From a virus (taxonomy: Duplodnaviria; Caudoviricetes), in IMG/VR virus record IMGVR_UViG_3300037510_000086, positions 1-58,253 of that record: a stretch of 58,253 nucleotides of DNA. One strand, written 5' to 3'. The position numbers were made by a program, and so were the translations under genes. How positions within the stretch are numbered: the first letter of the stretch is position 1; every line of letters begins with the position of its first letter. This document shows positions 1 through 58,253 of this stretch, piece by piece. The notes beneath the pieces are model-generated. The model saw only the letters and a list, made by a program, of their open reading frames with translations, searched no databases and had not been told where the DNA came from.

Positions 1-105
1 CCTAAAAATATCCCCGGAGGGAGTTTTTCTGAGGCTTTTCAACCCCCAGCCGCCTCGATAGGCACTTCAAACCCATCCGGAACTCGTCGAAAGGAGTGTG
101 GAAGC

Positions 106-459
106 ATGGTGAATCACCAACGGGTGCAGACTCCTGGGCCGTCTCGGCGGACTGCTCCGGCCACCACACCCGAAGGTCGAGAGAACCAGTTGGTTTCGTT
201 GGCCCACGATCTCGTGGAACAGCGCCTCAGAGACGGTACGGCCTCGGCAACCGAGACGGTTCACTTCCTCAAGCTCGGTTCGACCCGCGAACGACTCGAA
301 CAGCAAAGGCTCGAAGCAGAAGTTCAGCTTCAGCTCGCCAAGGTTGAGTCGCTTGGGTCTCAAGCTCGCATGGAAGAGCTGACGACCATGGCGATCAATG
401 CTATGCGGTCGTATCAGAGCGGCGTCCCGCAAGAGATGCAGCAGGACTATGAGGATTAG
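106..459 (+). CDS. Conserved phage protein, possible terminase small subunit
   Basis: AAGGAG RBS upstream; 117-aa helical protein; first gene, ahead of HNH and terminase. Function inferred from position only. Confidence 0.55.
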   Translation: MVNHQRVQTPGPSRRTAPATTPEGRENQLVSLAHDLVEQRLRDGTASATETVHFLKLGSTRERLEQQRLEAEVQLQLAKVESLGSQARMEELTTMAINAMRSYQSGVPQEMQQDYED

Positions 460-859
460 GACCTACTCGGAACTCAGAAGGATCGAGGACTTCGAGGAAC
501 GCTTCAGGTACCTCGCTCTACAAGGCCAGGTAGGCCAAGCAACCTTCGGATTCGACCGATGGATGAATCAAGAGTTCTACAGGTCGACTGAGTGGCGAAG
601 GATTCGACACCACGTCATCGTCCGGGACAACGGGTGCGACATGGGTGTCGAAGGTTACGACATCCACGACTCGATCTACATCCATCACATGAATCCGATG
701 ACCGTTACCGACATCGAGGAAGGGGACCCCAGCATCCTGGACCCCGAGTTCTTGATCGCGGTGACTCTTCGAACTCACAACGCCATCCACTTCGGAGACG
801 AACGGCTTCTTCCTCGCCCGCTAGTCGAACGCAGGCCTGGCGACACGAAACTTTGGTAG
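449..859 (+). CDS. HNH endonuclease (packaging-associated type)
   Basis: RDNGCD...IYIHHMNP...HNAIH motif; ATG 449 overlaps the upstream gene end. Confidence 0.85.
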
Positions 860-872
860 GGAGGAGGAGCTC

Positions 873-1904
873 ATGGCATTCCCCGCAGGAACGCCGACCA
901 AGGTAGTCAACCTCACCGTCAAGAATGCGACGGGAGGATCGCCGGTAAGAGGCGGCATTCGGTTCGAACCCAGCGTTCCCGAGGTCGTCATTGACGGAAT
1001 CCCGGTCCGATGGACTGGTGGCGGTACTTACCGCTTCGATTCACAAGGTCGTCTGATGTCGAGCGATGGAGTGACGCCCGGCGTCGAGCTCCTCGACAAC
1101 TCGGCTTCTGCGAACCCACGCGATTGGTTGTGGAAGGCTTTCATAACCATCAACGGGAAGACCCGAGTCTGCTTCTTCACGCTCAAGGGATTTTCGAGCG
1201 GGTCGATCTTGGATCTCAACAGGCTCGTCGAGGTAAACCCTGACACCCCGAACTACGTACCCATGGTTGGTCCGAAGGGCGACCCCGGTCCTCAAGGTAT
1301 CCAAGGTGTTAAGGGTGATCAAGGACTCCAAGGTATCCAGGGAACCAAAGGAGACAAGGGCGATCAGGGTATCCAGGGAATCCAGGGAATCCAAGGAGAA
1401 CCAGGACCGAAGGGTGACCCAGGAGCTTCCGGCGGAACCGCCAAGACCGTCGAGGTCGTTATCATCGACGACGATCTCTCGGGTCTTCCTGATGCTCCGA
1501 CTTGGAGAGTCGTTCTCACGTCCGCGCCTTCTCCGCTCCAGGCTTCCATCACCGCGAACTCTGGCGACCGCATTGAAGTATTCGCAGACTTCCTCTACCT
1601 GGGTTCTCATTTCCTGGATTGGGTTCTGCTGAATTCCTCCGGGGGGATTGCTGTCTACGCTACTCGGAAGCTAACGACTCCTCCGGCAGAAGGCAGCCCT
1701 GGCCTCTATCCATCCTTGTCTCTTAGCAGACATCCGATGCCTCCGATGTTCGTCATAACATCTGACCACATCGGTCTTGACGGAAAGGTGACAATCGGGC
1801 TGGCGCATCAGGGAGGTGCTGCCGGATCTGCAAACCGTGTGTATGCACACCCGACGTACCCCTTCACCTTGCGTCTGAAGAACATCGGCCCTGAGCCTTC
1901 CTGA
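873..1904 (+). CDS. Collagen-like (G-X-Y repeat) virion or fibre protein
   Basis: GGAGGAG RBS; [25 protein letters not shown] repeat tract at ~1267-1425. Confidence 0.75.
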
Positions 1905-1931
1905 TTCATCGTCCTGTTAGGAGTAACCCGC

Positions 1932-2786
1932 ATGGGAACCATTCATTACGACGAGAACGTCGCCGACTTCATCGCTGCCCTCAGCAAGACCGGCCACGTC
2001 ACGCACACGCAGTACAAGAAGACCTCGGTCACGTTCCACCACAACGGCGGAAACCTGACCCACGCCGGTGTCCTCGCCGTCTGGCGTACCCGACCGGCTT
2101 CGGCTCACTTCGACGTCGACGCCCAGGGCCGAGTTGCCCAGTACGTCCACGTCAAGGAGTACGCCTGGGCTGTCGGCAACCGGGGCGGAAACGAATCCAC
2201 CATTTCCATCGAGATGGCGGACAAGACCTTCGCGCCCAAGTGGGAGGTCGCCGAGGAGACGTGGAAGTCGGCGGCTCGTCTGGCGGGCTGGCTGTTCGCG
2301 CACGAGATCAAGGCCAACCCCACCAAGAACAACGTCCACTACCACCACGACTGGTCGGCCACCGCGTGCCCCGGCCCGTACATGGACTCGATCCGCGCCG
2401 AGCTGCTGGCCGAGATCCAGAAGTGGTACGCACACTTCACCGAGAACCCCTCCTCCCCGCACCCCACCACCCCGGAACCGCCGAAGAAGTCCTACGCCGA
2501 AGTGGCCCGCGATGTGATCGCCGGTGACTACGGCAACGACCCCGGTCGGTCGAAGAAGCTGAAGGCGGAGGGTTACGACCCGGAGGCTGTCCAGGCCGAG
2601 GTCAACCGTCTCCTGAAGAAGGGGACCGGCACGACCAAGAAGCCCGCGCCGAAGAAGTCCGTCACCCAGCTGGCCGAGGAGGTCATCGACGGGAAGTGGG
2701 GCAACGGCGACGAGCGTCGGCGCAAGCTCACAGCTGCGGGCTACGACTACAACGCCGTCCAGCGCGAGGTCAACAAGCGCGTCTGA
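1932..2786 (+). CDS. Endolysin: N-acetylmuramoyl-L-alanine amidase plus two CW_7 (Cpl-7) cell-wall-binding repeats
   Basis: TFHHN, SAHFDV, AWAVG, SIEM, HHDW-SATACPG amidase motifs; two VIxGx[YW]GN...R...L...GYD...VQxEVN repeats. Confidence 0.9.
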   Translation: MGTIHYDENVADFIAALSKTGHVTHTQYKKTSVTFHHNGGNLTHAGVLAVWRTRPASAHFDVDAQGRVAQYVHVKEYAWAVGNRGGNESTISIEMADKTFAPKWEVAEETWKSAARLAGWLFAHEIKANPTKNNVHYHHDWSATACPGPYMDSIRAELLAEIQKWYAHFTENPSSPHPTTPEPPKKSYAEVARDVIAGDYGNDPGRSKKLKAEGYDPEAVQAEVNRLLKKGTGTTKKPAPKKSVTQLAEEVIDGKWGNGDERRRKLTAAGYDYNAVQREVNKRV

Positions 2787-2818
2787 TCGGCCGCCATATC
2801 TGAAGGGAGGTTTCCCAC

Positions 2819-3208
2819 GTGGCAGACAGCATACTCAACAGCATCAAGAAGATCGTCGGACTTGTCGAGAGTGACACCAGTTTCGACACCGACATCATCA
2901 TGCACGCGAACACCGTCTTCTCCGTTCTCAATCAGTTGGGGATCGGACCTACCGACGGTTTCATGATCGAGGATTCCGCCCCCACGTGGGACGACTTCCT
3001 CGCTGGTGACAACCGACTGAACATGGTCAAGACGTATATCTACCTGAGGGTACGTCTCCTGTTCGACCCGCCGAGTACGTCCTTCGTCATCGAGTCTCTC
3101 AACGAGCAGATCAAGGAACTCGAAGTGCGGATGAGCATCGTGAGGGAGGGAGACGCATGGGTCGACCCCATGGCACAGCCGGTCGTTTCGTCGACGATCT
3201 GGGGCTGA
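2819..3208 (+). CDS. Probable head-to-tail adaptor
   Basis: GGGAGG RBS; SILNSIKK...VKTYIYLRVRLLFDPP resembles connector proteins of this phage group (recalled). Confidence 0.55.
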   Translation: MADSILNSIKKIVGLVESDTSFDTDIIMHANTVFSVLNQLGIGPTDGFMIEDSAPTWDDFLAGDNRLNMVKTYIYLRVRLLFDPPSTSFVIESLNEQIKELEVRMSIVREGDAWVDPMAQPVVSSTIWG

Positions 3209-4101
3209 GGCACGCCGCCGGAAAGTCGATGATCGTTGTCGCTCTCCCCGCCGAGGACGACCCAGTTCAGAAGGTCTCCAGCGAGAAGGTTCCTCATCTC
3301 ACTCTCCTGTATCTGGGTGATCCGGGGTACGACCAGACACAGATCGACCTCGTCGCTGGATTCGTTGAGCACGCCGCCTCTCTTATTTCTCAGTTCAGTC
3401 TCGACGTAGAGAGTCGAGGGGTTCTGGGCGATCAGAATGCCGATGTATTGTTCTTTGACATGACCTGGGCAAAGCCGATTCAGGTTTTCCGGGATCAGCT
3501 GTTGATGAATGATCTCGTCAAGACGGCATTCCTATCGACGGATCAGTTCCCTCAGTGGGCGCCTCACCTGACGCTGGGTTATCCCACATCTCCGGCGAAG
3601 AAGGTACCGTACGACGCCAAGTACGCAACCGTTAACTTCGACCGGATCGCTCTGTGGACCGGCGACTATTCGGGACCCACGTTCCAGCTTAAGCGGCCGT
3701 CGTTCGGCCCGGAGGTAGCAATGTCTCAGATAGAGAGAGGCCGCGCCTTCGTCGAAGGTATGCCTGAACTCGCTCACTACGGCGTCAAGGGGATGAAGTG
3801 GGGGCGTAGGAAAGACAAGCCCGCGCCTCATCCGGCATCCGAGGACCACGTCCGGAAGATGAACACCAAGCATCAGATCCAGACGAGTGGTGTGAAGTCC
3901 CTCAGTAACCAGGAACTCCGGAACTTTCTGGAGCGTGTCGATCTCGAACAGAGGTACTCGAAGATCCCGAAGAAGAAGACTGCGTCTTCCGAAGCGGCCA
4001 AGATCATCAAGGACGTTCTGATCAACGTCGGCAAGCAGGAAGCGACGAAGATCATCGCCAAGCAGGTCGGTAAGACCGTTCTGAAGGTCGGTCTAGGGTA
4101 G
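3157..4101 (+). CDS. 2H phosphoesterase domain fused to a C-terminal HYGVKGMKWG-tag domain; in-frame internal start at 3721
   Basis: Two HxT motifs (PHLTLLYLG, PHLTLGY); LAHYGVKGMKWG at 3769-3804; GGAGGT RBS at 3711-3716 before ATG 3721. Confidence 0.8.
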   Translation: MGRPHGTAGRFVDDLGLRHAAGKSMIVVALPAEDDPVQKVSSEKVPHLTLLYLGDPGYDQTQIDLVAGFVEHAASLISQFSLDVESRGVLGDQNADVLFFDMTWAKPIQVFRDQLLMNDLVKTAFLSTDQFPQWAPHLTLGYPTSPAKKVPYDAKYATVNFDRIALWTGDYSGPTFQLKRPSFGPEVAMSQIERGRAFVEGMPELAHYGVKGMKWGRRKDKPAPHPASEDHVRKMNTKHQIQTSGVKSLSNQELRNFLERVDLEQRYSKIPKKKTASSEAAKIIKDVLINVGKQEATKIIAKQVGKTVLKVGLG

Positions 4102-4115
4102 AAGGAGGGTAGACG

Positions 4116-5858
4116 ATGACCCTGTCGAACACGGCAACGCCGAAGTACTATGGCGAATTCCGTGATGCCGTTATTCGCGGCGAGATTCCCGTTAATCGGG
4201 AGGTCTCACTTGAGATGAACCGGATCGACTCGCTCATCGCCAACCCGAATTACTACTACGACGATGGGCCGGTAGAAGGTTTCATCCTCTACTGCGAGAA
4301 CGAGCTCACTCTCACCGACGGAGCAGATCTTCACCTACTGCCAGCCTTCAAGCTCTGGGCTGAGCAGATATTTGGGTGGTATTACTTCGTCGACCGGAGC
4401 GTCTACGAGCCGAGTCCTGACAATCACGGTGGTAAGTACGTCACAAAGACGATCAGGAAGCGACTGACGACAAAGCAGTACCTCATTGTTGCGCGAGGTG
4501 CCGCCAAGTCGATGTACGCCGAGTGCATCCAGAGTTATTTCCTGAACGTCGACACGTCGACGACGCATCAGATCACTACGGCCCCCACTATGAAGCAGGC
4601 CGACGAGGTCATGTCGCCGTTTCGTACCGCGATCACTCGTAGCCGAGGCCCCCTATTCAAGTTCTTGACTGAGGGATCTCTTCAGAACACAACAGGATCG
4701 AAAGCAAACCGTGTCAAGCTCGCGTCCACCAAGAAGGGCATCGAGAATTTCTTGACAGGTTCATTGCTAGAGGTCAGGCCTATGTCGATCAACAAGCTCC
4801 AGGGTCTCCGACCCAAGATCTCAACGGTCGATGAGTGGCTTTCCGGCGATATTCGTGAGGACGTCGTCGGCGCCATCGAACAGGGTGCTTCGAAACTGGA
4901 CGACTACCTGATCGTCTCCATCTCCTCCGAGGGAACTGTTCGAAACGGTAGTGGTGACACCATCAAGATGGAGCTCGCGTCCATTCTCAAAGGTGAATAC
5001 CAAGCTCCTCACGTTTCGATCTGGCATTACAAGTTGGACGAGCTTGAGGAAGTCGCCAATCCGGCGATGTGGCCGAAGGCGAACCCCAACCTCGGGAAGA
5101 CGGTTACGTATGAAACCTACCAACTCGAAGTTGAACGAGCCGAGAAGGCCCCAGCGTCTCGCAACGATATTCTGGCGAAGCGCTTCGGAATCCCGATGGA
5201 GGGTTACACGTACTTCTTCACTTACGAGGAGACATTGCCTCATGGTCATCAGGAGTTCTGGCAAATGCCTTGTGCTCTTGGCGCCGACCTTTCCCAGGGC
5301 GATGACTTCTGTGCCTTCACATTCCTCTTTCCATTGCGTGAAGGCTTTGGCATAAAGACTCGAAGCTACATCACGTCACTGACGTTGATGAAGTTGCCAG
5401 CAGCAATGCGGCAGAAGTACGACGAGTTCATTAACGAAGGCAGCTTGCACGTGCTTGAGGGCACCGTCCTCGACATGATGCAAGTCTATGATGACCTGGA
5501 CTCCTTCATCCAGAGTCAAGAGTATGACGTGCGCGCACTTGGGTACGACCCCTACAACGCTAAGGAGTTCGTAAACCGCTGGGAGGCGGAGAACGGTCCG
5601 TTCGGCATTGAGAAGGTAATCCAGGGAGCCAAGACAGAATCGGTCCCGCTTGGGGAACTCAAGATTCTGAGTGAACAACGACTACTTGCCTTTGATCAGA
5701 CACTCATGACCTTTGCCATGGGTAATTCCATCACCATGGAGGACACGAACGGCAACCGGAAGCTCCTGAAGAAGCGACAAGACGCGAAGATCGACAACGT
5801 CGCCGCCCTGATGGATGCCTACGTCGCATACAAGGCAAACAAGGAGGCCTTCGAGTGA
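4116..5858 (+). CDS. terL: Terminase large subunit
   Basis: VARGAAKS Walker A-like motif, TVDE Walker B, GADLSQGDDF nuclease motif, KIDNVAALMDA C-terminus. Confidence 0.93.
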   Translation: MTLSNTATPKYYGEFRDAVIRGEIPVNREVSLEMNRIDSLIANPNYYYDDGPVEGFILYCENELTLTDGADLHLLPAFKLWAEQIFGWYYFVDRSVYEPSPDNHGGKYVTKTIRKRLTTKQYLIVARGAAKSMYAECIQSYFLNVDTSTTHQITTAPTMKQADEVMSPFRTAITRSRGPLFKFLTEGSLQNTTGSKANRVKLASTKKGIENFLTGSLLEVRPMSINKLQGLRPKISTVDEWLSGDIREDVVGAIEQGASKLDDYLIVSISSEGTVRNGSGDTIKMELASILKGEYQAPHVSIWHYKLDELEEVANPAMWPKANPNLGKTVTYETYQLEVERAEKAPASRNDILAKRFGIPMEGYTYFFTYEETLPHGHQEFWQMPCALGADLSQGDDFCAFTFLFPLREGFGIKTRSYITSLTLMKLPAAMRQKYDEFINEGSLHVLEGTVLDMMQVYDDLDSFIQSQEYDVRALGYDPYNAKEFVNRWEAENGPFGIEKVIQGAKTESVPLGELKILSEQRLLAFDQTLMTFAMGNSITMEDTNGNRKLLKKRQDAKIDNVAALMDAYVAYKANKEAFE

Positions 5859-6646
5859 CAGAAGATGACTTCAATCTCGAAGACGAATACGGAGGGCTTC
5901 TCGATCTCATAGAGGAGAACATCTCAGGACTTCGCGGCACGTCTCTCGAACACCACGGTGTAAAAGGAATGAAGTGGGGCGTCCGCAAGGACCGAACCAA
6001 GTCCGCCAGAGAACCCCTCAAGTCTTTGGGGCCGGATTCTGTCTCTCGAAAGACTGCTTCCGGCGAGACGATCACGCTTCAGAAGGTGAAGCCGAACCAG
6101 TTGTCGAAGTTCCTCGGGAGGATGAGCAAGAAGTACCGAGAAGGGTACTCCAAGCAAGCTCAACTGGACATTCTCGACGGTCAGGGGAAGAAGGTCGGAG
6201 ACGCCAACGTCGAGAAGAAGAACAACGACGAGCTTTATCTGAACTGGCTAGGTATCGACAAGTCCGCCAGAGGCAAGGGTTACGCTACTGCTGTCATGCA
6301 GGCTGGCAGGGACTTCGGGAAGCAACAGGGTTTCAAGAGAATGACTCTGGAAGTTCCCGGAAACTCCCCCGATGCCCGCCATATCTACGAGAAGCTCGGA
6401 TTCAAGGTAGTCAAGGAAGGAAACCCCGCAGAAGATCCTATCTGGGGTGGTCTGACTGACATGGTCTACGAATTCGATGCGGCTCATTCGCTGATTCGCC
6501 ATGCCGACGGCAGGGTCATGTTTCCGCGTAAGATCGGCGTCGACAAGTTGATCATCGACAAGGGCAAACAACTCTACAGCGGAATCAAGGACCCCGAAGC
6601 TGTGAAGAGGTCCCAAAGCCTCCTTCGTCACATGGGCCTCGGCTAG
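5855..6646 (+). CDS. GNAT acetyltransferase with N-terminal HHGVKGMKWG tag
   Basis: LEHHGVKGMKWG at 5945-5980; LGIDKSARGKGYA (motif A) and N...ARHIYEKLGF (motif B). Confidence 0.85.
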   Translation: MTEDDFNLEDEYGGLLDLIEENISGLRGTSLEHHGVKGMKWGVRKDRTKSAREPLKSLGPDSVSRKTASGETITLQKVKPNQLSKFLGRMSKKYREGYSKQAQLDILDGQGKKVGDANVEKKNNDELYLNWLGIDKSARGKGYATAVMQAGRDFGKQQGFKRMTLEVPGNSPDARHIYEKLGFKVVKEGNPAEDPIWGGLTDMVYEFDAAHSLIRHADGRVMFPRKIGVDKLIIDKGKQLYSGIKDPEAVKRSQSLLRHMGLG

Positions 6647-6678
6647 CGTCGAGCATATTCGCAGAGAGGAGGTGACAC

Positions 6679-8037
6679 ATGGCAAGCTTGCTTACACGTA
6701 TGAAGGAGGGTTTGAAACACGGCTGGAATCTCTTCACAGATCCCAGCTACGTTGAGGGACTTCAGTCTGGGTACGGTTGGGGGTATTCGAGTCCCTCGGG
6801 CCGAAGCCGCCCGCGCTTCTCGAACGAACGATCCATCATCTCGTCGATCTACACTCGCTTGGCGATCGATGTTGCTGCTATCGATATCCGGCACGTTCAG
6901 CTGGACAATGACGGTCGCTACCTCAACGACCGGGTCAGTGGTCTTCAGGACTGTCTGACTGTGGAGGCGAACCTCGATCAAGGGGCTCGGCAGTTCCGTC
7001 AGGACATTGCCCAGACCATATTCGAGGAAGGAGTCGTTGCCGTAGTACCGGTTGAGGCCGACATGAATCCGGCCGTTTCCGGTAGCTACACCATCGACAG
7101 CATGCGAGTCGGGCGGATCGTAGAGTGGTTCCCTCAGCACGTTCGAGTCAGTCTCTACGACGAACGAGACGGTAACCGGAAGGATATTACCGTTCCCAAG
7201 TCGACGACCGCGATCGTCGAGAATCCGCTCTATGCGGTGATGAACGAACCGAACTCGACTCTTCAGCGCCTCATCCGGAAGCTCTCGATGCTCGACTCCG
7301 TCGACGAGCAAACGAGTTCCGGAAAACTGGACATGATCATCCAGCTTCCCTACGTGATCAAGTCTGAAGCCCGAAGGCAGCAAGCGGAACAGCGTCGTAA
7401 GGACATCGAGTTCCAGCTGAAGGGTAGTCAGTACGGTATCGCCTATACGGACGGCACCGAGAAGATCACCCAGCTCAACCGACCGGCTGAGAACAATCTG
7501 CTCTCGCAGATCGAGTACCTCACGAAGGAGCTCTACGCTCAGCTTGGTCTGACGGCTGAAGTAATGAACGGCACGGCCGATGAAAAGGCCATGTTGAACT
7601 ACTTCAACCGTACGATCGAGCCTGTCATTCAGGCGATAGCCGAGTCCATGAAGCGCACCTTCCTGACGAAGACTGCTCGGACTCAAGGTCAGTCGATCAT
7701 GTACTTCCGCGACCCCTTCAAGCTCGTTCCGATGGAGACAATCGCGGAGATCGCTGACAAGTTCACCCGCAACGAGATCGCTTCTTCCAACGATATTCGC
7801 CAGGCTATCGGCTGGCGTCCCTCGAAGGACCCGAAGGCCGATCAGCTTGTGAACAGCAACATGCCCCAGGCCGGAACGCCGAGCGATGTCGGTTCGGCCA
7901 ATGCACCGCCGGGCAATGGCACCGATCCCACTTCCGACCCGTCGGCTGGTGGTGACGCCGCAATTCAGAGTGGAATTGATGGCATGAACAGCGTCATCGA
8001 TCAGATCTACTCGACCCTCGGGATTACCGATGGATGA
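6679..8037 (+). CDS. Portal protein
   Basis: GAGGAGG RBS; 452 aa; lies between terminase and capsid; HK97-type portal features. Confidence 0.85.
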   Translation: MASLLTRMKEGLKHGWNLFTDPSYVEGLQSGYGWGYSSPSGRSRPRFSNERSIISSIYTRLAIDVAAIDIRHVQLDNDGRYLNDRVSGLQDCLTVEANLDQGARQFRQDIAQTIFEEGVVAVVPVEADMNPAVSGSYTIDSMRVGRIVEWFPQHVRVSLYDERDGNRKDITVPKSTTAIVENPLYAVMNEPNSTLQRLIRKLSMLDSVDEQTSSGKLDMIIQLPYVIKSEARRQQAEQRRKDIEFQLKGSQYGIAYTDGTEKITQLNRPAENNLLSQIEYLTKELYAQLGLTAEVMNGTADEKAMLNYFNRTIEPVIQAIAESMKRTFLTKTARTQGQSIMYFRDPFKLVPMETIAEIADKFTRNEIASSNDIRQAIGWRPSKDPKADQLVNSNMPQAGTPSDVGSANAPPGNGTDPTSDPSAGGDAAIQSGIDGMNSVIDQIYSTLGITDG

Positions 8038-8560
8038 GGAATCCCTTTCGCATGCGTACGACGCGGCCAAGCGCCGGGAGTACTATCTGAGGACTCGTAA
8101 GCTGAAGGGCCGCCAACATGGTTCTGATCAGACGAAACATCCTCGGGTAAAGTCGAAAGCGGAGATCGCGAAGGAACGGCACGCCAAGCTTGAAGACCAA
8201 ATGCTGACTCTCAAGGGTCGGTTGGAACGTCTTCAGGAGGCACTGAAGATCCTGGTCGAACAGGCCAAGAAACGCAGTGGCGTTAAGCCGACCAAACAAG
8301 CCTCCGCTAAGAAGGCTCCCGCTTCTCAGCAGAAAGCCGACGCCAAGCCTCAGAAGCTGACCACAGCTCAGAAGAGGGCGAAGGCAGAAGCCGAGAAGAA
8401 AGCTCGTCGCGCTCAAGCCATCAAGGACGGCACGGCGACCAACGGAGACCTTTCAGCCGAGGTCAAGTCTCTCAACGAGAGAATCAAGACCATCCAAGCG
8501 AGGATCGAGAAGATGCACAAGAGCGGCGCCCTCGGATCTCGGACCACAACGAAGAAGTAG
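8030..8560 (+). CDS. Basic coiled-coil head-region protein
   Basis: K/R-rich with heptad pattern; begins MDEESLSH-AYDAAKRREYY. Confidence 0.7.
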   Translation: MDEESLSHAYDAAKRREYYLRTRKLKGRQHGSDQTKHPRVKSKAEIAKERHAKLEDQMLTLKGRLERLQEALKILVEQAKKRSGVKPTKQASAKKAPASQQKADAKPQKLTTAQKRAKAEAEKKARRAQAIKDGTATNGDLSAEVKSLNERIKTIQARIEKMHKSGALGSRTTTKK

Positions 8561-8577
8561 GAAGGAGCGCAGTCAAA

Positions 8578-10653
8578 ATGGGAACCGAAATCGAAGCCGA
8601 CTTCGGCGGATGGGCCACGAAGGCCGGTCTCAAGTGCACCGACGGTCGAACCATCATGCGCGGTGCTTTCGAGCACATGGATAAGCAGCAGGTTCCTCTG
8701 GTCTGGCAGCACGGCCACAGCGACCCGACGAACGTGCTCGGCCACGCCGTCTTGGAGAACCGCGACGAGGGTGTCTATGCCTACGGGTTCTTCAACGACA
8801 CCAACCAGGGCAAGAACGCCAGGACTCTGGTCGAGCACAAGGACATCAAGTCCCTCTCCATCTTCGCCAATCAGCTGGTGGAGAAGGCCAAGAACGTCGT
8901 TCACGGGCAGATCCGCGAGGTCAGCCTGGTTCTCGCTGGTGCCAATCCCGGTGCCGTGATCGATTTCGTTGCGGTCCGACACGGCGATGGCAGCATCGAT
9001 CAGCTGGACGACGAGGCGATCATCCACACCGGTCTCGAACTGGAGCACGGCGAGGAGGACGAAGAGCCCTCTGCCAACGACGGGGACGAGACCGACGAGA
9101 CCGACGAGACCGACGAGTCCGAAACGGACGGCGAGGACGGCAACGAAGGCGGCGAGGGCGGTGAGGGTGGCGACGGAGCCGAACACTCGGACCTTTCTCA
9201 CTCCGCCGAGGACCCCACTGTCAAGGAGATCCTCGACTCGATGACTCCCGAGCAGGAGGGCGTTCTTCACTACCTCGTCAGTGAAGCTCTCGTCAAGGGC
9301 GCCAACAGCGCCCAGCACTCCGACCTCACCCACAACGAAGGAGGCGACGACATGTCGCGCAACGTTTTCGACAAGAGCAACGCCACCAAGCAGGGTGGGG
9401 AGCTCAAGCACACCCTGACCAAGGACGACGTCAAGGGCATCGTCGCCAGCGCCGTCAAGGGCGGTTCGCTGAAGGAGGCCGTCGAGGAGTACGCCATCGC
9501 TCACGGCATCACCGACATCGACATCCTCTTCCCGGACGCCAAGGCGGCCACCGGTGTCATCGAGCTGGAGAAGCGCCGGACCGAGTGGGTCGCGAGCGTC
9601 CTCAACGGTACCCGCCACACCCCGTTCTCCCGCATCAAGACCTTCACGGCCGACCTGACCCAGGACGAGGCCCGCGCCAAGGGCTACATCAAGGGCAACT
9701 ACAAGATCGAAGAGTGGTTCGGCGTCACCAAGCGGACCACCGGCCCGACCACGATCTACAAGAAGCAGAAGCTCGACCGTGACGACATGCTCGACATCAC
9801 GGACTTCGACATCGTCGCCTTCCTGAAGGGCGAGATGCGGCTCATGACCGAGGAGGAGATCGCGCGTGCGATCCTCATCGGCGACGGCCGCGACGTGACC
9901 GACGAGGACAAGGTCAAGGACCCGCTGGGTGCCGCCGACGGCACGGGTGTCCGTTCCATCCTCAACGACCACGAGCTGTTCGTGACCGAGGTCAACGTCA
10001 ACCTCGACGACGCCAACTCCTCCTACGAGGAGGTCGTGGACGCCGTCATGGACGGCATGGAGTACTACAAGGGCACCGGCACTCCGACCTTCTACACCAC
10101 GGTCCCGCAGCTCAACAAGTTCCTGAAGGCGCGCGACCTCCAGGGTCGTCGGTACTACGCCAACAAGCAGGAAGTCGCGGACGCTCTCGGCGTCAAGGAC
10201 ATCCAGCTGGTCGAGCCGATGAAGGAGATCGCCGACCTGGTCGGCATCATCGTCAACCTCGACGACTACAACGTCGGTACCGACCGCGGCGGCGAGCTGA
10301 CGATGTTCGACGACTTCGACATCGACTACAACCAGCAGAAGTACCTGCTGGAGACCCGCATGTCGGGTGCGCTGGTCCGCCCGAAGTCCGCGCTGGTCAT
10401 CCGCAAGACCGCCAGCGCCAACACCCTGGTCTCGCCGGTTCAGCCCGACTTCAACTCCACCACCGGCGTCGTCACGATCCCGTCCGTCACCGGCGTGGTC
10501 TACAAGGACAGCAACGGCACCACGCTCACTGCGGGCGACCAGACCGCCCTGGCGGCCGGTGCCTCCACCACGGTCTACGCGACCCCGGCCTCCGGCTACT
10601 ACTTCGAGGTCAACGACTCCGCGTCGTGGCAGTTCAAGCGCAAGGCTTCCTGA
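8578..10653 (+). CDS. Prohead protease - acidic linker - major capsid protein fusion; internal start at 9352
   Basis: PLVWQHGH, VLGHA, SLSI, EVSLVLAGANPGA (HK97-type protease); capsid domain downstream; AAGGAGG at 9338-9344 precedes in-frame ATG 9352. Confidence 0.9.
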   Translation: MGTEIEADFGGWATKAGLKCTDGRTIMRGAFEHMDKQQVPLVWQHGHSDPTNVLGHAVLENRDEGVYAYGFFNDTNQGKNARTLVEHKDIKSLSIFANQLVEKAKNVVHGQIREVSLVLAGANPGAVIDFVAVRHGDGSIDQLDDEAIIHTGLELEHGEEDEEPSANDGDETDETDETDESETDGEDGNEGGEGGEGGDGAEHSDLSHSAEDPTVKEILDSMTPEQEGVLHYLVSEALVKGANSAQHSDLTHNEGGDDMSRNVFDKSNATKQGGELKHTLTKDDVKGIVASAVKGGSLKEAVEEYAIAHGITDIDILFPDAKAATGVIELEKRRTEWVASVLNGTRHTPFSRIKTFTADLTQDEARAKGYIKGNYKIEEWFGVTKRTTGPTTIYKKQKLDRDDMLDITDFDIVAFLKGEMRLMTEEEIARAILIGDGRDVTDEDKVKDPLGAADGTGVRSILNDHELFVTEVNVNLDDANSSYEEVVDAVMDGMEYYKGTGTPTFYTTVPQLNKFLKARDLQGRRYYANKQEVADALGVKDIQLVEPMKEIADLVGIIVNLDDYNVGTDRGGELTMFDDFDIDYNQQKYLLETRMSGALVRPKSALVIRKTASANTLVSPVQPDFNSTTGVVTIPSVTGVVYKDSNGTTLTAGDQTALAAGASTTVYATPASGYYFEVNDSASWQFKRKAS

Positions 10654-10680
10654 GCTCCTACTGACTAGGAGCTAACTCCT

Positions 10681-11022
10681 ATGGCTCGGTTTTACGGAAA
10701 GGTAGGTTACGGCACATCTGTTCAAACGAAGCCCGGTATTTGGGATGACGTCATTGTCGAGTATCCGTACTTCGGCGACGTCCTTCGGAACATTCGGCAG
10801 CTTCGTGAAGGAGAGCGCGTAAATGGCGATCTCTCTGTGAATAACTCAATCAGCATTGTGGCTGATGCGTACGCCAGAGCGAATTTCATGAATATTCGCT
10901 ATGTCGAGTGGGTGGGGACCCTGTGGACGGTTTCGGACGTCGAAGTCCGGGGTCCCCGCCTTCTCCTGACATTGGGGGGTGTCTACAACGGACCGAAGGG
11001 AACAGTTGCAGGCACTCCTTGA
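10681..11022 (+). CDS. Head-tail joining (stopper-like) protein
   Basis: Directly after capsid; 113 aa, beta-rich. Confidence 0.55.
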   Translation: MARFYGKVGYGTSVQTKPGIWDDVIVEYPYFGDVLRNIRQLREGERVNGDLSVNNSISIVADAYARANFMNIRYVEWVGTLWTVSDVEVRGPRLLLTLGGVYNGPKGTVAGTP

Positions 11023-11296
11023 GGGGGTGCTGGGAAGCGATCATGTGTATTTCCAGCCCCCTTCCAACGTGCAAATGCAGTATCCCTGCATCGTGTATCA
11101 GCGAGACAGTGCTCGCACTGAGTTCGCAGGCAATAAGCCGTACAACTACACGCAGCGCTATCAACTGACGCATATTTCCAGGGACCCTGCAAGTGAGGAA
11201 ACCCTGGCAAAGATTGCGGCTCTGCCCATGACCAGCTACGGCCGGTTCTTTGTGGCGGATGACCTCAATCATGACGTCTTCGAGCTCTACTTCTGA
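10979..11296 (+). CDS. Tail terminator-like protein
   Basis: HVYFQPP...YPCIVY motif; directly before the tail tube gene. Confidence 0.65.
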   Translation: MSTTDRREQLQALLEGVLGSDHVYFQPPSNVQMQYPCIVYQRDSARTEFAGNKPYNYTQRYQLTHISRDPASEETLAKIAALPMTSYGRFFVADDLNHDVFELYF

Positions 11297-11309
11297 GGAG
11301 CAACACAGC

Positions 11310-12197
11310 ATGACCACTCTCAAGTGGGACCAGCCCGGAGAGCGCACCTATGAGACGGGTGTGTCCAAGGGTGTCCTCTACCTCCCGACCAACGGCGTCT
11401 ACGACCAGGGTGTTGCGTGGAACGGTCTGACGACCGTCACCGAGTCACCTTCCGGCGCCGAGTCCAACAAGCAGTACGCCGACAACATGGTCTACCTGAA
11501 CCTGCTCTCGGTCGAGCAGTTCGGTGGAACCATCGAGTCCTTCACCTACCCCGACGAGTGGGCGGAGTGCGACGGTTCCGCCGAGCCGACCCCCGGCGTC
11601 CTGGTCGGCCAGCAGCCGCGACGGACCTTCGGCCTGTCCTACCAGACCAAGATCGGCAACGACCTCGACCCTGAGGCCGGGTACAAGATCCACCTGGTGT
11701 ATGGCGCACTGGCGGCCCCTTCCGAGAAGGCCTACGCAACCGTCAACGACTCGCCCGAGGCGATGGGTCTCAGCTGGGACGTCTCGACCACCCCGGTCGA
11801 CGTTCCCGGAACGAACCCGGCTACCGGCAAGCCGTTCAAGCCGACCGCCAGCATGACCATCGACTCCACCACGGTCGACGCGACGGCTCTCTCCACGCTG
11901 GAGCAGGCCCTCTACGGCACTGCGGGTACCGACCCTCGCCTGCCGCTTCCGGGTGAAGTCATCGCGATGTTCTCCGGCACGGTCACGCAGGTCACTCCGA
12001 CCCCGCCGACCTACGACAACTCGACGCACACGCTCACCATCCCGGCGACCACCGGCGTCAACTACTACATCAACGACGTTCTCCAGACCGCCGGTCCGCA
12101 GACGATCACTCAGGACACCGTTGTCACTGCCGCTCCGGCGCAGGGCTACAAGTTCCCGGCCGTCACGGACGACGACTGGTACTTCGACTACGTGTAG
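11310..12197 (+). CDS. Major tail (tube) protein
   Basis: GAGGAG RBS; LKWDQPGERTYETGVSKGVLY, YADN, GYKIHLVY; C-terminal Ig-like extension. Confidence 0.85.
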   Translation: MTTLKWDQPGERTYETGVSKGVLYLPTNGVYDQGVAWNGLTTVTESPSGAESNKQYADNMVYLNLLSVEQFGGTIESFTYPDEWAECDGSAEPTPGVLVGQQPRRTFGLSYQTKIGNDLDPEAGYKIHLVYGALAAPSEKAYATVNDSPEAMGLSWDVSTTPVDVPGTNPATGKPFKPTASMTIDSTTVDATALSTLEQALYGTAGTDPRLPLPGEVIAMFSGTVTQVTPTPPTYDNSTHTLTIPATTGVNYYINDVLQTAGPQTITQDTVVTAAPAQGYKFPAVTDDDWYFDYV

Positions 12198-12227
12198 TAG
12201 TCCCATCGGCAGAAAGGAGGCCAGAGA

Positions 12228-12770
12228 GTGCTCATCATTCACGTTCCGATCGGCAAGGAAACCTACGACGAAGAGTCGAAGACTTTCTCCAAAAAGACGT
12301 TCGAGCTTGCGCTTGAGCACTCTCTGGTTTCCCTGTCAAAATGGGAATCGGTTTTCGAAAAGTCTTTCCTCAACACTGAGGAGAAGACCGTCGAAGAAAC
12401 GATCTGGTACATCAGAGCTATGACTTTGACGGCGAACGTTCCCGAGGAAGTTTTCGGGAGCTTTACCCCGGAGAATTTCGCCGCCATCGACAGCTACATC
12501 AACGCCAAGATGACTGCTACCTGGTTCAGTGACGGGCCGAACCAGAAGAAGACCCGGCAAATCATTACGGCGGAGCTCATCTATTCGTGGATGATCGACT
12601 TGAACATCTGGAAGGAGTGTGAGAACTGGCATCTTGCTCAGCTGTTCACACTCATTCGAGTCCGCGGTCAGCAGAACGCACCGCAGAAGAAGATGAGCAG
12701 GAACGAAGTCATCCAGAAGCAGCGTGAGCTGAACGCACAACGACGAGCCAAGTACAAGACTTCTGGGTGA
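12228..12770 (+). CDS. Probable tail assembly chaperone
   Basis: AAAGGAGG RBS; follows the tail tube gene; LEHSLVSLSKWES. Confidence 0.55.
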   Translation: MLIIHVPIGKETYDEESKTFSKKTFELALEHSLVSLSKWESVFEKSFLNTEEKTVEETIWYIRAMTLTANVPEEVFGSFTPENFAAIDSYINAKMTATWFSDGPNQKKTRQIITAELIYSWMIDLNIWKECENWHLAQLFTLIRVRGQQNAPQKKMSRNEVIQKQRELNAQRRAKYKTSG

Positions 12771-12785
12771 GAGGAGGAACTCGAC

Positions 12786-13574
12786 ATGCCAAGGCTCGAC
12801 TGGGACGCTCCGGGAGCTCGTTACTACGAAGCGGGTGTTGACCGTGGCGTCCTGTATGTTGCGGGCCAGCCGGGCGTCGTATGGAATGGTCTGACCTCCG
12901 TCGATGAGACTCCTTCGGGCGGTGAACCGCGCGCCTTCTATCTTGACGGCGTCAAGTACTTGAACTACTCAGCGCCCGAGGAGTTCGAGGCTACCATTAC
13001 TGCTTTCACATATCCTCTCGAATTCGAGGTGTGCGACGGCAGTGTTCAGCCTCGTCAGGGTCTGTTCCTCACTCATCAGAGGAGGAAGTCTTTTGGGCTG
13101 TCCTATCGGACCTTGATCGGCAGCGACCAGTCCGATGTCGAGGGTTACAAGCTCCATATCGTCTACGGGGCTCGTGTTTCTCCGACGGATCGCAACCGTC
13201 AGACGTTGAAGGAACAAAACGACCCAGACGACTTCAGCTGGAAGATCACGTGCAAGCCACCGGCCATGGACGGGTACAAGCGTACTGCGCATGTCGTGCT
13301 TGACTCCAGAACCACGGACCCGACGGTTCTTTCGGCGATTGAGGATATTCTCTACGGAACCGATGCGGACTCGGCGAGAATCCCCACCCTCACTGAATTG
13401 ATCGGCGCATACGACACGATCAACTCGATGACTGTCACCGACAACGGCGACGGAACGTTCACCGTCGAGGCTCCGTATGACGTTATTCGGATGCTCGACA
13501 GCGAAACCTTCGAGATCACGTCGAACAACGCCGTATTCATCGACGACACAACATACACCCTCAGCTCCGACTAG
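12786..13574 (+). CDS. Second tail-tube paralog
   Basis: RLDWDAPGARYYEAGVDRGVLY, WNGLTSV, GYKLHIVY align with 11310..12197. Confidence 0.8.
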   Translation: MPRLDWDAPGARYYEAGVDRGVLYVAGQPGVVWNGLTSVDETPSGGEPRAFYLDGVKYLNYSAPEEFEATITAFTYPLEFEVCDGSVQPRQGLFLTHQRRKSFGLSYRTLIGSDQSDVEGYKLHIVYGARVSPTDRNRQTLKEQNDPDDFSWKITCKPPAMDGYKRTAHVVLDSRTTDPTVLSAIEDILYGTDADSARIPTLTELIGAYDTINSMTVTDNGDGTFTVEAPYDVIRMLDSETFEITSNNAVFIDDTTYTLSSD

Positions 13575-13588
13575 AAAGGCGGTCCCCT

Positions 13589-14836
13589 ATGGCTGTCGTC
13601 ACTGGAATGACCGCCGCGGCCATGACGGCCATCCGAAACGGGATGGTCACCGGCGCTCATTTCGACTCGGCGAACCACCTCATCCTCGAAAAGTACGACG
13701 GAACCACGGTCGATGGCGGAGCACTCGCAAACGCCACTACGGCTCAGGCCGGTCCCGTCGAGCTTGCGACCAACGCTGAGACTCAGTCCGGAAGCTCCAG
13801 CACTCTGGCAGTGACTCCGGCCGGTCTCGCGTCCCTTCCTGGGTATCGAGTACAGATCGTCACCGGTATTGCCGAGACTGCCACCCCCGCAGCATGGCCG
13901 TATGGCGTCTCGTTGCAGAGCGTCACGACCGGATCGGGATGGACACCCGCCAACGGGTTCGGAACGATCATGACCGACAGCATCATGACGGACCGAACCA
14001 CTCAGACTTTCTGGGCATCGGCTGGCGGAACCACTTCGGCTCGATGCTGGACGAGGTCGTACCACGGAACTGACGGCGGCGGTGGTTGGACTTCGTGGCG
14101 AGAGATGCAGCTCACCACGAGCCTCACGGCGGCGTCCTTCACTCAGACCACGGCGATGTCTTCATATCCTGAGGGCTGGTCGAGGCTCTACTACAGCAGC
14201 TCCGGAACCGGATGGGACTTCTCTGGTACCGCTGGCGAAGTCGTGACGTACAAGAACACCACGACGGACTTCGCGCGTCAGATCTACACGTCTCACGCAA
14301 CCGGAAGCGGCTTCATTCCCGACGTCTGGTACCGAACCTCCAACACAGCGGCCGGATGGTCTGCGTGGAGGAAGTCGGTCTATGACCAGGGAGCGTGGAT
14401 ATCGTGGACTCCCACATGGTCTACGACGAGTGGTCTACACCTCCCCGGATGGGGAAGCACCGCCCCCGTGTTCAAGGCCCAGAAGCTCGGACGAAACGTT
14501 ACTGTGAAGTACGACATCACGTTCGCTTCGGATACGAACTTCGGTGCCAGCGCGACAACCACCGACAACTGGACGTTCAGCCTTCCTTCCGCGTGGCCTG
14601 CCGCTTCTTCGTCGGGATTCCTCGGGTACGGAGACATGTATAAGGACTCCACGAATCTGGGGACCTCTCGAATCAAGTTGGCGAGCACCAGTACGATCTC
14701 TTTCGGGATTCTGATCTGCTTTGTGGCGGGAGCTCTCGGGGGTGGTATCGGTGGTGACGTCGACTCGGTGACGCCTTGGACGTGGGCCAGCGGCCACTCC
14801 TTCCGAGGCGCCTTCAACTACGAAACCGCTGCGTAA
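13589..14836 (+). CDS. Minor tail or fibre protein
   Basis: ATT..AG.VELATNAET and AVTPAGL fibre repeat; S/T/W-rich with two ...GW[ST]xW repeats. Confidence 0.7.
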   Translation: MAVVTGMTAAAMTAIRNGMVTGAHFDSANHLILEKYDGTTVDGGALANATTAQAGPVELATNAETQSGSSSTLAVTPAGLASLPGYRVQIVTGIAETATPAAWPYGVSLQSVTTGSGWTPANGFGTIMTDSIMTDRTTQTFWASAGGTTSARCWTRSYHGTDGGGGWTSWREMQLTTSLTAASFTQTTAMSSYPEGWSRLYYSSSGTGWDFSGTAGEVVTYKNTTTDFARQIYTSHATGSGFIPDVWYRTSNTAAGWSAWRKSVYDQGAWISWTPTWSTTSGLHLPGWGSTAPVFKAQKLGRNVTVKYDITFASDTNFGASATTTDNWTFSLPSAWPAASSSGFLGYGDMYKDSTNLGTSRIKLASTSTISFGILICFVAGALGGGIGGDVDSVTPWTWASGHSFRGAFNYETAA

Positions 14837-14847
14837 AGGAGAACTGA

Positions 14848-15126
14848 ATGACTCTCGGCATCGAGGTCACCAAGCAGATGCTCGACGGCAAGGTAGCTCA
14901 GACCGTCATGGCAATGCGATCGGCTCTGGAGAAGGTTGAGGCAGTCCAGGCCTGGCTCGCGAACCACCCGGTAGTCGACAACGTCGATCCTTTGACCGCA
15001 GAGCCTTTCGGCTACACCGAGGACGAGGCATACGCAATGCGTCTCTACTTCGGTACGGTCGACAGCATTCGGACCAGCAACGCCAACATCACCGACATCG
15101 GTCGGAAGATGACTGGCCTGGAGTAG
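14848..15126 (+). CDS. Hypothetical tail-region protein
   Basis: AAGGAG RBS; 92 aa. Confidence 0.7.
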   Translation: MTLGIEVTKQMLDGKVAQTVMAMRSALEKVEAVQAWLANHPVVDNVDPLTAEPFGYTEDEAYAMRLYFGTVDSIRTSNANITDIGRKMTGLE

Positions 15127-15144
15127 TCAAAATGGGGAGGGAAC

Positions 15145-15522
15145 TTGATAACCATCACAACTACGGGCTCATTCAAGAGCACGCAGGACTTTCTCGATCA
15201 CGTGCATAGCCTAAACTTCCAGGGCATATTGCAGTCGTGTGGGGAGATGGGTGTCTCGGCTCTCTCTTCGGCTACCCCCAAGGAAACCGGACTTGCTGCT
15301 ACTTCGTGGGGGTTCACAGTCTCCAAGTCAGGCGGCATCTACGAACTCGCCTGGACGAACTCTGATGTTGAGAACGGGTTTCCCGTTGTCATCATGCTCC
15401 AAATGGGGCACGGAACCGGCACCGGCGGATACGTCCAGGGCCGAGACTTCATCAACCCGGCTATCAAGCCGGTATTCGACAAGATCGCTGACATTGTCTG
15501 GAAGGCGGTGACCCTCACTTGA
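15145..15522 (+). CDS. HK97 gp10-like tail completion protein
   Basis: ATPKETG...SW, GHGT, FINPAI motifs. Confidence 0.65.
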   Translation: MITITTTGSFKSTQDFLDHVHSLNFQGILQSCGEMGVSALSSATPKETGLAATSWGFTVSKSGGIYELAWTNSDVENGFPVVIMLQMGHGTGTGGYVQGRDFINPAIKPVFDKIADIVWKAVTLT

Positions 15523-18500
15523 GCAGTATCGACGAACGCATTGTTCGGTTGAAGTTCGACAACCAGGCGTTCGAACAAGGCATCGCCAGAAGCCGAGACT
15601 CTCTCGGACGCTTCACCAAGCAGCTTGAGACACCGGCTTCCGGTAAGGGTCTCGACAACGTCTCCAATGCCATCACCAAGGTTCGTGACGGTCTTGGGCG
15701 ATTCGCTTCGGAGTCTCAGAAAGACTTCGGCGAAGTCGATGCCGCCAGCAAGAAGCTGTCTCTTGAGCACATCGGCAACGGCGTCCAGTCGATAGCCGAC
15801 AAGTTCAAGGCACTGTCGGTGGTTGGCGTCACTGCTCTGGCTACGATCACAAGCCAGGCGGTAAGTTCTGGTCTCCAGTTCGCCAAGTCGTTCACGTTCG
15901 CGCCGATCATGGACGGCTTTCACGAGTATGAGACGAATCTCGGCTCGATTCAGACGATTCTGGCCAACACCCAGGCGTCGGGTGCCAAGCTGAAGGACGT
16001 CGAGGCCGCACTCAACGACCTCAATCACTACTCCGACCAGACCATCTACAACTTCTCGGAGATGGCCAAGAACATCGGTACCTTCACGGCCGCAGGTGTC
16101 GACCTCAAGACGTCGGCAGCCTCGATCAAGGGTATCGCCAACCTGGCAGCTCTCTCTGGCTCCAATTCGGAGCAGGCCTCGGCCGCGATGTACCAGCTCT
16201 CGCAGGCCATTTCTTCGGGGCGTGTCTCGCTTGAGGACTGGAACTCGGTTGTCAATGCCGGTATGGGTGGTACCGTATTCCAGCGAGCTCTGGCTCAGAC
16301 GGCCGAGAAGATGGGCACCCTTTCCGATGGAGCTGTGAAGCTCTCCGGTAAGATGAAGAACGTCTCGATCAATGGCAAGTCTTTCCGTGAATCCATCACG
16401 GCGAAGCCTGGTCAGGAATCGTGGCTGACTTCGAAGGTTCTGACGGCCACTCTTCAGCAGTTTACCGGCGACCTCAGTGATGCTCAGCTCAAGGCCGAGG
16501 GGTTCAGCGCTTCTCAGATCAAGGCGATCCAGGCCCAAGCAAAGACCGCCAAGGAAGCCGCCACCCAGGTCAAGACCCTGACCCAGCTCTTCGACACGAC
16601 CAAGGAAGCGCTTGGTTCGGGTTGGGCTCAGACCTGGCAGACCATATTTGGTGACTTCACCGAAGCCAAGGGTCTGTTCACCGATATCAGCACGTCTATC
16701 GGCAAGGTCATCAGTAATTCGTCCAATGCCCGCAACAAGATGCTGGCAGACTGGAAGAACGCTGGAGGTCGAGACGCCCTCATCCAGGGTATCGCTGCTT
16801 CCGTCGGCGCTCTCTCATCGGTCCTGAAGCCGATCAAGAACGCGTTCCGGGAGATATTCCCACCAACCACCGGCAAGCAACTCGCCGACTTCACCAAGGG
16901 ATTCAGAGACTTTGCGAAGAGTCTCATCATCGGGAAGGACACCGCTGACAAACTGAAGCGCACCTTTGCTGGTGTGTTTGCTGTCTTTGGTATTGCTTGG
17001 GATGTAATCAAGGGTGTAGCGAGTGTTCTCGCCCACCTCTTCGGAGTTGTAACACATGGCTCCGGGGGATTCCTCGAAATAACCGCCAGAATTGGCGACT
17101 TCCTCGTCGGCCTCAAGAAGGCCGTCGAATCCGGCGACGGACTGGAGAAGTTCTTCGGAGGGCTCGGCAAGGTTCTCGCCATTCCGATCAAGCTGCTTCA
17201 GGAGTTCGGCCGATGGTTGGCCGCTCTGTTCGACGGCTTCGATTCCTCAAAGGCCGAGAACGGCATATCCGGCGTCACCAAGAAGCTGGGACCGTTCGGA
17301 AAACTCCTCTCGCTCGTTCGCGACGCGTGGGGTAAGCTGATCGATCTCGTCTCTCGGGCTGGCGACATATTTGGCCCGATCAGCGACAACATCGCCAGTT
17401 TCATGGCTGGAATCGGTCCTGCGCTGACGAATTTCTTCTCCGGAATGAACTTCAACGACGTTCTCAACGGGATCAACACGGGCCTGTTCGCGGGCATTGT
17501 GCTTCTCGTCAAGAAGTTCATCGACAAGATCAAGGGAGACGGCGAACTCGCTTCTGGGTTCATCGATTCGATTACCGGACCATTCGAAGAGCTGACCGGT
17601 ACTCTCTCTGCGATGCAGGGAACTCTGAAGGCGACGACACTTCTCGAAATTGCCATCGCTGTAGGAATTCTGACCCTGTCTCTCTCCCAGCTCGCCAAGA
17701 TCGATGCGGAGGGACTTACCCGAGGAAGCACTGCGATCAGCGTCATGCTTGGTCAGCTTCTCGGTTCGATGGCGATATTCCAGAAGTTCATCGGAACCGC
17801 CGGATTCGCCAAGATGCCCTTCGTCATGGGGTCTTTGATCCTTCTCGCGGCCGCAATCGATATTCTCGCCTCTGCGGTCACGAAGCTCGCCAAGCTCGAC
17901 TGGAACGGTCTGGCGAAGGGTCTTACCGGCGTTACAGTTCTTCTGGCTGGTTTGCTGGGCGTCCTGAAGTTCATGCCGAATCCCTCAGGGATGATATCCA
18001 CTGGCCTGGGTTTGGTTATCCTCGCCGGAGCCATCAAGATCCTCGCTAGCGCGGTTGCCGACTTGTCGGGTCTTAGTTGGCAGGAACTCGCGAAGGGTCT
18101 TGTCGGAGTAGGCGCTATATTGGGCGCCCTGGTGCTGTTCACCATGTTCGCAAAGGCGGACGCAGGTGGGTTGGCTCAGGGTGCGGGAATCATCTTGCTT
18201 GCTAGCGGCATCAAGATCCTCGTTAGCGCGGTCAAGGATCTGTCAGGCATGTCGTGGGGCTCTTTGGCTAAGGGTCTTGTGGGTCTGGCTGGAGCTCTCG
18301 CGATCATTACCGGAGCTTTGATGCTCATCCCTCCGACCGCCGGTCTTTCGGCGCTTGGTGTATTGGGCGTTGCTCTATCTCTCGGGATGATCGCCGATGC
18401 TCTCGATCAGTTGGCTCAGATGTCTTGGGCCAATATTGGTTCCGCACTCACGGTGATGCTCGGCGCCCTGGCGATCATTGCGGCGGCTTTGATCATCATT

Positions 18501-20831
18501 CCGCCAACCGCTCCTCTTGGTGCTGTCGCCATTCTCGGCGTCGCAGTCGCACTCAAGATGATCGCCCAGACTCTGAGCGATTTCGCGGCGTTCAGTTGGG
18601 AGGAGATCGGCAAGGCAGTCCTGATGCTGTTCTCCACTCTGGCTCTCATTTCGGCTGCTCTGCTGCTGATGTCGGCCAGTGTTACCGGGGCTGCTGCATT
18701 GTTGATTGTCGCTGCGGCTCTTGCGATATTGGCGCCGGTTCTCCAGCAGTTCGGTCAAATGTCTCTTTCCGAGATCGGTAAGAGCATATTGATGCTGGCA
18801 GGATCGCTTATCGCACTTGGTGTTACGGCGGCGATTCTGGGTGTGCTGTCTCCACTGATTGCGGCATTCGGTATCGCCCTGGGAATCGTCGGCATCGCTC
18901 TGCTTGCGGCCGGTACAGGAATGTATCTGTTCGCATCCGCTCTGGCCGTCCTGGCCGCTGTCGGTACGGCAGGTACAGCAGCGATCATCGGGATCGTAAG
19001 CGGTCTGATCGGTCTCATCCCCAAGCTCATGGAAGAGATCGGTCTGGGCGTTATCGCCTTCGCCAAGGTGATTGCCAAGGCGGGACCGGCGATATTCCAG
19101 GCGATGACAACGGTGATCGGCGCCTTGATTGATGCCATTGCCAAGCTCACGCCGAAGATCGTGTCCACTCTTCTACGTATGCTCACCATGCTTCTCCAGA
19201 AGCTGGCTGAGTATGTGCCGAAGATGGTTGACGCTGGTATGCGCTTGATTACCGGTGTCTTGAACGGCATCGCCAAGAACATCGGTAAGATGGTCACAGC
19301 GGCCACCAATGTCTGCGTCAACTTCCTCAACGGCATATCCAAGAATCTGCCGAGGATCATCGACGCTGGTATCAAGCTGATCATTTCCTTTGTCAACGGC
19401 GTGGCCAATGGCATTCGGAGAAATCAGTCGGCCATGAACGCTGCTGGCCGTAATCTGGCATCCGCAATCGTCGAGGGTATGATCTCTGGTCTGAAGTCTG
19501 GACTCAGTTCGGTTATTTCTGCGGCGAAGAACATTGCCAGTTCGGCTATCAGTGCCGCCAAGAGCGTGCTGAAGATCAACTCACCTTCCAAGGTGTTCAT
19601 CGCCATCGGTAAGTCCGTCAACGAGGGCTTCGCCAAGGGCCTCAAGAGCGGTGACAAGGACAAGGTCGACAAGGCCTTCGACGACATGAAGAAGCAGTTG
19701 CATGATCTGTCGAAGAGCGCTAAGGCTACGTCCGCCGAGAGGAAGAAGGCAGCTGCTGCCTACACGTACTTGACGAAGAACCTGTCTGACGAGCACAAGA
19801 AACTCGATCAGCTCAACGACAAGTACGATCAGTACACCGAGAAGATCAACAAGGCCAAGCAGGCACTCGAAGACGCCAAGAAGACTCGTGACGACTACAA
19901 CAAGTCGATCCACGACGAATTCGCGGCGCTTCCCTCGATCGATTCGAACACCACGGCCGCGAGTTACGAGAAGGACCTCGCGGATCAGATCGAGAAGACC
20001 AAGGAGTTCTCGGCCGCCCTTCAGCGACTCCGCAAGATGGGTCTCAACGACACGGCTTACAAGGATCTGCTCTCCAGGGGCATATCTGCGTTGCCGTTCG
20101 TCAACGACCTTCTCAAGCAGGGCCAGAATGGCGTCAACGAGATCAACAGCCTCGACAAGCAGCTTGAGACTGTTGCCTCCACGCTTGGCAAGACGGCATC
20201 GACCGAGCTGTACCAGGCCGGTGTCAACGCTGCCGAGGGCCTCGTCAAGGGTCTGGAGAAGCAGCAGAAGGCCATCCAGCACCAGATGGACCAGATCGCT
20301 GACTACATGGTCAAGCAGATCAAGAAGAAGCTCGGCATCAAGTCCCCGTCTACCGTCATGGCCGAGGTGGGCGGTTTCGCCGCCAAGGGTCTCATCAAGG
20401 GTCTGGACGGAATGGCCGCCGAGGTCGGCAAGTCCGCCGAGGGCACAGGTCAGGCAGCAGTGGACTCGCTCAAGAAGTCGATATCCGGCTTCTCGGACCT
20501 GATCACTGGACCGGTCGATATTCGTCCTGTCATCGCTCCGGTGCTGGATCTGTCGAGTGTCAAGAAGGACGCAGGTCAGATCGGAACCATGCTGGGTCGT
20601 TCGCCGATCTCGGTGGACGGTTCGTATGCCAAGGCTGCGGCAATCGCCAACGCCAGAATGGCCGCGGAGGAAGCTCTGGCGGATATTCGCGGGACCGAGA
20701 CGCCTTCCATGACATTCATCCAGAACAACACTTCGCCGAAGGCACTTTCTTCGGCGGAACTCTACCGGCAAACCAACAACCAACTGTCTAGGGCGAAGGG
20801 AGCTCTGTCGACAAGTGCTAACAAGAGTTGA
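15519..20831 (+). CDS. Tape measure protein
   Basis: 1770 aa, Ala/Gly/Leu-rich helical repeats, hydrophobic middle, LKINSPSKVF and LGIKSPSTVM motifs. Confidence 0.95.
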   Translation: MSSIDERIVRLKFDNQAFEQGIARSRDSLGRFTKQLETPASGKGLDNVSNAITKVRDGLGRFASESQKDFGEVDAASKKLSLEHIGNGVQSIADKFKALSVVGVTALATITSQAVSSGLQFAKSFTFAPIMDGFHEYETNLGSIQTILANTQASGAKLKDVEAALNDLNHYSDQTIYNFSEMAKNIGTFTAAGVDLKTSAASIKGIANLAALSGSNSEQASAAMYQLSQAISSGRVSLEDWNSVVNAGMGGTVFQRALAQTAEKMGTLSDGAVKLSGKMKNVSINGKSFRESITAKPGQESWLTSKVLTATLQQFTGDLSDAQLKAEGFSASQIKAIQAQAKTAKEAATQVKTLTQLFDTTKEALGSGWAQTWQTIFGDFTEAKGLFTDISTSIGKVISNSSNARNKMLADWKNAGGRDALIQGIAASVGALSSVLKPIKNAFREIFPPTTGKQLADFTKGFRDFAKSLIIGKDTADKLKRTFAGVFAVFGIAWDVIKGVASVLAHLFGVVTHGSGGFLEITARIGDFLVGLKKAVESGDGLEKFFGGLGKVLAIPIKLLQEFGRWLAALFDGFDSSKAENGISGVTKKLGPFGKLLSLVRDAWGKLIDLVSRAGDIFGPISDNIASFMAGIGPALTNFFSGMNFNDVLNGINTGLFAGIVLLVKKFIDKIKGDGELASGFIDSITGPFEELTGTLSAMQGTLKATTLLEIAIAVGILTLSLSQLAKIDAEGLTRGSTAISVMLGQLLGSMAIFQKFIGTAGFAKMPFVMGSLILLAAAIDILASAVTKLAKLDWNGLAKGLTGVTVLLAGLLGVLKFMPNPSGMISTGLGLVILAGAIKILASAVADLSGLSWQELAKGLVGVGAILGALVLFTMFAKADAGGLAQGAGIILLASGIKILVSAVKDLSGMSWGSLAKGLVGLAGALAIITGALMLIPPTAGLSALGVLGVALSLGMIADALDQLAQMSWANIGSALTVMLGALAIIAAALIIIPPTAPLGAVAILGVAVALKMIAQTLSDFAAFSWEEIGKAVLMLFSTLALISAALLLMSASVTGAAALLIVAAALAILAPVLQQFGQMSLSEIGKSILMLAGSLIALGVTAAILGVLSPLIAAFGIALGIVGIALLAAGTGMYLFASALAVLAAVGTAGTAAIIGIVSGLIGLIPKLMEEIGLGVIAFAKVIAKAGPAIFQAMTTVIGALIDAIAKLTPKIVSTLLRMLTMLLQKLAEYVPKMVDAGMRLITGVLNGIAKNIGKMVTAATNVCVNFLNGISKNLPRIIDAGIKLIISFVNGVANGIRRNQSAMNAAGRNLASAIVEGMISGLKSGLSSVISAAKNIASSAISAAKSVLKINSPSKVFIAIGKSVNEGFAKGLKSGDKDKVDKAFDDMKKQLHDLSKSAKATSAERKKAAAAYTYLTKNLSDEHKKLDQLNDKYDQYTEKINKAKQALEDAKKTRDDYNKSIHDEFAALPSIDSNTTAASYEKDLADQIEKTKEFSAALQRLRKMGLNDTAYKDLLSRGISALPFVNDLLKQGQNGVNEINSLDKQLETVASTLGKTASTELYQAGVNAAEGLVKGLEKQQKAIQHQMDQIADYMVKQIKKKLGIKSPSTVMAEVGGFAAKGLIKGLDGMAAEVGKSAEGTGQAAVDSLKKSISGFSDLITGPVDIRPVIAPVLDLSSVKKDAGQIGTMLGRSPISVDGSYAKAAAIANARMAAEEALADIRGTETPSMTFIQNNTSPKALSSAELYRQTNNQLSRAKGALSTSANKS

Positions 20832-21639
20832 CGTTAGTACGCCTCAGGGCGACCTGCTCAGCTTCCAGCTCGACGACGAAGAGGCATCGTTCCTCGTTCA
20901 GAACATCGACGGGTTGGACCCGGTAAAGGCGACGCTCTCGTCGTCCAGCTATGCCGGGATAGACGGAGCGCAGTTTCAGTCAGCTCGACGAGAGGCGAGG
21001 AATCTCGTCTTCACCGTAGGCCTCAATCCCGATCCTCTGACGGAGTCGGTGCGAGGCCTACGGCTTCGTCTGTACAACTTCTTCATGCCGGGCACCCAAG
21101 TGAACCTCACGTTCTATGACGACGAGGGTCCTACGGTGACCATATCCGGCGTGGTGGAAGACGCTCCATCGCCCCTGTTCACACAGGAACCGGCGATGAA
21201 CATCTCCATCACATGCTTCAAGCCGGATTTCATCGATGTGACAACCACTCATATCGGCGACGGCATGACTACCTCAGGCAACACCGGTAGGAACTTCTCC
21301 TATCAAGGAACCTCGAAGACGGGGACCGTGATCACGCTCAACGTGAACCGCACGCTGACCGACTTCACGATCTACCATCAGCCGCCGAACGATCTGCTTC
21401 GGCAACTCGATTTCTCGGCATCTCTTGTCGCCGGTGACGTGCTGACCCTCAGTTCCGTCACCGGCGACAAGAGGATAACCCTGAACAGAGGCGGCACTGA
21501 GTCCTCGCTCCTGTACGGCATGTCTCCCCAGTCTCAATGGATCGAGTTCATGCCCGGCAACAACGTCATCACCTTCTACGCGACAGGAGCGGGGGTTCCG
21601 TTCACCCTTGACTACGTAGCCAAATACGGAGCGCTGTGA
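20815..21639 (+). CDS. Distal tail (Dit-like) protein
   Basis: Immediately after tape measure; C-terminal PGNNVI. Confidence 0.7.
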   Translation: MLTRVDVSTPQGDLLSFQLDDEEASFLVQNIDGLDPVKATLSSSSYAGIDGAQFQSARREARNLVFTVGLNPDPLTESVRGLRLRLYNFFMPGTQVNLTFYDDEGPTVTISGVVEDAPSPLFTQEPAMNISITCFKPDFIDVTTTHIGDGMTTSGNTGRNFSYQGTSKTGTVITLNVNRTLTDFTIYHQPPNDLLRQLDFSASLVAGDVLTLSSVTGDKRITLNRGGTESSLLYGMSPQSQWIEFMPGNNVITFYATGAGVPFTLDYVAKYGAL

Positions 21640-22856
21640 TGGAGCTTTACACACTCGATCCCCTCCTCCGTAGAGAGTACGTGGTCGAAGAGTACGAGTC
21701 GCTCATCTGGACCGAGAGGTTCCAGCAGTATGGCGACTTCCAGATCGATATCGCTTCGAGCTACAAAGCTCGTAGTCTTCTGAAGCCCGACACATATTTG
21801 GCCTTGAACAAGTCCAATTACGTGATGAGGATCGAGTCTGTCGAGGACGACGTCAGCGATGACGGTCAGAAGATGCTCGTCGTGAAGGGTCGTTCGCTGG
21901 AGGCTCTCCTCTATGATCGAGTCGCATATTTGATCAACGCGGCGACCCAGACGAGCACCACTGATCCGGTAACGGGTGACGTGACCACGACCGATGTCAA
22001 GTGGACGATCACGGACAAGCCCGCAGACGTCTGCCGGAAGATCTTCCACGATATTTGTGTCACCGGGACGCTCGATCTCAATGACGTGATCCCCTTCATC
22101 AATGAGGGGACTTTCATGCCAGCCGACACGATCGTGGAACCTACCGACCCGATCACGGTCGAGATCCAGCCGACGACGGTCTATGAAGCGATCGAGCAGA
22201 TTGCCAAGGTCTGGAACCTCGGATTCAGAATGCTTCGCCAGTACGACATGTCGAAGCTCTGGTTCGATATTTACGTCGGAAGCGATCGGACAACTGCTCA
22301 GACTGTTCTGCCCGCTGTGGTCTTCGCACCCGAGATGGACAACTTGCTCAACACCAAGGAACTGAAGTCCGTCGAAGGAGCGAAGAACGTAGCGTACGTA
22401 TATTCTCCGGCTGGTTTCCAAATGGTCGTTGCTGATGGCGTAGACCCTGATGTGGACGGTTTCGAGCGTCGAATACTCACGGTAGACGCTAGCGACATCA
22501 CCACTGATTCCGTAACCGATGTTGTTGCGGCTTTGCAGCAGCGCGGTTATGAGGAGTTGGCCAAGAATCGTACGTATCAAGCGTTCGACGGAGAGATCAG
22601 TCAGGACAGCCAGTATGTCTACGGAAGGGACTACAACCTCGGCGACGTGGTCGAGACCCGAAACGTAGACGGAATCACCAACAACATGCGGGTGACTGAG
22701 CAGATCTTCGTGGACGACAAGGAAGGCGAGCGGTCGTATCCGACACTGACCCTCAACACCTTCATCAACACTGGTTCTTGGCTGTCTTGGACCAGCAACA
22801 AGGCATGGATCGACTTCGACGCGGATCTTGATTCCGTCTGGGGTAACCAGCCCTGA
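21636..22856 (+). CDS. Minor tail / baseplate hub protein (ReqiPepy6 gp37-like)
   Basis: YESLIWTER...GDF N-terminus; YGRDYNLGDVV C-terminus. Confidence 0.75.
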   Translation: MMELYTLDPLLRREYVVEEYESLIWTERFQQYGDFQIDIASSYKARSLLKPDTYLALNKSNYVMRIESVEDDVSDDGQKMLVVKGRSLEALLYDRVAYLINAATQTSTTDPVTGDVTTTDVKWTITDKPADVCRKIFHDICVTGTLDLNDVIPFINEGTFMPADTIVEPTDPITVEIQPTTVYEAIEQIAKVWNLGFRMLRQYDMSKLWFDIYVGSDRTTAQTVLPAVVFAPEMDNLLNTKELKSVEGAKNVAYVYSPAGFQMVVADGVDPDVDGFERRILTVDASDITTDSVTDVVAALQQRGYEELAKNRTYQAFDGEISQDSQYVYGRDYNLGDVVETRNVDGITNNMRVTEQIFVDDKEGERSYPTLTLNTFINTGSWLSWTSNKAWIDFDADLDSVWGNQP

Positions 22857-22877
22857 TATTCGTAAGGGAGGTTTGAC

Positions 22878-23117
22878 ATGGCAGTCGGAGATGCAGCAAA
22901 TGCCGCCGGTTATCCCACTGTTCCGGATACCGGCGAAGAAGGACGAGTTCGCTGGGGTGGCCGGGAGATCAACCGGACCCGAGACTTCATCGCTCTGGTG
23001 AAGGCTCTCATCCCCACCGGCAAGGGTGCTTACCGAACCGCAGCAGGTATTTCCTCGGGAACCGCTGATCCGACCGGCGGTAACGACGGAGACATCTACT
23101 TCAAGATCATCGGTTAG
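22878..23117 (+). CDS. Small minor tail protein
   Basis: GGGAGG RBS; SGTADPTGGNDGDIYFK motif typical of fibre-associated proteins. Confidence 0.65.
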   Translation: MAVGDAANAAGYPTVPDTGEEGRVRWGGREINRTRDFIALVKALIPTGKGAYRTAAGISSGTADPTGGNDGDIYFKIIG

Positions 23118-23125
23118 GTGGTGTC

Positions 23126-24121
23126 GTGACCGACTGGGACAAGGATACTGGTGCCGGTGGAACACTTCGGATACGCGATCTCGGATCGACCGTCGAGTTC
23201 TGGTTCAAGGCCGCATATTCCAGCGACTGGTACAACGGTCTGGATTTCAGCTATACGGTAGACGGTGATACGACCAGAAAGTCGATCAACTACCCTACCG
23301 GAGCTGACTGGTACAAGGTGGGGTCCGACACCGCCACCTACAACCAGACGGTCACGTTCAAGTTGCTCACCGACACAAACATTTCTGGCATCGGTGGGCC
23401 AGCTACGTTCAGCCACACGGTTAGCCGAGATTCAGCGCCGAGTGCGCCAAGCACGCCAGCTATAACCGGCATCAAGGCGACTTCAGTAGTCGTCACATTC
23501 AAGGACGGTTCAAATGGCGGAGACGCCATCGATGCCCGTCAGATCAGGTACGACAACAACTCGGATGCGTCGTCACCCACGACCGTCAGTTCCGACGGAT
23601 CGACGACAATTTCGGGTCTTTCGCCTGGAACGACTTATTACTTCTGGGCGCGTACTCACAACTCGGTGGGTTGGAGCTCCTGGTCGGGTAGGGCCAGTGC
23701 AAAGACCCAAGCGGTCCCCACGGCACCGCAAGCTCCGCTTCTGTCGAGCGTCACAGCAACAACGGTGGACGTCGCCTTCTATCCCAACAATGACGGCGGC
23801 AGCACGATCACGGCTTGGCAAATCGGATGGACACCGGCGGCTCCCTGGGACCCCACCCCTCCGAACATTGTCTCGGCGTCATCGCCTCAAGTACTCACAG
23901 GTCTAACCCCCGGTACGACGTACTACATATTCGTCAGAGCCCTAAACTCTGTCGGTTGGAGTGCGTGGTCAAAGCCCACGATGATGAAGACCGTGGCTGG
24001 GGCCTATATTCTGGTTGGGTCCACTTGGAAGCTGGCTGTTCCCTACGTGAACGTCGGCGGTACGTGGAAAATGGCAGAAGCATGGGGCCGAGTCGCAGGA
24101 ACCTGGTCAAGGACAACTTAA
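23126..24121 (+). CDS. Minor tail protein with two fibronectin type III domains
   Basis: GLSPGTTYYFWARTHNSVGWS and GLTPGTTYYIFVRALNSVGWS. Confidence 0.85.
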   Translation: MTDWDKDTGAGGTLRIRDLGSTVEFWFKAAYSSDWYNGLDFSYTVDGDTTRKSINYPTGADWYKVGSDTATYNQTVTFKLLTDTNISGIGGPATFSHTVSRDSAPSAPSTPAITGIKATSVVVTFKDGSNGGDAIDARQIRYDNNSDASSPTTVSSDGSTTISGLSPGTTYYFWARTHNSVGWSSWSGRASAKTQAVPTAPQAPLLSSVTATTVDVAFYPNNDGGSTITAWQIGWTPAAPWDPTPPNIVSASSPQVLTGLTPGTTYYIFVRALNSVGWSAWSKPTMMKTVAGAYILVGSTWKLAVPYVNVGGTWKMAEAWGRVAGTWSRTT

Positions 24122-24165
24122 CAAGGGCAGTCTCTCATCGCGGGGAAAAATAGGGGAGGATATTT

Positions 24166-24558
24166 GTGGACAACTGGCTCCAGATTGTCCTGACTTCGGT
24201 CAGCACTGTTCTTGCGTCGTCAGGCTTCTGGGCCTACCGAAGCAGTAAGAACAGCGCAAAGGGCGCAACGACTCGTCTTCTGATGGGTATCGCGTACGAG
24301 CACATCATGACGTTCGGGGTCGCCTATATCCGCCGAGGCTGGGCTACAAGGGACGAGTACGAAGAACTTCGTAAGTACTTCTTCGAACCCTACAAGGCTC
24401 TCGGTGGAAACGGCTCCGCAGAGCGGGTCATGAACGAGGTCGAAAAGCTTCCGTTCGGTCCTACCGCTCAACAGTATGAAGCGACATTCCACAGCAGAGA
24501 GCCCAGGGAGATCAATGACATCCGAGTCGTCGCACGCCAAGCAGACACCGATGCTTAG
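24166..24558 (+). CDS. Membrane protein of the lysis region
   Basis: N-terminal hydrophobic segment; YKALGGNG motif common in holin-adjacent proteins. Confidence 0.65.
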   Translation: MDNWLQIVLTSVSTVLASSGFWAYRSSKNSAKGATTRLLMGIAYEHIMTFGVAYIRRGWATRDEYEELRKYFFEPYKALGGNGSAERVMNEVEKLPFGPTAQQYEATFHSREPREINDIRVVARQADTDA

Positions 24559-24901
24559 CGACAGCGCATACAACGTCGTCAAGAAGAGCGCCACGATCGT
24601 CTTTCCGGCACTGAGCGCTCTGTACATCGCGATAGCACAGATCTGGAATCTGGGACACGTCGACCAAGTTGTCGGAACGCTCACGGCAGTGAACACCTTC
24701 TTCGGGTTGATCATCCAGCTCTCGAAGAAGTCGTACTACGCGAGTAGTGCGCCGTACGTCGGGGAGATCCACGTAAAGAACGAAGGGGAACGGAAGGTGT
24801 TCTCTCTCGTTGTGGACGGAGACCCCGAGGAGCTTGAGAACATGAGCTCCGCCAACTTCAAGATCAACAGCGAAACGGGCGAGACGCCCATCGTTCAGTG
24901 A
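24551..24901 (+). CDS. Holin (Dp-1-like)
   Basis: MLSDSAYNVVK...PALSALYIAIAQIW; two TM segments. Confidence 0.75.
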   Translation: MLSDSAYNVVKKSATIVFPALSALYIAIAQIWNLGHVDQVVGTLTAVNTFFGLIIQLSKKSYYASSAPYVGEIHVKNEGERKVFSLVVDGDPEELENMSSANFKINSETGETPIVQ

Positions 24902-25284
24902 TGGTCTGGATACTTCTGGCTCATCTACTGGGCGACTACGTACTTCAGTCGGACTGGATGGCGAACGAGAAGACGAAGAAGTGGATTCCCGCGTGGGCTC
25001 ACGCGGTTATCTACGGTATTCCTTTCGTATTCATTACCCAGTCTACGATCGCTCTGTTCGTCATCGTAGTGACGCACGCAGTTATTGATCACTATCGTCT
25101 GGCTCGATACGTAGTGTGGGTAAAGAATTTCTTGGCCCCTCGATCTTGGTGGTACTCATGGTCTGAATGTAAGGCTACTGGATACCACGAGAGCAGGCCG
25201 CCTTGGATGACTGTCTGGCTGATGATCATCGCAGACAACACTTTGCATCTGATCATCAACGTCGTATCGGTACAATACCTGTGA
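24898..25284 (+). CDS. DUF3307-like membrane protein
   Basis: LLAHLLGDYVLQSDWMA, HAVIY, THAVIDH, DNTLH His/Asp motifs. Confidence 0.75.
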   Translation: MMVWILLAHLLGDYVLQSDWMANEKTKKWIPAWAHAVIYGIPFVFITQSTIALFVIVVTHAVIDHYRLARYVVWVKNFLAPRSWWYSWSECKATGYHESRPPWMTVWLMIIADNTLHLIINVVSVQYL

Positions 25285-25293
25285 TTCGTTGGG

Positions 25294-25324
25294 TCGCAAG
25301 AAAAACATCTGCTTAGATGAGACC
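25294..25324 (+). promoter_or_regulatory. 31-bp conserved element, copy 1 (putative phage-RNAP promoter)
   Basis: tcgcaagaaaaacatctgcttagatgagacc. Confidence 0.8.
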
Positions 25325-25342
25325 CTACGAAAGGAACACCAG

Positions 25343-25645
25343 ATGTACCGCTTCGAAAAGATCTTCAAGACCGACCCCTCCAAGCTGGAGGAGGAGCTCG
25401 CCGCCGTACTCGACTCGATGTCGAAGATGGATGACAAGACCAGCGAGGACTACGCCAAGCTCAACGACCAGTACAAGCAGCTGCATGCGCTGAAGGAAGC
25501 CGAAGTTTCCCACAAGCGCATCAGCCGCGATCAGATCGTTGCCGCCGCCGTACACCTCGCCGGGATCGTCGCCGTCATCAACTACGAGAAGATCCACGTG
25601 ATCTCCACCTCCGCCAAGACGATGGTCCTGAAGACTTTCAGGTAG
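25343..25645 (+). CDS. Small cassette protein with C-terminal hydrophobic segment
   Basis: AAAGGA RBS after element 1; ATG 25343. Confidence 0.8.
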   Translation: MYRFEKIFKTDPSKLEEELAAVLDSMSKMDDKTSEDYAKLNDQYKQLHALKEAEVSHKRISRDQIVAAAVHLAGIVAVINYEKIHVISTSAKTMVLKTFR

Positions 25646-25676
25646 ACATCCACCCTCCGACGTAAGTCAAAATGGG

Positions 25677-25720
25677 AAGCCATGTGAGAGCTAACACCTC
25701 TTACATGGCTTTTCGTTTTT
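25677..25720 (+). terminator. Intrinsic terminator
   Basis: aagccatgtgagag-ctaacac-ctcttacatggcttt followed by a T-rich tract. Confidence 0.8.
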
Positions 25721-25733
25721 TGCCTTTTGGTGG

Positions 25734-25764
25734 TCGCAGGGATTACACGCCTTTAAATGAGACC
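25734..25764 (+). promoter_or_regulatory. 31-bp element, copy 2
   Basis: tcgcagggattacacgcctttaaatgagacc. Confidence 0.8.
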
Positions 25765-25784
25765 CCTGCGAAAGGAACACCATC

Positions 25785-26009
25785 ATGTTCGTTATCGTGC
25801 CCAAGAACGACCCGCTCACCATCGTCGTGAAGGGTGACCGTTGGGACGCTCTCGGAACCCCTGGTTCCATCTATCACCAGAAGCTCTACAATCTGCTGGT
25901 GAGGATGGGCGGGATCAACGAGAGTGTCACAGACGGCACCTACCACTTCAACGTCGAGCGCGGACGCTTCTTCGTGGTTCGTGCGAAGCTGACCAAGGTA
26001 GAAAACTGA
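25785..26009 (+). CDS. Small cassette protein
   Basis: AAAGGA RBS; 74 aa. Confidence 0.8.
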   Translation: MFVIVPKNDPLTIVVKGDRWDALGTPGSIYHQKLYNLLVRMGGINESVTDGTYHFNVERGRFFVVRAKLTKVEN

Positions 26010-26019
26010 CCAGACCTCT

Positions 26020-26049
26020 AGCCCAAGCCCCTACATGGGGTTAGGGTTT
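26020..26049 (+). terminator. CCCC-TACAT-GGGG family terminator
   Basis: agcccaagcccctacatggggttagggttt. Confidence 0.7.
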
Positions 26050-26063
26050 AACTCTTTCGAAGG

Positions 26064-26094
26064 TCGCACGAAAAACAGCTGGTTTAGTGAGACC
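26064..26094 (+). promoter_or_regulatory. 31-bp element, copy 3
   Basis: tcgcacgaaaaacagctggtttagtgagacc. Confidence 0.8.
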
Positions 26095-26116
26095 TCTACG
26101 AAAGGAACTGACCGCA

Positions 26117-26380
26117 ATGCTCAAAGCGCTTGTTCGTTCACTGACGTTCTACGCTTTCTCAACCATCAACCTTATGTACGCCTACCGCGTCCTGAAGCGC
26201 GAAGTGACGAAGCTTGCCGAGACCGACAAGGCCGAGAACAAGTTCCACTACGTCGCCATCAGGCTCGCGCGCGGTGACTACAACGAGTTGAATGCGGAAG
26301 CGCTCGAACGTATGCGATACGACTTCAAGTTCAACGACATCGCCGCCCAGTATCACGCAGACGCCTACAAGAAGGACTGA
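26117..26380 (+). CDS. Small cassette protein with N-terminal hydrophobic segment
   Basis: AAAGGA RBS; ATG 26117. Confidence 0.8.
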   Translation: MLKALVRSLTFYAFSTINLMYAYRVLKREVTKLAETDKAENKFHYVAIRLARGDYNELNAEALERMRYDFKFNDIAAQYHADAYKKD

Positions 26381-26390
26381 CAGCAGTCAG

Positions 26391-26423
26391 AAGACCTAGG
26401 GCCCTACACGGGCTTTAGGTTTT
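26391..26423 (+). terminator. Terminator hairpin
   Basis: aagacctagggccc-tacac-gggctttaggtttt. Confidence 0.75.
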
Positions 26424-26428
26424 GCCTT

Positions 26429-26459
26429 TCGCGTAGAATACATGGGTTTAAATGAGACC
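26429..26459 (+). promoter_or_regulatory. 31-bp element, copy 4
   Basis: tcgcgtagaatacatgggtttaaatgagacc. Confidence 0.8.
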
Positions 26460-26480
26460 ACTACGAAAGGACCCTCAGCC

Positions 26481-26735
26481 ATGAAGGACTACGACCCCCG
26501 CGACCCGTTCGACCGGCTCATGGCAGCTACTGAGTTCACCCAGAACACCAAAGACTTCAACGAAAAGATGGACGCAATCCGGAAGCAGCAGGCGAAAGCC
26601 CGCGCTGAGGAGGACGCCCGCTTCGAACGAAGGATGCTGGTGCGAAAGGTTGTGAGGCTCGGTCTGCTGACCACTGCCGCCGTTCTGGCCACCAAGGCCA
26701 TCCGGAATGCTCAGAAGGAACCCGAAGAAAGCTGA
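26481..26735 (+). CDS. Small cassette protein (coiled coil plus C-terminal hydrophobic helix)
   Basis: AAAGGA RBS; ATG 26481; followed by hairpin tgaatccc/gggattca at 26749-26770. Confidence 0.8.
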   Translation: MKDYDPRDPFDRLMAATEFTQNTKDFNEKMDAIRKQQAKARAEEDARFERRMLVRKVVRLGLLTTAAVLATKAIRNAQKEPEES

Positions 26736-26780
26736 CCTCAACAGCCTCTGAATCCCCCACAAGGGATTCATGCTTTGTCT

Positions 26781-26811
26781 TCGCATGGATTACACGGGTT
26801 AATATGAGACC
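26781..26811 (+). promoter_or_regulatory. 31-bp element, copy 5
   Basis: tcgcatggattacacgggttaatatgagacc. Confidence 0.8.
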
Positions 26812-26831
26812 CCTACTAGATTGGACCCGCC

Positions 26832-27074
26832 ATGTTGAACCGATTCGCGATTCAGACCCGGCTCGTCAAGAACCCCAAGAAGAAGACTGTCTCCGAGAAT
26901 GACACCATGGCAGAAGCCGTTGGCGAATCCTCCGCACGACTCGTGAACGAGTTGGCGAAGGACTTCGTCAAGTACGCTGCCGGTGCCATCATCGGAGTGA
27001 TCGTCATCTCCACGGCCACTGACACGCTGAGGCAGATCGCCGTCAAGAAGACCAAGAGCGCCGACAACGAGTAA
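26832..27074 (+). CDS. Small cassette membrane protein
   Basis: YAAGAIIGVIVISTA segment; followed by hairpin cccc-gcaa-ggggttagggtt at 27082-27111. Confidence 0.8.
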   Translation: MLNRFAIQTRLVKNPKKKTVSENDTMAEAVGESSARLVNELAKDFVKYAAGAIIGVIVISTATDTLRQIAVKKTKSADNE

Positions 27075-27136
27075 CCACCTCAACCCCCGACCCCGCAAGG
27101 GGTTAGGGTTTAGCGTTCAAAATGGGAAGTGATTCT

Positions 27137-27253
27137 GTGAAAGCGCTACCGTACTATCTCGTGATCCTGGGGTTTCTCTCTTTGGTAGTCGGTGAATTCG
27201 CCTGGGCACTTTCCTTCTTCATAATAGCTTTCGCAACACGAGAGGGTTCGTAA
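27137..27253 (+). CDS. 38-aa hydrophobic peptide (below ORF-track cutoff)
   Basis: GTG start; KALPYYLVILGFLSLVVGEFAWALSFFIIAF; stop overlaps next ATG. Confidence 0.55.
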   Translation: MKALPYYLVILGFLSLVVGEFAWALSFFIIAFATREGS

Positions 27254-27384
27254 TGGAAAGAAGCAAGACTTGGTTCGTGGCGATGTGTTTCATCGTCGTC
27301 GGAATCGTTCTGCTTGTGAACGGCTGGTTCTTCACCGGGGCGATGCTCCTCCTTCTGGGGTGCGTGTTGAAGCTGGCTGACTGA
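27253..27384 (+). CDS. 43-aa two-helix membrane peptide
   Basis: MERSKTWFVAMCFIVVGIVLLVNGWFFTGAMLLLLG; GAGGG RBS. Confidence 0.6.
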   Translation: MERSKTWFVAMCFIVVGIVLLVNGWFFTGAMLLLLGCVLKLAD

Positions 27385-27389
27385 GAAGG

Positions 27390-27420
27390 TCGCACGAAAA
27401 ACACGCGTTAATATGAGACC
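27390..27420 (+). promoter_or_regulatory. 31-bp element, copy 6
   Basis: tcgcacgaaaaacacgcgttaatatgagacc. Confidence 0.8.
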
Positions 27421-27440
27421 TCTATCGATTGGACATCACC

Positions 27441-27638
27441 ATGCTCAAGAAGAACTCCACCCCCGAAAACACCATCCTCGACGATGACGCTCGCCGTGCT
27501 CACGCACAGAAGCAGCTCTTCCGCTCGGTCGCAACCGCCGTTGCGATCAAGGTAGGCGTGACTGTCGCTGTTGCCATCGCAGCGAAGGCCATCGTCAGGA
27601 AGCTGGAAGCGGGAACGGAAGACTCCTCCGAGAACTGA
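27441..27638 (+). CDS. Small cassette membrane protein
   Basis: VATAVAIKVGVTVAVAIAAKAIV; ATG 27441. Confidence 0.8.
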   Translation: MLKKNSTPENTILDDDARRAHAQKQLFRSVATAVAIKVGVTVAVAIAAKAIVRKLEAGTEDSSEN

Positions 27639-27656
27639 CATCCACCGCAACATCTC

Positions 27657-27688
27657 AGACCCTACCCCTACATGGGGTTAGGGTTTTT
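27657..27688 (+). terminator. CCCC-TACAT-GGGG family terminator
   Basis: agaccctacccctacatggggttagggttttt. Confidence 0.8.
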
Positions 27689-27706
27689 CTTTTGGCTGGA
27701 GGTGTG

Positions 27707-27925
27707 ATGTTCGGCCGACCCAAGGAATACCACTTCGTTCTTACTATCGAGGCTTCTACGCAGGACGGAGTGACGCACCAATTTCAGCGGAACAATGTGA
27801 TGAAGTGGTCGTCGACTGAATATTGTGCCTTGATGCATCTCACAACCGAGTTGGCATCTAGACATAATCTTCGGCCCGAATCCATAATCATCTTGTTCTG
27901 GTCGTTCAAGAAAAACAAACCCTGA
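27707..27925 (+). CDS. Hypothetical protein
   Basis: GGAGG RBS before ATG 27707. Confidence 0.6.
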   Translation: MFGRPKEYHFVLTIEASTQDGVTHQFQRNNVMKWSSTEYCALMHLTTELASRHNLRPESIIILFWSFKKNKP

Positions 27926-27967
27926 AATTTCCCGCGGGGAATTTTCCAGAAAACTTTTGGAGGAATC

Positions 27968-28096
27968 ATGCGCAGCGACGTCAAGACCCTTCTGTTCTTC
28001 ATCTTCCTCATCGTTGGATCGTATTTGATCCTCACGGGCTCGTTCATCATCGGGCTGATCTTGATCATGCTGGCGGTGGTCATACCGGCGGTCTAA
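27968..28096 (+). CDS. 42-aa two-helix membrane peptide (resembles 27253..27384)
   Basis: GGAGG RBS; MRSDVKTLLFFIFLIVGSYLILTGSFIIGLILIMLAVVIPAV. Confidence 0.65.
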   Translation: MRSDVKTLLFFIFLIVGSYLILTGSFIIGLILIMLAVVIPAV

Positions 28097-28110
28097 TCCA
28101 GCCACAGGGG

Positions 28111-28141
28111 TCGCACGAAAAACATGTCTTAGTATGAGACC
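28111..28141 (+). promoter_or_regulatory. 31-bp element, copy 7
   Basis: tcgcacgaaaaacatgtcttagtatgagacc. Confidence 0.8.
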
Positions 28142-28164
28142 CCTACTATGGATTGGAACCCACC

Positions 28165-28428
28165 ATGTCCGAGAAGACCGCCTCTACCCCCGAGACCACC
28201 AAGCCCTCCAAGCTCTCCGTCAAACTGAACAGCCTCAAGCCGTCCAACATCGACAACGAGAAGAAGGAAGCCGCCGTCCGACGCATCAAGTTCGCAACCG
28301 CGTACACCCTTGCGTTCGTCGCCGGAGCCCTGACCACCGTTGCCGTGATGAACGCCAAGAACCTTCACGACGCCGAGACCGAGGAGACCGCTGAGGTCGA
28401 GGAGACCGAGGAGACCACCGAAGACTGA
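28165..28428 (+). CDS. Small cassette membrane protein with acidic tail
   Basis: FATAYTLAFVAGALTTVAV; E/T-rich C-terminus. Confidence 0.8.
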   Translation: MSEKTASTPETTKPSKLSVKLNSLKPSNIDNEKKEAAVRRIKFATAYTLAFVAGALTTVAVMNAKNLHDAETEETAEVEETEETTED

Positions 28429-28449
28429 TATTCCACCAAACCGGTATCA

Positions 28450-28479
28450 GGCCCTGACCCCTACATGGGGTTAGGGTTT
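28450..28479 (+). terminator. CCCC-TACAT-GGGG family terminator
   Basis: ggccctgacccctacatggggttagggttt. Confidence 0.75.
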
Positions 28480-28509
28480 CGCTTTTCGGATCGAGAGATG
28501 GAGTTTTCC

Positions 28510-29140
28510 ATGTCCAAGGAAATCGAGAAGAGCAACAAGAAGCGCACGGTTCTGGTCACGCTGGGGACCCTCGCGGCCCTCGTCGGGCTGATCAAATTCA
28601 TCATCCGGATCGCCAACGGCGAAGACACTCGCTGGGAGAACTGATCGTGGCCGAGGGCGACGAAAAGATCATCACCATCCGCTTCAAGAAGCCGGAATTC
28701 TGGGACAAGATCAAGGAGCAATGGGACGAGAACCCCATGCTCGTGATCGCGGTGGGTACAGCTGCCCTCACCGCCACGGGCAAGCTCATCGATGCTGTCG
28801 CCAGCATTCCGAGCAAGCGCGCGTACGCCAAGCGCATGAACAAGCGGGGGGACGAGAAGTGAGTGCGAAGATCATCACCCAGGAGGGGACTCCGGTGGAT
28901 GGTTGTCCGGAAGAGAACGAAGAGCCCACGTTGGCGGAAGATCTCCGAGCCCTCGCCGAGGACGTCAACGAGGGTCTGGTGGGCTTCCGCAAGTTCCGCA
29001 ACAGCGCGATCCTCAAGATCGGTATCGTCGCCGTGGCCATCAAGGTGGTCGGAGTGGTCGGTCAGATCATCATCGAGAACCAGCGTTTGAAGGCGGCTCG
29101 CCAGGAACGCCAGGAAGAGCGCGACCAGAACGAAGCGTAA
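28510..29140 (+). CDS. Three small single-TM proteins (28510..28644, 28647..28862, 28859..29140)
   Basis: Closely spaced or overlapping ORFs, each with one hydrophobic segment. Confidence 0.65.
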
Positions 29141-29152
29141 TCATCGCCCAGC

Positions 29153-29186
29153 GGGGCCCATATTCACGATGGATGTGGGCCCCTTT
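29153..29186 (+). terminator. Hairpin / terminator upstream of the TerD gene
   Basis: ggggcccatattc-acgat-ggatgtgggcccc followed by ttt. Confidence 0.65.
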
Positions 29187-29218
29187 CGCTGCAACACTTC
29201 ACAGACAAGGAATTCAAA

Positions 29219-29890
29219 ATGGGTATCACCTTCCGCAAGGGTGTCGACTCTCCGCTCGACGGCGTGAACCGACTGATGTTCGGCGCGGGCTGGGACCGCA
29301 AGACCAAGAAGCAGTCCGGCTGGGCCCGCAAGCTGGCCGTGAAGACCGGCGGGAAGATCAACGTTGGTGGTGGCGAGAAGGACATCGACCTGGACCTCGC
29401 GCTGATCCTGTACCGCGACGGCGAGCCGAAGCGCATCGTCATCGGCCACAACATGGACCCCGTCAACGGCGCGGCAGTGCACTCCGGTGACAACCAGACC
29501 GGCGAGGGCGACGGCGACGACGAGACGATCACGTTGGACCTGCTCCGCCTGCCCGCCTGGGCGACCGAGTGGGCCGTCGCGGTCTTCGCCTACAAGATGG
29601 GTACCAACTTCGACCAGGCCCAGAACGTCTCGCTCAACGTCTACGACGCCAGCGGCTCCGGGGAGCCCGTGCTTTTCGACGAGCTGATGCCTACCCTCGG
29701 CTCCGGCGCGACGGCTTGCGTCATCGCCAGCGGCAAGCGCAACCGCAACGTGTCGGGAGACCCGATCGACGGCTGGACCACCACGCTGGTCGACAAGTCC
29801 GGCAAGCTCGCCATGCAGGGCGACGACAACGCGATACTGGCGTTCGCTCGTAGTAACGCGGGAATCCGCCGTCCCGGCTCCGTCCTCTGA
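29219..29890 (+). CDS. TerD-family stress protein
   Basis: GAGWD, DIDLDLAL, VHSGDNQTGEGDGDDETITLDL, NFDQ TerD signature. Confidence 0.88.
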   Translation: MGITFRKGVDSPLDGVNRLMFGAGWDRKTKKQSGWARKLAVKTGGKINVGGGEKDIDLDLALILYRDGEPKRIVIGHNMDPVNGAAVHSGDNQTGEGDGDDETITLDLLRLPAWATEWAVAVFAYKMGTNFDQAQNVSLNVYDASGSGEPVLFDELMPTLGSGATACVIASGKRNRNVSGDPIDGWTTTLVDKSGKLAMQGDDNAILAFARSNAGIRRPGSVL

Positions 29891-30003
29891 CGCCATGGTT
29901 CCCCGTCCAGACAACGGGTGTACCTGCGACGGGGGACCGTACACCCACGGTCCAAAGGGCAGAGACGAGGTTCTCGCCCAGCTCAAAATGAGAAGAGAAA
30001 AAG

Positions 30004-30198
30004 ATGAGCCTCGCCCTCCAGTTCGCCAGACCGGTCGAACCGGAACCCGACATATCTGAGCTGATGGTCTACGACCCCGAGCGTCAGATGAACGTCTTCA
30101 AGGACGGCAGCGGCTTGGTCATCGACGACCCGGACACGCTGATCAAGTTTGGCACGACCACCTCGACTGCCGGGTCCAAGACCCACTTCGATGACTGA
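30004..30198 (+). CDS. ATP-grasp-modified RiPP (graspetide) precursor-like peptide
   Basis: Leader ALQFARP...YDPERQMNV...DG and Thr/Ser/Asp core GTTTSTAGSKTHFDD match actinobacterial ATP-grasp target peptides (recalled family). Confidence 0.75.
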   Translation: MSLALQFARPVEPEPDISELMVYDPERQMNVFKDGSGLVIDDPDTLIKFGTTTSTAGSKTHFDD

Positions 30199-30207
30199 GG
30201 AGCCATC

Positions 30208-30294
30208 ATGAACTTCTTCGGACACATGCTCTCCGGCCTCGTCGGAGGAATGGTGGCCTTACTGATCGAGCACTACGTCAATCACAAGCGGTAG
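30208..30294 (+). CDS. 28-aa hydrophobic peptide
   Basis: GAGGAG RBS; MNFFGHMLSGLVGGMVALLIEHYVNHKR. Confidence 0.55.
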   Translation: MNFFGHMLSGLVGGMVALLIEHYVNHKR

Positions 30295-30295
30295 A

Positions 30296-30326
30296 TCGCA
30301 CCAAAAACACGCACTTAGATGAGACC
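30296..30326 (+). promoter_or_regulatory. 31-bp element, copy 8 (followed by a hairpin, no ORF)
   Basis: tcgcaccaaaaacacgcacttagatgagacc. Confidence 0.8.
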
Positions 30327-30367
30327 CATATTCCGTGAACACCACACGGGGTATGGGTTTACCTTTT
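30324..30367 (+). ncRNA. Candidate ~45-nt hairpin RNA or immediate terminator
   Basis: acccatattccgtg-aacacca-cacggggtatgggt (14 bp, 2 G-U pairs) followed by ttacctttt. Confidence 0.5.
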
Positions 30368-30387
30368 AACCAACAAGGAGAAGCACA

Positions 30388-30975
30388 ATGAGCAACAGCA
30401 CGCGCCCCAGTCTCGCCGGACCCGTCATCGCCCTGTGCTTCGCCCTTGTGGCGGTCGCCTTGGCCTCCATCAGCGGATGCGGGACTTCTCTCGCGGTCGA
30501 CAGCAAGCCCAGGACCGTCTCACTCATTGGCGAGTGGCGGCAGATCAACCCCAACTCGGGCGGATGGATGACGGCGTCCATATCCGGTGAGTCCGTCCAG
30601 GTGAACCTGAGAGGGCGTGGCTCCAGTTCCGTGTACTGGATGGGTACGTTCGACACCCACCCGCGGAAGTCCAACAAGTTCAAGGTCGTCTCGATCGGCG
30701 ACCCCGACGCCGCGAAGTCGATGATCACCGCCGACGAGTCCAAGACGAAGACGTTCACATACGACCACGGCGTTCTCTCGTTCAAGTTCTCGGCGCTGGG
30801 GACCTCGGCCACCATCCACATGACCAAGGCGAAGTCGACGCATATTCCGACCGCCACCCCCACGACTCACCGGCCCTCGTACAAGACTCCCCAGACCAAC
30901 AAGAAGCCGACCACCAAGGCCAAGGCGAGGACCGGGGTCAAGGCGCCCGCCAAGATCTCGACCCGCAAGAAGTAG
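30388..30975 (+). CDS. Probable lipoprotein
   Basis: AAGGAG RBS; signal peptide ending LASISG-C; K/T/P-rich tail. Confidence 0.7.
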   Translation: MSNSTRPSLAGPVIALCFALVAVALASISGCGTSLAVDSKPRTVSLIGEWRQINPNSGGWMTASISGESVQVNLRGRGSSSVYWMGTFDTHPRKSNKFKVVSIGDPDAAKSMITADESKTKTFTYDHGVLSFKFSALGTSATIHMTKAKSTHIPTATPTTHRPSYKTPQTNKKPTTKAKARTGVKAPAKISTRKK

Positions 30976-30982
30976 GTACACC

Positions 30983-31777
30983 ATGAAGTTCAAGCTGGGA
31001 ATACTGGCCAAGCAGGCGAAGAAGGCCATCGCTGACAACTCCCCCGCGCTTCTGACTGCGCTCGGTGTGACCGGTACGCTTACGGTCGCATATCTGACGG
31101 GCAAGGCTTCGTTCAAGGCGGCGGAGATCCTCGCCAAGGAAGCCAAGCAGCGCCGCAAGGACGGCGACCCGGAGATGGACAACTGGGACAAGGCCGATCT
31201 GGTCTGGCGTGAGTTCATCCCCGCCGCCGGTATCGCCGCCCTGACCGTCTCTGCCATCATCGGCGCAAACCACATCAGCACGAAGCGCGTCGCTGCCTTC
31301 GCCTCGGCATATTCCATGGCCGAGAAGGGGTTTTCCCAGTACAAGGAAAAGGTGCTGGAGAAGGTCGGCCCGAAGAAGGAAGCGGAGATCAAGGACGAGG
31401 TCGCCAAGCAGCAGATCAGCGACCACCAGTACTCCAAGTCACCGATCATCATCACCGGACACGGAGACCACCTCTGCTTCGACGCATATTCGGGGCGGTA
31501 CTTCCAGAGCGACATCGAGCGCGTTCGCTCGGCGGTCAACGATATCCGGGACCAGATCCACAGTCAGGATTCCGCGACCCTGTCCGACTACTGGGGGCTT
31601 ATCGGTCTGGAGTCCACCCAGGTGTCCGACGACATCGGGTGGACCACGGATCAGAAGCTCGACGTTCACTACACGTCGGACCTCACCAAGGAAGGTGTGC
31701 CGTGCTTGATCGTCACCTTCCTCTCAACGCCGAAGCCGCTCTGCGGTCCCATCGGCTCGACCTACAGCGCGTATTGA
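30983..31777 (+). CDS. Membrane protein (DUF6353-like), paralog of 36487..37431
   Basis: NSPALLTALGVTG...KA N-terminus; ATLSDYWGLIG...IGW C-terminal domain. Confidence 0.7.
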   Translation: MKFKLGILAKQAKKAIADNSPALLTALGVTGTLTVAYLTGKASFKAAEILAKEAKQRRKDGDPEMDNWDKADLVWREFIPAAGIAALTVSAIIGANHISTKRVAAFASAYSMAEKGFSQYKEKVLEKVGPKKEAEIKDEVAKQQISDHQYSKSPIIITGHGDHLCFDAYSGRYFQSDIERVRSAVNDIRDQIHSQDSATLSDYWGLIGLESTQVSDDIGWTTDQKLDVHYTSDLTKEGVPCLIVTFLSTPKPLCGPIGSTYSAY

Positions 31778-31979
31778 AGAGCTGCGTTCCACTACGGGAC
31801 GCTTGATCTTGAGGACGCATTCGGGAGCTGAGTTCATGCAGGACGCCTGTACTGACTCGTCGGGCAAGCCCGATTGCCTATGGCGAGTCTCATGCAACAT
31901 CACAAGGGCGTCCTGCCCGAAAATGGACGCCCTTCTTCAAAAGCTCGATACCGATATTTCACGAGAGGCAGAACACATC

Positions 31980-32360
31980 ATGTCGAACCCCAAGAACACC
32001 GCCGCCACCCCGAAGACCGTCAAGGAGACCGTCGAAGCGAAGTCCGGCGAGGAAGCCGTCATCCCCGCGCAGACCACCGAGGTCAAGCCCGGCTTCGCCG
32101 ACGGCATCAAGGTCGAGGACCCCAAGGACGCCCAGTCCGAGGAGAAGACCACCCTGGTGAAGCGCGCCAAGGCCGCCGCCGAGAAGCTCAAGTCCAACAA
32201 GAAGGCCATGTTCTTCCTCGCGGGCGCTGCGGTCGTCATCGGCCTGACCATCAAGAACAACCGCAAGGCCGTCAAGGTCGAGGTCGTGGACCCGGAGGAC
32301 ACCTCTGTCGAGGGTGTCGACGACGTCACCGGCCCGGACGAGACCGACGACTCTCTCTGA
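31980..32360 (+). CDS. Single-TM protein
   Basis: GAGAGG upstream of ATG 31980; AMFFLAGAAVVIGLTI. Confidence 0.7.
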   Translation: MSNPKNTAATPKTVKETVEAKSGEEAVIPAQTTEVKPGFADGIKVEDPKDAQSEEKTTLVKRAKAAAEKLKSNKKAMFFLAGAAVVIGLTIKNNRKAVKVEVVDPEDTSVEGVDDVTGPDETDDSL

Positions 32361-32400
32361 GTCACACACCAACCTGAAGCGCGCGAGAAAGAAGTAAGAA

Positions 32401-32934
32401 GTGGCGATATCCGAGACCATCACGTACCAGGACATCGACGGGAAGACGGTCACCAAGGAGTGGTGGTTCTCCCTCGACAAGGCCGAGCTCGCCGAGATGA
32501 AGCTCCGTCATGAGGGTCCTGGTAAGGGCACTCTGGAGGAGTACCTCGACCGGATCATCAAGGAGGACGACAACAACAAGATTCTGGACAACTTCCAGAT
32601 GATCCTCCAGAAGTCCGTCGCAGTCCGGGTGGACAACTACCTCAAGAAGACCCCCGAGACCGTCATGGAGTTCACAGGCGGCGGGGCCTACGAGGCCATG
32701 TTCATGAAGATGCTGCGCGAAGCCGAGTACGCGGCCAAGCTCATCAACGGCATCCTCCCGAAGGACATGGTTGAGGCGGTCGCCAAGAAGGACGCCGAGA
32801 AGTCCCAGCACACCGACGAGGAGCTTCTCGCCATGAGCGATGAGGAGTTCTTCTCAGTGGCCGGTGGCCAGAACCCCATGCGTTGGGACCCGCGTTTCCT
32901 GACGCTGGCGGCTCGGCGCAAGACCGCGGCATGA
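32401..32934 (+). CDS. Conserved hypothetical phage protein
   Basis: ETITYQDIDG...WFSLDKAEL; phage-like codon usage. Confidence 0.75.
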   Translation: MAISETITYQDIDGKTVTKEWWFSLDKAELAEMKLRHEGPGKGTLEEYLDRIIKEDDNNKILDNFQMILQKSVAVRVDNYLKKTPETVMEFTGGGAYEAMFMKMLREAEYAAKLINGILPKDMVEAVAKKDAEKSQHTDEELLAMSDEEFFSVAGGQNPMRWDPRFLTLAARRKTAA

Positions 32935-33053
32935 TCGACCCGGAGAAGATGTTCGACGAGATGAAGAAGTTCGGCGTTCTGATGATCATCGGACCCGCCC
33001 TCATTCTCGTCGGATATCTTCTTACCTGGGGAGTGAAACTCCTCATCAAGTGA
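32931..33053 (+). CDS. 40-aa membrane peptide
   Basis: ATGA overlap; FGVLMIIGPALILVGYLLTWGV. Confidence 0.6.
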   Translation: MIDPEKMFDEMKKFGVLMIIGPALILVGYLLTWGVKLLIK

Positions 33054-33230
33054 ATGATTGGGGGATCAGCATTGGGTTCTGCCTATAGGGAACAATCCCT
33101 TCGTAGGGGTCTCCAGGGCCGTCCGGATGCTAGATCTTAAACGACAACCGCAGCTCGCAGGCCGCTCCTTCCGTAGCGAGGACAAGGAAACTGCGCCCCA
33201 GTCATATCCCCTTCGAGTAATTGGAGAACC

Positions 33231-33710
33231 GTGAACAGCAAAGGCAAGATAGCCGTCGTCTTCGCACTGATGTTCGGCACGCTCGCAGTAGCCGTACCTC
33301 AGGCGGAGGCGACCCCATCTCTGCGCATCGCCGCCATGGGAAGCGCCAACACTCAGAAGGGTGCCCGCTATGTCTGGGGCGCCGAGGGTGGTTATTCCAA
33401 GGGTTACGACTGCTCGGGCCTGACTTACTGGTCCTACAAGCAACACGGTAAGACCCTGCCCCGCACCGCTCAGGGCCAGTACAACAGCGCGAAGAAGATC
33501 GCCCCGCACGACCGCAAGCCGGGTGACCTCGTGTTCATACATGACGCTCGGGGTTATGTATTCCACGTGGGCATCCTGACGCGGATCACCAGCGGACACG
33601 GTTGGATGGTCAACGCCAACTCCGGTTCCTACCGTGGGCGCAAGGTCGTCGAGGCGCCAGTCTACGAGTACACCCCCGGCTCGCCGTATGCCACTTACGG
33701 GCGGTACTGA
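33231..33710 (+). CDS. Secreted NlpC/P60 peptidoglycan endopeptidase
   Basis: Signal peptide ending AEA; YVWGA, YDCSGLT, LPRTA, PGDLVF, HVGI. Confidence 0.9.
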   Translation: MNSKGKIAVVFALMFGTLAVAVPQAEATPSLRIAAMGSANTQKGARYVWGAEGGYSKGYDCSGLTYWSYKQHGKTLPRTAQGQYNSAKKIAPHDRKPGDLVFIHDARGYVFHVGILTRITSGHGWMVNANSGSYRGRKVVEAPVYEYTPGSPYATYGRY

Positions 33711-33711
33711 C

Positions 33712-34265
33712 ATGGAAGACCGTACGTACCAGTCGCACACCGACGACCACGGCGAGCATATTCTCGTGTTCGACGGGGATGGCGTCTTCGTTCGTAAGGT
33801 CTTCGTCCCGCGCTCCGAGTTTCGTCCAACCGCCTTCGTATGGATCTTGGACGACCGATTCCGCACGCTCTTCCAGGCGAATTCCCACATCGCCTACAGG
33901 TGGTTGGAGGAGAACCCGGACCGAGTGCTGGCCAAGCAAGTCGGCGTAGGTAAGGACTTCCAGATCCTCTCGGTTTCCGAGTTCCAGGAGTTGTACGGAT
34001 GAAATCGATATGGGGGTCTGAACTAATGACCCTGCCCGACGAACTCGGATCGATCAAAGTCGGTTCGGAGTGGTGCTGGGAGCCCCTGAAATTGGAAAGC
34101 AGATGCTACATCAGAGTGAGTATGGTCGAGCGTAAGCTTGACGGTAACTGGTGGGTTCTCTGCACAGCTCTTACCGATGGCGGCGGGGTCAAGAGGGGTC
34201 AGTCCAACTGGAACCAGCTTTCTCGATTCGTCGAGGCTTCCGTTCTAATCAAACCCGGTTCCTGA
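33712..34265 (+). CDS. Two hypothetical proteins (33712..34002, 33999..34265)
   Basis: Coupled ORFs with ATGA overlap. Confidence 0.65.
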
Positions 34266-34281
34266 ACGGAGTCAGTAGGGG

Positions 34282-34312
34282 TCGCGTCAAAAACACGTGT
34301 TTAGATGAGACC
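34282..34312 (+). promoter_or_regulatory. 31-bp element, copy 9
   Basis: tcgcgtcaaaaacacgtgtttagatgagacc. Confidence 0.8.
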
Positions 34313-34336
34313 CCTACTGGATTGGACCCTACTCCT

Positions 34337-34483
34337 GTGAACAACACTCGCAAGAAGGATATCATCAAATTCTTTGTCGCTGGAGCTTTCGCCCTCGCCC
34401 TCGCGAAGGTTGAGAAGCTCATCGACAAGAAGGCCGATGAATACTTCCCTGACGAAGATTCCGATCAGGAAAAGAACGACTGA
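34337..34483 (+). CDS. 48-aa cassette membrane peptide
   Basis: GTG 34337; IIKFFVAGAFALALA; followed by CCCCTACATGGGG terminator at 34500-34527. Confidence 0.7.
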   Translation: MNNTRKKDIIKFFVAGAFALALAKVEKLIDKKADEYFPDEDSDQEKND

Positions 34484-34547
34484 CCCCTAACCTGTCTCCA
34501 CCCAACCCCTACATGGGGTTTGGGTTTAATTTTCTGATCGAGGTGTT

Positions 34548-35252
34548 ATGAACGAGGAAGAGTACCCCAGCAACAGCAAGTTCTCCCGTCCGAAGCCGTC
34601 GGTTCCGGTCGACCCGCCAAAGCCGTCTTCGACGGAGGAGCGACCCAAGGTCGAGAAGGCCATCGAGGGTGAGGCGGTCATCAAGCGGCGGTCCATCGGA
34701 AAGCGGCTCGCCACCATTTTCACCGGGGTCAGCCTCAGGGAAGTCGTGGACGACGCCATCGACCAGGCGATCATTCCTGGCATCAAGGGCCTCCTTCTGA
34801 GTGCGGGCGAACGTGCTCTCGATAAGGCTTTCGGGAACGGCGCAGGCGGACGGAGCATCCCGAATGCCGCCGCACGAACCATGGTCACCAATGTGGCCCA
34901 CGTTGCCTACAACAAGTTCTCCGCCCCGAATGCGGCCACCGTGCGACCCGGCCCTGCTCCGACCCAGGGTCCGATGGTGATGAGCCGCCGAGGGCAGGCC
35001 GTACACGACTTCGAGGAGATCGAGTTCCAGAACCGTGGGGACGCGAGCATAATCCTCAACCTGATGTACGACCGGCTCCAGGAGTACGGCTCCGTCTCGG
35101 TCGCCGAGTTCTACGGCTGGGCCGATATCCGAGGGAACTTCACCGACCAGAACTGGGGTTGGAAGGATCTCACGGGAGCTGGTCCGACGCGTAACAACCG
35201 CACGGGTATGTGGACTCTGAACCTCCCCATGCCCGTCGACCTGAACCGCTAG
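34548..35252 (+). CDS. Hypothetical protein with C-terminal GxVxxxEFY...GW domain
   Basis: GAGG RBS; LQEYGSVSVAEFYGWAD...WGW. Confidence 0.75.
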   Translation: MNEEEYPSNSKFSRPKPSVPVDPPKPSSTEERPKVEKAIEGEAVIKRRSIGKRLATIFTGVSLREVVDDAIDQAIIPGIKGLLLSAGERALDKAFGNGAGGRSIPNAAARTMVTNVAHVAYNKFSAPNAATVRPGPAPTQGPMVMSRRGQAVHDFEEIEFQNRGDASIILNLMYDRLQEYGSVSVAEFYGWADIRGNFTDQNWGWKDLTGAGPTRNNRTGMWTLNLPMPVDLNR

Positions 35253-35265
35253 GCACCCCACTGCC

Positions 35266-36475
35266 ATGGACGACATATTCAGAAAGAGGGAGCTGGTAAA
35301 ACAGGCATACCCCCACTCGAAGACCTGGCCGCAAAAGGTCAAGAACATGCCCGATAGCCAGATAGTAGCCGTGTTCCTCAGACTGAGGAGACAGGGAAAA
35401 ATTTGAAGAGGTACCCGCGGCGATACAGACCCTGGCGGTTGATGGACAAGTTCCATCCCGGCTGGGACAACTACGACCGCAAGAAGAACGCGATATTCGT
35501 GGGGCTGGTCTTGGGCGAACTCAATGACCTGCTCCGCGAACGCGGTTACGTCTTGCTCGACGAGGCCCTAGGTCGGCTGGGATTTGCGATCCCGGAAGAC
35601 TCCGAAGGAGAGTACGAGGGATGGGTCTATGAGCCCGACCCGGAGTACGGAGATGGCTATATCTCCTTCGGCATTTGGGACGACGGTTTCGCCGCGGGAT
35701 TGGACTGGATGAACGGGAAAGTCGACGTCATCAAGCTCCGTTTCAACGTGGACCGTGTCCCGCTTCCTATATCCATTCAGAAGAAGAAAGAGAGGGACCG
35801 CAAGTGACCAAGTTCGTTGTCGGCATCGCGATCGGATATTTCTTTGGCCGCCCAGCCAAGGAAGGGTCGAAGTTCGACGAGGCGATCACCAACGGCGCCC
35901 GCCGAGCAGGCCACAAGATCGGCGAGTTCATCCAGAAGAAGGTGCTCGGGTGAGAAAAAAGAAGCAGCTTCTTCTCGGAGTCGGCGTGGGTCTACTCGTG
36001 CGACCCGTCATTGCGCGAGTGGCCCGTCCGCTGACCAGCAAAGCCCGCCAGGCCGTCAGGGTGAAGCTCTACGAGCTCGCCTGCCAGTACATGCAGGACT
36101 TCGACGCCGACAGGCCTCCTCCCCACTAAGGACTGCGACATGAGCGAGAAGTACATTCCCGCTGGTGCAGTAACGGCGACGTACGACAGCAACAATCCTC
36201 GCTGGATCAAGGGTTACGGAGGAAACCGTCTCTTCCTCCAGGCTCAGCAACACCTCGCCAATATGATCCTCTTCGACCGGGGTTACATCACCCTGAACGA
36301 GGTCTTCGCCATGCTGGACCTCCCGCAGACAGAAGAGGGCGCTCTGGCGGGATGGGTATCCGACGGGATTAGGCAAATCGACTTCGGTGAGGAAGCCGAC
36401 GCACCGCCGCCGGGGCCCAAGATCGAACTTCGTTTCAACATCAACAGCAACAACGTCTTCCAGGACAAGAAGTAA
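35266..36475 (+). CDS. Cluster of small ORFs (35266..35406, 35403..35807, 35804..35953, 35950..36129, 36140..36475)
   Basis: Mostly 4-bp overlaps; 35403 and 36140 share a domain with 36487. Confidence 0.65.
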
Positions 36476-36486
36476 GGACATTCCCA

Positions 36487-37431
36487 ATGGGATTCAAGAA
36501 CTTGGCCAACAAGGCCGGTCTGAAGGTCAGCCGTAGGGTTCTGACCGTCAAGTCGCATTCCCCCGTCATCCTCATGGCCACCGGAGCCGTCGGCTTCGCC
36601 GCCACCGTGGTTCTGGCGAGCAAGGCAACGCTCAAGATGAGCGAGATCCTCGATGAGGCTGAGGCACTCGACAAGCAGGTCGATGAGGCCGGTGAGAAGG
36701 CCGAGGCCGTCGGTCTCAGCTACACCGAAGACGACAAGAAGAAGGACCGATTCACTGTCCGAGTCAAGACCGCGGGCAAGATCGCCAAGAACTATGCTCC
36801 GACCGCCATCGTCGGTGTCGCATCTCTCGCCTGCTTCATCGGCTCCCACCGCATCCTGACCAAGCGCAACGCCGGTCTGTCCGTCGCACTGGCGGGCGTC
36901 ACCAAGGCCTTCCAGGAGTACCGGGGCCGCGTCGTCGATGAGCTCGGCAAGGAGAAGGACCGCGAGTTCCGGTTCGGCGTCGTCGAGCGCACGATCGGCG
37001 TGGAGACGGACGAGGGTGTCGTCGAGAAGACGATCCGTGGCGTGGACCAGAACGCCATGCTCGCCAATGGCGACTCCATGTACGCCAAGATCTACTCGCG
37101 CGGCACCAGCGATCTGTGGCAGCCGGTGATGGTCCAGAACGAGCTCATCCTGCGCGGTCGTCAGAACTACCTGAACGACCTGCTCCTCACCCGCGGTCAC
37201 GTGTTCCTGAACGAGGCGTACGAGGCTCTCGGTTTCGACCACACCGAGGAGGGTGCTGTCGTCGGTTGGATCTTGGGTCATGGCGACCAGGAGATCGACT
37301 TCGACTGCTTCAACGAAAAGGGCGAGTTCCGCGAGGACGTGTTCGTCAACGGAGACGTCGACTCGATCCTGCTGGACTTCAATGTCCACGGCCCGATCTT
37401 CAAGCTGCTCCCGAAGAACAAGAAGGACTAG
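36487..37431 (+). CDS. Membrane protein (DUF6353-like)
   Basis: HSPVILMATGAVG...KAT; LNDLLLTRGHVFLNEAYEALG...GW; ILLDFNV. Confidence 0.75.
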   Translation: MGFKNLANKAGLKVSRRVLTVKSHSPVILMATGAVGFAATVVLASKATLKMSEILDEAEALDKQVDEAGEKAEAVGLSYTEDDKKKDRFTVRVKTAGKIAKNYAPTAIVGVASLACFIGSHRILTKRNAGLSVALAGVTKAFQEYRGRVVDELGKEKDREFRFGVVERTIGVETDEGVVEKTIRGVDQNAMLANGDSMYAKIYSRGTSDLWQPVMVQNELILRGRQNYLNDLLLTRGHVFLNEAYEALGFDHTEEGAVVGWILGHGDQEIDFDCFNEKGEFREDVFVNGDVDSILLDFNVHGPIFKLLPKNKKD

Positions 37432-37433
37432 CC

Positions 37434-38063
37434 ATGTGGAAGCCTCTGCTTGCTGCGGCGGGTGGCGCCGTCGTGGGCTTCTTCGTCGCCAAGACGCACT
37501 ACGAGAAGGCCGCTTACGCATACGCCAACGAGCGGATCGAACAGGCCAAGGTCTATGCCGAAGAGCGGGCTGAGCGAGAGATCGCGAAGTTCCAGGTAGA
37601 GGCTACAGCCGAGGCGTACGACGCGGTCACCGCTGTGTACGAAGCCGACACCGACAAGATGGCTAAGCTCGTCGAGGAGAACGAAGTCATCGCGGGCCTG
37701 GTCACGAACTACAAGGGCTTCAGCGAGATGCCCCAGGCGCCTGAGAACGTGGACCCGGAAGACTCCGAGAGCCACATCGTCCTCATTCGCCGCAAGGAGT
37801 TCTTCGAGGGTCCGCTCAACGACAATTACCACCAGGTCTCGGTCACGTACTACCAGCTCGACGATATCCTGGTCGACCCGAGCGACAAGCAGCTTGACGT
37901 CAGGGCTGCGATCGGAAGCATCCGCCCGAGTTGGTTCGGGAACGAGGCCGAAGACGAGGATGTGGTCTACGTCCGCAACACCCAGAGCAAGATCGAGTTC
38001 GAGGTGATCCGGAGCCTGGAGTCCTTCAGTAAGGTCGTCCTGGGTCGCGGCGAGGAGGAGTAG
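37434..38063 (+). CDS. N-terminally anchored hypothetical protein
   Basis: AAGGA RBS; MWKPLLAAAGGAVVGFFVA. Confidence 0.75.
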   Translation: MWKPLLAAAGGAVVGFFVAKTHYEKAAYAYANERIEQAKVYAEERAEREIAKFQVEATAEAYDAVTAVYEADTDKMAKLVEENEVIAGLVTNYKGFSEMPQAPENVDPEDSESHIVLIRRKEFFEGPLNDNYHQVSVTYYQLDDILVDPSDKQLDVRAAIGSIRPSWFGNEAEDEDVVYVRNTQSKIEFEVIRSLESFSKVVLGRGEEE

Positions 38064-38067
38064 ACCC

Positions 38068-38613
38068 ATGGAACCACTGGACGAGCGATATTTTGTATGG
38101 CTCTACGGAATGGTGGCCGATCCAACCATAAAGGATCGGAATCTCACCTACTGGAACGTACTCCGGCAGCTGTACAGGAGACCGTTCGTCTGGTTCGTAT
38201 CGAAGGACGACAACCGCCTGGAAGACGGCAAGCAGCTGAGGCTCCAATTCCTGCGTCACGAAAACATCAGCTCCAAGGATGTCGATCGTGAGTGGGTGGA
38301 GATCGGCTGCTCCGTTTTGGAATTGATGGTTGCGATGTCGGCTCGGCTTCAGTTCGAGGTCGATCCCGACAGCAACCTCGCGTACTGGTTCTGGGAGGTC
38401 TTGATGACCAACATCGGCCTCCGGGACTGTACAGACGGAGCGGGCTTCGAATCCTGCGACGTCGAAGAGACCCTGAACAGGGTGATATTCCGTCAATACG
38501 AACCGGACGGTACGGGCGGGTTCTTCCCGCTGCAAAATCCGGAAGAAGATCAGCGGGGCGTTGAGCTCTGGAACCAGATGAGCGCATACGTCATCGAAAG
38601 AATGGCGCTGTGA
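38068..38613 (+). CDS. Conserved hypothetical protein upstream of the polymerase
   Basis: GAGGAGGAG RBS; DDNRLEDG, CSVLELMVAM, GTGGFFPL. Confidence 0.75.
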   Translation: MEPLDERYFVWLYGMVADPTIKDRNLTYWNVLRQLYRRPFVWFVSKDDNRLEDGKQLRLQFLRHENISSKDVDREWVEIGCSVLELMVAMSARLQFEVDPDSNLAYWFWEVLMTNIGLRDCTDGAGFESCDVEETLNRVIFRQYEPDGTGGFFPLQNPEEDQRGVELWNQMSAYVIERMAL

Positions 38614-38623
38614 GAGGGGAGGG

Positions 38624-41600
38624 TTGGTGCTGGATTTCTTCCAGATCATAGTAAAGGAGACCAGGGAAGGCGTCGAGGTCCGTCCGGACTTCGTGGTGGG
38701 GAGGTCGAAAGACCTGATGGTCCAAGGCGGCGACTTCTATGCCGTCTGGGACGAGTCGACTGGACTCTGGTCGAGAGACAAGTACCGAGTCGCCGAACTC
38801 GTAGACGCCGAGATTCGTGAGTTCTGTGAGAAGAAGGAATCTGAGGGCATGGTCGTCAAGCCCAAGTACCTCAGATACTTCGCGAATGGCGGGTGGAAGC
38901 AGTTCAACACGTTCCTCAAGAACGTGAGCGACAACTCCCACCCGCTGGACACGGTTCTCACGTTCGCCAACACCAAGGTTGAGAAGAACAGTTACGCGAG
39001 CCGTCGGCTTCCGTATGATCTCTCCCCCGGAGATATCAGTGCTTACGACCAGCTGATCAGCGTCCTCTACGATCCCGAGGAACGGCTGAAGTTCGAGTGG
39101 GCCATCGGGTCCATCATCGAGGGTAAGGCGAAGGATATCCAGAAGTTCCTGGTGTTCTTCGGTGCCCCCGGAACCGGCAAATCCACGGTCATCGATATTG
39201 CCGTCAAGATCCTCGGCGGTAAGGTGTCTGATGGCGGCTACGTAACCACCTTCGAGGCCGCGAACCTCATCGGCGGAAACAATGCATTCTCCATGGAGGC
39301 ATTCCGGGAGAACCCGCTTCTTGCGATCCAGCACGACGCGGACCTCTCCCGGATCGAGACCAACACCAAGTTGAACTCGATCGTGTCTCACGAGGAGATG
39401 CGGATCAACGAGAAGTACAAGGCGACGTACGACTCGAAGATCAACGCTCAGCTCTGGCTGGGCACGAACAAGCCGGTACGGATCACTGACGGATATTCGG
39501 GTCTCATCCGTCGCCTCATCGACGTCCACCCCACGGGTGCGACGCACGACTGGGACACGTACCATATTCTCGCGGAGCGTGTCAACTTCGAGCTTGGGGC
39601 TATCGCACATCACTGCTCCAAGGTGTACAAGAAGCTCGGTAAGAGCTATTACTCGAAGTATGTTCCCGAGAAGATGATCCAGAAGACGAACGTCTTCTAC
39701 AACTTCGTTGAGTACTACCACGACGAGTTCGCCGCCGAGGATGGAATCACCCTCAAGCGGGCGTTTGACATGTGGAAGCAGTATTGCAAGGAAGCTGAGC
39801 TCGAATTCAAGATGGCGATGCACAAGTTCCGCGAGGAACTGCGCGTCTACTTCGAGACGTTCGAGGAGCGGATCACTGTCAACGGCGTGACTTACCGGAG
39901 TTACTTCTCGGGGTTCAAGGCCGACAAGTTCAAGGAGCCTGTCGAGCCGGACAATCCCAAGGAATTCAAGATGGTTCTGGAGCACGAGGTATCGCTCCTG
40001 GATGAGATGTACGCGGGACTCCCGGCCCAGTATGCCGGTGCTCGGAACAACCCCAAGCTGTACTGGGACAAGTCAGAGCGCACTCATCCGGAAACCGGGG
40101 AGCCCTTCATCCCGAAAGACAATCAGGTCTGTAGCACCGTCCTCGGAGATCTTGATACGAGCAAGCTGCATTTCCTGAAGGTTCCCCAGAACCACATCGT
40201 TGTCGATTTCGACTTGACGGATGAGAACGGAAAGAAGTCGCCAGAGTTGAATCTCCGGGCGGCGGCTTCCTTTTACCCCACGTATGCCGAGTTCAGCAAA
40301 AGCGGCGGGGGTGTACACATGCACTACATCTGGGACGGAGACGTAAGCGAGCTTGCAAACGTCATCCAACCCGGTATCGAAGTCAAGGTGTACAACGGCA
40401 ACGCTTCGCTTCGGCGAAAGCTGACCAAGTGCAACGACGTGGCGGTGGCCACGATTTCTAGTGGACTACCGATCAAGGAGAAGAAGGACGTGCTTCAGGG
40501 CAGTGCTATTAGGAGTGAGAAGGGCCTCAGGGCCTTCATCGTCAAGTGTCTCCGAAAGGAGCACCACGGCCACACCAAGCCTGAGATCGATTTCATCGAG
40601 CATGCGCTCAGGCAGGCCTACAACTCGGGGATGATCTATGACGTCTCCGACATGAAGAAGCTCGTCATCGAGTTCGCCAACGGCAGCAAGAACTCTTCTG
40701 CGTCCTGCTTCAGGGCCATTACGCGGATGAAGTTCAAGTCCGAGAAGACGTCCGAAGAGGCGAACCTTCCGGAGCCGAAGCCGTCCGACGAGCGGATTTT
40801 CTTCTTCGACTGCGAGGTCTACCCGAACCTCTTCGTCGTCTGCTTCAAGCCGCATGACGGAGACGAGAAGTCTGTCGTCTCGATGGTCAACCCGACTCCC
40901 ATGGAGATCGAGAAGCTCATCACCAACTTCAAGTTGGTCGGCTTCAACAACCGCGACTACGACAACCACATCCTGTGGGCGCGGTACATGGGTTACACCA
41001 ACGAGCAGCTCTACGACCTCTCGCAGCGGATCATCGTCAAGAAAGACCGCAACGCGAAGTTCGCCGAGGCCTACCACCTGTCTTACGCAGACGTCTACGA
41101 CTTCAGCGTCAAGAAGCAGGGGCTGAAGGCCTGGGAGATCGAGCTCGGCGGTAAGCACCAGGAGATGGATCTTCCCTGGGACCAGCCCGTCCAGGAGAAG
41201 GACATCAAGCGGGTTGTCCAGTACTGCGGAAACGACGTCATCGAACTGGAGCGGGTGTTCAACCACCTGCATGGTGACTTCGTGGCCCGTCAGATCCTGG
41301 CGGATCTCAGCGGCATGTCAGTGAACACCACCACCCGCAATCACGCCGGTCGGATCATTTTCGGACAGGAGCGGAATCCTCAGAAGGACTTCGTCTACAC
41401 CGATCTGTCCGAGCAGTTCCCCGGATACAAGTTCGACAAGTTCGCTCCGGAGGGGCAGAAGAGCACCTACCGGGACGAGTACGTCGGTGAGGGAGGTTAT
41501 GTCTACGCGGAGCCTGGCATCTACGAGAACGTGGTCTGCCTGGACGTCGCGTCGATGCATCCGACCTCGATCGAGATGCTGCGGGCCTTCGGCCCATACA

Positions 41601-42730
41601 CGGTGGTCTACTCGGCCATCAAGGAGGCACGTCTCTCGATCAAGGGCGCTCGGTCGGCACTCGCCAAGTTCCTCAAGACTGGCGACGAGGGATATCTCTC
41701 GAAGGCGGACGATCTTCTGCTGGAAGCAAAGCAGATGTTCCAGGGAAGGCTCAAGCCGCATATCGCGGAGATCGAACTCATCGAGAATCGAGAGGAGCGC
41801 GTCAAGGCTCTTAAGAATCTCGAAGACGCCCTGAAGCTGGTCATCAACTCCGTCTACGGCTACACGTCGGCGAAGTTCGAGAACCTCTTCCGGGACCCGC
41901 GCAACATCGACAACATCGTCGCCAAGCGCGGTGCTCTGTTCATGATCGATCTCAAGCACTATGTGCAGAGCCTCGGCTTCCAGGTCGTCCACATCAAGAC
42001 GGACTCGATCAAGATCCCCAACGCCACGTCGGAGATCATCGAGGCTGTCGTGGAGTTCGGTCAGAAGTACGGCTACGAGTTCGAAGTCGAGGGCGAGTAC
42101 AAGAAGTTCTGTCTTGTCAATGACGCCGTTTACGTGGCTCAGGATGAGGATGGGGCTTGGCACGCCACGGGAGCTCAGTTCCAGCACCCGTATGTGTTCA
42201 AGCGTCTGTTCTCCGGCGAGGGCATCGACTTCCGGGATCTGTGTGAGAAGAAGCAGGTCAAGGAAGGTGTCATGTACCTAGATGACATCGATCTGGAGCT
42301 GTACGGGATGACGCCGGAGAACGTGGCTGACGCCCTGGAGATCGAGAACAAGTCCGAGGGTCAGCTGGCACTCGACTACAACGGCAATCGCTACCACGTC
42401 GGTCGTACGGGTCTGTTCGTCCCGGTGGCTGACGAGCTCGGCGGCAGGCTCATCCGGATCAAGGACGACAAGGAGTTCGCGATCCAGGGAACTAAGGGTT
42501 ACCGCTGGGTCGAGGCGGAGATGCTCAGGACCCTCAAGCCCGAGGCGTTGGAGCGGATGCTCTACGAGCGGGTCGAGGACGCCGTCGAGGGCACCGGCTC
42601 GATCGCCGATGTCGTAAATCTGGAGTACTTCGAGGGTCTGGTCGAAAAGGCCGTCAAGACCATCGAGAGCTTCGGAAGCTTCGAAGAGCTGACCGGGATT
42701 CCTGCGAAGGAACTGGAGAATTCTGCGTGA
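38624..42730 (+). CDS. Fused SF3 (D5-like) helicase - AEP primase - family B DNA polymerase
   Basis: GAPGTGKST Walker A; VVDFD and SKSGGGVHMHY primase motifs; exonuclease FFDCEVY, FNNRDYD, YCGND; polymerase LDVASMHP, KLVINSVYG, IKTDS. Confidence 0.88.
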   Translation: MVLDFFQIIVKETREGVEVRPDFVVGRSKDLMVQGGDFYAVWDESTGLWSRDKYRVAELVDAEIREFCEKKESEGMVVKPKYLRYFANGGWKQFNTFLKNVSDNSHPLDTVLTFANTKVEKNSYASRRLPYDLSPGDISAYDQLISVLYDPEERLKFEWAIGSIIEGKAKDIQKFLVFFGAPGTGKSTVIDIAVKILGGKVSDGGYVTTFEAANLIGGNNAFSMEAFRENPLLAIQHDADLSRIETNTKLNSIVSHEEMRINEKYKATYDSKINAQLWLGTNKPVRITDGYSGLIRRLIDVHPTGATHDWDTYHILAERVNFELGAIAHHCSKVYKKLGKSYYSKYVPEKMIQKTNVFYNFVEYYHDEFAAEDGITLKRAFDMWKQYCKEAELEFKMAMHKFREELRVYFETFEERITVNGVTYRSYFSGFKADKFKEPVEPDNPKEFKMVLEHEVSLLDEMYAGLPAQYAGARNNPKLYWDKSERTHPETGEPFIPKDNQVCSTVLGDLDTSKLHFLKVPQNHIVVDFDLTDENGKKSPELNLRAAASFYPTYAEFSKSGGGVHMHYIWDGDVSELANVIQPGIEVKVYNGNASLRRKLTKCNDVAVATISSGLPIKEKKDVLQGSAIRSEKGLRAFIVKCLRKEHHGHTKPEIDFIEHALRQAYNSGMIYDVSDMKKLVIEFANGSKNSSASCFRAITRMKFKSEKTSEEANLPEPKPSDERIFFFDCEVYPNLFVVCFKPHDGDEKSVVSMVNPTPMEIEKLITNFKLVGFNNRDYDNHILWARYMGYTNEQLYDLSQRIIVKKDRNAKFAEAYHLSYADVYDFSVKKQGLKAWEIELGGKHQEMDLPWDQPVQEKDIKRVVQYCGNDVIELERVFNHLHGDFVARQILADLSGMSVNTTTRNHAGRIIFGQERNPQKDFVYTDLSEQFPGYKFDKFAPEGQKSTYRDEYVGEGGYVYAEPGIYENVVCLDVASMHPTSIEMLRAFGPYTVVYSAIKEARLSIKGARSALAKFLKTGDEGYLSKADDLLLEAKQMFQGRLKPHIAEIELIENREERVKALKNLEDALKLVINSVYGYTSAKFENLFRDPRNIDNIVAKRGALFMIDLKHYVQSLGFQVVHIKTDSIKIPNATSEIIEAVVEFGQKYGYEFEVEGEYKKFCLVNDAVYVAQDEDGAWHATGAQFQHPYVFKRLFSGEGIDFRDLCEKKQVKEGVMYLDDIDLELYGMTPENVADALEIENKSEGQLALDYNGNRYHVGRTGLFVPVADELGGRLIRIKDDKEFAIQGTKGYRWVEAEMLRTLKPEALERMLYERVEDAVEGTGSIADVVNLEYFEGLVEKAVKTIESFGSFEELTGIPAKELENSA

Positions 42731-44611
42731 GCAATAGGAACGCGTTCGAGAACAACAGTACTCCGATTCCCAAGGAAGCACTCGCGGGGGTCGAAGACAA
42801 GGTGTTCATGGTTCTGCCTCCCCTCCCTGAAGGGCAGTGGTACGAGCTGGAACACATCGGCGATCGAGTTGTCATCCTCGTCGAAAAGGGCTGAGGGATT
42901 CGACCCGTACGCTTTCGCCGTAAGGTGGTACGAGGAGCATCCTGAAGTCCTGCGCGAATACGAGGAAGCTCTGCGACGGAAGCTGAAGTCTGGTCTTCGC
43001 TTGGACGAGCTGGAAGAAATCGAAGAGAAGGCGTTCGAATTCGGAAGGCTCGTCCGCGAGGCCCAAGACCTGGGCAATGAAAAAGGTCGCTTCGTAAGAG
43101 CTCACCACGAATGGGTCAGATTCAGAGAAAATCTGCCGCGAGGAATAAAGACAGAAGCCGTAGATGCATACCGTAGAGGGTATCTCAGATGATCGTGAAG
43201 GAGTGAGGATGAAGTTCAAGGTCGGTCTGTACTGCGGAGCCAAGTGGTACCGGTGGTACGACTGGAAGGACTACGGGTTCTTCAAGAAGCACCGCGAGAG
43301 CTGGTTCTTCAACATCGGTCCGTTCATCTTCTGGGACGGTTCGTGATGGAGCGCGAGCGAATACACCACAGGGGCTCTCAGCCGCTGAACGGTAACGACG
43401 CATACGCCATTCTCGGTATCGTGTTCGATTTCATCGAGGAGACGGAACGGAAGACTCCTCTCTTGGAGGCGAACATGGGGAACACCGACGCACTCCTGGA
43501 TGAGCTTCGCCGGGCGGGGTACTGCTGCTGCACTACGGAGTTCGGCTGCGCGGCCTGCGGCGGAGCCGGGAGAAGGGATTGATCAGCGATGACCATTCAC
43601 AACCACGGAGCTGAAGAGCGTCCAGGACTGAGCTGCAACGAGATCCGCCTCGAATACGGTGCGGTGATCGGAGCGTGCATGGCTTCGGCATACATGAAGG
43701 AGTGCAACGAGAACGGTTGCGGGGAAAAGTTCCTTCCCACTCGGGATGGAAGGGACCAGGCATGGCGCGACGGCTGGTACCTCCAGAAGTGGGACGGTCC
43801 GGCGTGGTGTCCGAACCACATCCCCGTGTGGGTTCCGTCGGATTTCAAGAGGAAGGGGTGACGTGGCGACCAAGAAGCAAAAGAGAGCAGCTGCTTTGGC
43901 GAAGCGAGAGGCTTTTCTGGAGAAGGTGAAGACCGAAGGTCTCGAAGCTCAACGCCGCGCGAAGGAAGAGGAGGAGCGCGAATTCGAAATCCTCCGGAGC
44001 GAGGCCCGAAAGATCAACGACCGCCATCGGAGGATCATCGCCGAGGCGCTATCGGAGGAGATCTGACATGGTGAATCTCGGCAAGACCGGGTTAGTGTCC
44101 CAGGTCGAGCTCACGGACCGCGAGGACAACAGCACGATCGGGACGGGTGGCGTCGAGAGGACCGGCAGCGGTCACATCATTGTCCACGTCGACGGCTCCA
44201 AGGTACCCAGCTGCATCGAGAAGGGGTTCAAGATCGGCACCATCTCGGTACACGAGGGGGAGTGATGCGATTCATTCGACGTATCGTTTACCGGATTGGA
44301 TTCCGCCCAAAGCCGGGGTCCATATTTCATTCGCCTTCACTTCACTTGATGCTCGCTTCGCAAGAGGGTATTCGGGCGATGTTCAAGGAGATGGAATGAA
44401 GGGGCCCTTCAAGCTCTTCGTAGAGGGCGGGCATGCCTTCGAGGTCGATGAGAACGGCGATCTCGTTGATTGGATGCAGGAATACCACGACGGTTACCAC
44501 TGCATTCTCTGTTTCGCCGCCCCTTGTCGGAATTGCGATCCGGACTGGCAGACCCAGCAGTGTCCCGAGAACCTGCCACCATTGCCGGGGCTGGAACTTG
44601 AGGTGACATGA
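42727..44611 (+). CDS. Run of small hypothetical genes (42727..42894, 42869..43192, 43209..43346, 43346..43582, 43589..43861, 43863..44066, 44068..44265, 44396..44611); several are Cys-rich
   Basis: Tightly packed ORFs with RBSs or overlaps. Confidence 0.6.
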
Positions 44612-45630
44612 AGGACTACCGGGTTCTCGTTACGGGCAGTCAGCTGTGGACCGACAAGAAGTACATCTTCGAAGAGCTCGACTGGGAGTTCGAAGAACAT
44701 TTCCTGGCGACGGACTGCGGCAAGTTCGTCGTGGTCCAAGGTAAGTGTCCGAACGGTGCTGATGCACACGCGAGGGAGTGGGCGAATCTCAGGAAGAGCG
44801 AAGGCCTACCCGTCGATTTCGAAGACCATCCCGCCGACTGGAAGGGCCCGCGCAAGAGAGGTGCGGGTTACGCCAGGAACGCGGAGATGGTCAAACCGGG
44901 CGCAGACCGATGTCATGCGTTCATTCTTAACGAGTCCAAGGGCTCGACCCATTGCGCTGGGCTGGCTGAGAAGGCCGGTATTCCCACGCAGATACATAGG
45001 AGAGAATCACCTGTGGAAACCGCTCAGAGCAACACTCTCGAAGTAAGGCGAACGCAACTCGCCCGTCGCGATATCACCCTCAAGAACGTCCAGATCATCT
45101 ACAAGAACTTCGAGGGAAGGCCGGACACCTTCAACCCCGACGGCGGCAAGCGGTCCTTCCACGTACTCCTGGACCCGGCGTCGGCGGACGTCCTGGAGGC
45201 CCAGGGCTACAACGTCAAGCGGAAGCCCGCGCTGGAGAAGGGCGGCGAGGAGTTCATCCACCTGAAGGTCGTGGTGAGCTTCAAGGGCCGTCCGCCGACG
45301 GTGGCGCTCATCTCCAGGAACAAGGGCACCCGCAACACCCTGGACGGCGACACGGTCGAGCTGGCGGACCACGCGGACTTCGAGCGGATCGACCTCACGA
45401 TCAGCCCCTACGACTGGAAGAAGGGCGGCAACTCGGGTCGCACGGCATACCTCCAGGAGTTCTTCGGCTTCCTCTACGAGAGCCCGCTGGAGAAGCTGTA
45501 CGGGCATTACATCGAGGAGTCCGAGCAGGAGGCGCTTCAGATCCCGCAGGACCTTGAGTTCGACGACGAGGGCGTCGTCTCCGACACCGGCTGGGAGCAG
45601 GAAGGCGATCAGAGGGCGATCGAAGGATGA
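44608..45630 (+). CDS. SLOG/YspA-like (DUF2493-type) domain fused to a probable ssDNA-binding protein; internal start at 45013
   Basis: VLVTGS, QGKCPNGAD, ARNAEMV, SKGSTH SLOG-like motifs; then KNFEG...DLTISPYDW...AYL and an acidic tail; AGGAG at 44998-45002 before in-frame GTG 45013. Confidence 0.7.
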   Translation: MKDYRVLVTGSQLWTDKKYIFEELDWEFEEHFLATDCGKFVVVQGKCPNGADAHAREWANLRKSEGLPVDFEDHPADWKGPRKRGAGYARNAEMVKPGADRCHAFILNESKGSTHCAGLAEKAGIPTQIHRRESPVETAQSNTLEVRRTQLARRDITLKNVQIIYKNFEGRPDTFNPDGGKRSFHVLLDPASADVLEAQGYNVKRKPALEKGGEEFIHLKVVVSFKGRPPTVALISRNKGTRNTLDGDTVELADHADFERIDLTISPYDWKKGGNSGRTAYLQEFFGFLYESPLEKLYGHYIEESEQEALQIPQDLEFDDEGVVSDTGWEQEGDQRAIEG

Positions 45631-45918
45631 TGCACTTGTCCCTCACGGCGGCTCCGGAGGATCACGAAGAAGCCACGATCATCCTCTCTATGCTCAGTAC
45701 GGCGTTGCAGTCGCTGGCGTTCAAGGGGATATCAGCGACTCTCGCCGTCACGACGTACGACGACGGCCCCATCGAGGAACAGAACGAGGGCTGATGTTAG
45801 TCCTGGGGGTGGTTTTGGGCGTCGGCATCTGGTTCGTCGGCGCCCTTTTTTGGGCTGTGCTTTATCGCACGCTCAGTGCTGGTCTCATCGAGAAGCTCAA
45901 CGAAAGCAGGACTGAAAA

Positions 45919-47225
45919 ATGAACTTGCTCGGATTCGTTCTTCTGGTCACCGCGGGGATCATCTTCCTGGCCGTCGGCATCGACGTATCCAATCAGATCT
46001 GGCGGGAGAAGCAGGCTGAGCGGGATTCTCAGGAGGACGCCATAGCGGTTCTGTACGCGGCGATAGCCAAGCGATTCGCAAGCCGCATGCAGGCCCCCGA
46101 CAACGTCGTCCCGTTGGAGGTGGTGGCCCGTCCGCAGAAGCCTTCTTCCGTTGGCGGTCGACACCGTCTGACGGCTGCCTGATATGCCGCCGGTTCAGCC
46201 CGCTGAGACACTCGCCGCTTTGGGTATTGCCGCAGGTGTCGTCGTATTCCTGATCGGCCTGATTCTCCTCGGTGTGGTAGCCCTCATCGACGGAGCAGTA
46301 AGACGGGGGAAGAAGCGACTCATCCCTCATAACTCACAAGAAGAAGTAAGGGGACGATAATCCCGATGGACCTCGCGACCGTCTACTGGAGCATCTGCAT
46401 AGCGCTCTGGGTTGCCACTGGAGTGATGGCAGCCGCTCTGTCGGCGTTCGTTACAACTTCATACGAGTCGATACACAGAATCATCAGCGGGTGTCGTAAG
46501 GCCCGCGACTAAGGGGGTGCCGTGAACCACGCGGTCGTCGATGACAGCAACGCAGGCCCCATTTTCGAGGGGCTACCGGGAGAAGTCCGTAGATGGCTGA
46601 ACGGAAACGAATGGGCCTTGATGTTCGACGTCCGCGTGGGTCCGGACAAGTATCAACCAGCTGTGGTGTACTTGGGCAGGCGCGAGCCTCTTGAGAGCGA
46701 GATCTGCCCATCCTGCAAGGAAGTAGTAAGTCAGAGCAAGAGACACATCCACAACCAAAAATGTGTGGGGGAGAACTGATGGCCGTCATCACGTCTGAGT
46801 GGGTACGCAAGAGTTTTCGGGTCAAGGCCGTCCAGGTCACCCGAGAGAACTACCTGGAGATAGCGGACTGGACCGGGGGCGAGGTCGTCTGGAAGACCCG
46901 CGGAGCCTCCTACGTCAAGATCGACTGCGGATCGAAGAAGGAAAGCCGTACTGCTTTTGCTGGTGACTGGGTGACGTGCCTGATCACCTACAACGACGGC
47001 GAGGCTCCCGAGGAGCCCAACTTCCGGGTCTACAACAACAGCACGTTTCTCCAGGCCTTCAAGCAGATCATGAGCGAGGCCGACAAGTTCGCCAAGATCC
47101 ACAACAAGCTCATGATGCTCATCAGGGCTCAGGACTCGGCGACGTACCACGGCGAATCCAGCGCGGGCATGATCGAGCTCGTCGACAAGACCGCCCGTGA
47201 ACTCTGCGAGATGGTGACGGCATGA
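45919..47225 (+). CDS. Hypothetical genes (45919..46182 membrane, 46522..46779, 46779..47225) plus smaller membrane peptides
   Basis: ORF track entries with plausible starts. Confidence 0.6.
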
Positions 47226-47296
47226 ATATATTTCGGAGAGACCGCGTCCACGTCCTATCTCCAGAATTCGTCGAAAAGTATCTTCGAGGAGGAGAG

Positions 47297-48358
47297 ATGA
47301 GCGGGCCCATCTGCCGAATCGACCGGATGCCGTACGCGTCTATGCAGAAGGTCGAATCGTACGTCAGGGACGTTTGGAACCGAGCCAAGGGGACTCAGCA
47401 CGACGAGACCGATCAGGTCGAGAATTTCATCCAGCTTACGGCTGGTGAAATCGACGACTTCTTCGGCGGCATCGTCGACGCTTCTTACGCAGCGATCGTC
47501 CTACACCTTCGCGAGCTCGCCATGATCTCCAGTCACGGCAAAGCGCTCGATCCGGACGAGCAAATCACCTACACCACCGGCAAGATCATCGAACTCGCCC
47601 AGGGGGACAACAAGATGGAAAGCAAGAGCCAGCTCGAAGCCATGACGTTCCGTCGGGTCAAGGAGGCGATCGAGAAGACGATCGACAAGGACTCCACCCA
47701 CGACGAGATCGTCACCATCGCCGAAGAGTACGCCGCAAAGATCGTCAACGACGTGTTCGGCGGCAAGGTCCCGGCGACGGAAGGCGAGTTCGTTCCGAGG
47801 TACTACGAGATGGACCCGGAGACGGAGGAGTATCTTCCGAGCGGGGCAATGCTCCGGGATGGCATGGTGGTCCTCAACGCGGACCCCGAGCGTCGAGCGG
47901 AAATCCGCAACAAGATGACGGAACGAGAGATCTACAGGGCTCGCACGGCCAACCGGTGGGCGAAGATCGAGAGCTACCGTACTCCGACTTCCCCCTTCGA
48001 CGCACTCGTGCCGTCTTCCACTAAGAAGTTCGTCGCCACCTACGAGGATGGCACGAAGCGGAGGTTCGACGCCGAGACCGACCAGGCCTGGTTGGTAAAG
48101 AAGGATTCCATTCCGGAAGAGCCGAAGCTCTCCGAGAAGACCGACAAGGTCTCCTTCACCATCAAGAACGCCATGTACGAGGTGTTCAACGAAGAGGGCA
48201 ACCGGGTCTTCGAGGGGGTCCCCGGCTCGATCCTGGAGTGGGCTGCTGAGTTGGCCGACGACGGCGTGAACAAGTACGGGGGATTCATCGTGGCTCGTTC
48301 GGGACTGGTGGCCCCTGTCCGGTCGCTGAAGGCATTCGTCGAGGAGAACACCGAATGA
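47297..48358 (+). CDS. Hypothetical multidomain protein
   Basis: GAGGAGGAG RBS before ATG 47297 (ORF is open from 47222). Confidence 0.7.
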   Translation: MSGPICRIDRMPYASMQKVESYVRDVWNRAKGTQHDETDQVENFIQLTAGEIDDFFGGIVDASYAAIVLHLRELAMISSHGKALDPDEQITYTTGKIIELAQGDNKMESKSQLEAMTFRRVKEAIEKTIDKDSTHDEIVTIAEEYAAKIVNDVFGGKVPATEGEFVPRYYEMDPETEEYLPSGAMLRDGMVVLNADPERRAEIRNKMTEREIYRARTANRWAKIESYRTPTSPFDALVPSSTKKFVATYEDGTKRRFDAETDQAWLVKKDSIPEEPKLSEKTDKVSFTIKNAMYEVFNEEGNRVFEGVPGSILEWAAELADDGVNKYGGFIVARSGLVAPVRSLKAFVEENTE

Positions 48359-51300
48359 TGACGTTGAAGCGGACCATCGCGGAATTGTTCGAGGGTGTCT
48401 ACATCCTCAGCGAATCCGAGAAGCGATTCATCCAGTCGTTTGGGACTCCGGAGAAGCCCGTCAGCCTCGCCGAGTTCATCATCTTCTGGGGGAGCCTCAC
48501 CGATGGCGAGCGATTCGAAATCATGCTCGACTACAACCCGAACGACCAACCAGTCCCTCTGCCCGACCACGTGTTCATGAAGCCGTACAGCCCGAAGGGG
48601 GAGTAGTGCAGAAGAATCCGCAGTACCTGGTTTACGGTCACGTCGATGGTGAACTCCAAACGCCGAGGACCCAGTTCGAAGGCACCAGGGTCGAGGTGTA
48701 CGCCTGGCTCAAGGACATGGCCGAGCTCGACGCTCCTGGCTTCAGCGTCCTCGACCGATACACGTCGGTGATCCTGGAGGAAGGAGACTTCGTCCGGGAG
48801 TTCGAGGAGGAGCTCAGGCGGATCGGGGTGATGAAGCAGCCTCTGTCTGAGGACCGGGTTCGCACTCTGGCTCTGGAGGAGTTCTCGAAGGTCCTCGACG
48901 AGCTGTCAGTGAAGGTCGAGGTAGCGGAGAGCAACCAGACCAAGGGCCTGGCCGACGCCCTGATGGAGATCATCGGGACGATGGCCGGCACTCTGGCGAC
49001 CCGTGCAGTCCAGGAGCACGAGCGTGAAGAGCACGGCGACACCGAGTACGACTACGGAAGCTACGTGGACGCCGGTGGTCAGGGATGAGCACTCCGCAAG
49101 AGGACCCGAACATCGAGTTCCTCAAGAAGCTCGACATGGAGATGACTCAGAACCGAGCGGTCTACCACTTGGTGACGCAGGTGATCACCAAAACGGTGGA
49201 GGCGATGGTCGGGAACTACACCGATCGCCACAGGGCCATGAAGCTCGGTCGAGCGGCCACCCAGACGACGGACGAGATCATGAAGATCTTCCGTGGGCCC
49301 GGCGACGACAAGATCACCAGGGGCGGGACCGAGAAGTAATGACTCCACGGGCGGTCATATGTCGCCTGTGTTTCGAGACGAAGGCCCTGAGCGAACTCTC
49401 GCGGTCGGCTAGCGGTGTCATCACAGACATCTGCCTGGTCTGCCGTGAGAGCGAGCTCAGGGCCGTCTTGGCGCAGGTGGAATCCATCCTGAGCATGGAC
49501 GCTCAGCTCGCTCGTCCGAAGCATCCGGACAACGAAATCACGGTGGAAGTAGTAGTCAAGAAGTACGAGTGCGGGCATGTGGACGACGGAGGCTGGTCGC
49601 TCATATGCCCGACCTGTGCGGGATTTCCTGAGAGGATCTGATGATGAACACCGAGGGGCTCTCGAACGACTTCCCCGAACTGCTCAGCTTCATGAATGGG
49701 CCCGACGGACCGACGTTGAGACGCCTTCTCGGCTACTTCAGCTACGAGAGCCGGTACGTCCACCCGCGGGAACTCAAGGCGTTCTGGGAGTCGCTGACGC
49801 AGTCGGAGAAGAACTACTACCACATGCTCGTGGCGACGCGGTTCATCTGATGCAGTACCCGTTGGAAGACCCGGCGTATGAACCGAAGCACCCGCCTGTC
49901 GATGGTTTGATCCCCGAAGTGGTCGAGAAATTCGGACCAGCTACACAACTTCGGTGGTTCAAGCGGTTCAGGTCGGTGCTTCGGTTCAGCACCAAGAACA
50001 ACATGTTCCTATACCACGTGACGTCTGAACACCACAGGGGTCCGTGCTGTGGATCGTGTCTTGTCGAGTGGGAAGAAGACAGTCCGCGCGGATACGGCAC
50101 CGTGATCGACGATGGCTACTGCTGTTGTCGGGATGGGAGGATCTGATGCCTGAGTACAGCAACGTCAATTTCGATATTCGCGCGGCTTTCGAGTCGTATC
50201 GGGAACTGGACTCGATCCAGAAGATCATCGACGACATGCTCCGCGCAGAAGTCACGAAGGCATTCATGAGGCTCTTCGAGGAGGACGTCGAAACTCCGTC
50301 TGACTGGAAGGGTTTCACGGGCATCGACGAAGTGGGCGACACCCATTGGTGGAAGCCGCCGGAGCATTTCACACCGGAACACTTCAGCTGGTTGTGGGAC
50401 AAGCTGACTCGCGAAGAGAAGCTGGCCTACGTCAAAAGCTTGATCTCCTAGGGGGAGAGAATGACACAAGAGAAGAAGTACGAGGTCTGGGGAGTACTGG
50501 GTCGCGGCGAAGGCCCGGAGTTCACCAGTGACGACCCGGTCGAGATCGTTCGCTGGCTCAGGAAGTTCCCGCCAGAGGAACGGTTCTACATGGTCCACCC
50601 GACGGGCCGGATGTTCCACGCCGGTAAGATGAGCGCCAGCGAGTTCATCTCGTGGAACGGCAAGGCAGCAGCCGACGACATCGTCAGGCGGGCGTTCAAA
50701 GCAGGGAATCCGGAAGGCGTCGCGCAGGAGATCCTCGATCTCTACTTTGGCCGGTAGGGGTCGGGGAGCGCGAGGGCAGGGGAAGGACAAACGTGGAACA
50801 AACACCGAAGAGGATCTTCTACCTCTTGAAGAAGGGGGATCGAAACTCGGCTCCGCTCATGCATGGGACGAGCGAAGAGGTCTCTTCTCAGATCAGGGAG
50901 TACGGCACTCAGCCGGAACTCGGGTTCTTGGAGGTCTATGACGGGATCTCCGAGTACATGTCTGTCAGCGAGTTCTTGCTGAAGTACATGGCGCCGGTGA
51001 GACCTACCAACGACAAGCACGTCTTCGTAGTACCCAAGGGGCAGCACGAATCTTCTCCGGTAGTCGAGGGCGAGGAGCTCGACGTGGGCAAGCTTCTGCT
51101 GCTGTGGGGGCCGGATGCTATCGACAAGTACGACGTCATCTATGCGGACAAGGCCCCTCTCTACGAGACCGCTCGCGCGTTCACCGAACGGGTTGTGGGT
51201 CCGGCGCTGGCCGCTTCAACCGAAGACATCCCGACCGACATCAAGATGGCCTACGAGCACAACCACAATCAGTTCGTCCACGCACGCAACGAAATGATCC

Positions 51301-52065
51301 GTCAGTGGATCGCACGGGCTATCCGGTTGGGTAAGGACCCCAACTACGATCCGCACTTCCTGGCCCAGAACACCGCGCATGAAATCATCCGGCTCTTCTA
51401 CTGAAGGAGGTCGCGTGTTCAAACTCAAATGCACCTACTGCGGAAACGACACAGAGTTCGAGCTTCTTCAGCAGAGGGACGGAAGCACGCAGATCATTTG
51501 CGTGAACTACGAGGAACACGATCGTCTTCTTAACGGACTAACCGAGGTTTGGGGAGACCGAAGCTAGTCCTGTACAACTTCTCGGCGGAAAGAAAGAGAT
51601 CCAGACATGAGCGACAGCCCGATATTCGACCAGCTGATACGAGAGCGCATCCCGATGGACACGACCTACGACGAGTGGGTCAAGTGCGAGGTTCCTGGTT
51701 TCGATTGGGACCCGGACCGCGAAGTAGTCCAGCTCGACAAGAAGTCCAAGGGTGTGCGCATCGGCAAGATCCGCACCATCGCCAAGGGGTTCCACGCAGA
51801 GCTTCCGGAGAGCGCCAAGCCAGACATGATCGAGGTCTGGAAGCCGCACCCTCTGACGAACGCGGAGAGCCCCTTCGTGAGGGTGGTGAAGGAGCAGTCG
51901 GCGATGGTGGCAGCGAAGTTCGCTGAGGTCTATCCCGACGCCGTCATCACCCGTGTGGGGGTCACGCCGAACTTCGATGACAACACCATGTCACTGGTCG
52001 TGGAAGGGCTCCACCCGACCGTCAAGCCGCTATCCGAGATGGATACGGCAGAACCCATGGAGTAA
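48355..52065 (+). CDS. Run of coupled hypothetical genes (48355..48606, 48606..49088, 49085..49339, 49339..49641, 49641..49850, 49850..50146, 50146..50451, 50461..50757, 50793..51404, 51415..51567, 51607..52065)
   Basis: Stop/start overlaps and RBSs; phage-like codon usage. Confidence 0.65.
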
Positions 52066-52068
52066 CCA

Positions 52069-53256
52069 ATGGACGACCTGTACCCACACCAGAGGGCGGC
52101 CGTCAACGAGCTCAGCAACGGTAAGATCCTCTGGGGTGGGGTAGGTTCTGGTAAGTCGCGCGCCGCAGCGGTTTACTACATCGAGAACGAAGCGCCTAGA
52201 GACGTCATCGTCATCACTACGGCAATGAAACGGGACTCCCTTGACTGGGAGAAGGAGTTCATCCGTTACAACGTCTACAAGTCCAAGGACGCCACCATTC
52301 ACGGTGTTCTGACGGTGGACTCCTGGAACAATATCGCGAAGTACAAGAACGTGAGGAATGCGTTCTTCATCTTCGACGAACAGCGGCTCGTTGGCAGCGG
52401 GGCATGGGCGAAAGCATTCATCCATATCACCAAGCCTCAAAACAAAAACCACTGGATTATGCTGAGCGCCACCCCCGGAGATACGTGGCTCGATTACATT
52501 CCAGTGTTCATAGCAAATGGGTTTTACAAGAACAGAAGCGAATTCAAGCGGGATCACGTGGTTTATGCCACGTACACCAAATTCCCGAAAGTCGAACGTT
52601 ACCTCGGCGAGGAGAAACTCAAAAGGCTTCGCCGGTCCATCTTGGTGCACATGCCGTACGAGCGTCACACCAAGAGGCACTTGCGAGAGATCCCGGTCAC
52701 GTACGACAAGAAGCGTCTCGATAGGGTCGTCAAGGACCGCTGGAACGTCTATGAGGACCGGCCGATCGAGAACGTGGCCGAGTTCTTCTACACGGTCCGT
52801 CGAGTCGTGTACTCCGATCCATCGCGTTTCCATGCAGTCAAGGAAGCGCTGAAGAAGCATCCGAAACTGATCGTGTTCTACAACTTCGACTACGAGTTGG
52901 AGATACTACGAGGCCTCGCTGGGGAGCATACGGTCGCGGAGTGGAACGGCAAGAAACACGAGCCGATTCCGGACACGGACAGTTGGGTGTACCTTGTTCA
53001 GTACGTTGCGGGAGCCGAGGGGTGGAACTGCATCACCACCGACGCAACTCTCTTCTACTCGCTGACGTACTCGTACAAGAACTGGCACCAAGCACATGGT
53101 CGAATCGACCGTCTGAACACACCGTTCACGGACCTGTTTTACTACGTGCTTCTTGCCAAATCTGCAATCGATCCCGCAGTGATGGCTTCGTTGAAGGCTA
53201 AAAAAAGCTTCAACGAGGTCCGTTTCGCGGGTCGGTTGCGTGCCGCAAGGGTGTAA
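52069..53256 (+). CDS. SF2 (SNF2-like) DNA helicase
   Basis: [33 protein letters not shown]. Confidence 0.88.
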
Positions 53257-53379
53257 CTGGCCGACCCTTATTTGGCACAAAACGGACACCCTCATTGACG
53301 AGTTTCAGATTTGTCAACGGATTTGTCAATGATCATCTTGGATGAACCCGCAGGTCAGGTGGCTTGCGGGTGGGTCATC

Positions 53380-53523
53380 TTGCCAAATGACAAAAAAAAA
53401 TCCAAAAACTTTTTTTTCTTGCAACATGGGTATCTATTCTATAACCACTACGCGTGGATAGATAGTTTAGATACCCACATGCAAGAAAAAAAAAGTTTTG
53501 ATTTCAGATTTGTCATTTGTCAA
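53380..53523. repeat. ~144-bp AT-rich imperfect palindrome (candidate replication origin)
   Basis: ttgccaaatgacaaa...aaaacttttttttcttgca..tgggtatcta mirrored by tagataccca..tgcaagaaaaaaaaagtttt...tttgtcatttgtcaa. Confidence 0.85.
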
Positions 53524-53572
53524 GGCGGCGTGTGCATGACAAGTTCAAGAACGTAGAACAGGTGGGGACCTC

Positions 53573-54067
53573 ATGCAGCAAGAGTGGCGAGAGATCGTAG
53601 GGTTCTCAGGCTATTCAGTGAGTGATGCGGGCAACGTCCGGAACGACGAAACTCTGAGGATCATGCGGACTAGCTTCAACTCTCACGGCATCGAAATGGT
53701 AGGACTCATGCACAGGGGGGTGCAACGCAAGAAGTCTGTCGGCGTACTCGTGGCCGACGCCTTCATCCGTACCGCGAAGAGCATCAAGTTCGACACGTTG
53801 ATAAACCTCGATGGGGACCGGGCTAACAATCGGGTGACCAACCTCGCGTGGCGACCGATGTGGTTCGCGCGCAAGTACCATCAGCAGTTCAAGATCGGAC
53901 CACAGGGCTTCGCCTGTCCGGTAGAGAACATCGACACCAACGAGGTCTACGCGACTTCGTGGGACGCAGCACTGCTTCTCGGCGTACTGGAACAGGAGAT
54001 AGTCATGTCTGTGCTCAACCGAACGTACGTCTTTCCGCTCTTCCAGATGTTCCGGGTACTGGAGTGA
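53573..54067 (+). CDS. NUMOD4 / HNH-like protein with a degenerate HNH site
   Basis: EWREIVGFSGYSVSDAGNVRN (NUMOD4); LVADAF; INLDGDRANNRVTNLAW. Confidence 0.75.
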   Translation: MQQEWREIVGFSGYSVSDAGNVRNDETLRIMRTSFNSHGIEMVGLMHRGVQRKKSVGVLVADAFIRTAKSIKFDTLINLDGDRANNRVTNLAWRPMWFARKYHQQFKIGPQGFACPVENIDTNEVYATSWDAALLLGVLEQEIVMSVLNRTYVFPLFQMFRVLE

Positions 54068-54176
54068 TTTTAGATACCCATCCACCGGAAATACATGTGA
54101 TAAAGTAGAAGGGATAGAATAAGCCTTCGCTCGCCTACTGCGAGCCTTATGTTTTTGCGTGACGGGAGAGGTTCTC

Positions 54177-54470
54177 GTGCTTGAGAGTGAGTACCAAGGA
54201 AAGCTCATCAAGAAACTGAAGAAGCTCTTTCCTGGAAGCGTGGTTCTGAAGAACGACTCCGGATACCTCCAAGGGATTCCGGATCTCGTGATCTTCCATA
54301 AGGCTCGCTGGGCGATGCTGGAAGTCAAAGCAAGCGCGACATCTCCTTATCAGCCGAACCAGGAATACTACCTGGAACTGTTGGGGCAGATGTCGTTCGC
54401 CTCTGTGATCTATCCCGAGAACGAGAAGGACGTACTCAGTGCGCTCTGTCAAGCTTTTCAAGGCGTATAA
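54177..54470 (+). CDS. VRR-NUC nuclease
   Basis: LESEYQ...GIPDL...LEVK...PNQ. Confidence 0.8.
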   Translation: MLESEYQGKLIKKLKKLFPGSVVLKNDSGYLQGIPDLVIFHKARWAMLEVKASATSPYQPNQEYYLELLGQMSFASVIYPENEKDVLSALCQAFQGV

Positions 54471-55047
54471 CGATCACGCCAAGCTCGAAGGCTCACACGC
54501 CTTTCTGAGCCCCTCGAATTACCACTGGCTCCGCTACGACCGGGAGAAGCTCCTCCAGCGTCTGGAGACCTCCAAGGCCGCTGCACGAGGCACTAGCCTC
54601 CACAAGCTAGCCGCCCATGCGATCTCTGAAGGTGTTCAGCTCATGCCTGACGGGTCAACACTCAGTCAGTACGTGAATGACGCCATCAAACATAGGATGG
54701 AGCCCGAAAGGACTCTGTTCTTCTCGATGGACTGCTACGGCACTGCGGACGCCATTGGGTTCGAGGTCTACGATCAGCCAGTCGGTGATGTGCTCGGCTA
54801 CCTTCGCATCTTCGATCTGAAGACCGGTGTGTCTCCGTGCTCTGTCGAGCAGCTGTACATCTACGCCGCTGTCTTCTGTCTCGAATATGAGTACATGCCC
54901 TACGAGATCGAAGGCGAGCTCCGTCTCTACCAGAACAACGACGTTCAGTGCTACAAGATTGAACTCGTTACTCTGGCTGAGATCATGAGCACCATCATGT
55001 CTCATCAGAGCATCATCGACGAGTACCGCCTGGGGGGTGGCGAATGA
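54439..55047 (+). CDS. PD-(D/E)XK Cas4/RecB-like exonuclease
   Basis: HAFLSPS, RGTSLH, GTADAI, IFDLKTG, QLYIYA. Confidence 0.8.
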   Translation: MRSVKLFKAYNDHAKLEGSHAFLSPSNYHWLRYDREKLLQRLETSKAAARGTSLHKLAAHAISEGVQLMPDGSTLSQYVNDAIKHRMEPERTLFFSMDCYGTADAIGFEVYDQPVGDVLGYLRIFDLKTGVSPCSVEQLYIYAAVFCLEYEYMPYEIEGELRLYQNNDVQCYKIELVTLAEIMSTIMSHQSIIDEYRLGGGE

Positions 55048-57812
55048 CGATCATCGAGGAAGACGACTACCTCGCTCACTACGGCATCCTTCGGAAGTCG
55101 GGGCGCTATCCGTGGGGTTCCGGCAAGGACGAGACCACACGAGCGCAGACGTTCCTCACTATGGTCGCTGACTGCCGCAAGAAGGGGCTGACGGACAAGG
55201 AGATCGCTCAGGGTTTCGGTATGACAACTACCGAACTCCGTGCGACCACCACCCTGGCAAACAATGCCAACTCGCGAGCCAAGATCGCTCAGGCCGAGAG
55301 GCTGAAGAAAAAGGGATGGTCGAATATGGCCATCGGCAGAGAGATGGGTATCGGAGAGTCTTCTGTCCGTGCCCTTCTTGAGCCTGGCCGTAAGGAGCGC
55401 AACGACATCCTGACAGCCACCGCTCAGATGCTTCGCGATGAGGTGGCCAAGAGCACATACATCGACGTCGGCAAGGGCGTTGAGCTCCACCGAGGTATCA
55501 GCGCTGAGAAGCTGAATGCTGCCGTCTCCGTTCTGAAGACCGAAGGATACGTCGTCCATAAGGTGCCCGTGCGACAGCTGGGTACTGGTAAGGACACGAA
55601 GGTCAAGGTTCTCTGTCCGCCCGGAACCACTTTCGGCGACGTCATGAAGAACCGTTCGGAGATCAAGCAGATCGTCCCGTACTCGACCGACCGCGGCCTC
55701 TCGTTCAACGACATCAAGCCGCCCATCTCGATTGACTCCAAGCGGGTCAAAGTTCGGTACGCCGATGAAGGCGGAACGCTTCGGGATGGTGTCATTCAGG
55801 TTCGCCCTGGTGTGAAGGACACATCTCTTGGTAACGCGACCTATGCTCAGGTTCGCGTCGCCGTCGACGGTAGTCACTACCTCAAGGGTATGGCTATGCG
55901 TGGGGACCCTAAGGACTTCCCGCCTGGCGTGGACCTGATCTTCAACACGAACAAGTCCAATACTGGTAACAAGCTCGACGCCATGAAGCCCATGGGTAAG
56001 GACCCAAAAGATCCGTTTGGCGCTACGATCGACCACCAGATCCAGGACACCGACTCTTTCGGGCGCAAGCATGTCACTTCGGTGATGAACATCGTCAATG
56101 CTGAAGGCCGATGGGATGAGTGGAACAGAACCCTCTCGTCTCAGATGCTTTCCAAGCAAAGTCAGGTTCTCGCCGCAAAGCAGCTCGGTCTCGTTCGTGA
56201 ACGAAAGCAGCGCGAGCTCGACGACATTATGTCGGTCACCAATCCTACCCTCAGGGAACACCTCCTCGAAAAATATGCAGAATCGACAGATGCCGCAGCT
56301 GTGCATCTGAAGGCTGCTGCTATGCCGAGGCAGGCAACCAAGGTAATTCTTCCCCTGACGAAGATCAGCGAGAATGAGGTTTACGCACCCACCTTCAAGA
56401 ACGGTGAGCGTGTAGTTCTCGTTCGTTTCCCTCATGGCGGAACGTTCGAGATCCCCGAACTCGTGGTCAACAACAGGGTGCCTGAGGGTAAGTCTGTCAT
56501 CGGGCCCAATGCTCGTGACGCTATCGGCATCCACCCCAAGGTCGCGGAGCGACTGTCCGGTGCGGACTTCGATGGCGACACTGTGTTGGTGATCCCGAAC
56601 AATGAGGGCCGGATCAAGAACAGCCCGCCTCTTGAGGGTCTTAAGGACTTCGACCCTAAGGTGTACAAGCTGCCTGAAGGTGCTCCTGTCATCAGTGCCC
56701 GTACCAAGGGTATTGAGATGGGTAAGGTGTCGAACCTCATCACCGACATGACCATTGGTGGTGCGCCGTTCCCTGAGATCGAGCGTGCTGTCAGACATTC
56801 CATGGTCGTGATCGATGCTGAGAAACACAAGCTCGACTACAAGCAGTCAGCCATCGACAACGGAATCTCGGCCCTCACAAAGAAGTACCAACGAAAGGGT
56901 GGTGGTGCATCCACTGTCATCTCCAACTCCGGGTCCAACGCCAAGATCGAAGTCCCTGAGCGCAAGCTCCGATCTGCCAAGGATGGCGGTCCTATCGACC
57001 GTGCTACTGGCAAGCTTGTCTATGTGCCTACGGGCAGGAAGACATCTGAGACCAAGATCGTTGACCCTGAAACGGGAAAGACAAAGTGGGTCGCTTCATA
57101 CAGGGTTCGCCCTGACACTCAGGTTGTGAAGCGTGATGGAGAACCTGTCACACGTGAAGCTCCTGTAATGGAGAAGGTGGCAAAGCTTGCGTCTACTGAC
57201 GATGCTCGCACCTTCATGTCGAAGAACCCGACACCCATCGAGAAGATCTATGCAGATCACTCGAACGCATTGAAGAGCATGGCCAACGAAGCACGAAAGG
57301 CCACGCTTGACATCAAGCCCATCGAACGCTCCCCTTCTGCGGCCCAGACCTACGCCAACGAAGTCAAGCGTCTCGATGCGGCGTTGAACCTGGCTCTCAT
57401 GAACGCCCCCCTCGAAAGGCAGGCCCAGATCATTGGGAATGCCATCTACCGCCAGAAGCTCCACGACAATCCGAACATGGATGAGGGAGACAAGAAGAAG
57501 GCGTCTTCGAAGGCTCTTGAGGAAGCTCGAATCAGGACCGGTGCGAACAAGCACAGGATCAAGATCTCTCCTCGTGAGTGGGAGGCAATCCAAGCAGGAG
57601 CCATCAGTCCTAGCAAACTGAAGGACATCCTGGACAACACCGATACAGACAAGCTCAAGGAACTGGCCATGCCTCGTGAGGCAGTGGTCCATGACCCGGC
57701 CATGCGGGCTCGTGGTGCTGACCTCATCCGACGTGGGTACACGCAGGCTGAGGTAGCCGATCACCTTGGGATCTCGGTGTCCACTCTAGTGTCCATGCTG
57801 AGTGGGAAGTGA
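55044..57812 (+). CDS. Putative single-chain two-barrel RNA polymerase with HTH domains and an N-terminal LAHYG tag
   Basis: LVRFPH, AIGIHP, RLSGADFDGD (DFDGD at 56565-56579); HTH-like segments GLTDKEIAQGFG, GWSNMAIGREMG, GYTQAEVADHLG. Confidence 0.75.
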   Translation: MTIIEEDDYLAHYGILRKSGRYPWGSGKDETTRAQTFLTMVADCRKKGLTDKEIAQGFGMTTTELRATTTLANNANSRAKIAQAERLKKKGWSNMAIGREMGIGESSVRALLEPGRKERNDILTATAQMLRDEVAKSTYIDVGKGVELHRGISAEKLNAAVSVLKTEGYVVHKVPVRQLGTGKDTKVKVLCPPGTTFGDVMKNRSEIKQIVPYSTDRGLSFNDIKPPISIDSKRVKVRYADEGGTLRDGVIQVRPGVKDTSLGNATYAQVRVAVDGSHYLKGMAMRGDPKDFPPGVDLIFNTNKSNTGNKLDAMKPMGKDPKDPFGATIDHQIQDTDSFGRKHVTSVMNIVNAEGRWDEWNRTLSSQMLSKQSQVLAAKQLGLVRERKQRELDDIMSVTNPTLREHLLEKYAESTDAAAVHLKAAAMPRQATKVILPLTKISENEVYAPTFKNGERVVLVRFPHGGTFEIPELVVNNRVPEGKSVIGPNARDAIGIHPKVAERLSGADFDGDTVLVIPNNEGRIKNSPPLEGLKDFDPKVYKLPEGAPVISARTKGIEMGKVSNLITDMTIGGAPFPEIERAVRHSMVVIDAEKHKLDYKQSAIDNGISALTKKYQRKGGGASTVISNSGSNAKIEVPERKLRSAKDGGPIDRATGKLVYVPTGRKTSETKIVDPETGKTKWVASYRVRPDTQVVKRDGEPVTREAPVMEKVAKLASTDDARTFMSKNPTPIEKIYADHSNALKSMANEARKATLDIKPIERSPSAAQTYANEVKRLDAALNLALMNAPLERQAQIIGNAIYRQKLHDNPNMDEGDKKKASSKALEEARIRTGANKHRIKISPREWEAIQAGAISPSKLKDILDNTDTDKLKELAMPREAVVHDPAMRARGADLIRRGYTQAEVADHLGISVSTLVSMLSGK

Positions 57813-58075
57813 GTGACATGGCAGAACGCATGCTCACAACAGATGACAACCCATACGATCCATTCACACAGTGGACCGAATGGGATCAGTATGACCGGCA
57901 GATGGGGTACCACACCACGGCCATCCTCGCTCGCCTAGTCAGGGACTCTCACGAGTTGCCTGAAGCTGTGCGCAGTCAGGCCATAGAGGATGCCATCGAT
58001 GACTTCCTAGACGTCATCGTCACTGCCACAGACGCCAAGTACAAGACAGTCGAAGCACCAGCCAAGGCTGCCTAG
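57809..58075 (+). CDS. Conserved small acidic protein after the RNAP
   Basis: GTGA overlap; MLTTDDNPYDPFTQWTEW. Confidence 0.7.
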   Translation: MSDMAERMLTTDDNPYDPFTQWTEWDQYDRQMGYHTTAILARLVRDSHELPEAVRSQAIEDAIDDFLDVIVTATDAKYKTVEAPAKAA

Positions 58076-58215
58076 TTCTAGGTGTCGCACCAAGCTGGCC
58101 AGAGGTCGGTTGGAGTTCTCCGTGCGGGCCGCGTCCCCCTCGCGATCCCGGAAAATTCTGACCGACCTCTGGCCTTCCAGCTTCCGATACATGGCTTCCC
58201 AATTTTTGTCAGACC

Positions 58216-58247
58216 GGGGGGAGGGGTCCGCAAAAATGACCCCCCTC
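58216..58247. other. Terminal G/C inverted repeat, probably cos-adjacent
   Basis: ggggggaggggtc-cgcaaaaat-gacccccctc near the right end. Confidence 0.45.
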
Positions 58248-58253
58248 TAGCAT

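Follow-up and report, generated by a model that had tools for sequence, protein, structure and literature searches.

An element of about 31 bp, repeated nine times in the DNA of a Bingvirus-like (cluster BI) Streptomyces siphophage, has a promoter-like architecture, and on this architecture we give even chances to the view that the nine copies are promoters for the RNA polymerase (RNAP) encoded by the phage itself. The phage comes from soil and has a lytic-type genome; the whole stretch analysed, 58,253 nucleotides long, is hereafter called the window.

A sequence-only reading had proposed the pattern TCGCR-N3-AWWACA-N5-T-N4-TGAGACC. An IUPAC pattern search of the window returns exactly nine matches, all on the + strand, without indels and starting where this reading had placed them (25294, 25734, 26064, 26429, 26781, 27390, 28111, 30296 and 34282). 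The nine elements are confirmed as real, non-random repeats. No match appears in 100 dinucleotide-preserving shuffles of the window, and tolerating up to three mismatches reveals no site beyond the nine (9 found vs 0.11 expected). In a scan of both strands with a position weight matrix (PWM) the elements score 31.9–39.2 bits and everything else remains below 12 bits, with no intermediate scores. The general layout is a CGCR box, 6–7 bp, a WACA box, exactly 5 bp, an A/T-rich hexamer and a purine run (GAGA), i.e. a contiguous signal whose core is A/T-rich and asymmetric. The first five copies are in tandem at the claimed spacing of ~330–440 bp (start-to-start distances of 440, 330, 365 and 352 bp), while the structural arm of the window (1–25 kb) contains no copy.

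Eight of the nine elements head the unit that had been described, i.e. a leader, an ORF of 48–100 aa and a hairpin terminator. The leaders are CTAC followed by a GAAAGGA-type or a GATTGGA-type sequence, the start codons lie 25–31 nt past the hexamer, and the terminators have stems of 10–22 bp and T-rich tails; they are a repeat family themselves (family D5, seven copies). On the + strand, promoter-like element 1 (25294..25324, hexamer TTAGAT, pattern match, 32.7 bits) is followed by an ORF of 100 aa (25343..25645; PHROG 5818, function not assigned), 65% identical to its homologue in phage ClubPenguin, and by a hairpin with a stem of about 20–22 bp and a T tract (25671..25717). Elements 2 to 9, all on the same strand, were each detected by pattern and PWM. 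Element 2 (25734..25764, TTAAAT) precedes a 74-aa ORF (25785..26009) and a family D5 terminator (26020..26056); element 3 (26064..26094, TTTAGT) an 87-aa ORF (26117..26380) and a terminator found by the family D5 search and the hairpin scan (26391..26423); element 4 (26429..26459, TTAAAT) an 84-aa ORF with a C-terminal hydrophobic helix (26481..26735) and a terminator (26749..26770). The next three ORFs, all with one TM-like segment, are of 80 aa (26832..27074, PHROG 6618) after element 5 (26781..26811, TAATAT), 65 aa (27441..27638, PHROG 15974) after element 6 (27390..27420, TAATAT) and 87 aa (28165..28428) after element 7 (28111..28141, TAGTAT), with terminators at 27082..27110, 27657..27686 and 28448..28479 respectively. 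Element 9 (34282..34312, TTAGAT) heads a 48-aa ORF with a GTG start (34337..34483, PHROG 21468) and a terminator (34500..34525), downstream of which a long block of replication genes begins at 34548.

The idea of strictly one-ORF cassettes nevertheless needs qualification, because units 5, 6 and 7 bear extra promoter-less small ORFs past their terminators. Two such ORFs, both encoding 43-aa membrane proteins, follow terminator 5 (27122–27253 and 27253–27384, + strand), and promoter-less genes extend from terminator 7 to 30198, including one for a TerD-domain protein (29219–29890). Element 8 (30296..30326, TTAGAT) has no ORF of its own: its 3' end directly abuts a hairpin with a 13-bp stem (30325..30357, + strand), an "empty cassette" that is a candidate short RNA or attenuator. 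A lipoprotein/DUF6353 gene block (30388–34265) lies downstream; the ClubPenguin counterpart of element 8 and its hairpin stands ahead of a 63-aa gene.

Every copy of the element in the window comes after a good terminator, so the downstream genes need re-initiation. This speaks against roles other than that of a promoter, either at the RNA level on read-through transcripts (e.g. in processing or in enhancing translation) or in replication or packaging, through protein binding. The fixed distance to the start codons would suit such roles, as would the inverted arms of up to 10–11 bp that bracket some BI copies and could pair in read-through RNA. However, only 21 of the 38 BI copies have arms of at least 3 bp, phages outside BI have none, and the excess over a partner-shuffled control is slight (3.5 vs 3.04). 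Moreover, a search of Rfam gave no match, and the conserved core, A/T-rich and asymmetric, is melting-region-like. We thus consider a non-promoter function very unlikely.

Comparison with ClubPenguin bears on the suggestion that the cassettes are gained, lost or shuffled. The cassette content of the two genomes does differ, by a one-cassette indel and an ORF replacement. Homology breaks at 25771/25772, at the end of a leader, and resumes at 26020, at the start of a terminator; the cassette 2 ORF lies between these points and an unrelated ORF takes its place in ClubPenguin. It breaks again at 26463, at a promoter end, and resumes at 26755, ClubPenguin lacking the entire cassette 4; a single ClubPenguin promoter aligns to both flanks of this extra cassette. 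Farther on it resumes at 34274, at the start of promoter 9. The junctions of the cassette-sized replacements and of the indel are thus at promoter and terminator edges, from which we infer that the cassettes are units of exchange through ordinary homologous recombination, a moron-like modular exchange. Lambdoid morons are likewise autonomous promoter-gene-terminator units, gained and lost among genomes that are collinear in other respects, but each is a lone insertion with an unrelated promoter of host type, often active in the prophage, whereas this lytic-type genome has nine units sharing one promoter and one terminator family.

The same junctions, together with the tandem, same-orientation arrangement, could suggest an integron without an integrase, with site-specific recombination at the conserved flanks and excision of cassettes as circles. 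The exchange at conserved flanks holds, but the integron mechanics do not fit: every cassette comes with a promoter and a terminator, while integron cassettes are promoter-less and carry attC sites, of which no likeness was found in the array. In addition, unequal homologous crossover yields such a junction pattern, with a single promoter matching both sides of an extra unit, and the annotations of 50 kb of Bing, 50 kb of DrGrey (both about 56 kb long) and a 14-kb stretch of ClubPenguin list no integrase or recombinase. This mechanism appears to us hardly credible.

The protein encoded at 55044..57812 (+ strand, 922 aa), candidate reader of the elements, is an RNAP, as had been claimed; it is of the single-chain two-barrel QDE-1/YonO type with fused helix-turn-helix (HTH) domains. 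It matches PHROG 4291 at E=0 and carries the catalytic loop GADFDGD at residues 506–512, with S505–D512 invariant in 42 of 42 aligned homologues. The best PDB folds for its AlphaFold model (pLDDT 81.9) are QDE-1 (E=1.5e-7), RDR2 and P74-26 gp62 (E=1.8e-5), the last of which we take to be the counterpart of P23-45 gp64 in the sister phage. Two HTH motifs are N-terminal, a feature of all eight polymerases compared, and one is C-terminal (HTH_23, residues 886–915, E=1.2e-9). The gene is followed by a conserved 85-aa ORF (57818..58075, + strand; PHROG 4303, function not assigned). To our knowledge, the HTH/RdRP-like protein is the only conserved phage DNA-binding protein that might read the conserved non-sigma boxes. 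This is because it is the signature gene common to the whole phage group, as described by Koert et al. (10.1101/842583).

The element is present with the same fixed spacing in all nine RNAP-bearing genomes examined, from six host genera and two phyla. It is unchanged even where the polymerases are only 38–58% identical and the surrounding DNA is otherwise unalignable. Copies number 8 in ClubPenguin, 10 in Bing, 11 in DrGrey, 7 in Arthrobacter phage Mudcat, 8 in Gordonia phage Rickmore, 8 in Microbacterium phage Camille, 10 in Lactococcus phage P078 (TTTACA, 5 bp, TATAAT, purine, without the CGCR box) and 12–13 in Faecalibacterium phage FP_oengus (CGCGA...NCA, 5 bp, CTTTAT, purine). All 10 Bing copies lie in annotated intergenic gaps directly upstream of a gene. 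Of 80 uncultivated polymerase loci, 20 have copies in the 10 kb upstream, the polymerase strand bearing 46 of the 48 matches. These distributions support the view that the element has been passed on together with this polymerase in the nine genomes; an element inherited with the polymerase is inherited with the entire lineage too, so that this is no independent evidence of a functional link.

The claim that the element is no sigma70 -35/-10 pair holds in the window: a sigma-70 scan calls none of the nine copies, none has a -35 element, and the -35-like WACA box is 5 bp from the hexamer instead of the canonical 16–18 bp. Disparities nevertheless appear between hexamers. TANNNT fits 3 of 9 window copies, the other six lacking A at position 2, and none of 12 FP_oengus copies in any nearby register, but it fits 61 of 83 copies overall, including every copy in DrGrey, Mudcat, Rickmore, Camille and P078. 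TATAAT itself is found in all copies of P078 and Mudcat and in 7 of 8 in Rickmore; DrGrey and Camille also have other TANNNT hexamers. In most relatives the hexamer is thus a textbook sigma-A -10, which counts against reading by the phage enzyme. The proposal of promoters for the phage RNAP consequently stands in part: the RNAP is real, the sigma-70 pair is absent and the two are co-inherited, but TATAAT in relatives fits the host polymerase as well.

Two explanations make use of this fit. According to the first, the copies are plain, strong early promoters read by the host holoenzyme alone, the boxes being recent duplications or operators on which a phage repressor shuts off early genes. The perfect -10 of many relatives and the position directly ahead of putative early small genes agree with this, all the more as a -10 alone is often enough for actinobacterial sigma-A promoters. 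However, boxes and exact spacing persist over six host genera and two phyla in otherwise unalignable DNA, and recent duplication therefore cannot explain them. Lactococcus promoters without a -35 normally need a TG extension, where P078 copies have CCC, and the window and FP_oengus hexamers violate TANNNT. We regard plain host promoters as unlikely.

According to the second, HrdB (sigma-A) holoenzyme reads the hexamer as a -10 with the help of a phage DNA-binding factor bound between about -31 and -18, on the CGCR box and the WACA box. This factor, which the 55044 protein might itself provide through its HTH domains, would substitute for the -35 contact, and the phage polymerase would transcribe a different class of genes from a single-copy promoter that has escaped recognition. 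Promoters without a -35 that need phage activators are well known from T4 and lactococcal phage middle genes. T4 middle promoters have a good -10 and, near -30, a conserved box but lack a -35, and they require host sigma-70 and two phage factors, MotA and AsiA. The TANNNT hexamers in every copy of five of the nine genomes favour such a reading, as do the terminators, which resemble ordinary intrinsic ones equally suited to the host polymerase and so also speak against the phage RNAP. Against it, no MotA/AsiA-like or sigma-like gene was found among the 20 proteins scanned of the window's roughly 70, and two lineages keep the architecture without a valid -10 (window and FP_oengus). In BI and DJ phages, furthermore, the positions 6–8 nt past the hexamer, where sigma-A would be expected to start, are an invariant C, while all 38 BI copies have GAGA directly past the hexamer. 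We hold this explanation possible but doubtful.

The promoter context of the polymerase gene is a further difficulty for the phage RNAP as reader. A copy of the element stands ahead of the polymerase operon in four lineages (Mudcat, Rickmore, Camille and FP_oengus), an arrangement that comes naturally if the host enzyme is the reader. Ahead of the window's polymerase gene no sigma-70-type promoter was found, and only one between 38 and 58 kb (5.6 expected). Given this context, the RNAP must come with the virion or another reader must act first; virion delivery is conjecture.

Promoters of T7/SP6/N4-type RNAPs are contiguous, asymmetric, sigma-free signals of about 20–30 bp with a purine-rich start, multi-copy and in one orientation. 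The elements share their contiguous and asymmetric character, purines at the putative start, presence in many copies and single orientation; those enzymes, however, are single-subunit RNAPs of the Pol-I-like kind, with no relation to two-barrel enzymes, and N4 early promoters are hairpins. P23-45 is a Thermus siphovirus with single-chain two-barrel RNAPs and arrays of short early units, for which PMC10770324 describes a strongly conserved promoter motif for a two-barrel phage RNAP together with a terminator motif of 26 nt that is likewise conserved. The motif sequences differ from ours. Of its two RNAPs, gp96 (virion) and gp64 (non-virion), the virion enzyme is a fusion with the tape measure protein, whereas the 55044 enzyme is free-standing with HTH domains. 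The P23-45 promoters were mapped by cappable-seq and ChIP, whereas our elements are known from sequence.

YonO of the Bacillus prophage SPbeta is, like the 55044 protein, a single-peptide, two-barrel, RdRP-like DNA-dependent RNAP of a siphophage, encoded just upstream of the structural genes when genome ends are joined (PMC5467207), although no sequence similarity between the two proteins is detectable with the tools used. It transcribes a single late operon, with one start site, from a promoter whose sequence had yet to be defined according to that paper; here, a multi-copy consensus precedes small non-structural genes. That YonO serves late structural genes (PMC5467207), while our structural arm is without the element, argues against the phage RNAP as reader and for an activated host enzyme. 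Microbacterium cluster EC phages have an 18-bp asymmetric intergenic motif 21–30 bp upstream of start codons, with 12 same-orientation copies in short gaps and a phage-encoded transcription factor, as here, but this factor is a sigma factor and sequence and lineage differ (PMC7302621). For cluster EL, relatives of our phage, the accessible part of PMC7302621 reports no motif.

Under the reading that we prefer, the nine elements would be promoters of one lineage-specific class, read directly by the 922-aa polymerase, whose three HTH motifs may provide sequence recognition as sigma does for cellular polymerase. Transcription would start at the purine run (GAGA) and each promoter would yield a short mRNA with a leader of 20–30 nt and one small ORF, mostly for a single-pass membrane protein. 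The conserved hairpin-plus-T terminator would stop this mRNA, probably leakily, and the promoter-less genes downstream would receive transcripts that read through from the last units. Being near-identical repeats, promoters and terminators may also serve as homologous recombination points at which whole cassettes or ORFs are swapped, gained or lost. If true, the element would be the probable, so far uncharacterised promoter of an unusual one-piece RNAP.

The window, about 58 kb long and apparently complete, is the genome of a siphophage recovered from a soil metagenome, with all genes rightward; it is related to the Streptomyces phages of cluster BI/Bingvirus. Among sequencing runs, its DNA occurs in five soil-metagenome DNA runs and in no RNA run. 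The 31-bp element, i.e. a CGCR box, a WACA box, 5 bp, an A/T hexamer and a purine run (GAGA), matches at exactly nine sites, all on the + strand (25294, 25734, 26064, 26429, 26781, 27390, 28111, 30296 and 34282), as the sequence-only reading had proposed. The pattern gave 0 matches in 100 shuffles of the window, and no extra copy occurs in the window at up to 3 mismatches. In a position-weight scan of both strands the nine sites reached 31.9–39.2 bits and nothing else exceeded 12 bits; the matrix started from 60 regex sites, including a spurious one (position 18413 of the Gordonia phage Rickmore) that scored under 12 bits when rescanned. A search of the window for a second repeated motif that might act as a late promoter turned up no further intergenic repeat family. 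Rfam returned only a sub-threshold chance match (mir-56, 25.8 against 80 bits).

Eight of the nine copies share one layout: an upstream terminator hairpin, the element, a leader of the CTAC + GAAAGGA or CTAC + GATTGGA type, one ORF of 48–100 aa and a closing hairpin (10–22 bp stem, T-rich tail). The A/T hexamer lies 25–31 nt ahead of the start codon in eight copies, and the terminators form a repeat family of their own with seven members. Additional small ORFs, lacking a promoter, follow units 5, 6 and 7. The cassette products are mostly small proteins with one hydrophobic helix; neither PHROG nor Pfam assigned a function to them. In a comparison for paralogy, which would point to tandem duplication of whole units, the best pairwise E-values between them are only 0.017–0.019. 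The array (25294–34527) is located between the lysis genes (homologues of the hydrolase and holin genes of the Streptomyces phage ClubPenguin) and the replication genes. The ninth copy differs: at 30296–30357 the element abuts a hairpin with a 13-bp stem, without an ORF, while its ClubPenguin counterpart stands before a 63-aa gene. This stretch could be an emptied cassette, could encode an RNA of about 50 nt, or could act as an attenuator of the block of lipoprotein/DUF6353 genes.

Aligned with its best relative, ClubPenguin (60% of the array region covered at 78.6% identity), the array is collinear, with homology broken cassette by cassette. It stops at 25771, just past leader 2, and returns at 26020, the start of terminator 2, so the replacement in cassette 2 is confined to its ORF. 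A second break comes at 26463, the end of promoter 4, and homology returns at 26755; cassette 4 is absent from ClubPenguin, and a single ClubPenguin promoter aligns to both flanks of the gap. Judged from the alignment, this has the signature of a one-unit indel, which would have arisen by unequal crossover between promoter repeats. Elsewhere a 72-aa ORF is inserted directly after terminator 6, and the segment 33999–34273 is replaced, homology returning at 34274, the start of promoter 9. In the Streptomyces phages Bing and DrGrey the promoters and terminators are kept and only a minority of the cassette ORFs are shared. The units consist of promoter-like element, ORF and terminator and are variably present between collinear relatives, as are autonomous moron-like units; the ORF-less unit at 30296 fits this picture as well.

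The sequence-only reading had suggested that the conserved flanks let cassettes be gained, lost or shuffled, like an integron without an integrase. The comparison with ClubPenguin, Bing and DrGrey upholds the first part, as homologous moron-like exchange, but not the integron mechanics. Every cassette comes with a promoter-like element and a terminator of its own, and neither attC-like sites nor promoter-less cassettes were found. No integrase or recombinase is annotated in 50 kb each of Bing and DrGrey or in 14 kb of ClubPenguin; of the window's own proteins the scans covered 20. Because the cassettes own their promoters, attC-like sites are absent and the relatives' portions have no annotated recombinase, integron mechanics are not indicated.

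The element architecture is present, with lineage-specific variants, in all nine polymerase-bearing genomes, i.e. the window and eight phages (6 host genera). ClubPenguin (8 copies in 14 kb), Bing (10 copies) and DrGrey (11 copies) carry the form of the window. Boxes and spacing are identical in Mudcat (Arthrobacter, 45% GC; 7 copies), Rickmore (Gordonia; 8 copies) and Camille (Microbacterium; 8 copies). In P078 (Lactococcus, 33% GC; 10 copies) the form is TTTACA, 5 bp, TATAAT and a purine run, without the CGCR box, and the element strings are the most repeated 12-mers of the genome. In FP_oengus (Faecalibacterium; 12 copies by regex, 13 by eye) it is CGCGA, an NCA box, 5 bp, CTTTAT and a purine run, in the same register as in the other genomes. 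The actinobacterial and FP_oengus regexes, unlike the P078 pattern, demanded a pair of purines behind the hexamer, which makes the purine counts of those sets partly circular. In the Streptomyces phages the element persists at polymerase identities of only 55–84% and in DNA that cannot otherwise be aligned.

All genomes have their copies oriented with the genes and concentrated in the small-gene region past the structural or lysis module; all ten Bing copies are intergenic. Mudcat, Rickmore, Camille and FP_oengus carry an extra copy some kilobases ahead of the polymerase operon, and none is found there in the phages of the Streptomyces cluster BI. At uncultivated polymerase loci from IMG/VR (80 loci with no more than 10 kb of flanking DNA, which leaves the majority of arrays beyond reach; one locus is Mudcat itself) copies occur at 20 of 80, with 46 of the 48 matches on the polymerase strand. 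None lies downstream of the polymerase in up to 10 kb at these 80 loci. This lineage-wide conservation of the element is new.

The candidate reader is the 922-aa product of the last large gene of the window (55044–57812). Its entire length matches PHROG 4291 (“RNA-dependent RNA polymerase”; E = 0), and it carries a GADFDGD catalytic loop (residues 506–512), within a stretch (S505–D512) invariant in all 42 aligned homologues. A C-terminal HTH_23 domain (E = 1.2e-9), in an HTH region at about residues 843–920, is accompanied by N-terminal HTH motifs at about residues 30–137. The AlphaFold2 model (mean pLDDT 81.9, pTM 0.68) finds as best PDB folds QDE-1 (E = 1.5e-7), plant RDR2 and P74-26 gp62 (E = 1.8e-5); bacterial beta-prime chains match weakly, behind these three. 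A direct sequence search against PDB chains was discarded, giving only chance NRas matches (E 0.078 or worse). Because of the PHROG match, the catalytic loop, the HTH domains and the fold matches, the protein is assigned, on sequence and predicted structure, as a two-barrel RNA polymerase made of a single chain, like QDE-1 and YonO. Two-barrel RdRP-like phage RNA polymerases (YonO, crAss-like gp66, P23-45 gp64/gp96) are a recent discovery.

The family comprises 250 sequenced phage records and 2,134 clusters at 50% identity (E 0.001 or better), and spans phages of Actinobacteria and Firmicutes. In the available part of their text, Koert et al. had already suggested that the HTH-bearing protein might be a polymerase, and had named its gene as the signature of a phage group (10.1101/842583). 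The same portion includes in this group Streptomyces BI, Arthrobacter AM/AU/AW, Gordonia DJ, Rhodococcus CC and Microbacterium EL phages together with Lactococcus and Faecalibacterium phages, thereby crossing two bacterial phyla (10.1101/842583). In P078 (45574–49646) the polymerase gene directly follows the lysin gene; for Camille, PMC7302621 is cited in the same connection.

Which enzyme reads the element? It is a multi-copy, one-orientation intergenic motif at a short fixed distance upstream of genes, as expected for promoters of a phage RNAP. That it does not resemble a sigma70/HrdB −35/−10 pair, already remarked from the sequence alone, agrees with a sigma-70 scan, which called none of the nine copies. 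The scan itself returned background numbers in 20 kb of P078 (102 matches against 100.6 expected).

Reading by the host enzyme alone appears improbable. There is no −35 box at 16–18 bp, the only −35-like box (WACA) being 5 bp from the hexamer, and the hexamer has the form TANNNT in just three of the nine window copies and in none of the 12 FP_oengus copies. Sigma-A enzymes start 6–8 nt after the hexamer; at this distance the bases are invariant C in the BI and DJ phages, and the GAGA directly after the hexamer is invariant too. On the other side, TANNNT is present in 61 of 83 copies overall and in every copy of five of the nine genomes, two of which have TATAAT throughout. Actinobacterial sigma-A promoters frequently consist of a −10 alone, and the terminators of the array are ordinary intrinsic ones.

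The CGCR and WACA boxes weigh further against a plain host promoter: they are conserved across two host phyla although sigma does not read them, so a conserved phage reader is needed. This reader could be a phage factor that acts at the upstream boxes of host sigma-A promoters, a possible but rather unlikely arrangement, to which the points in favor of the host enzyme also apply. Among these is the behavior of YonO, the only studied relative, which serves late genes, while the structural arm of the window has no copy of the element; according to the part of PMC5467207 available, YonO does serve late genes and its promoter is still unknown. In the available part of 10.1101/842583, no conserved DNA-binding protein of the phage group other than the HTH-bearing polymerase is reported. 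A mapped precedent is the Thermus siphovirus P23-45, where, according to the accessible part of PMC10770324, the promoter motifs as well as the terminator motifs of the two-barrel phage polymerases are conserved.

We infer that the element is assigned to the phage rather than to the host enzyme, and give about an even chance to the phage's own two-barrel polymerase reading the elements directly, as its promoters. A fuller version is doubtful: a sigma-less single-polypeptide polymerase would use three built-in HTH modules, one per box of the ~31-bp tripartite promoter, and, carried in the virion, would fire self-terminating pre-early cassettes before any host transcription. When the HTH recognition helices of eight polymerases were set against the boxes, the second N-terminal HTH deviated in P078, which has no CGCR box; that of Bing also deviates, yet Bing retains the box. 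No sigma-70-type promoter was found ahead of the polymerase gene in the window scan (1 against 5.6 expected), so a polymerase acting as sole reader of the element would need to be delivered in the virion or get its start from weak transcription by the host. Dual use is possible, the host enzyme seeding and the phage enzyme amplifying, and would reconcile TATAAT with the non-sigma boxes. Non-promoter roles of the element take the probability that is left.

In BI phages about half of the elements (e.g. window 34271–34323 and 28104–28147) are bracketed by inverted arms, GTAGGGGT...ACCCCTAC. These arms (GGGGT...ACCCC) reach at least 3 bp in 21 of 38 BI copies, the longest being 10–11 bp; their mean length is 3.5 against 3.04 ± 0.14 with shuffled partners, a value reached by 5 of 2000 shuffles. 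They are absent from Rickmore, Mudcat and Camille, and the downstream arm doubles as the 5' half of the terminator consensus. The arms were rejected as a core feature of the element and judged a weak, BI-only by-product of the flank consensus.

Other repeats were observed. A second lineage-wide short repeat, TCAAAATGG(G/A), has six window copies (8574, 12337, 15128, 25668, 27118 and 29215), and in at least four of them an ORF starts with the ATG of the repeat (8578, 25672, 27122 and 29219). The string is among the most repeated 10-mers of FP_oengus (12 copies) and also occurs in the Camille and Mudcat genomes, so it may represent a conserved context for translation starts. FP_oengus has a further repeat, AATGATATTT, in 11 copies, several overlapping start codons. 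Within ORF 873–1904 of the window, a 9-bp periodic repeat (1284–1418; nine overlapping copies of a 45-nt unit) translates into collagen-like Gly-X-Y triplets within a left-arm protein of 343 aa. The 691-aa protein that opens the head-gene block (ORF 8578–10653) contains a 9-bp periodic acidic repeat with GACGAGACC-type units (9047–9140), and the ORF of cassette 7 ends in a similar short repeat (28367–28418). The non-coding genome ends (58076–58253 and 1–106) contain no copy of the promoter element and only a 13-bp inverted repeat (58097–58109 / 58162–58174), which may serve as a terminator or belong to the packaging site.

The non-structural genes also include a TerD-domain protein (29219–29890; Pfam E = 1.8e-15). 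It shares 79% identity with TerD of both Bing and ClubPenguin, and no other part of the array region is conserved in many Streptomyces phages at the DNA level. Two DUF6353 paralogues lie at 30983–31777 and 36487–37431 (E = 2e-71 and 1.5e-64).

We found no description of the element in the literature, literal motif strings included; motif figures may exist in supplements. The available portions of 10.1101/842583 do not mention promoter or terminator, and those of PMC5513430 neither promoter nor motif. The available part of PMC7302621 reports no motif for cluster EL, and those of PMC11536984 and PMC13432834 do not describe the element. The polymerase family had been noted before; its promoter had not. 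As interpreted here, the element would belong with phage-polymerase-specific promoters that have matching terminators, an already known kind.

If it is the host polymerase that reads the elements, they would form a family of activator-type early promoters, still unusual but less of a surprise. With a sharp multi-copy consensus, fixed spacing and conservation alongside the enzyme, sigma-free promoter finding by a one-chain polymerase becomes directly testable. If a virion-borne, self-reading polymerase proves true, the element would be the first defined promoter for YonO/QDE-1-like phage polymerases. Confirmation would also provide an orthogonal compact set of promoter, polymerase and terminator for high-GC Actinobacteria, and would explain how these phages maintain a fast-turnover set of small membrane-protein genes.

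Follow-up and report, generated by a model that had tools for sequence, protein, structure and literature searches.

RiPP precursors are usually studied together with their enzymes, within one cluster. The closest described system to the one considered here is prunipeptin of Streptomyces, which was reportedly described by Unno and Kodani in 2021 and is said to be bicyclic, by the title of that work; its ring chemistry comprises one ester and one isopeptide bond. The Strep_pep precursor family is one that we take to be the prunipeptin family, its ligase being PruB. An excerpt of a preprint gives the cluster family of prunipeptin (MIBiG BGC0002725) 3,589 members, 99.5% of them in Streptomyces (10.1101/2025.02.24.639861), and every characterized graspetide inhibits proteases, according to part of PMC8939145. 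In their titles and the opening lines of their abstracts, the listed papers on graspetides and phages describe no phage-borne graspetide precursor, and those on phage-encoded RiPP precursors hold nothing on a module lacking its ligase; nothing relevant contained the core string THFDD, and no literature was found naming PruB together with graspetide. Here we consider a phage precursor of this kind that is kept under selection without a ligase, beside a gene for a mini-protein. Going by those titles, abstract openings and cited excerpts, this combination appears to be new; the precursor family and its chemistry were already known.

The phage and its precursor gene

The DNA analysed (the window) is a whole IMG/VR virus record of 58,253 bp, with a completeness of 100% by CheckV. 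It encodes a terminase, a portal, a protease-capsid fusion, a tape measure, tail proteins, a lysis cassette and a replication module, with nearly all genes on the plus strand (Pfam, PHROGs). Near the precursor its closest sequenced relative is ClubPenguin, a Streptomyces phage of the genus Bingvirus, which aligns at 78% identity over 74% of positions 27000-33000. The window is a complete Bingvirus-like Streptomyces phage, a siphophage of the virulent type. Several genes elsewhere in it deserve mention in their own right. The major tail proteins at 11250-12194 and 12786-13571 are paralogues (both phrog_2645) with a 180-aa gene between them; a 1,368-aa protein (38624-42730) combines DUF5906, of primase/helicase type, with a weak match to family-B DNA polymerases; and a 922-aa protein with a C-terminal helix-turn-helix (55044-57809) matches phrog_4291 from end to end (1,281 bits), a family whose label, 'RNA-dependent RNA polymerase', looks odd for a dsDNA siphophage.

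The features of the precursor locus are as follows.

29219..29890, plus strand: TerD-domain protein (PF02342, E 1.8e-15; phrog_5698)
29895..30059, plus strand: CxC mini-protein from the ORF list, unannotated, 54 aa, with an invariant CTCxGGPYxHGPxG motif
29917..29945, plus strand: inverted repeat with 7-bp arms and a 15-nt spacer, inside the mini-protein ORF and unique in the window
30004..30198, plus strand: graspetide precursor of the Strep_pep / GRASP_targ family (TIGR04186, PF14404), 64 aa, ATG start
residues 1-50 of the precursor, plus strand: leader, within which lies the stretch YDPERQMNV
residues 52-64 of the precursor (nt 30157-30195), plus strand: core TTSTAGSKTHFDD, 13 residues, invariant among homologues
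30208..30294, plus strand: 28-aa hydrophobic small ORF, 9 nt past the precursor stop, with a GGAG motif 6 nt upstream
30323..30368, plus strand: terminator-like hairpin with a 16-bp stem, then a U-rich run (RNA fold)

A preliminary description of this DNA had picked out a 64-aa peptide with a YDPxxQxNV leader and a C-terminal core, and the ORF at 30004..30198 on the plus strand is just that; its C-terminus reads GTTTSTAGSKTHFDD. The same description had assigned the peptide to TIGR04186. This assignment holds, the GRASP_targ profile scoring 34.8 bits (E 1.3e-8) against a curated cut-off of 25 (and finding the precursor at 33.2 bits in a six-frame search of the window), and it agrees with Pfam PF14404 Strep_pep (64 bits, E 1.4e-17; curated cut-off 25). 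Besides scores above the cut-off, the peptide has the Thr/Ser/Lys donors, the terminal Asp-Asp acceptors and the leader motifs of the family. It belongs to no PHROGs family, and its base composition (GC2 0.39, GC3 0.86) is that of the surrounding real phage genes. The label 'TgmA-like' finds no support; our leads, and the match of a bacterial neighbour ligase to PDB 9bou, point to prunipeptin PruA/PruB as the closest characterized system. The family is probably that of prunipeptin, an identification based on the 9bou match and on family size and taxonomy rather than on the sequence of prunipeptin itself. Albusimiditide and other graspimiditides were set aside because they belong to another family, which has a methyltransferase and whose core is 42-46 aa long.

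The two-gene cassette of bacteria

The tail motif of the precursor occurs in the genomes of at least 563 species, and the best 80 of these are all Streptomyces or close kin. A comparison with Streptomyces, which had been recommended at the outset, thus turns up relatives of the phage precursor, at identities of at most 56% (best 80 of at least 563 genomes). Among sampled Streptomyces genomes, PF14404 is present in 162 of 301, about 46% of the sampled species being without the family, and both counts agree with the near-confinement of the two-gene cassette to this genus.

The family had been said normally to sit beside an ATP-grasp ligase, and so it does: in 78 of the 80 loci (again the best 80 of at least 563) the ligase starts no more than about 30 nt past the precursor stop, and the two are adjacent in 139 of 155 loci overall. 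Two example neighbour ligases score 334 bits and 394 bits against TIGR04187, and the neighbour ligase of one bacterial locus matches chain A of PDB 9bou over its full length (E 2.4e-172). The ligase is the sole conserved neighbour of the bacterial precursor (the next best is found at 42 of the 80 loci, and no exporter or protease is conserved across them), from which it seems likely that one enzyme is sufficient. One genome (G001, which holds locus L022) has three full-length TIGR04187 ligases, a split fourth and two PF14404 precursors, so a single host can offer several related maturases. A decayed cassette is also to be seen, in a Streptomyces genome in which fragments of a Tn3-family transposase stand in place of the ligase (L012:6500-7588).

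Phage copies of the precursor and the selection acting on them

Among 50,697 phage records, the precursor is found only as gene 43 of ClubPenguin (87.5% identity) and gene 47 of Scarif (53%); four further matches, at E = 2, were dismissed as noise. IMG/VR and the JGI metagenomes supply Bingvirus-like fragments of the same synteny (L003, L004, L090, L091, L093 and L094). Some phages retain the full precursor-ligase pathway. On two IMG/VR contigs (L005 and L006, 77 kb and 199 kb) an intact ligase comes straight after a precursor with the same core; some 7.5 kb upstream there are genes for a head protease and capsid, and the PHROG families found downstream include a dCTP deaminase. Neither has the mini-protein. 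A tblastn search of the 50,697 phage records with the ligase of L005 found this type in no isolated Streptomyces phage, and (at E <= 1e-5) no homologue in ClubPenguin or Scarif.

The core does not vary among the homologues (25 of 25) and agrees with the consensus of 80 bacterial copies; the phage core, its Thr/Ser/Lys and Asp residues included, is the same as that on Streptomyces chromosomes. Over the last 14 codons, all 10 pairs among five phage copies show 5-9 synonymous differences and 0-1 non-synonymous ones. For the whole gene, dN/dS between the window and ClubPenguin is 0.125 at a dS of 0.63, and values across phage pairs run from 0.08 to 0.30, with synonymous sites near saturation. The phage core is under purifying selection, and the gene is not decaying. 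Within the leader, L5, Q6, A8, D24, Q28 and V31 are invariant or nearly so, and A-L-x-[FY]-A-[RK]-P, Y-D and Q-x-N-V are common to the phage clades and the bacterial consensus, from which phage leaders otherwise show systematic substitutions. In a quick tree, built on 62 columns and of little resolution, the five phage copies and 22 database copies (Logan, JGI, ENA) fall opposite the 80 bacterial ones with an SH-aLRT support of 92; a second quick tree likewise had few columns and weak support. With identities of at most 56% and a tree group of their own, the phage precursors seem to represent an old lineage and not recent captures.

The CxC mini-protein

The ORF of the mini-protein begins 4 nt past the TerD stop and, in a different reading frame, extends over the opening 56 nt of the precursor gene. 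It is kept in L001, L003, L004, L090, L091, L093, L094, L011 and L092; in ClubPenguin it is unannotated. Over 24 codons, window and ClubPenguin differ at 9.5 synonymous and 4.5 non-synonymous sites (Sd and Nd; pN/pS 0.15), and their nucleotide differences, 4/1/9 by codon position, lie mainly at third positions, which gives the ORF a coding signature. The 30 homologues (49-104 aa) are all unnamed and belong to no Pfam family, and all 31 of the 31 sequences share the motif CTCxGGPYxHGPxG without change. Its Cys and His residues may bind metal or a partner. An AlphaFold2 model, of low confidence (pLDDT 65, pTM 0.35), consists of a loop and one helix.

An exhaustive HMMER profile search of 1.84 billion representatives gave 18 matches to the mini-protein, 17 of them 46-95 aa long; a 2,265-aa protein (E 2.8e-4) was taken as noise. 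In 301 Streptomyces genomes, with part of the first-look candidates scored, the HMM found seven weak matches (E 5e-4 to 8e-3), none of which adjoins a precursor, while the positive control, genome G302, was found at E 3.7e-22. It is likely that the mini-protein is rare among Streptomyces genomes, and it has the appearance of a new, rare and stand-alone family.

Association of the mini-protein with the lack of a ligase

The mini-protein was tallied against the ligase at 155 loci, a ligase being counted as adjacent when it begins no more than 120 nt past the precursor, and as missing where at least 900 nt are available downstream.

ligase no more than 120 nt past the precursor: 139 loci, none with the mini-protein
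no ligase, with at least 900 nt downstream: 12 loci, nine with the mini-protein
too short to judge: 3 loci, one with the mini-protein (L090)
no complete precursor end: 1 locus (L157), mini-protein not scored

The nine are the window, L001, L003, L004, L091, L093, L094, L011 and L092; three ligase-less loci lack it, namely Scarif, L012 (disrupted by Tn3) and L095. When presence of the mini-protein is set against absence of the ligase, Fisher's exact test gives p = 2.5e-12, a value to be read in the light of the relatedness of the loci, which are not independent; perhaps about three independent lineages lie behind the association (two Bingvirus-type clades and a high-GC type). A search of IMG/VR that started from the mini-protein led only to the contigs of L003 and L004.

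The two high-GC copies (L011 and L092) look like prophages or other integrated elements, because they adjoin tyrosine integrases and, in the case of L011, there is also a weak portal match nearby. Genome G302, to which L011 belongs, combines a ligase-less CxC-precursor module, beside an integrase, with one canonical precursor-ligase pair, the ligase of which is the only TIGR04187 match in that genome. A third kind of ligase-less precursor, without the mini-protein, is seen on a metagenome contig of GC 0.70 (L095:688-2494), where a 133-aa Cys-rich ORF stands before it and three small ORFs on the plus strand, none with a Pfam family, come after it.

The CxC mini-protein and the ligase-less precursor make up a conserved two-gene module of phages and prophages. 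The term 'orphan', which the preliminary description applied to the precursor, calls for some qualification, as the gene is one half of such a module.

Absence of a ligase from the phage

The window contains no ATP-grasp ligase, whether beside the precursor or elsewhere, that can be recognized by any of the approaches used, just as had been supposed. The TIGR04187 maturase model found no match at E <= 10 in all six frames, and a Streptomyces ligase used as tblastn query had no match at E <= 1e-3; no ATP-grasp and no methyltransferase family was revealed by Pfam searches of all 143 ORFs that reach 110 aa on either strand, or by PHROGs searches of 35 plus-strand ORFs. Two proteins have no assignable family in either collection.

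47222-48355: 378 aa, no assignable family (Pfam, PHROGs)
50652-51401: 250 aa, no assignable family (Pfam, PHROGs)

Profile-profile comparison of a ligase alignment with these two (hhalign) gave probabilities of 0.2% and 0.6%, and the Atlas model of the 378-aa protein, which is of poor quality, resembles nothing.

Organization of the locus and its surroundings

The TerD protein is 78-81% identical in L001, L003, L004, L087, L093 and L094, where it lies directly upstream of the module, and its gene provides the synteny anchor of the module in Bingvirus-like phages. (A link between TerD and ATP-grasp proteins was set aside, since it concerns a different ATP-grasp family.) The inverted repeat at 29917..29945 occurs once, against none expected in shuffles, and its sequence is conserved in ClubPenguin; it may simply reflect conserved coding sequence. 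The 28-aa ORF has no Pfam family and is absent from related loci, tblastn finding it in the window alone. The hairpin at 30323..30368 has a folding energy of -26.3 kcal/mol (z -4.3), equalled by none of 200 shuffles. From the tight packing of the TerD gene, the mini-protein, the precursor and the small ORF, followed by this hairpin and U-run, it appears that they form one unit ending at about 30368. A scan of 28500-31200 revealed no sigma-70-type promoter, and PADLOC gave no match for 12 proteins representing the module, its neighbours and the host pair.

The first of four DUF6353 (phrog_2152) paralogues or fragments within 7 kb comes directly after the module and its lipoprotein gene, at 30983-31777, the others being at 35403-35807, 36140-36475 and 36487-37431. 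In L004 the variable region between the lysis genes and the module holds a gene for an 87-aa protein (L004:2891-3151) with an Acb2/Tad1 hairpin domain (PF24729, E 1.4e-9), the mark of a phage sponge family for defence signalling nucleotides; no counterpart was detected in the window. The window also encodes a GNAT acetyltransferase (5855-6643) and a 2'-5' RNA ligase-like protein (3157-4098), both with a short DUF7211 motif. A phage GNAT was the site of mutations in phages escaping an anti-phage lanthipeptide of Streptomyces, according to an excerpt of PMC12360287.

How might the phage use its precursor?

What would a phage gain from a precursor that comes without its ligase? A little short of an even chance is what we would give to the reading in which a host ligase acts in trans to mature the phage precursor and the phage profits from the product. 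The phage would express the two-gene module, comprising the CxC mini-protein and a ligase-less precursor of prunipeptin type, and a PruB-type ATP-grasp ligase of the Streptomyces host (TIGR04187) would recognize this precursor and cyclize it in trans. Such recognition is most likely because the leader motifs and a complete ring-forming core are kept. Infected cells would then produce a peptide with a host-identical core in larger amounts, or under phage control, and the cyclized product would be what benefits the phage, conceivably as a protease inhibitor by analogy with characterized graspetides. The tight coupling of the mini-protein to the precursor suggests that it might be a stoichiometric helper, for example in stabilizing the precursor or in docking it on the host enzyme.

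Maturation in trans is favoured by the strong amino-acid constraint on a phage core identical to the Streptomyces chromosomal one, by the retention in phage copies of the conserved leader positions, and by the sufficiency of a single enzyme in bacteria together with the frequency of the family in the host genus. It is also favoured by the coexistence in G302 of a ligase-less module with a canonical pair whose ligase is the sole TIGR04187 match, by the phages (L005 and L006) that keep both core and intact ligase, and by the age of the phage lineage, whose members do not look like recent captures. The preliminary description had left a choice between borrowing of the host ligase and mimicry, and the sequence evidence leans towards real use of the core over mere mimicry. 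Against maturation in trans, however, it has to be said that the phage leaders, which are systematically changed, share no more than 56% identity with those of bacteria, while graspetide ligases are reported to be highly specific for cognate peptide groups (part of PMC8939145); that nearly half of the sampled Streptomyces species lack the family; that conservation of the leader, and perhaps of the core, would be required of a decoy as well; that the mini-protein is left without an explanation, and Scarif keeps the precursor without it; and that the two window proteins without a family leave room for a non-homologous enzyme. A complex predicted for a Streptomyces ligase with the phage precursor and mini-protein scored 0.02, where the mark is 0.32, and is given no weight here.

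We regard it as possible, if doubtful, that the precursor is a decoy or competitor, and this is the main rival reading. With the aid of the mini-protein it would tie up either the host ligase or whatever target the host peptide has, and in that way put an end to a function of the host graspetide that harms the phage, an intracellular anti-phage role being one example. A bacterial cassette without a conserved exporter or protease is compatible with an intracellular role; moreover, the leaders of the phage precursors carry systematic alterations, the mini-protein is confined to loci that encode no ligase, and the module occupies the variable region in which the related L004 carries its Acb2/Tad1-type domain. 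There are also intracellular lanthipeptides of Streptomyces with anti-phage activity (excerpts of PMC12360287 and 10.1101/2024.06.26.600839). On the other hand, a core more conserved than the leader better fits a product with its own target than a blocker of an enzyme, phages with their own ligase (L005 and L006) argue that phages want the product, the host ligase and precursor match none of 5,027 PADLOC models, and we know of no anti-phage role for this peptide family.

It is less likely again that no ATP-grasp step is involved and that the peptide, still linear, works together with the mini-protein, say as a complex binding the cellular target of the host peptide, as a signal or as a regulator. 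The two genes do overlap or abut and are co-inherited in 10 loci, the invariant Cys/His-containing motif could bind metal or a partner, and about half of potential hosts have no ligase, but invariant ring-forming residues and leader motifs of the ligase type are hard to explain without the enzyme, and Scarif has the precursor but no mini-protein. As a rule ATP-grasp enzymes are readily detected, and a modifying enzyme of the phage's own that sequence methods fail to recognize seems to us very improbable: several window proteins without a family, including those at 47222-48355 and 50652-51401, offer candidates, but their profile-profile comparison with the ligase and the Atlas model of the 378-aa protein lend them nothing, and the search with the ligase of L005, which speaks for homologues only, was empty for ClubPenguin and Scarif. 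Hardly credible, finally, is a functionless remnant of a captured host cassette, for which the missing ligase might speak; it is contradicted by the selection evident in dN/dS across phage pairs, and by the precursor's conservation in at least eight distinct sequences from phages or prophages, where it keeps one syntenic position and is accompanied by a conserved partner gene.

A more speculative proposal, for which we would claim only a minor share of the probability, is that the CxC mini-protein and the ligase-less precursor form a 'hijack module', in which the virus supplies a substrate and a tiny adaptor and so commandeers or jams a RiPP maturase of its host. If this were true, it would imply an intracellular role in infection for the invariant prunipeptin-type peptide that is so widespread in Streptomyces (in defence, protease control or development, for instance); a virus would be seen for the first time to exploit, across genomes, a RiPP enzyme of its host, and the mini-protein would count as a new kind of RiPP accessory factor. 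Maturation by a host enzyme, if it occurs, would be a compact example of the reprogramming of host secondary metabolism by a phage, and would give a first handle on the role of a very common and highly conserved Streptomyces RiPP. Here the virus keeps the substrate alone, under strong selection, and the matching enzyme is found in half of the species of the host genus. The mini-protein is open to direct test because ClubPenguin and Scarif are isolated phages with named laboratory hosts, Streptomyces mirabilis NRRL B-2400 for the former and a strain of S. albidoflavus for the latter.

Comparison with known systems

Among phage peptides, arbitrium AimP is similar in being a small precursor that needs host machinery to mature (excerpt of PMC12360287), but AimP is only cleaved and has its own phage receptor, whereas the step expected here is cyclization by an ATP-grasp enzyme, and no receptor for the peptide is evident in the phage. 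The prochlorosins and ProcM likewise involve precursors without a neighbouring enzyme, modified in trans (excerpt of PMC11118758), with the difference that precursor and enzyme would here sit in two genomes, those of a virus and its host.

With prunipeptin PruA/PruB the phage locus shares the precursor family (PF14404/TIGR04186), the bacterial neighbour ligase of which matches 9bou; it differs in having no ligase, in its siphophage setting, in a leader at most 56% identical and in the mini-protein gene that comes before the precursor. The cassettes of L005 and L006 have in common with it the invariant core and the phage setting. They differ from it in possessing their own ligase and a leader of bacterial type and in having no CxC mini-protein.

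Follow-up and report, generated by a model that had tools for sequence, protein, structure and literature searches.

What does a promoter-like element do when it runs directly into a hairpin, with no gene between the two? The question is raised by a site in the genome of a phage that carries nine copies of one element; eight lead into a small gene each, and the eighth in order along the genome leads into a stem-loop. The window, that is, the whole stretch of DNA that was analysed, is an entire virus record of 58,253 bases, estimated to be complete. Judged by its near matches, the window phage is a cluster-BI-like, uncultured Streptomyces phage. All nine near-matching records in the phage collection are Streptomyces phages, and the top one, ClubPenguin, has 80.4% identity, covering 76% of a 3-kb query. 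The cited part of its genome announcement places ClubPenguin in cluster BI (PMC9671017). Every gene examined in the window reads on the + strand. ARAGORN detected no tRNA or tmRNA in the window, and a search of Rfam 15 with positions 25000-35000 at E up to 1 returned a sole match, a chance miRNA at 34262-34328. The site comprises the following features:

30004..30198, + strand: upstream 64-aa gene, homolog of ClubPenguin gp43 and left syntenic anchor
30208..30294, + strand: 28-aa hydrophobic ORF with SD-like GAGGAG at 30197-30202; read from the sequence, stop-free
30296..30326, + strand: promoter-like element, copy 8 of 9, 31 nt, TCGCACCAAAAACACGCACTTAGATGAGACC; repeat families D2/D3/D7
30322..30360, + strand: hairpin with a 14-bp core (30324-30337 / 30345-30358) and loop 30338-30344; from the fold and shuffles
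30359..30367, + strand: T-rich tail, TTACCTTTT, which with T30358 gives TTTACCTTTT, of the TTTnnCTTTT type like other cassette terminators
30375..30975, + strand: SD AAGGAG (30375-30380) and lipoprotein gene with ATG at 30388, right syntenic anchor; from the ORF list

The 64-aa protein is 87.5% identical to ClubPenguin gp43, has homologs in the loci L002 and L003, and resembles a graspetide (ATP-grasp-modified RiPP) precursor (TIGR04186, E 1.3e-08, 34.8 bits, cut-off 25). The 28-aa ORF comes last in the transcription unit that precedes the element, with its stop codon directly against copy 8; L003 has an unrelated tiny ORF at the matching position. The lipoprotein gene opens the downstream operon and encodes a signal peptide ending in a lipobox-like SISGC. 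Its ClubPenguin counterpart, gp45, is annotated 'lipoprotein', and homologous genes come after the terminator in L002 and L003; a search of IMG/VR for relatives of the window lipoprotein confirmed none.

Copy 8 lies on the coding strand in the mid-genome region of small genes and is an exact match to TCGC-N4-A-N2-ACA-N5-T-N4-T-GAGACC. Its −10-like hexamer, TTAGAT (30315-30320), is a weaker one and is common to copies 1 and 9; the remaining N positions agree with the consensus. The 20-nt core of copy 8 has 3 matches at ≤3 mismatches, compared with 0.01 expected. A sequence-only reading of this DNA had noted that copy 8 has neither ribosome-binding site nor ORF and that its final ACC opens a 14-bp stem with two G-U pairs, and both observations are borne out. 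The leader (CCTAC...), SD and start codon 21-33 nt past GAGACC are absent, GAGACCC passing into ATATTCCGTG, which is hairpin arm. No start codon with an RBS occurs between copy 8 and AAGGAG (30375-30380), and the first start codon past copy 8, 67 nt downstream, is that of the lipoprotein gene.

The arms of the stem, ACCCATATTCCGTG (30324-30337) and CACGGGGTATGGGT (30345-30358), can be read directly; they form 14 pairs, two of them U-G (31-51, 32-50), around the 7-nt loop AACACCA, and are followed by the tail TTACCTTTT. The 5′ arm begins within the promoter GAGACC. AGA/UUU pairs (A-U, G-U, A-U) lengthen the fold to 16 bp, and the RNA fold of 30320-30372, with AG/UU added, has this 16-bp stem at −24.3 kcal/mol. 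Shuffled versions of the same segment reach −11.43 ± 2.55 (z −5.05), and 0 of 200 are as stable. The tail has 7 T in 10, broken by ACC, behind a stem of −21.4 to −24.3 kcal/mol, and a simple consensus terminator scan did not list the hairpin, the stem extended into TTT leaving a tail with 4 T in 8; the same scan caught only 2 of the 6 canonical family hairpins (27658, 28451). The hairpin lies 29 nt past the stop codon of the 28-aa ORF, and no antiterminator alternative structure or leader peptide was seen at it.

Elsewhere in the window the element is part of a small cassette. The nine full copies of the 31-nt element, all on the + strand, are at 25294, 25734, 26064, 26429, 26781, 27390, 28111, 30296, and 34282, and the filled cassettes are arranged as follows:

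25294..28486, + strand: array of the first seven promoter copies, each with a small ORF 22-31 nt on and then a terminator hairpin
34282..34534, + strand: ninth cassette; promoter copy from 34282, then a small ORF and its terminator (34499-34534)

In the eight filled cassettes, the conserved leader CCTAC... comes after GAGACC, then an SD and, 22-31 nt on, the start codon of one small ORF each. The products mostly contain one hydrophobic segment (single-pass membrane proteins), and the ORFs stop shortly before a T-tailed hairpin. The array hairpins are of the family type at 26021, 26394, 27083, 27658, and 28451, and of a different type at 25671 and 26749. The terminator repeat family has the form ACCCnAnCCCC-TACA-GGGGTTAGGGT followed by TTTnnCTTTT, and its members are the five family-type array hairpins and the one at 34499. 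The copy-8 hairpin shares the features of cassette terminators, namely the ACCC.../...GGGT base, the TTTnnCTTTT-type tail, and the location after a stop codon. Its 3′ half belongs, with 64% identity, to terminator repeat family D4. In an alignment of 10 terminators (A1), T41-T43 and T49 do not vary and T48 hardly does; the copy-8 hairpin has the invariant GGGG, T, and TTT columns.

The element is also widespread in IMG/VR, in which the pattern matched at least 172 stretches. The instance set comprises the window, the IMG/VR loci among the matches listed, and L001 from the phage collection, and contains 218 unique instances, 217 of them classified for ORFs. About 7 of the 217 are, by eye, evident chance matches in conserved coding or unrelated DNA (L032, L052, L084, L103, L115, L166, L039). 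The element consensus from 138 instances is TCGCAnnAAAaACAnGgcCTATAATGAGACC. Its hexamer in IMG/VR is TATAAT, with TCGCA 14 nt upstream and no −35 at 16-18 nt; conservation extends through GAGACC and weakly past it. An ORF starts ≤70 nt past the element in 203 of the 217 unique instances among the matches listed, mostly 21-33 nt after GAGACC. The other 14 among those listed are ORF-less; seven look real (L012, L026, L029, L063, L079, L086, L164), in L065 and L068 an atypical leader precedes coding sequence, and the remaining five are chance matches. L106 and L077 have structured leaders ahead of an ORF. Among the 218 unique instances listed, no other has a structure as stable as that of copy 8 (−25.4 kcal/mol) within 60 nt past the hexamer, and only copy 8 and L106, among the 217 listed, meet a terminator-like structure ahead of the next gene.

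The fused arrangement itself is rare. The exact copy-8 hairpin core has 0 matches in IMG/VR, and a metagenome scan with TGAGACCCATA-N10-40-TATGGGTTT gave 40 loci, none with the element upstream, and no further alleles. A scan for a predicted promoter fused to a canonical terminator gave 2 matches, both unrelated. By sequence, the gene-less fused state is seen only in the window lineage (the window and a metagenomic allele, X2, described below) and, loosely, in L106. No description of the promoter element or the cassettes was found in the literature, subscription journals and bioRxiv supplements lying outside the scope of the search. The passages of PMC9671017, 10.1101/842583, PMC7302621, PMC5513430, and PMC11536984 reached by term look-ups do not describe them either.

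The same site in relatives contains a gene. A check for an ORF at this position, proposed along with the sequence-only reading, finds one in 3/3 syntenic relatives. Between gp43 and the lipoprotein gene gp45, ClubPenguin has the element, gp44 (63 aa, one hydrophobic segment), and a canonical terminator. L002, an IMG/VR locus with a gp43-like protein 73% identical, has the promoter, a 60-aa ORF, a terminator, and the lipoprotein gene. L003, with a gp43-like protein 55% identical, comprises the extra tiny ORF, the promoter, a 66-aa ORF, a canonical terminator, and the lipoprotein gene. All three relatives that retain both flanking genes have a filled cassette with a 60-66-aa membrane-protein gene, and the cassette ORFs are homologous (L002 versus gp44, 38% identity, E 9e-15). 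A tblastn search of the window with the three ORFs found nothing (best E 1.4). Since no gp44-family homolog is present anywhere in the window, the gene appears to have been lost rather than moved, and this absence together with the three filled relatives points to a cassette whose ORF was deleted. The proposal of an 'empty insertion site' is thus half right: relatives have an ORF exactly here, but the polarity is that of a filled cassette minus its gene and not of a waiting site.

The deletion is deduced from three relatives with gp43 protein identity of ≤73% (L002, L003) or ~80% DNA identity (ClubPenguin). A distant blastn search of isolate phages with 29990-30990 found ClubPenguin alone to span the site, and no ORF-bearing genome closer than ClubPenguin, L002, and L003 was found. 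Scarif was rejected as a polarity comparator; it keeps the gp43-like gene but has no lipoprotein gene, and its cassette lies upstream with none downstream. L004 and L005 were rejected for their non-phage-like context (precursor plus ATP-grasp maturase).

In the 10-terminator alignment, the copy-8 hairpin is closest to the terminator of L002, ACCATATCCCGC-AACCAAAA-GCGGGGTATGGT-TTTCTGTTT, and from their sequences the two are plainly of the same type. The junction in the window reads GAGACC|CATAT, the base of the L002 terminator reads cGACCAC|CATAT, and an initial (A)GACCC is found in several canonical terminators. Copy 8 is probably an ORF-less derivative of the standard mini-cassette that arose by a GACC(C)-edge deletion and works as a terminator/promoter remnant. 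The ancestor would have contained a gene for a single-pass membrane protein of ~60-66 aa (gp44 family) between the element and a terminator of the ATATyCCGy...rCGGGGTAT type. The deletion would have taken the leader, the RBS, and the gene. Its ends would be the short GACC(C) common to the 3′ edge of the promoter (GAGACCC) and the base of the 5′ arm of the terminator. The comparison of junctions suggests that the deletion probably occurred at this common GACC, since joining the two GACC(C) sites reproduces the observed fusion exactly, and the short GACC(C) identity presumably caused it. After the deletion, the terminator stem would begin with the bases that end the promoter.

A second allele of the fused site is available from metagenomes. 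Four DNA runs contain parts of the stretch; one, X1, may be the source of the window, and two, X3 and X4, have no cover of 30236-30605. No RNA run was found to contain the stretch, and two metatranscriptomes contain next to none of its sequence words, which speaks neither for nor against a transcript. X2 is an independent soil metagenome from another study, and one 1,761-nt contig from it (depth 6.4) spans 30208-31400 with 19 substitutions and no gap; it represents a ~98% relative in which promoter and hairpin are likewise fused without a gene. Of the 19 differences, fifteen fall within 30261-30373. Two fall in the 28-aa ORF, both at third codon positions, and four in the promoter, each at a site that is variable between copies, with 16/16 pattern-specified positions unchanged. 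The stem has two changes, U-G to C-G at 30332 and C-G to a C-A mismatch at 30349, and seven differences lie in 30363-30373, where the distal T-run is lost. The loop, the stem base, and the proximal TTT are all unchanged. The hexamer of X2 is TTAACT, with C at a position where C occurs in 0/138 instances, and the fold energy is −20.2 versus −24.3 kcal/mol in the window. From these changes, the X2 allele looks partly decayed.

The intergenic sequence of X2 differs at 13 of 93 positions, versus 4 of 1013 in the coding sequence to the right, three of those four being third codon positions (P = 8e-12). The likeliest source of this contrast is a patch acquired by recombination from a more distant relative, which would then have had the fused form as well. 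Pattern-specified or stem positions changed at 2 of 41 sites, versus a segment rate of 13% (P = 0.077, not significant), and the comparison of promoter plus hairpin with the spacer is not significant either (P = 0.10). Constraint on the fused unit is only hinted at by these sequences, and the evidence is weak and mixed. The two G-U pairs of the stem had been read as consistent with selection at the RNA level; the pairs are present, but the argument is weak, as X2 converts one G-U to G-C yet breaks the neighbouring C-G (C-A).

How the fused unit would work depends in part on the polymerase that reads the element, for which the window offers one candidate:

55044..57812, + strand: 922-aa YonO/crAss-type (RdRP-like, two-barrel) RNA polymerase homolog, candidate reader of the element

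This protein matches phrog_4291 ('RNA-dependent RNA polymerase') with 1281 bits over its full length (aa 4-921). It contains weak N-terminal HTH matches at aa 41-130, a C-terminal HTH_23 at aa 886-915, and a DFDGD motif at aa 508-512, which fits the DxDGD catalytic loop. Homologs with 51-56% identity are present in 3/3 element-carrying records that are ≥90% complete; among fragmentary element records, the match is partial in a fourth and none in a fifth. In the cited part of 10.1101/842583, the RNAP family of BI-type and related phages comprises YonO/crAss-like homologs with HTH domains at both ends. The YonO promoter was still undetermined in 2017, according to the cited part of PMC5467207. 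A T7-type RNAP was considered and rejected, as the 24 large ORFs scanned gave no Pfam match for it and the YonO-type homolog was found instead. In 24500-36000, a sigma-70 scan gave 3 sites, compared with 3.4 expected from shuffled sequence, and none coincides with any of the nine element copies. As candidate readers of the element, host RNAP and phage RNAP are roughly equally likely.

Transcripts arriving from upstream would contain the whole 14-16-bp stem abutting UUUACCUUUU and would be terminated or attenuated there. The copy-8 unit lies where a terminator for the genes upstream would be expected, and the cassette terminator of the relatives would likewise end transcripts from upstream. The copy-8 promoter would still fire, and its transcripts would stop at about 30361-30368, giving a hairpin RNA of ~35-47 nt. 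Alternatively, read-through would supply the lipoprotein operon at a reduced level with transcripts that carry a 5′-terminal stem-loop. A 5′-terminal stem-loop would make read-through transcripts more stable.

The start site matters for self-termination. A start at 30321-30324 would give the full 14-16-bp stem (−21.4 to −24.3 kcal/mol), likely efficient termination, and an RNA of ~40-47 nt. A start at 30327-30328, about 7 nt past the hexamer as expected of a sigma-70-type −10, would leave 10-11 pairs (−12.4 to −14.3 kcal/mol) and two or three G between stem and U-tract, and self-termination could be poor. With this weaker self-termination, the unit would end transcripts from upstream and start those that run downstream. 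An RNA of ~45 nt, as the sequence-only reading supposed, is a possible product, expected if the promoter fires and the hairpin terminates; most likely such a short hairpin RNA is a by-product. For the roles of 'antitoxin mimic' and 'primer' proposed for it, there is nothing in support. An antisense role was likewise rejected, as the longest exact complement of the hairpin RNA in the phage window is 10 nt (2 sites), which is chance level.

The proposed role as an attenuator for the lipoprotein operon fits the layout. A terminator stands 20-30 nt before the lipoprotein RBS in 4/4 genomes (the window, ClubPenguin, L002, and L003), with no further element copy between that terminator and the lipoprotein gene. 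The operon would therefore be fed by read-through, the cassette promoter being the nearest. Because the order of promoter and terminator is kept after the deletion, the supply of the operon is probably little changed.

Three other readings of the site have to be weighed against a working remnant. The leftover could be a neutral deletion scar, in which the ORF was lost and the promoter and hairpin are tolerated, may still fire and terminate, and drift unselected towards loss. The unprecedented hexamer C, the new stem mismatch, and the weakened T-tract of X2 would suit such a scar, as would an intergenic stretch ~35x more diverged than the adjacent coding sequence, the restriction of such fusions to copy 8 and L106 among the 217 instances listed, and a canonical-fusion scan with 0 relevant of 2 matches. 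It is nevertheless rather unlikely, since the window and X2 alleles, although 13% different over 30261-30373, both keep the fusion free of indels, the pattern-specified promoter positions, stem base, and proximal TTT are all unchanged in X2, and the downstream operon, which has no other element, would rely on the promoter and terminator of this site in all syntenic relatives. The opposite polarity, an ancestral 'landing pad' that never had a gene in the window lineage and into which relatives inserted a gp44-family ORF, is very improbable. Cassette content does vary among relatives here and nearby, as in the Scarif cassette upstream of a gp43-like gene, and units of the PeSL type described for other phages mediate insertion as well as deletion, according to the cited part of PMC2839356. 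Homologous ORFs in 3/3 syntenic relatives despite deep divergence nonetheless favour presence in the common ancestor; the leader and RBS (CCTAC...GGA) of the other eight copies are missing here, as a deletion predicts, and no targeted-insertion mechanism or enzyme was seen.

A dedicated small-RNA gene would make the hairpin the purpose of the unit. This reading, taken as a whole, is doubtful. The element would then be the promoter of the YonO-like RNAP, of a class still lacking a defined promoter, with the start at or next to the G of GAGACC. The product would be an abundant RNA of ~40-47 nt with a 5′-triphosphate and a nearly blunt 16-bp hairpin, acting for example as a decoy, polymerase sink, or regulator. 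Copy 8 would be the minimal member of a class of 'panhandle' RNAs whose 5′ end is the 5′ arm of their own terminator. Related IMG/VR phages do have ORF-less cassettes behind the element, and in 8/8 folded cases (the window, L026, L012, L029, L063, L086, L106, L077) a closing helix starts at nt 1-3 of GAGACC; its partner lies directly before a T-containing tail in 7/8, and L029 ends in ACCTTTT, as the window does. The HTH-containing phage RNAP with its homologs in all three nearly complete element-carrying records, and the lack of a sigma-70-type −35 at proper spacing, also speak for this reading. Against it, L079 and L164 have no 5′-3′ closing helix, and in L026 and L012 the complementarity goes 3 nt further, into the hexamer (AAT/ATT), so that the helices were rejected as proof of the start site. 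The hairpin is, moreover, homologous to the ordinary terminator behind the L002 protein gene, which leaves no RNA-specific part beyond the terminator, and it has no antisense match of ≥11 nt in the phage and no Rfam family. X2 has an intact loop, yet at the segment rate ~37% of 7-nt stretches would be left intact too (0.867 to the 7th power).

The deletion remnant has partial counterparts among known systems. PeSLs of the T4-type phages RB49 and phi1 combine a promoter with a stem-loop downstream of the −10 in one terminator/promoter module, as described in the cited part of Arbiol et al. 2010 (PMC2839356). Copy 8 resembles them in being a short intergenic unit with a strong repeated promoter (in PeSLs) and a stem-loop, just past the −10, that ends upstream transcription in PeSLs and would do so here. 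Another common feature is the location in a plastic region with many small accessory ORFs, where such units mark gene gain and loss between close relatives. In contrast, there is no sequence relationship, the phage group and the host are different, and the resemblance is functional only. PeSL promoters, in the part of their description used here, have the sigma-70 −35/−10 consensus and an upstream AT-rich region, whereas the element in the window lacks a properly spaced −35 and may be read by the phage RNAP. Unlike PeSLs, promoter and terminator of the window phage are normally separate motifs around an ORF and are fused only in copy 8.

Morons offer a different comparison. Lambdoid morons, a term reportedly going back to work of Juhala, Hendrix and colleagues in 2000, are said to be genes that bring along a promoter and a terminator and have entered between two phage genes. 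In the window and its relatives, the filled cassettes are similar, being autonomous promoter-gene-terminator units with small accessory genes. In contrast, copy 8 is without a gene, no ORF lying between 30326 and the hairpin, and the cassettes form arrays with one promoter family and one terminator family rather than one-off insertions. The copy-8 hairpin resembles an intrinsic terminator or leader attenuator in its G+C-containing stem, direct T-rich tract, and location after a stop codon and ahead of the next operon. It differs in that its 5′ arm overlaps the downstream edge of the promoter and its U-tract is interrupted (UUUACCUUUU). Compared with the ORF-less promoter-RNA-terminator cassettes of the IMG/VR loci, copy 8 has no cargo at all, and its RNA would be the terminator hairpin alone. 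By its sequence, copy 8 would work like a PeSL or an emptied moron and is a member of neither.

In the biology of this phage, copy 8 is probably a regulatory remnant with modest consequences. It represents a clean case, from nature, of a promoter-gene-terminator mini-cassette that has lost its cargo, and it suggests that a few bases common to a promoter edge and a terminator arm can act as a deletion junction, which bears on the turnover of accessory genes in actinophages. With promoter, start site, and terminator within ~75 bp, it is a compact test object for the polymerase that reads this highly conserved element (host RNAP or the YonO-like enzyme), the start, and the response to the hairpin.

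The gene at 30004-30198 of the window, upstream of the gene-less copy of the promoter element, matches TIGR04186 ("putative ATP-grasp-modified RiPP") above the cut-off, with an E-value of 1.3e-08. A homolog of this gene adjoins an ATP-grasp peptide maturase in locus L004 (2501-3598), the maturase being a TIGR04187 match with an E-value of 1.9e-95 that lies below the curated cut-off. A search for a maturase of the L004 type in the window phage gives no match, and the gene is therefore an orphan graspetide-precursor-like gene. It is also present in the cultured Streptomyces phages ClubPenguin and Scarif, and in the IMG/VR loci L002 and L003.

The contigs of X2, an independent soil-metagenome run with a close relative of the phage, break at 30203-30208 of the window, precisely in the gap separating the gp43-like gene from the start codon (ATG) of the 28-aa ORF. 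The divergence between X2 and the window is clustered in 30261-30373. Together, the break and the clustered divergence suggest that the cassette surroundings are a strain-level recombination hot spot.

Other genes of the window comprise the following:
29219-29890, TerD-domain gene (Pfam, E 1.8e-15)
30983-31777, DUF6353 gene, first of two paralogs
36487-37431, DUF6353 gene, second of two paralogs
55044-57812, YonO/crAss-type RNA polymerase homolog of 922 aa (phrog_4291, 1281 bits)

Several BI phages have a TerD-domain gene too, and one of the DUF6353 paralogs lies directly 3' of the lipoprotein gene. The RNA polymerase homolog, the genome's last large gene, contains DFDGD at residues 508-512 and HTH-like regions close to its N- and C-terminus. 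A 9-nt periodic CAAGGT/CAGGGA repeat run (Gly-X-Y, collagen-like) occupies 1284-1418 inside the ORF at 873-1904.

At 33096-33113, the minus strand carries a lone GAGACCCCTACGAAGGGA; this inverted fragment comprises the promoter element's 3' half and leader but not the upstream promoter part. Four apparently unrelated, AT-rich metagenome contigs (L178, L184, L191, and L214) read ...TATAATGAGACCCATAATTTC...GAAATTATGGGTTTTCT and then have an SD ahead of a start codon. They repeat the TATAAT-GAGACCC-hairpin-T-tail layout, minus the upstream TCGC...ACA part, which may be a coincidence or a wider motif.

Among relatives, ORF-less cassettes in the loci L012 (from 724, plus strand), L086 (minus strand), and L164 (from 301, plus strand) contain tRNA-like pieces, in which a T-arm-like GGTTCGATTCC or GGTTAGAATCC adjoins an anticodon-arm-like hairpin. 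In L026 (from 401, plus strand), a hairpin unit of about 27 nt (GGACGCCCGTTAAGGGTATCC...) is repeated four times in tandem behind the promoter element, and the array is enclosed in a perfect closing helix of 13-16 bp. L063 (from 401, minus strand) has two ORF-less cassettes in succession, each with an internal motif present twice. The cassettes of L026 and L063 look like repeat-bearing small RNAs.
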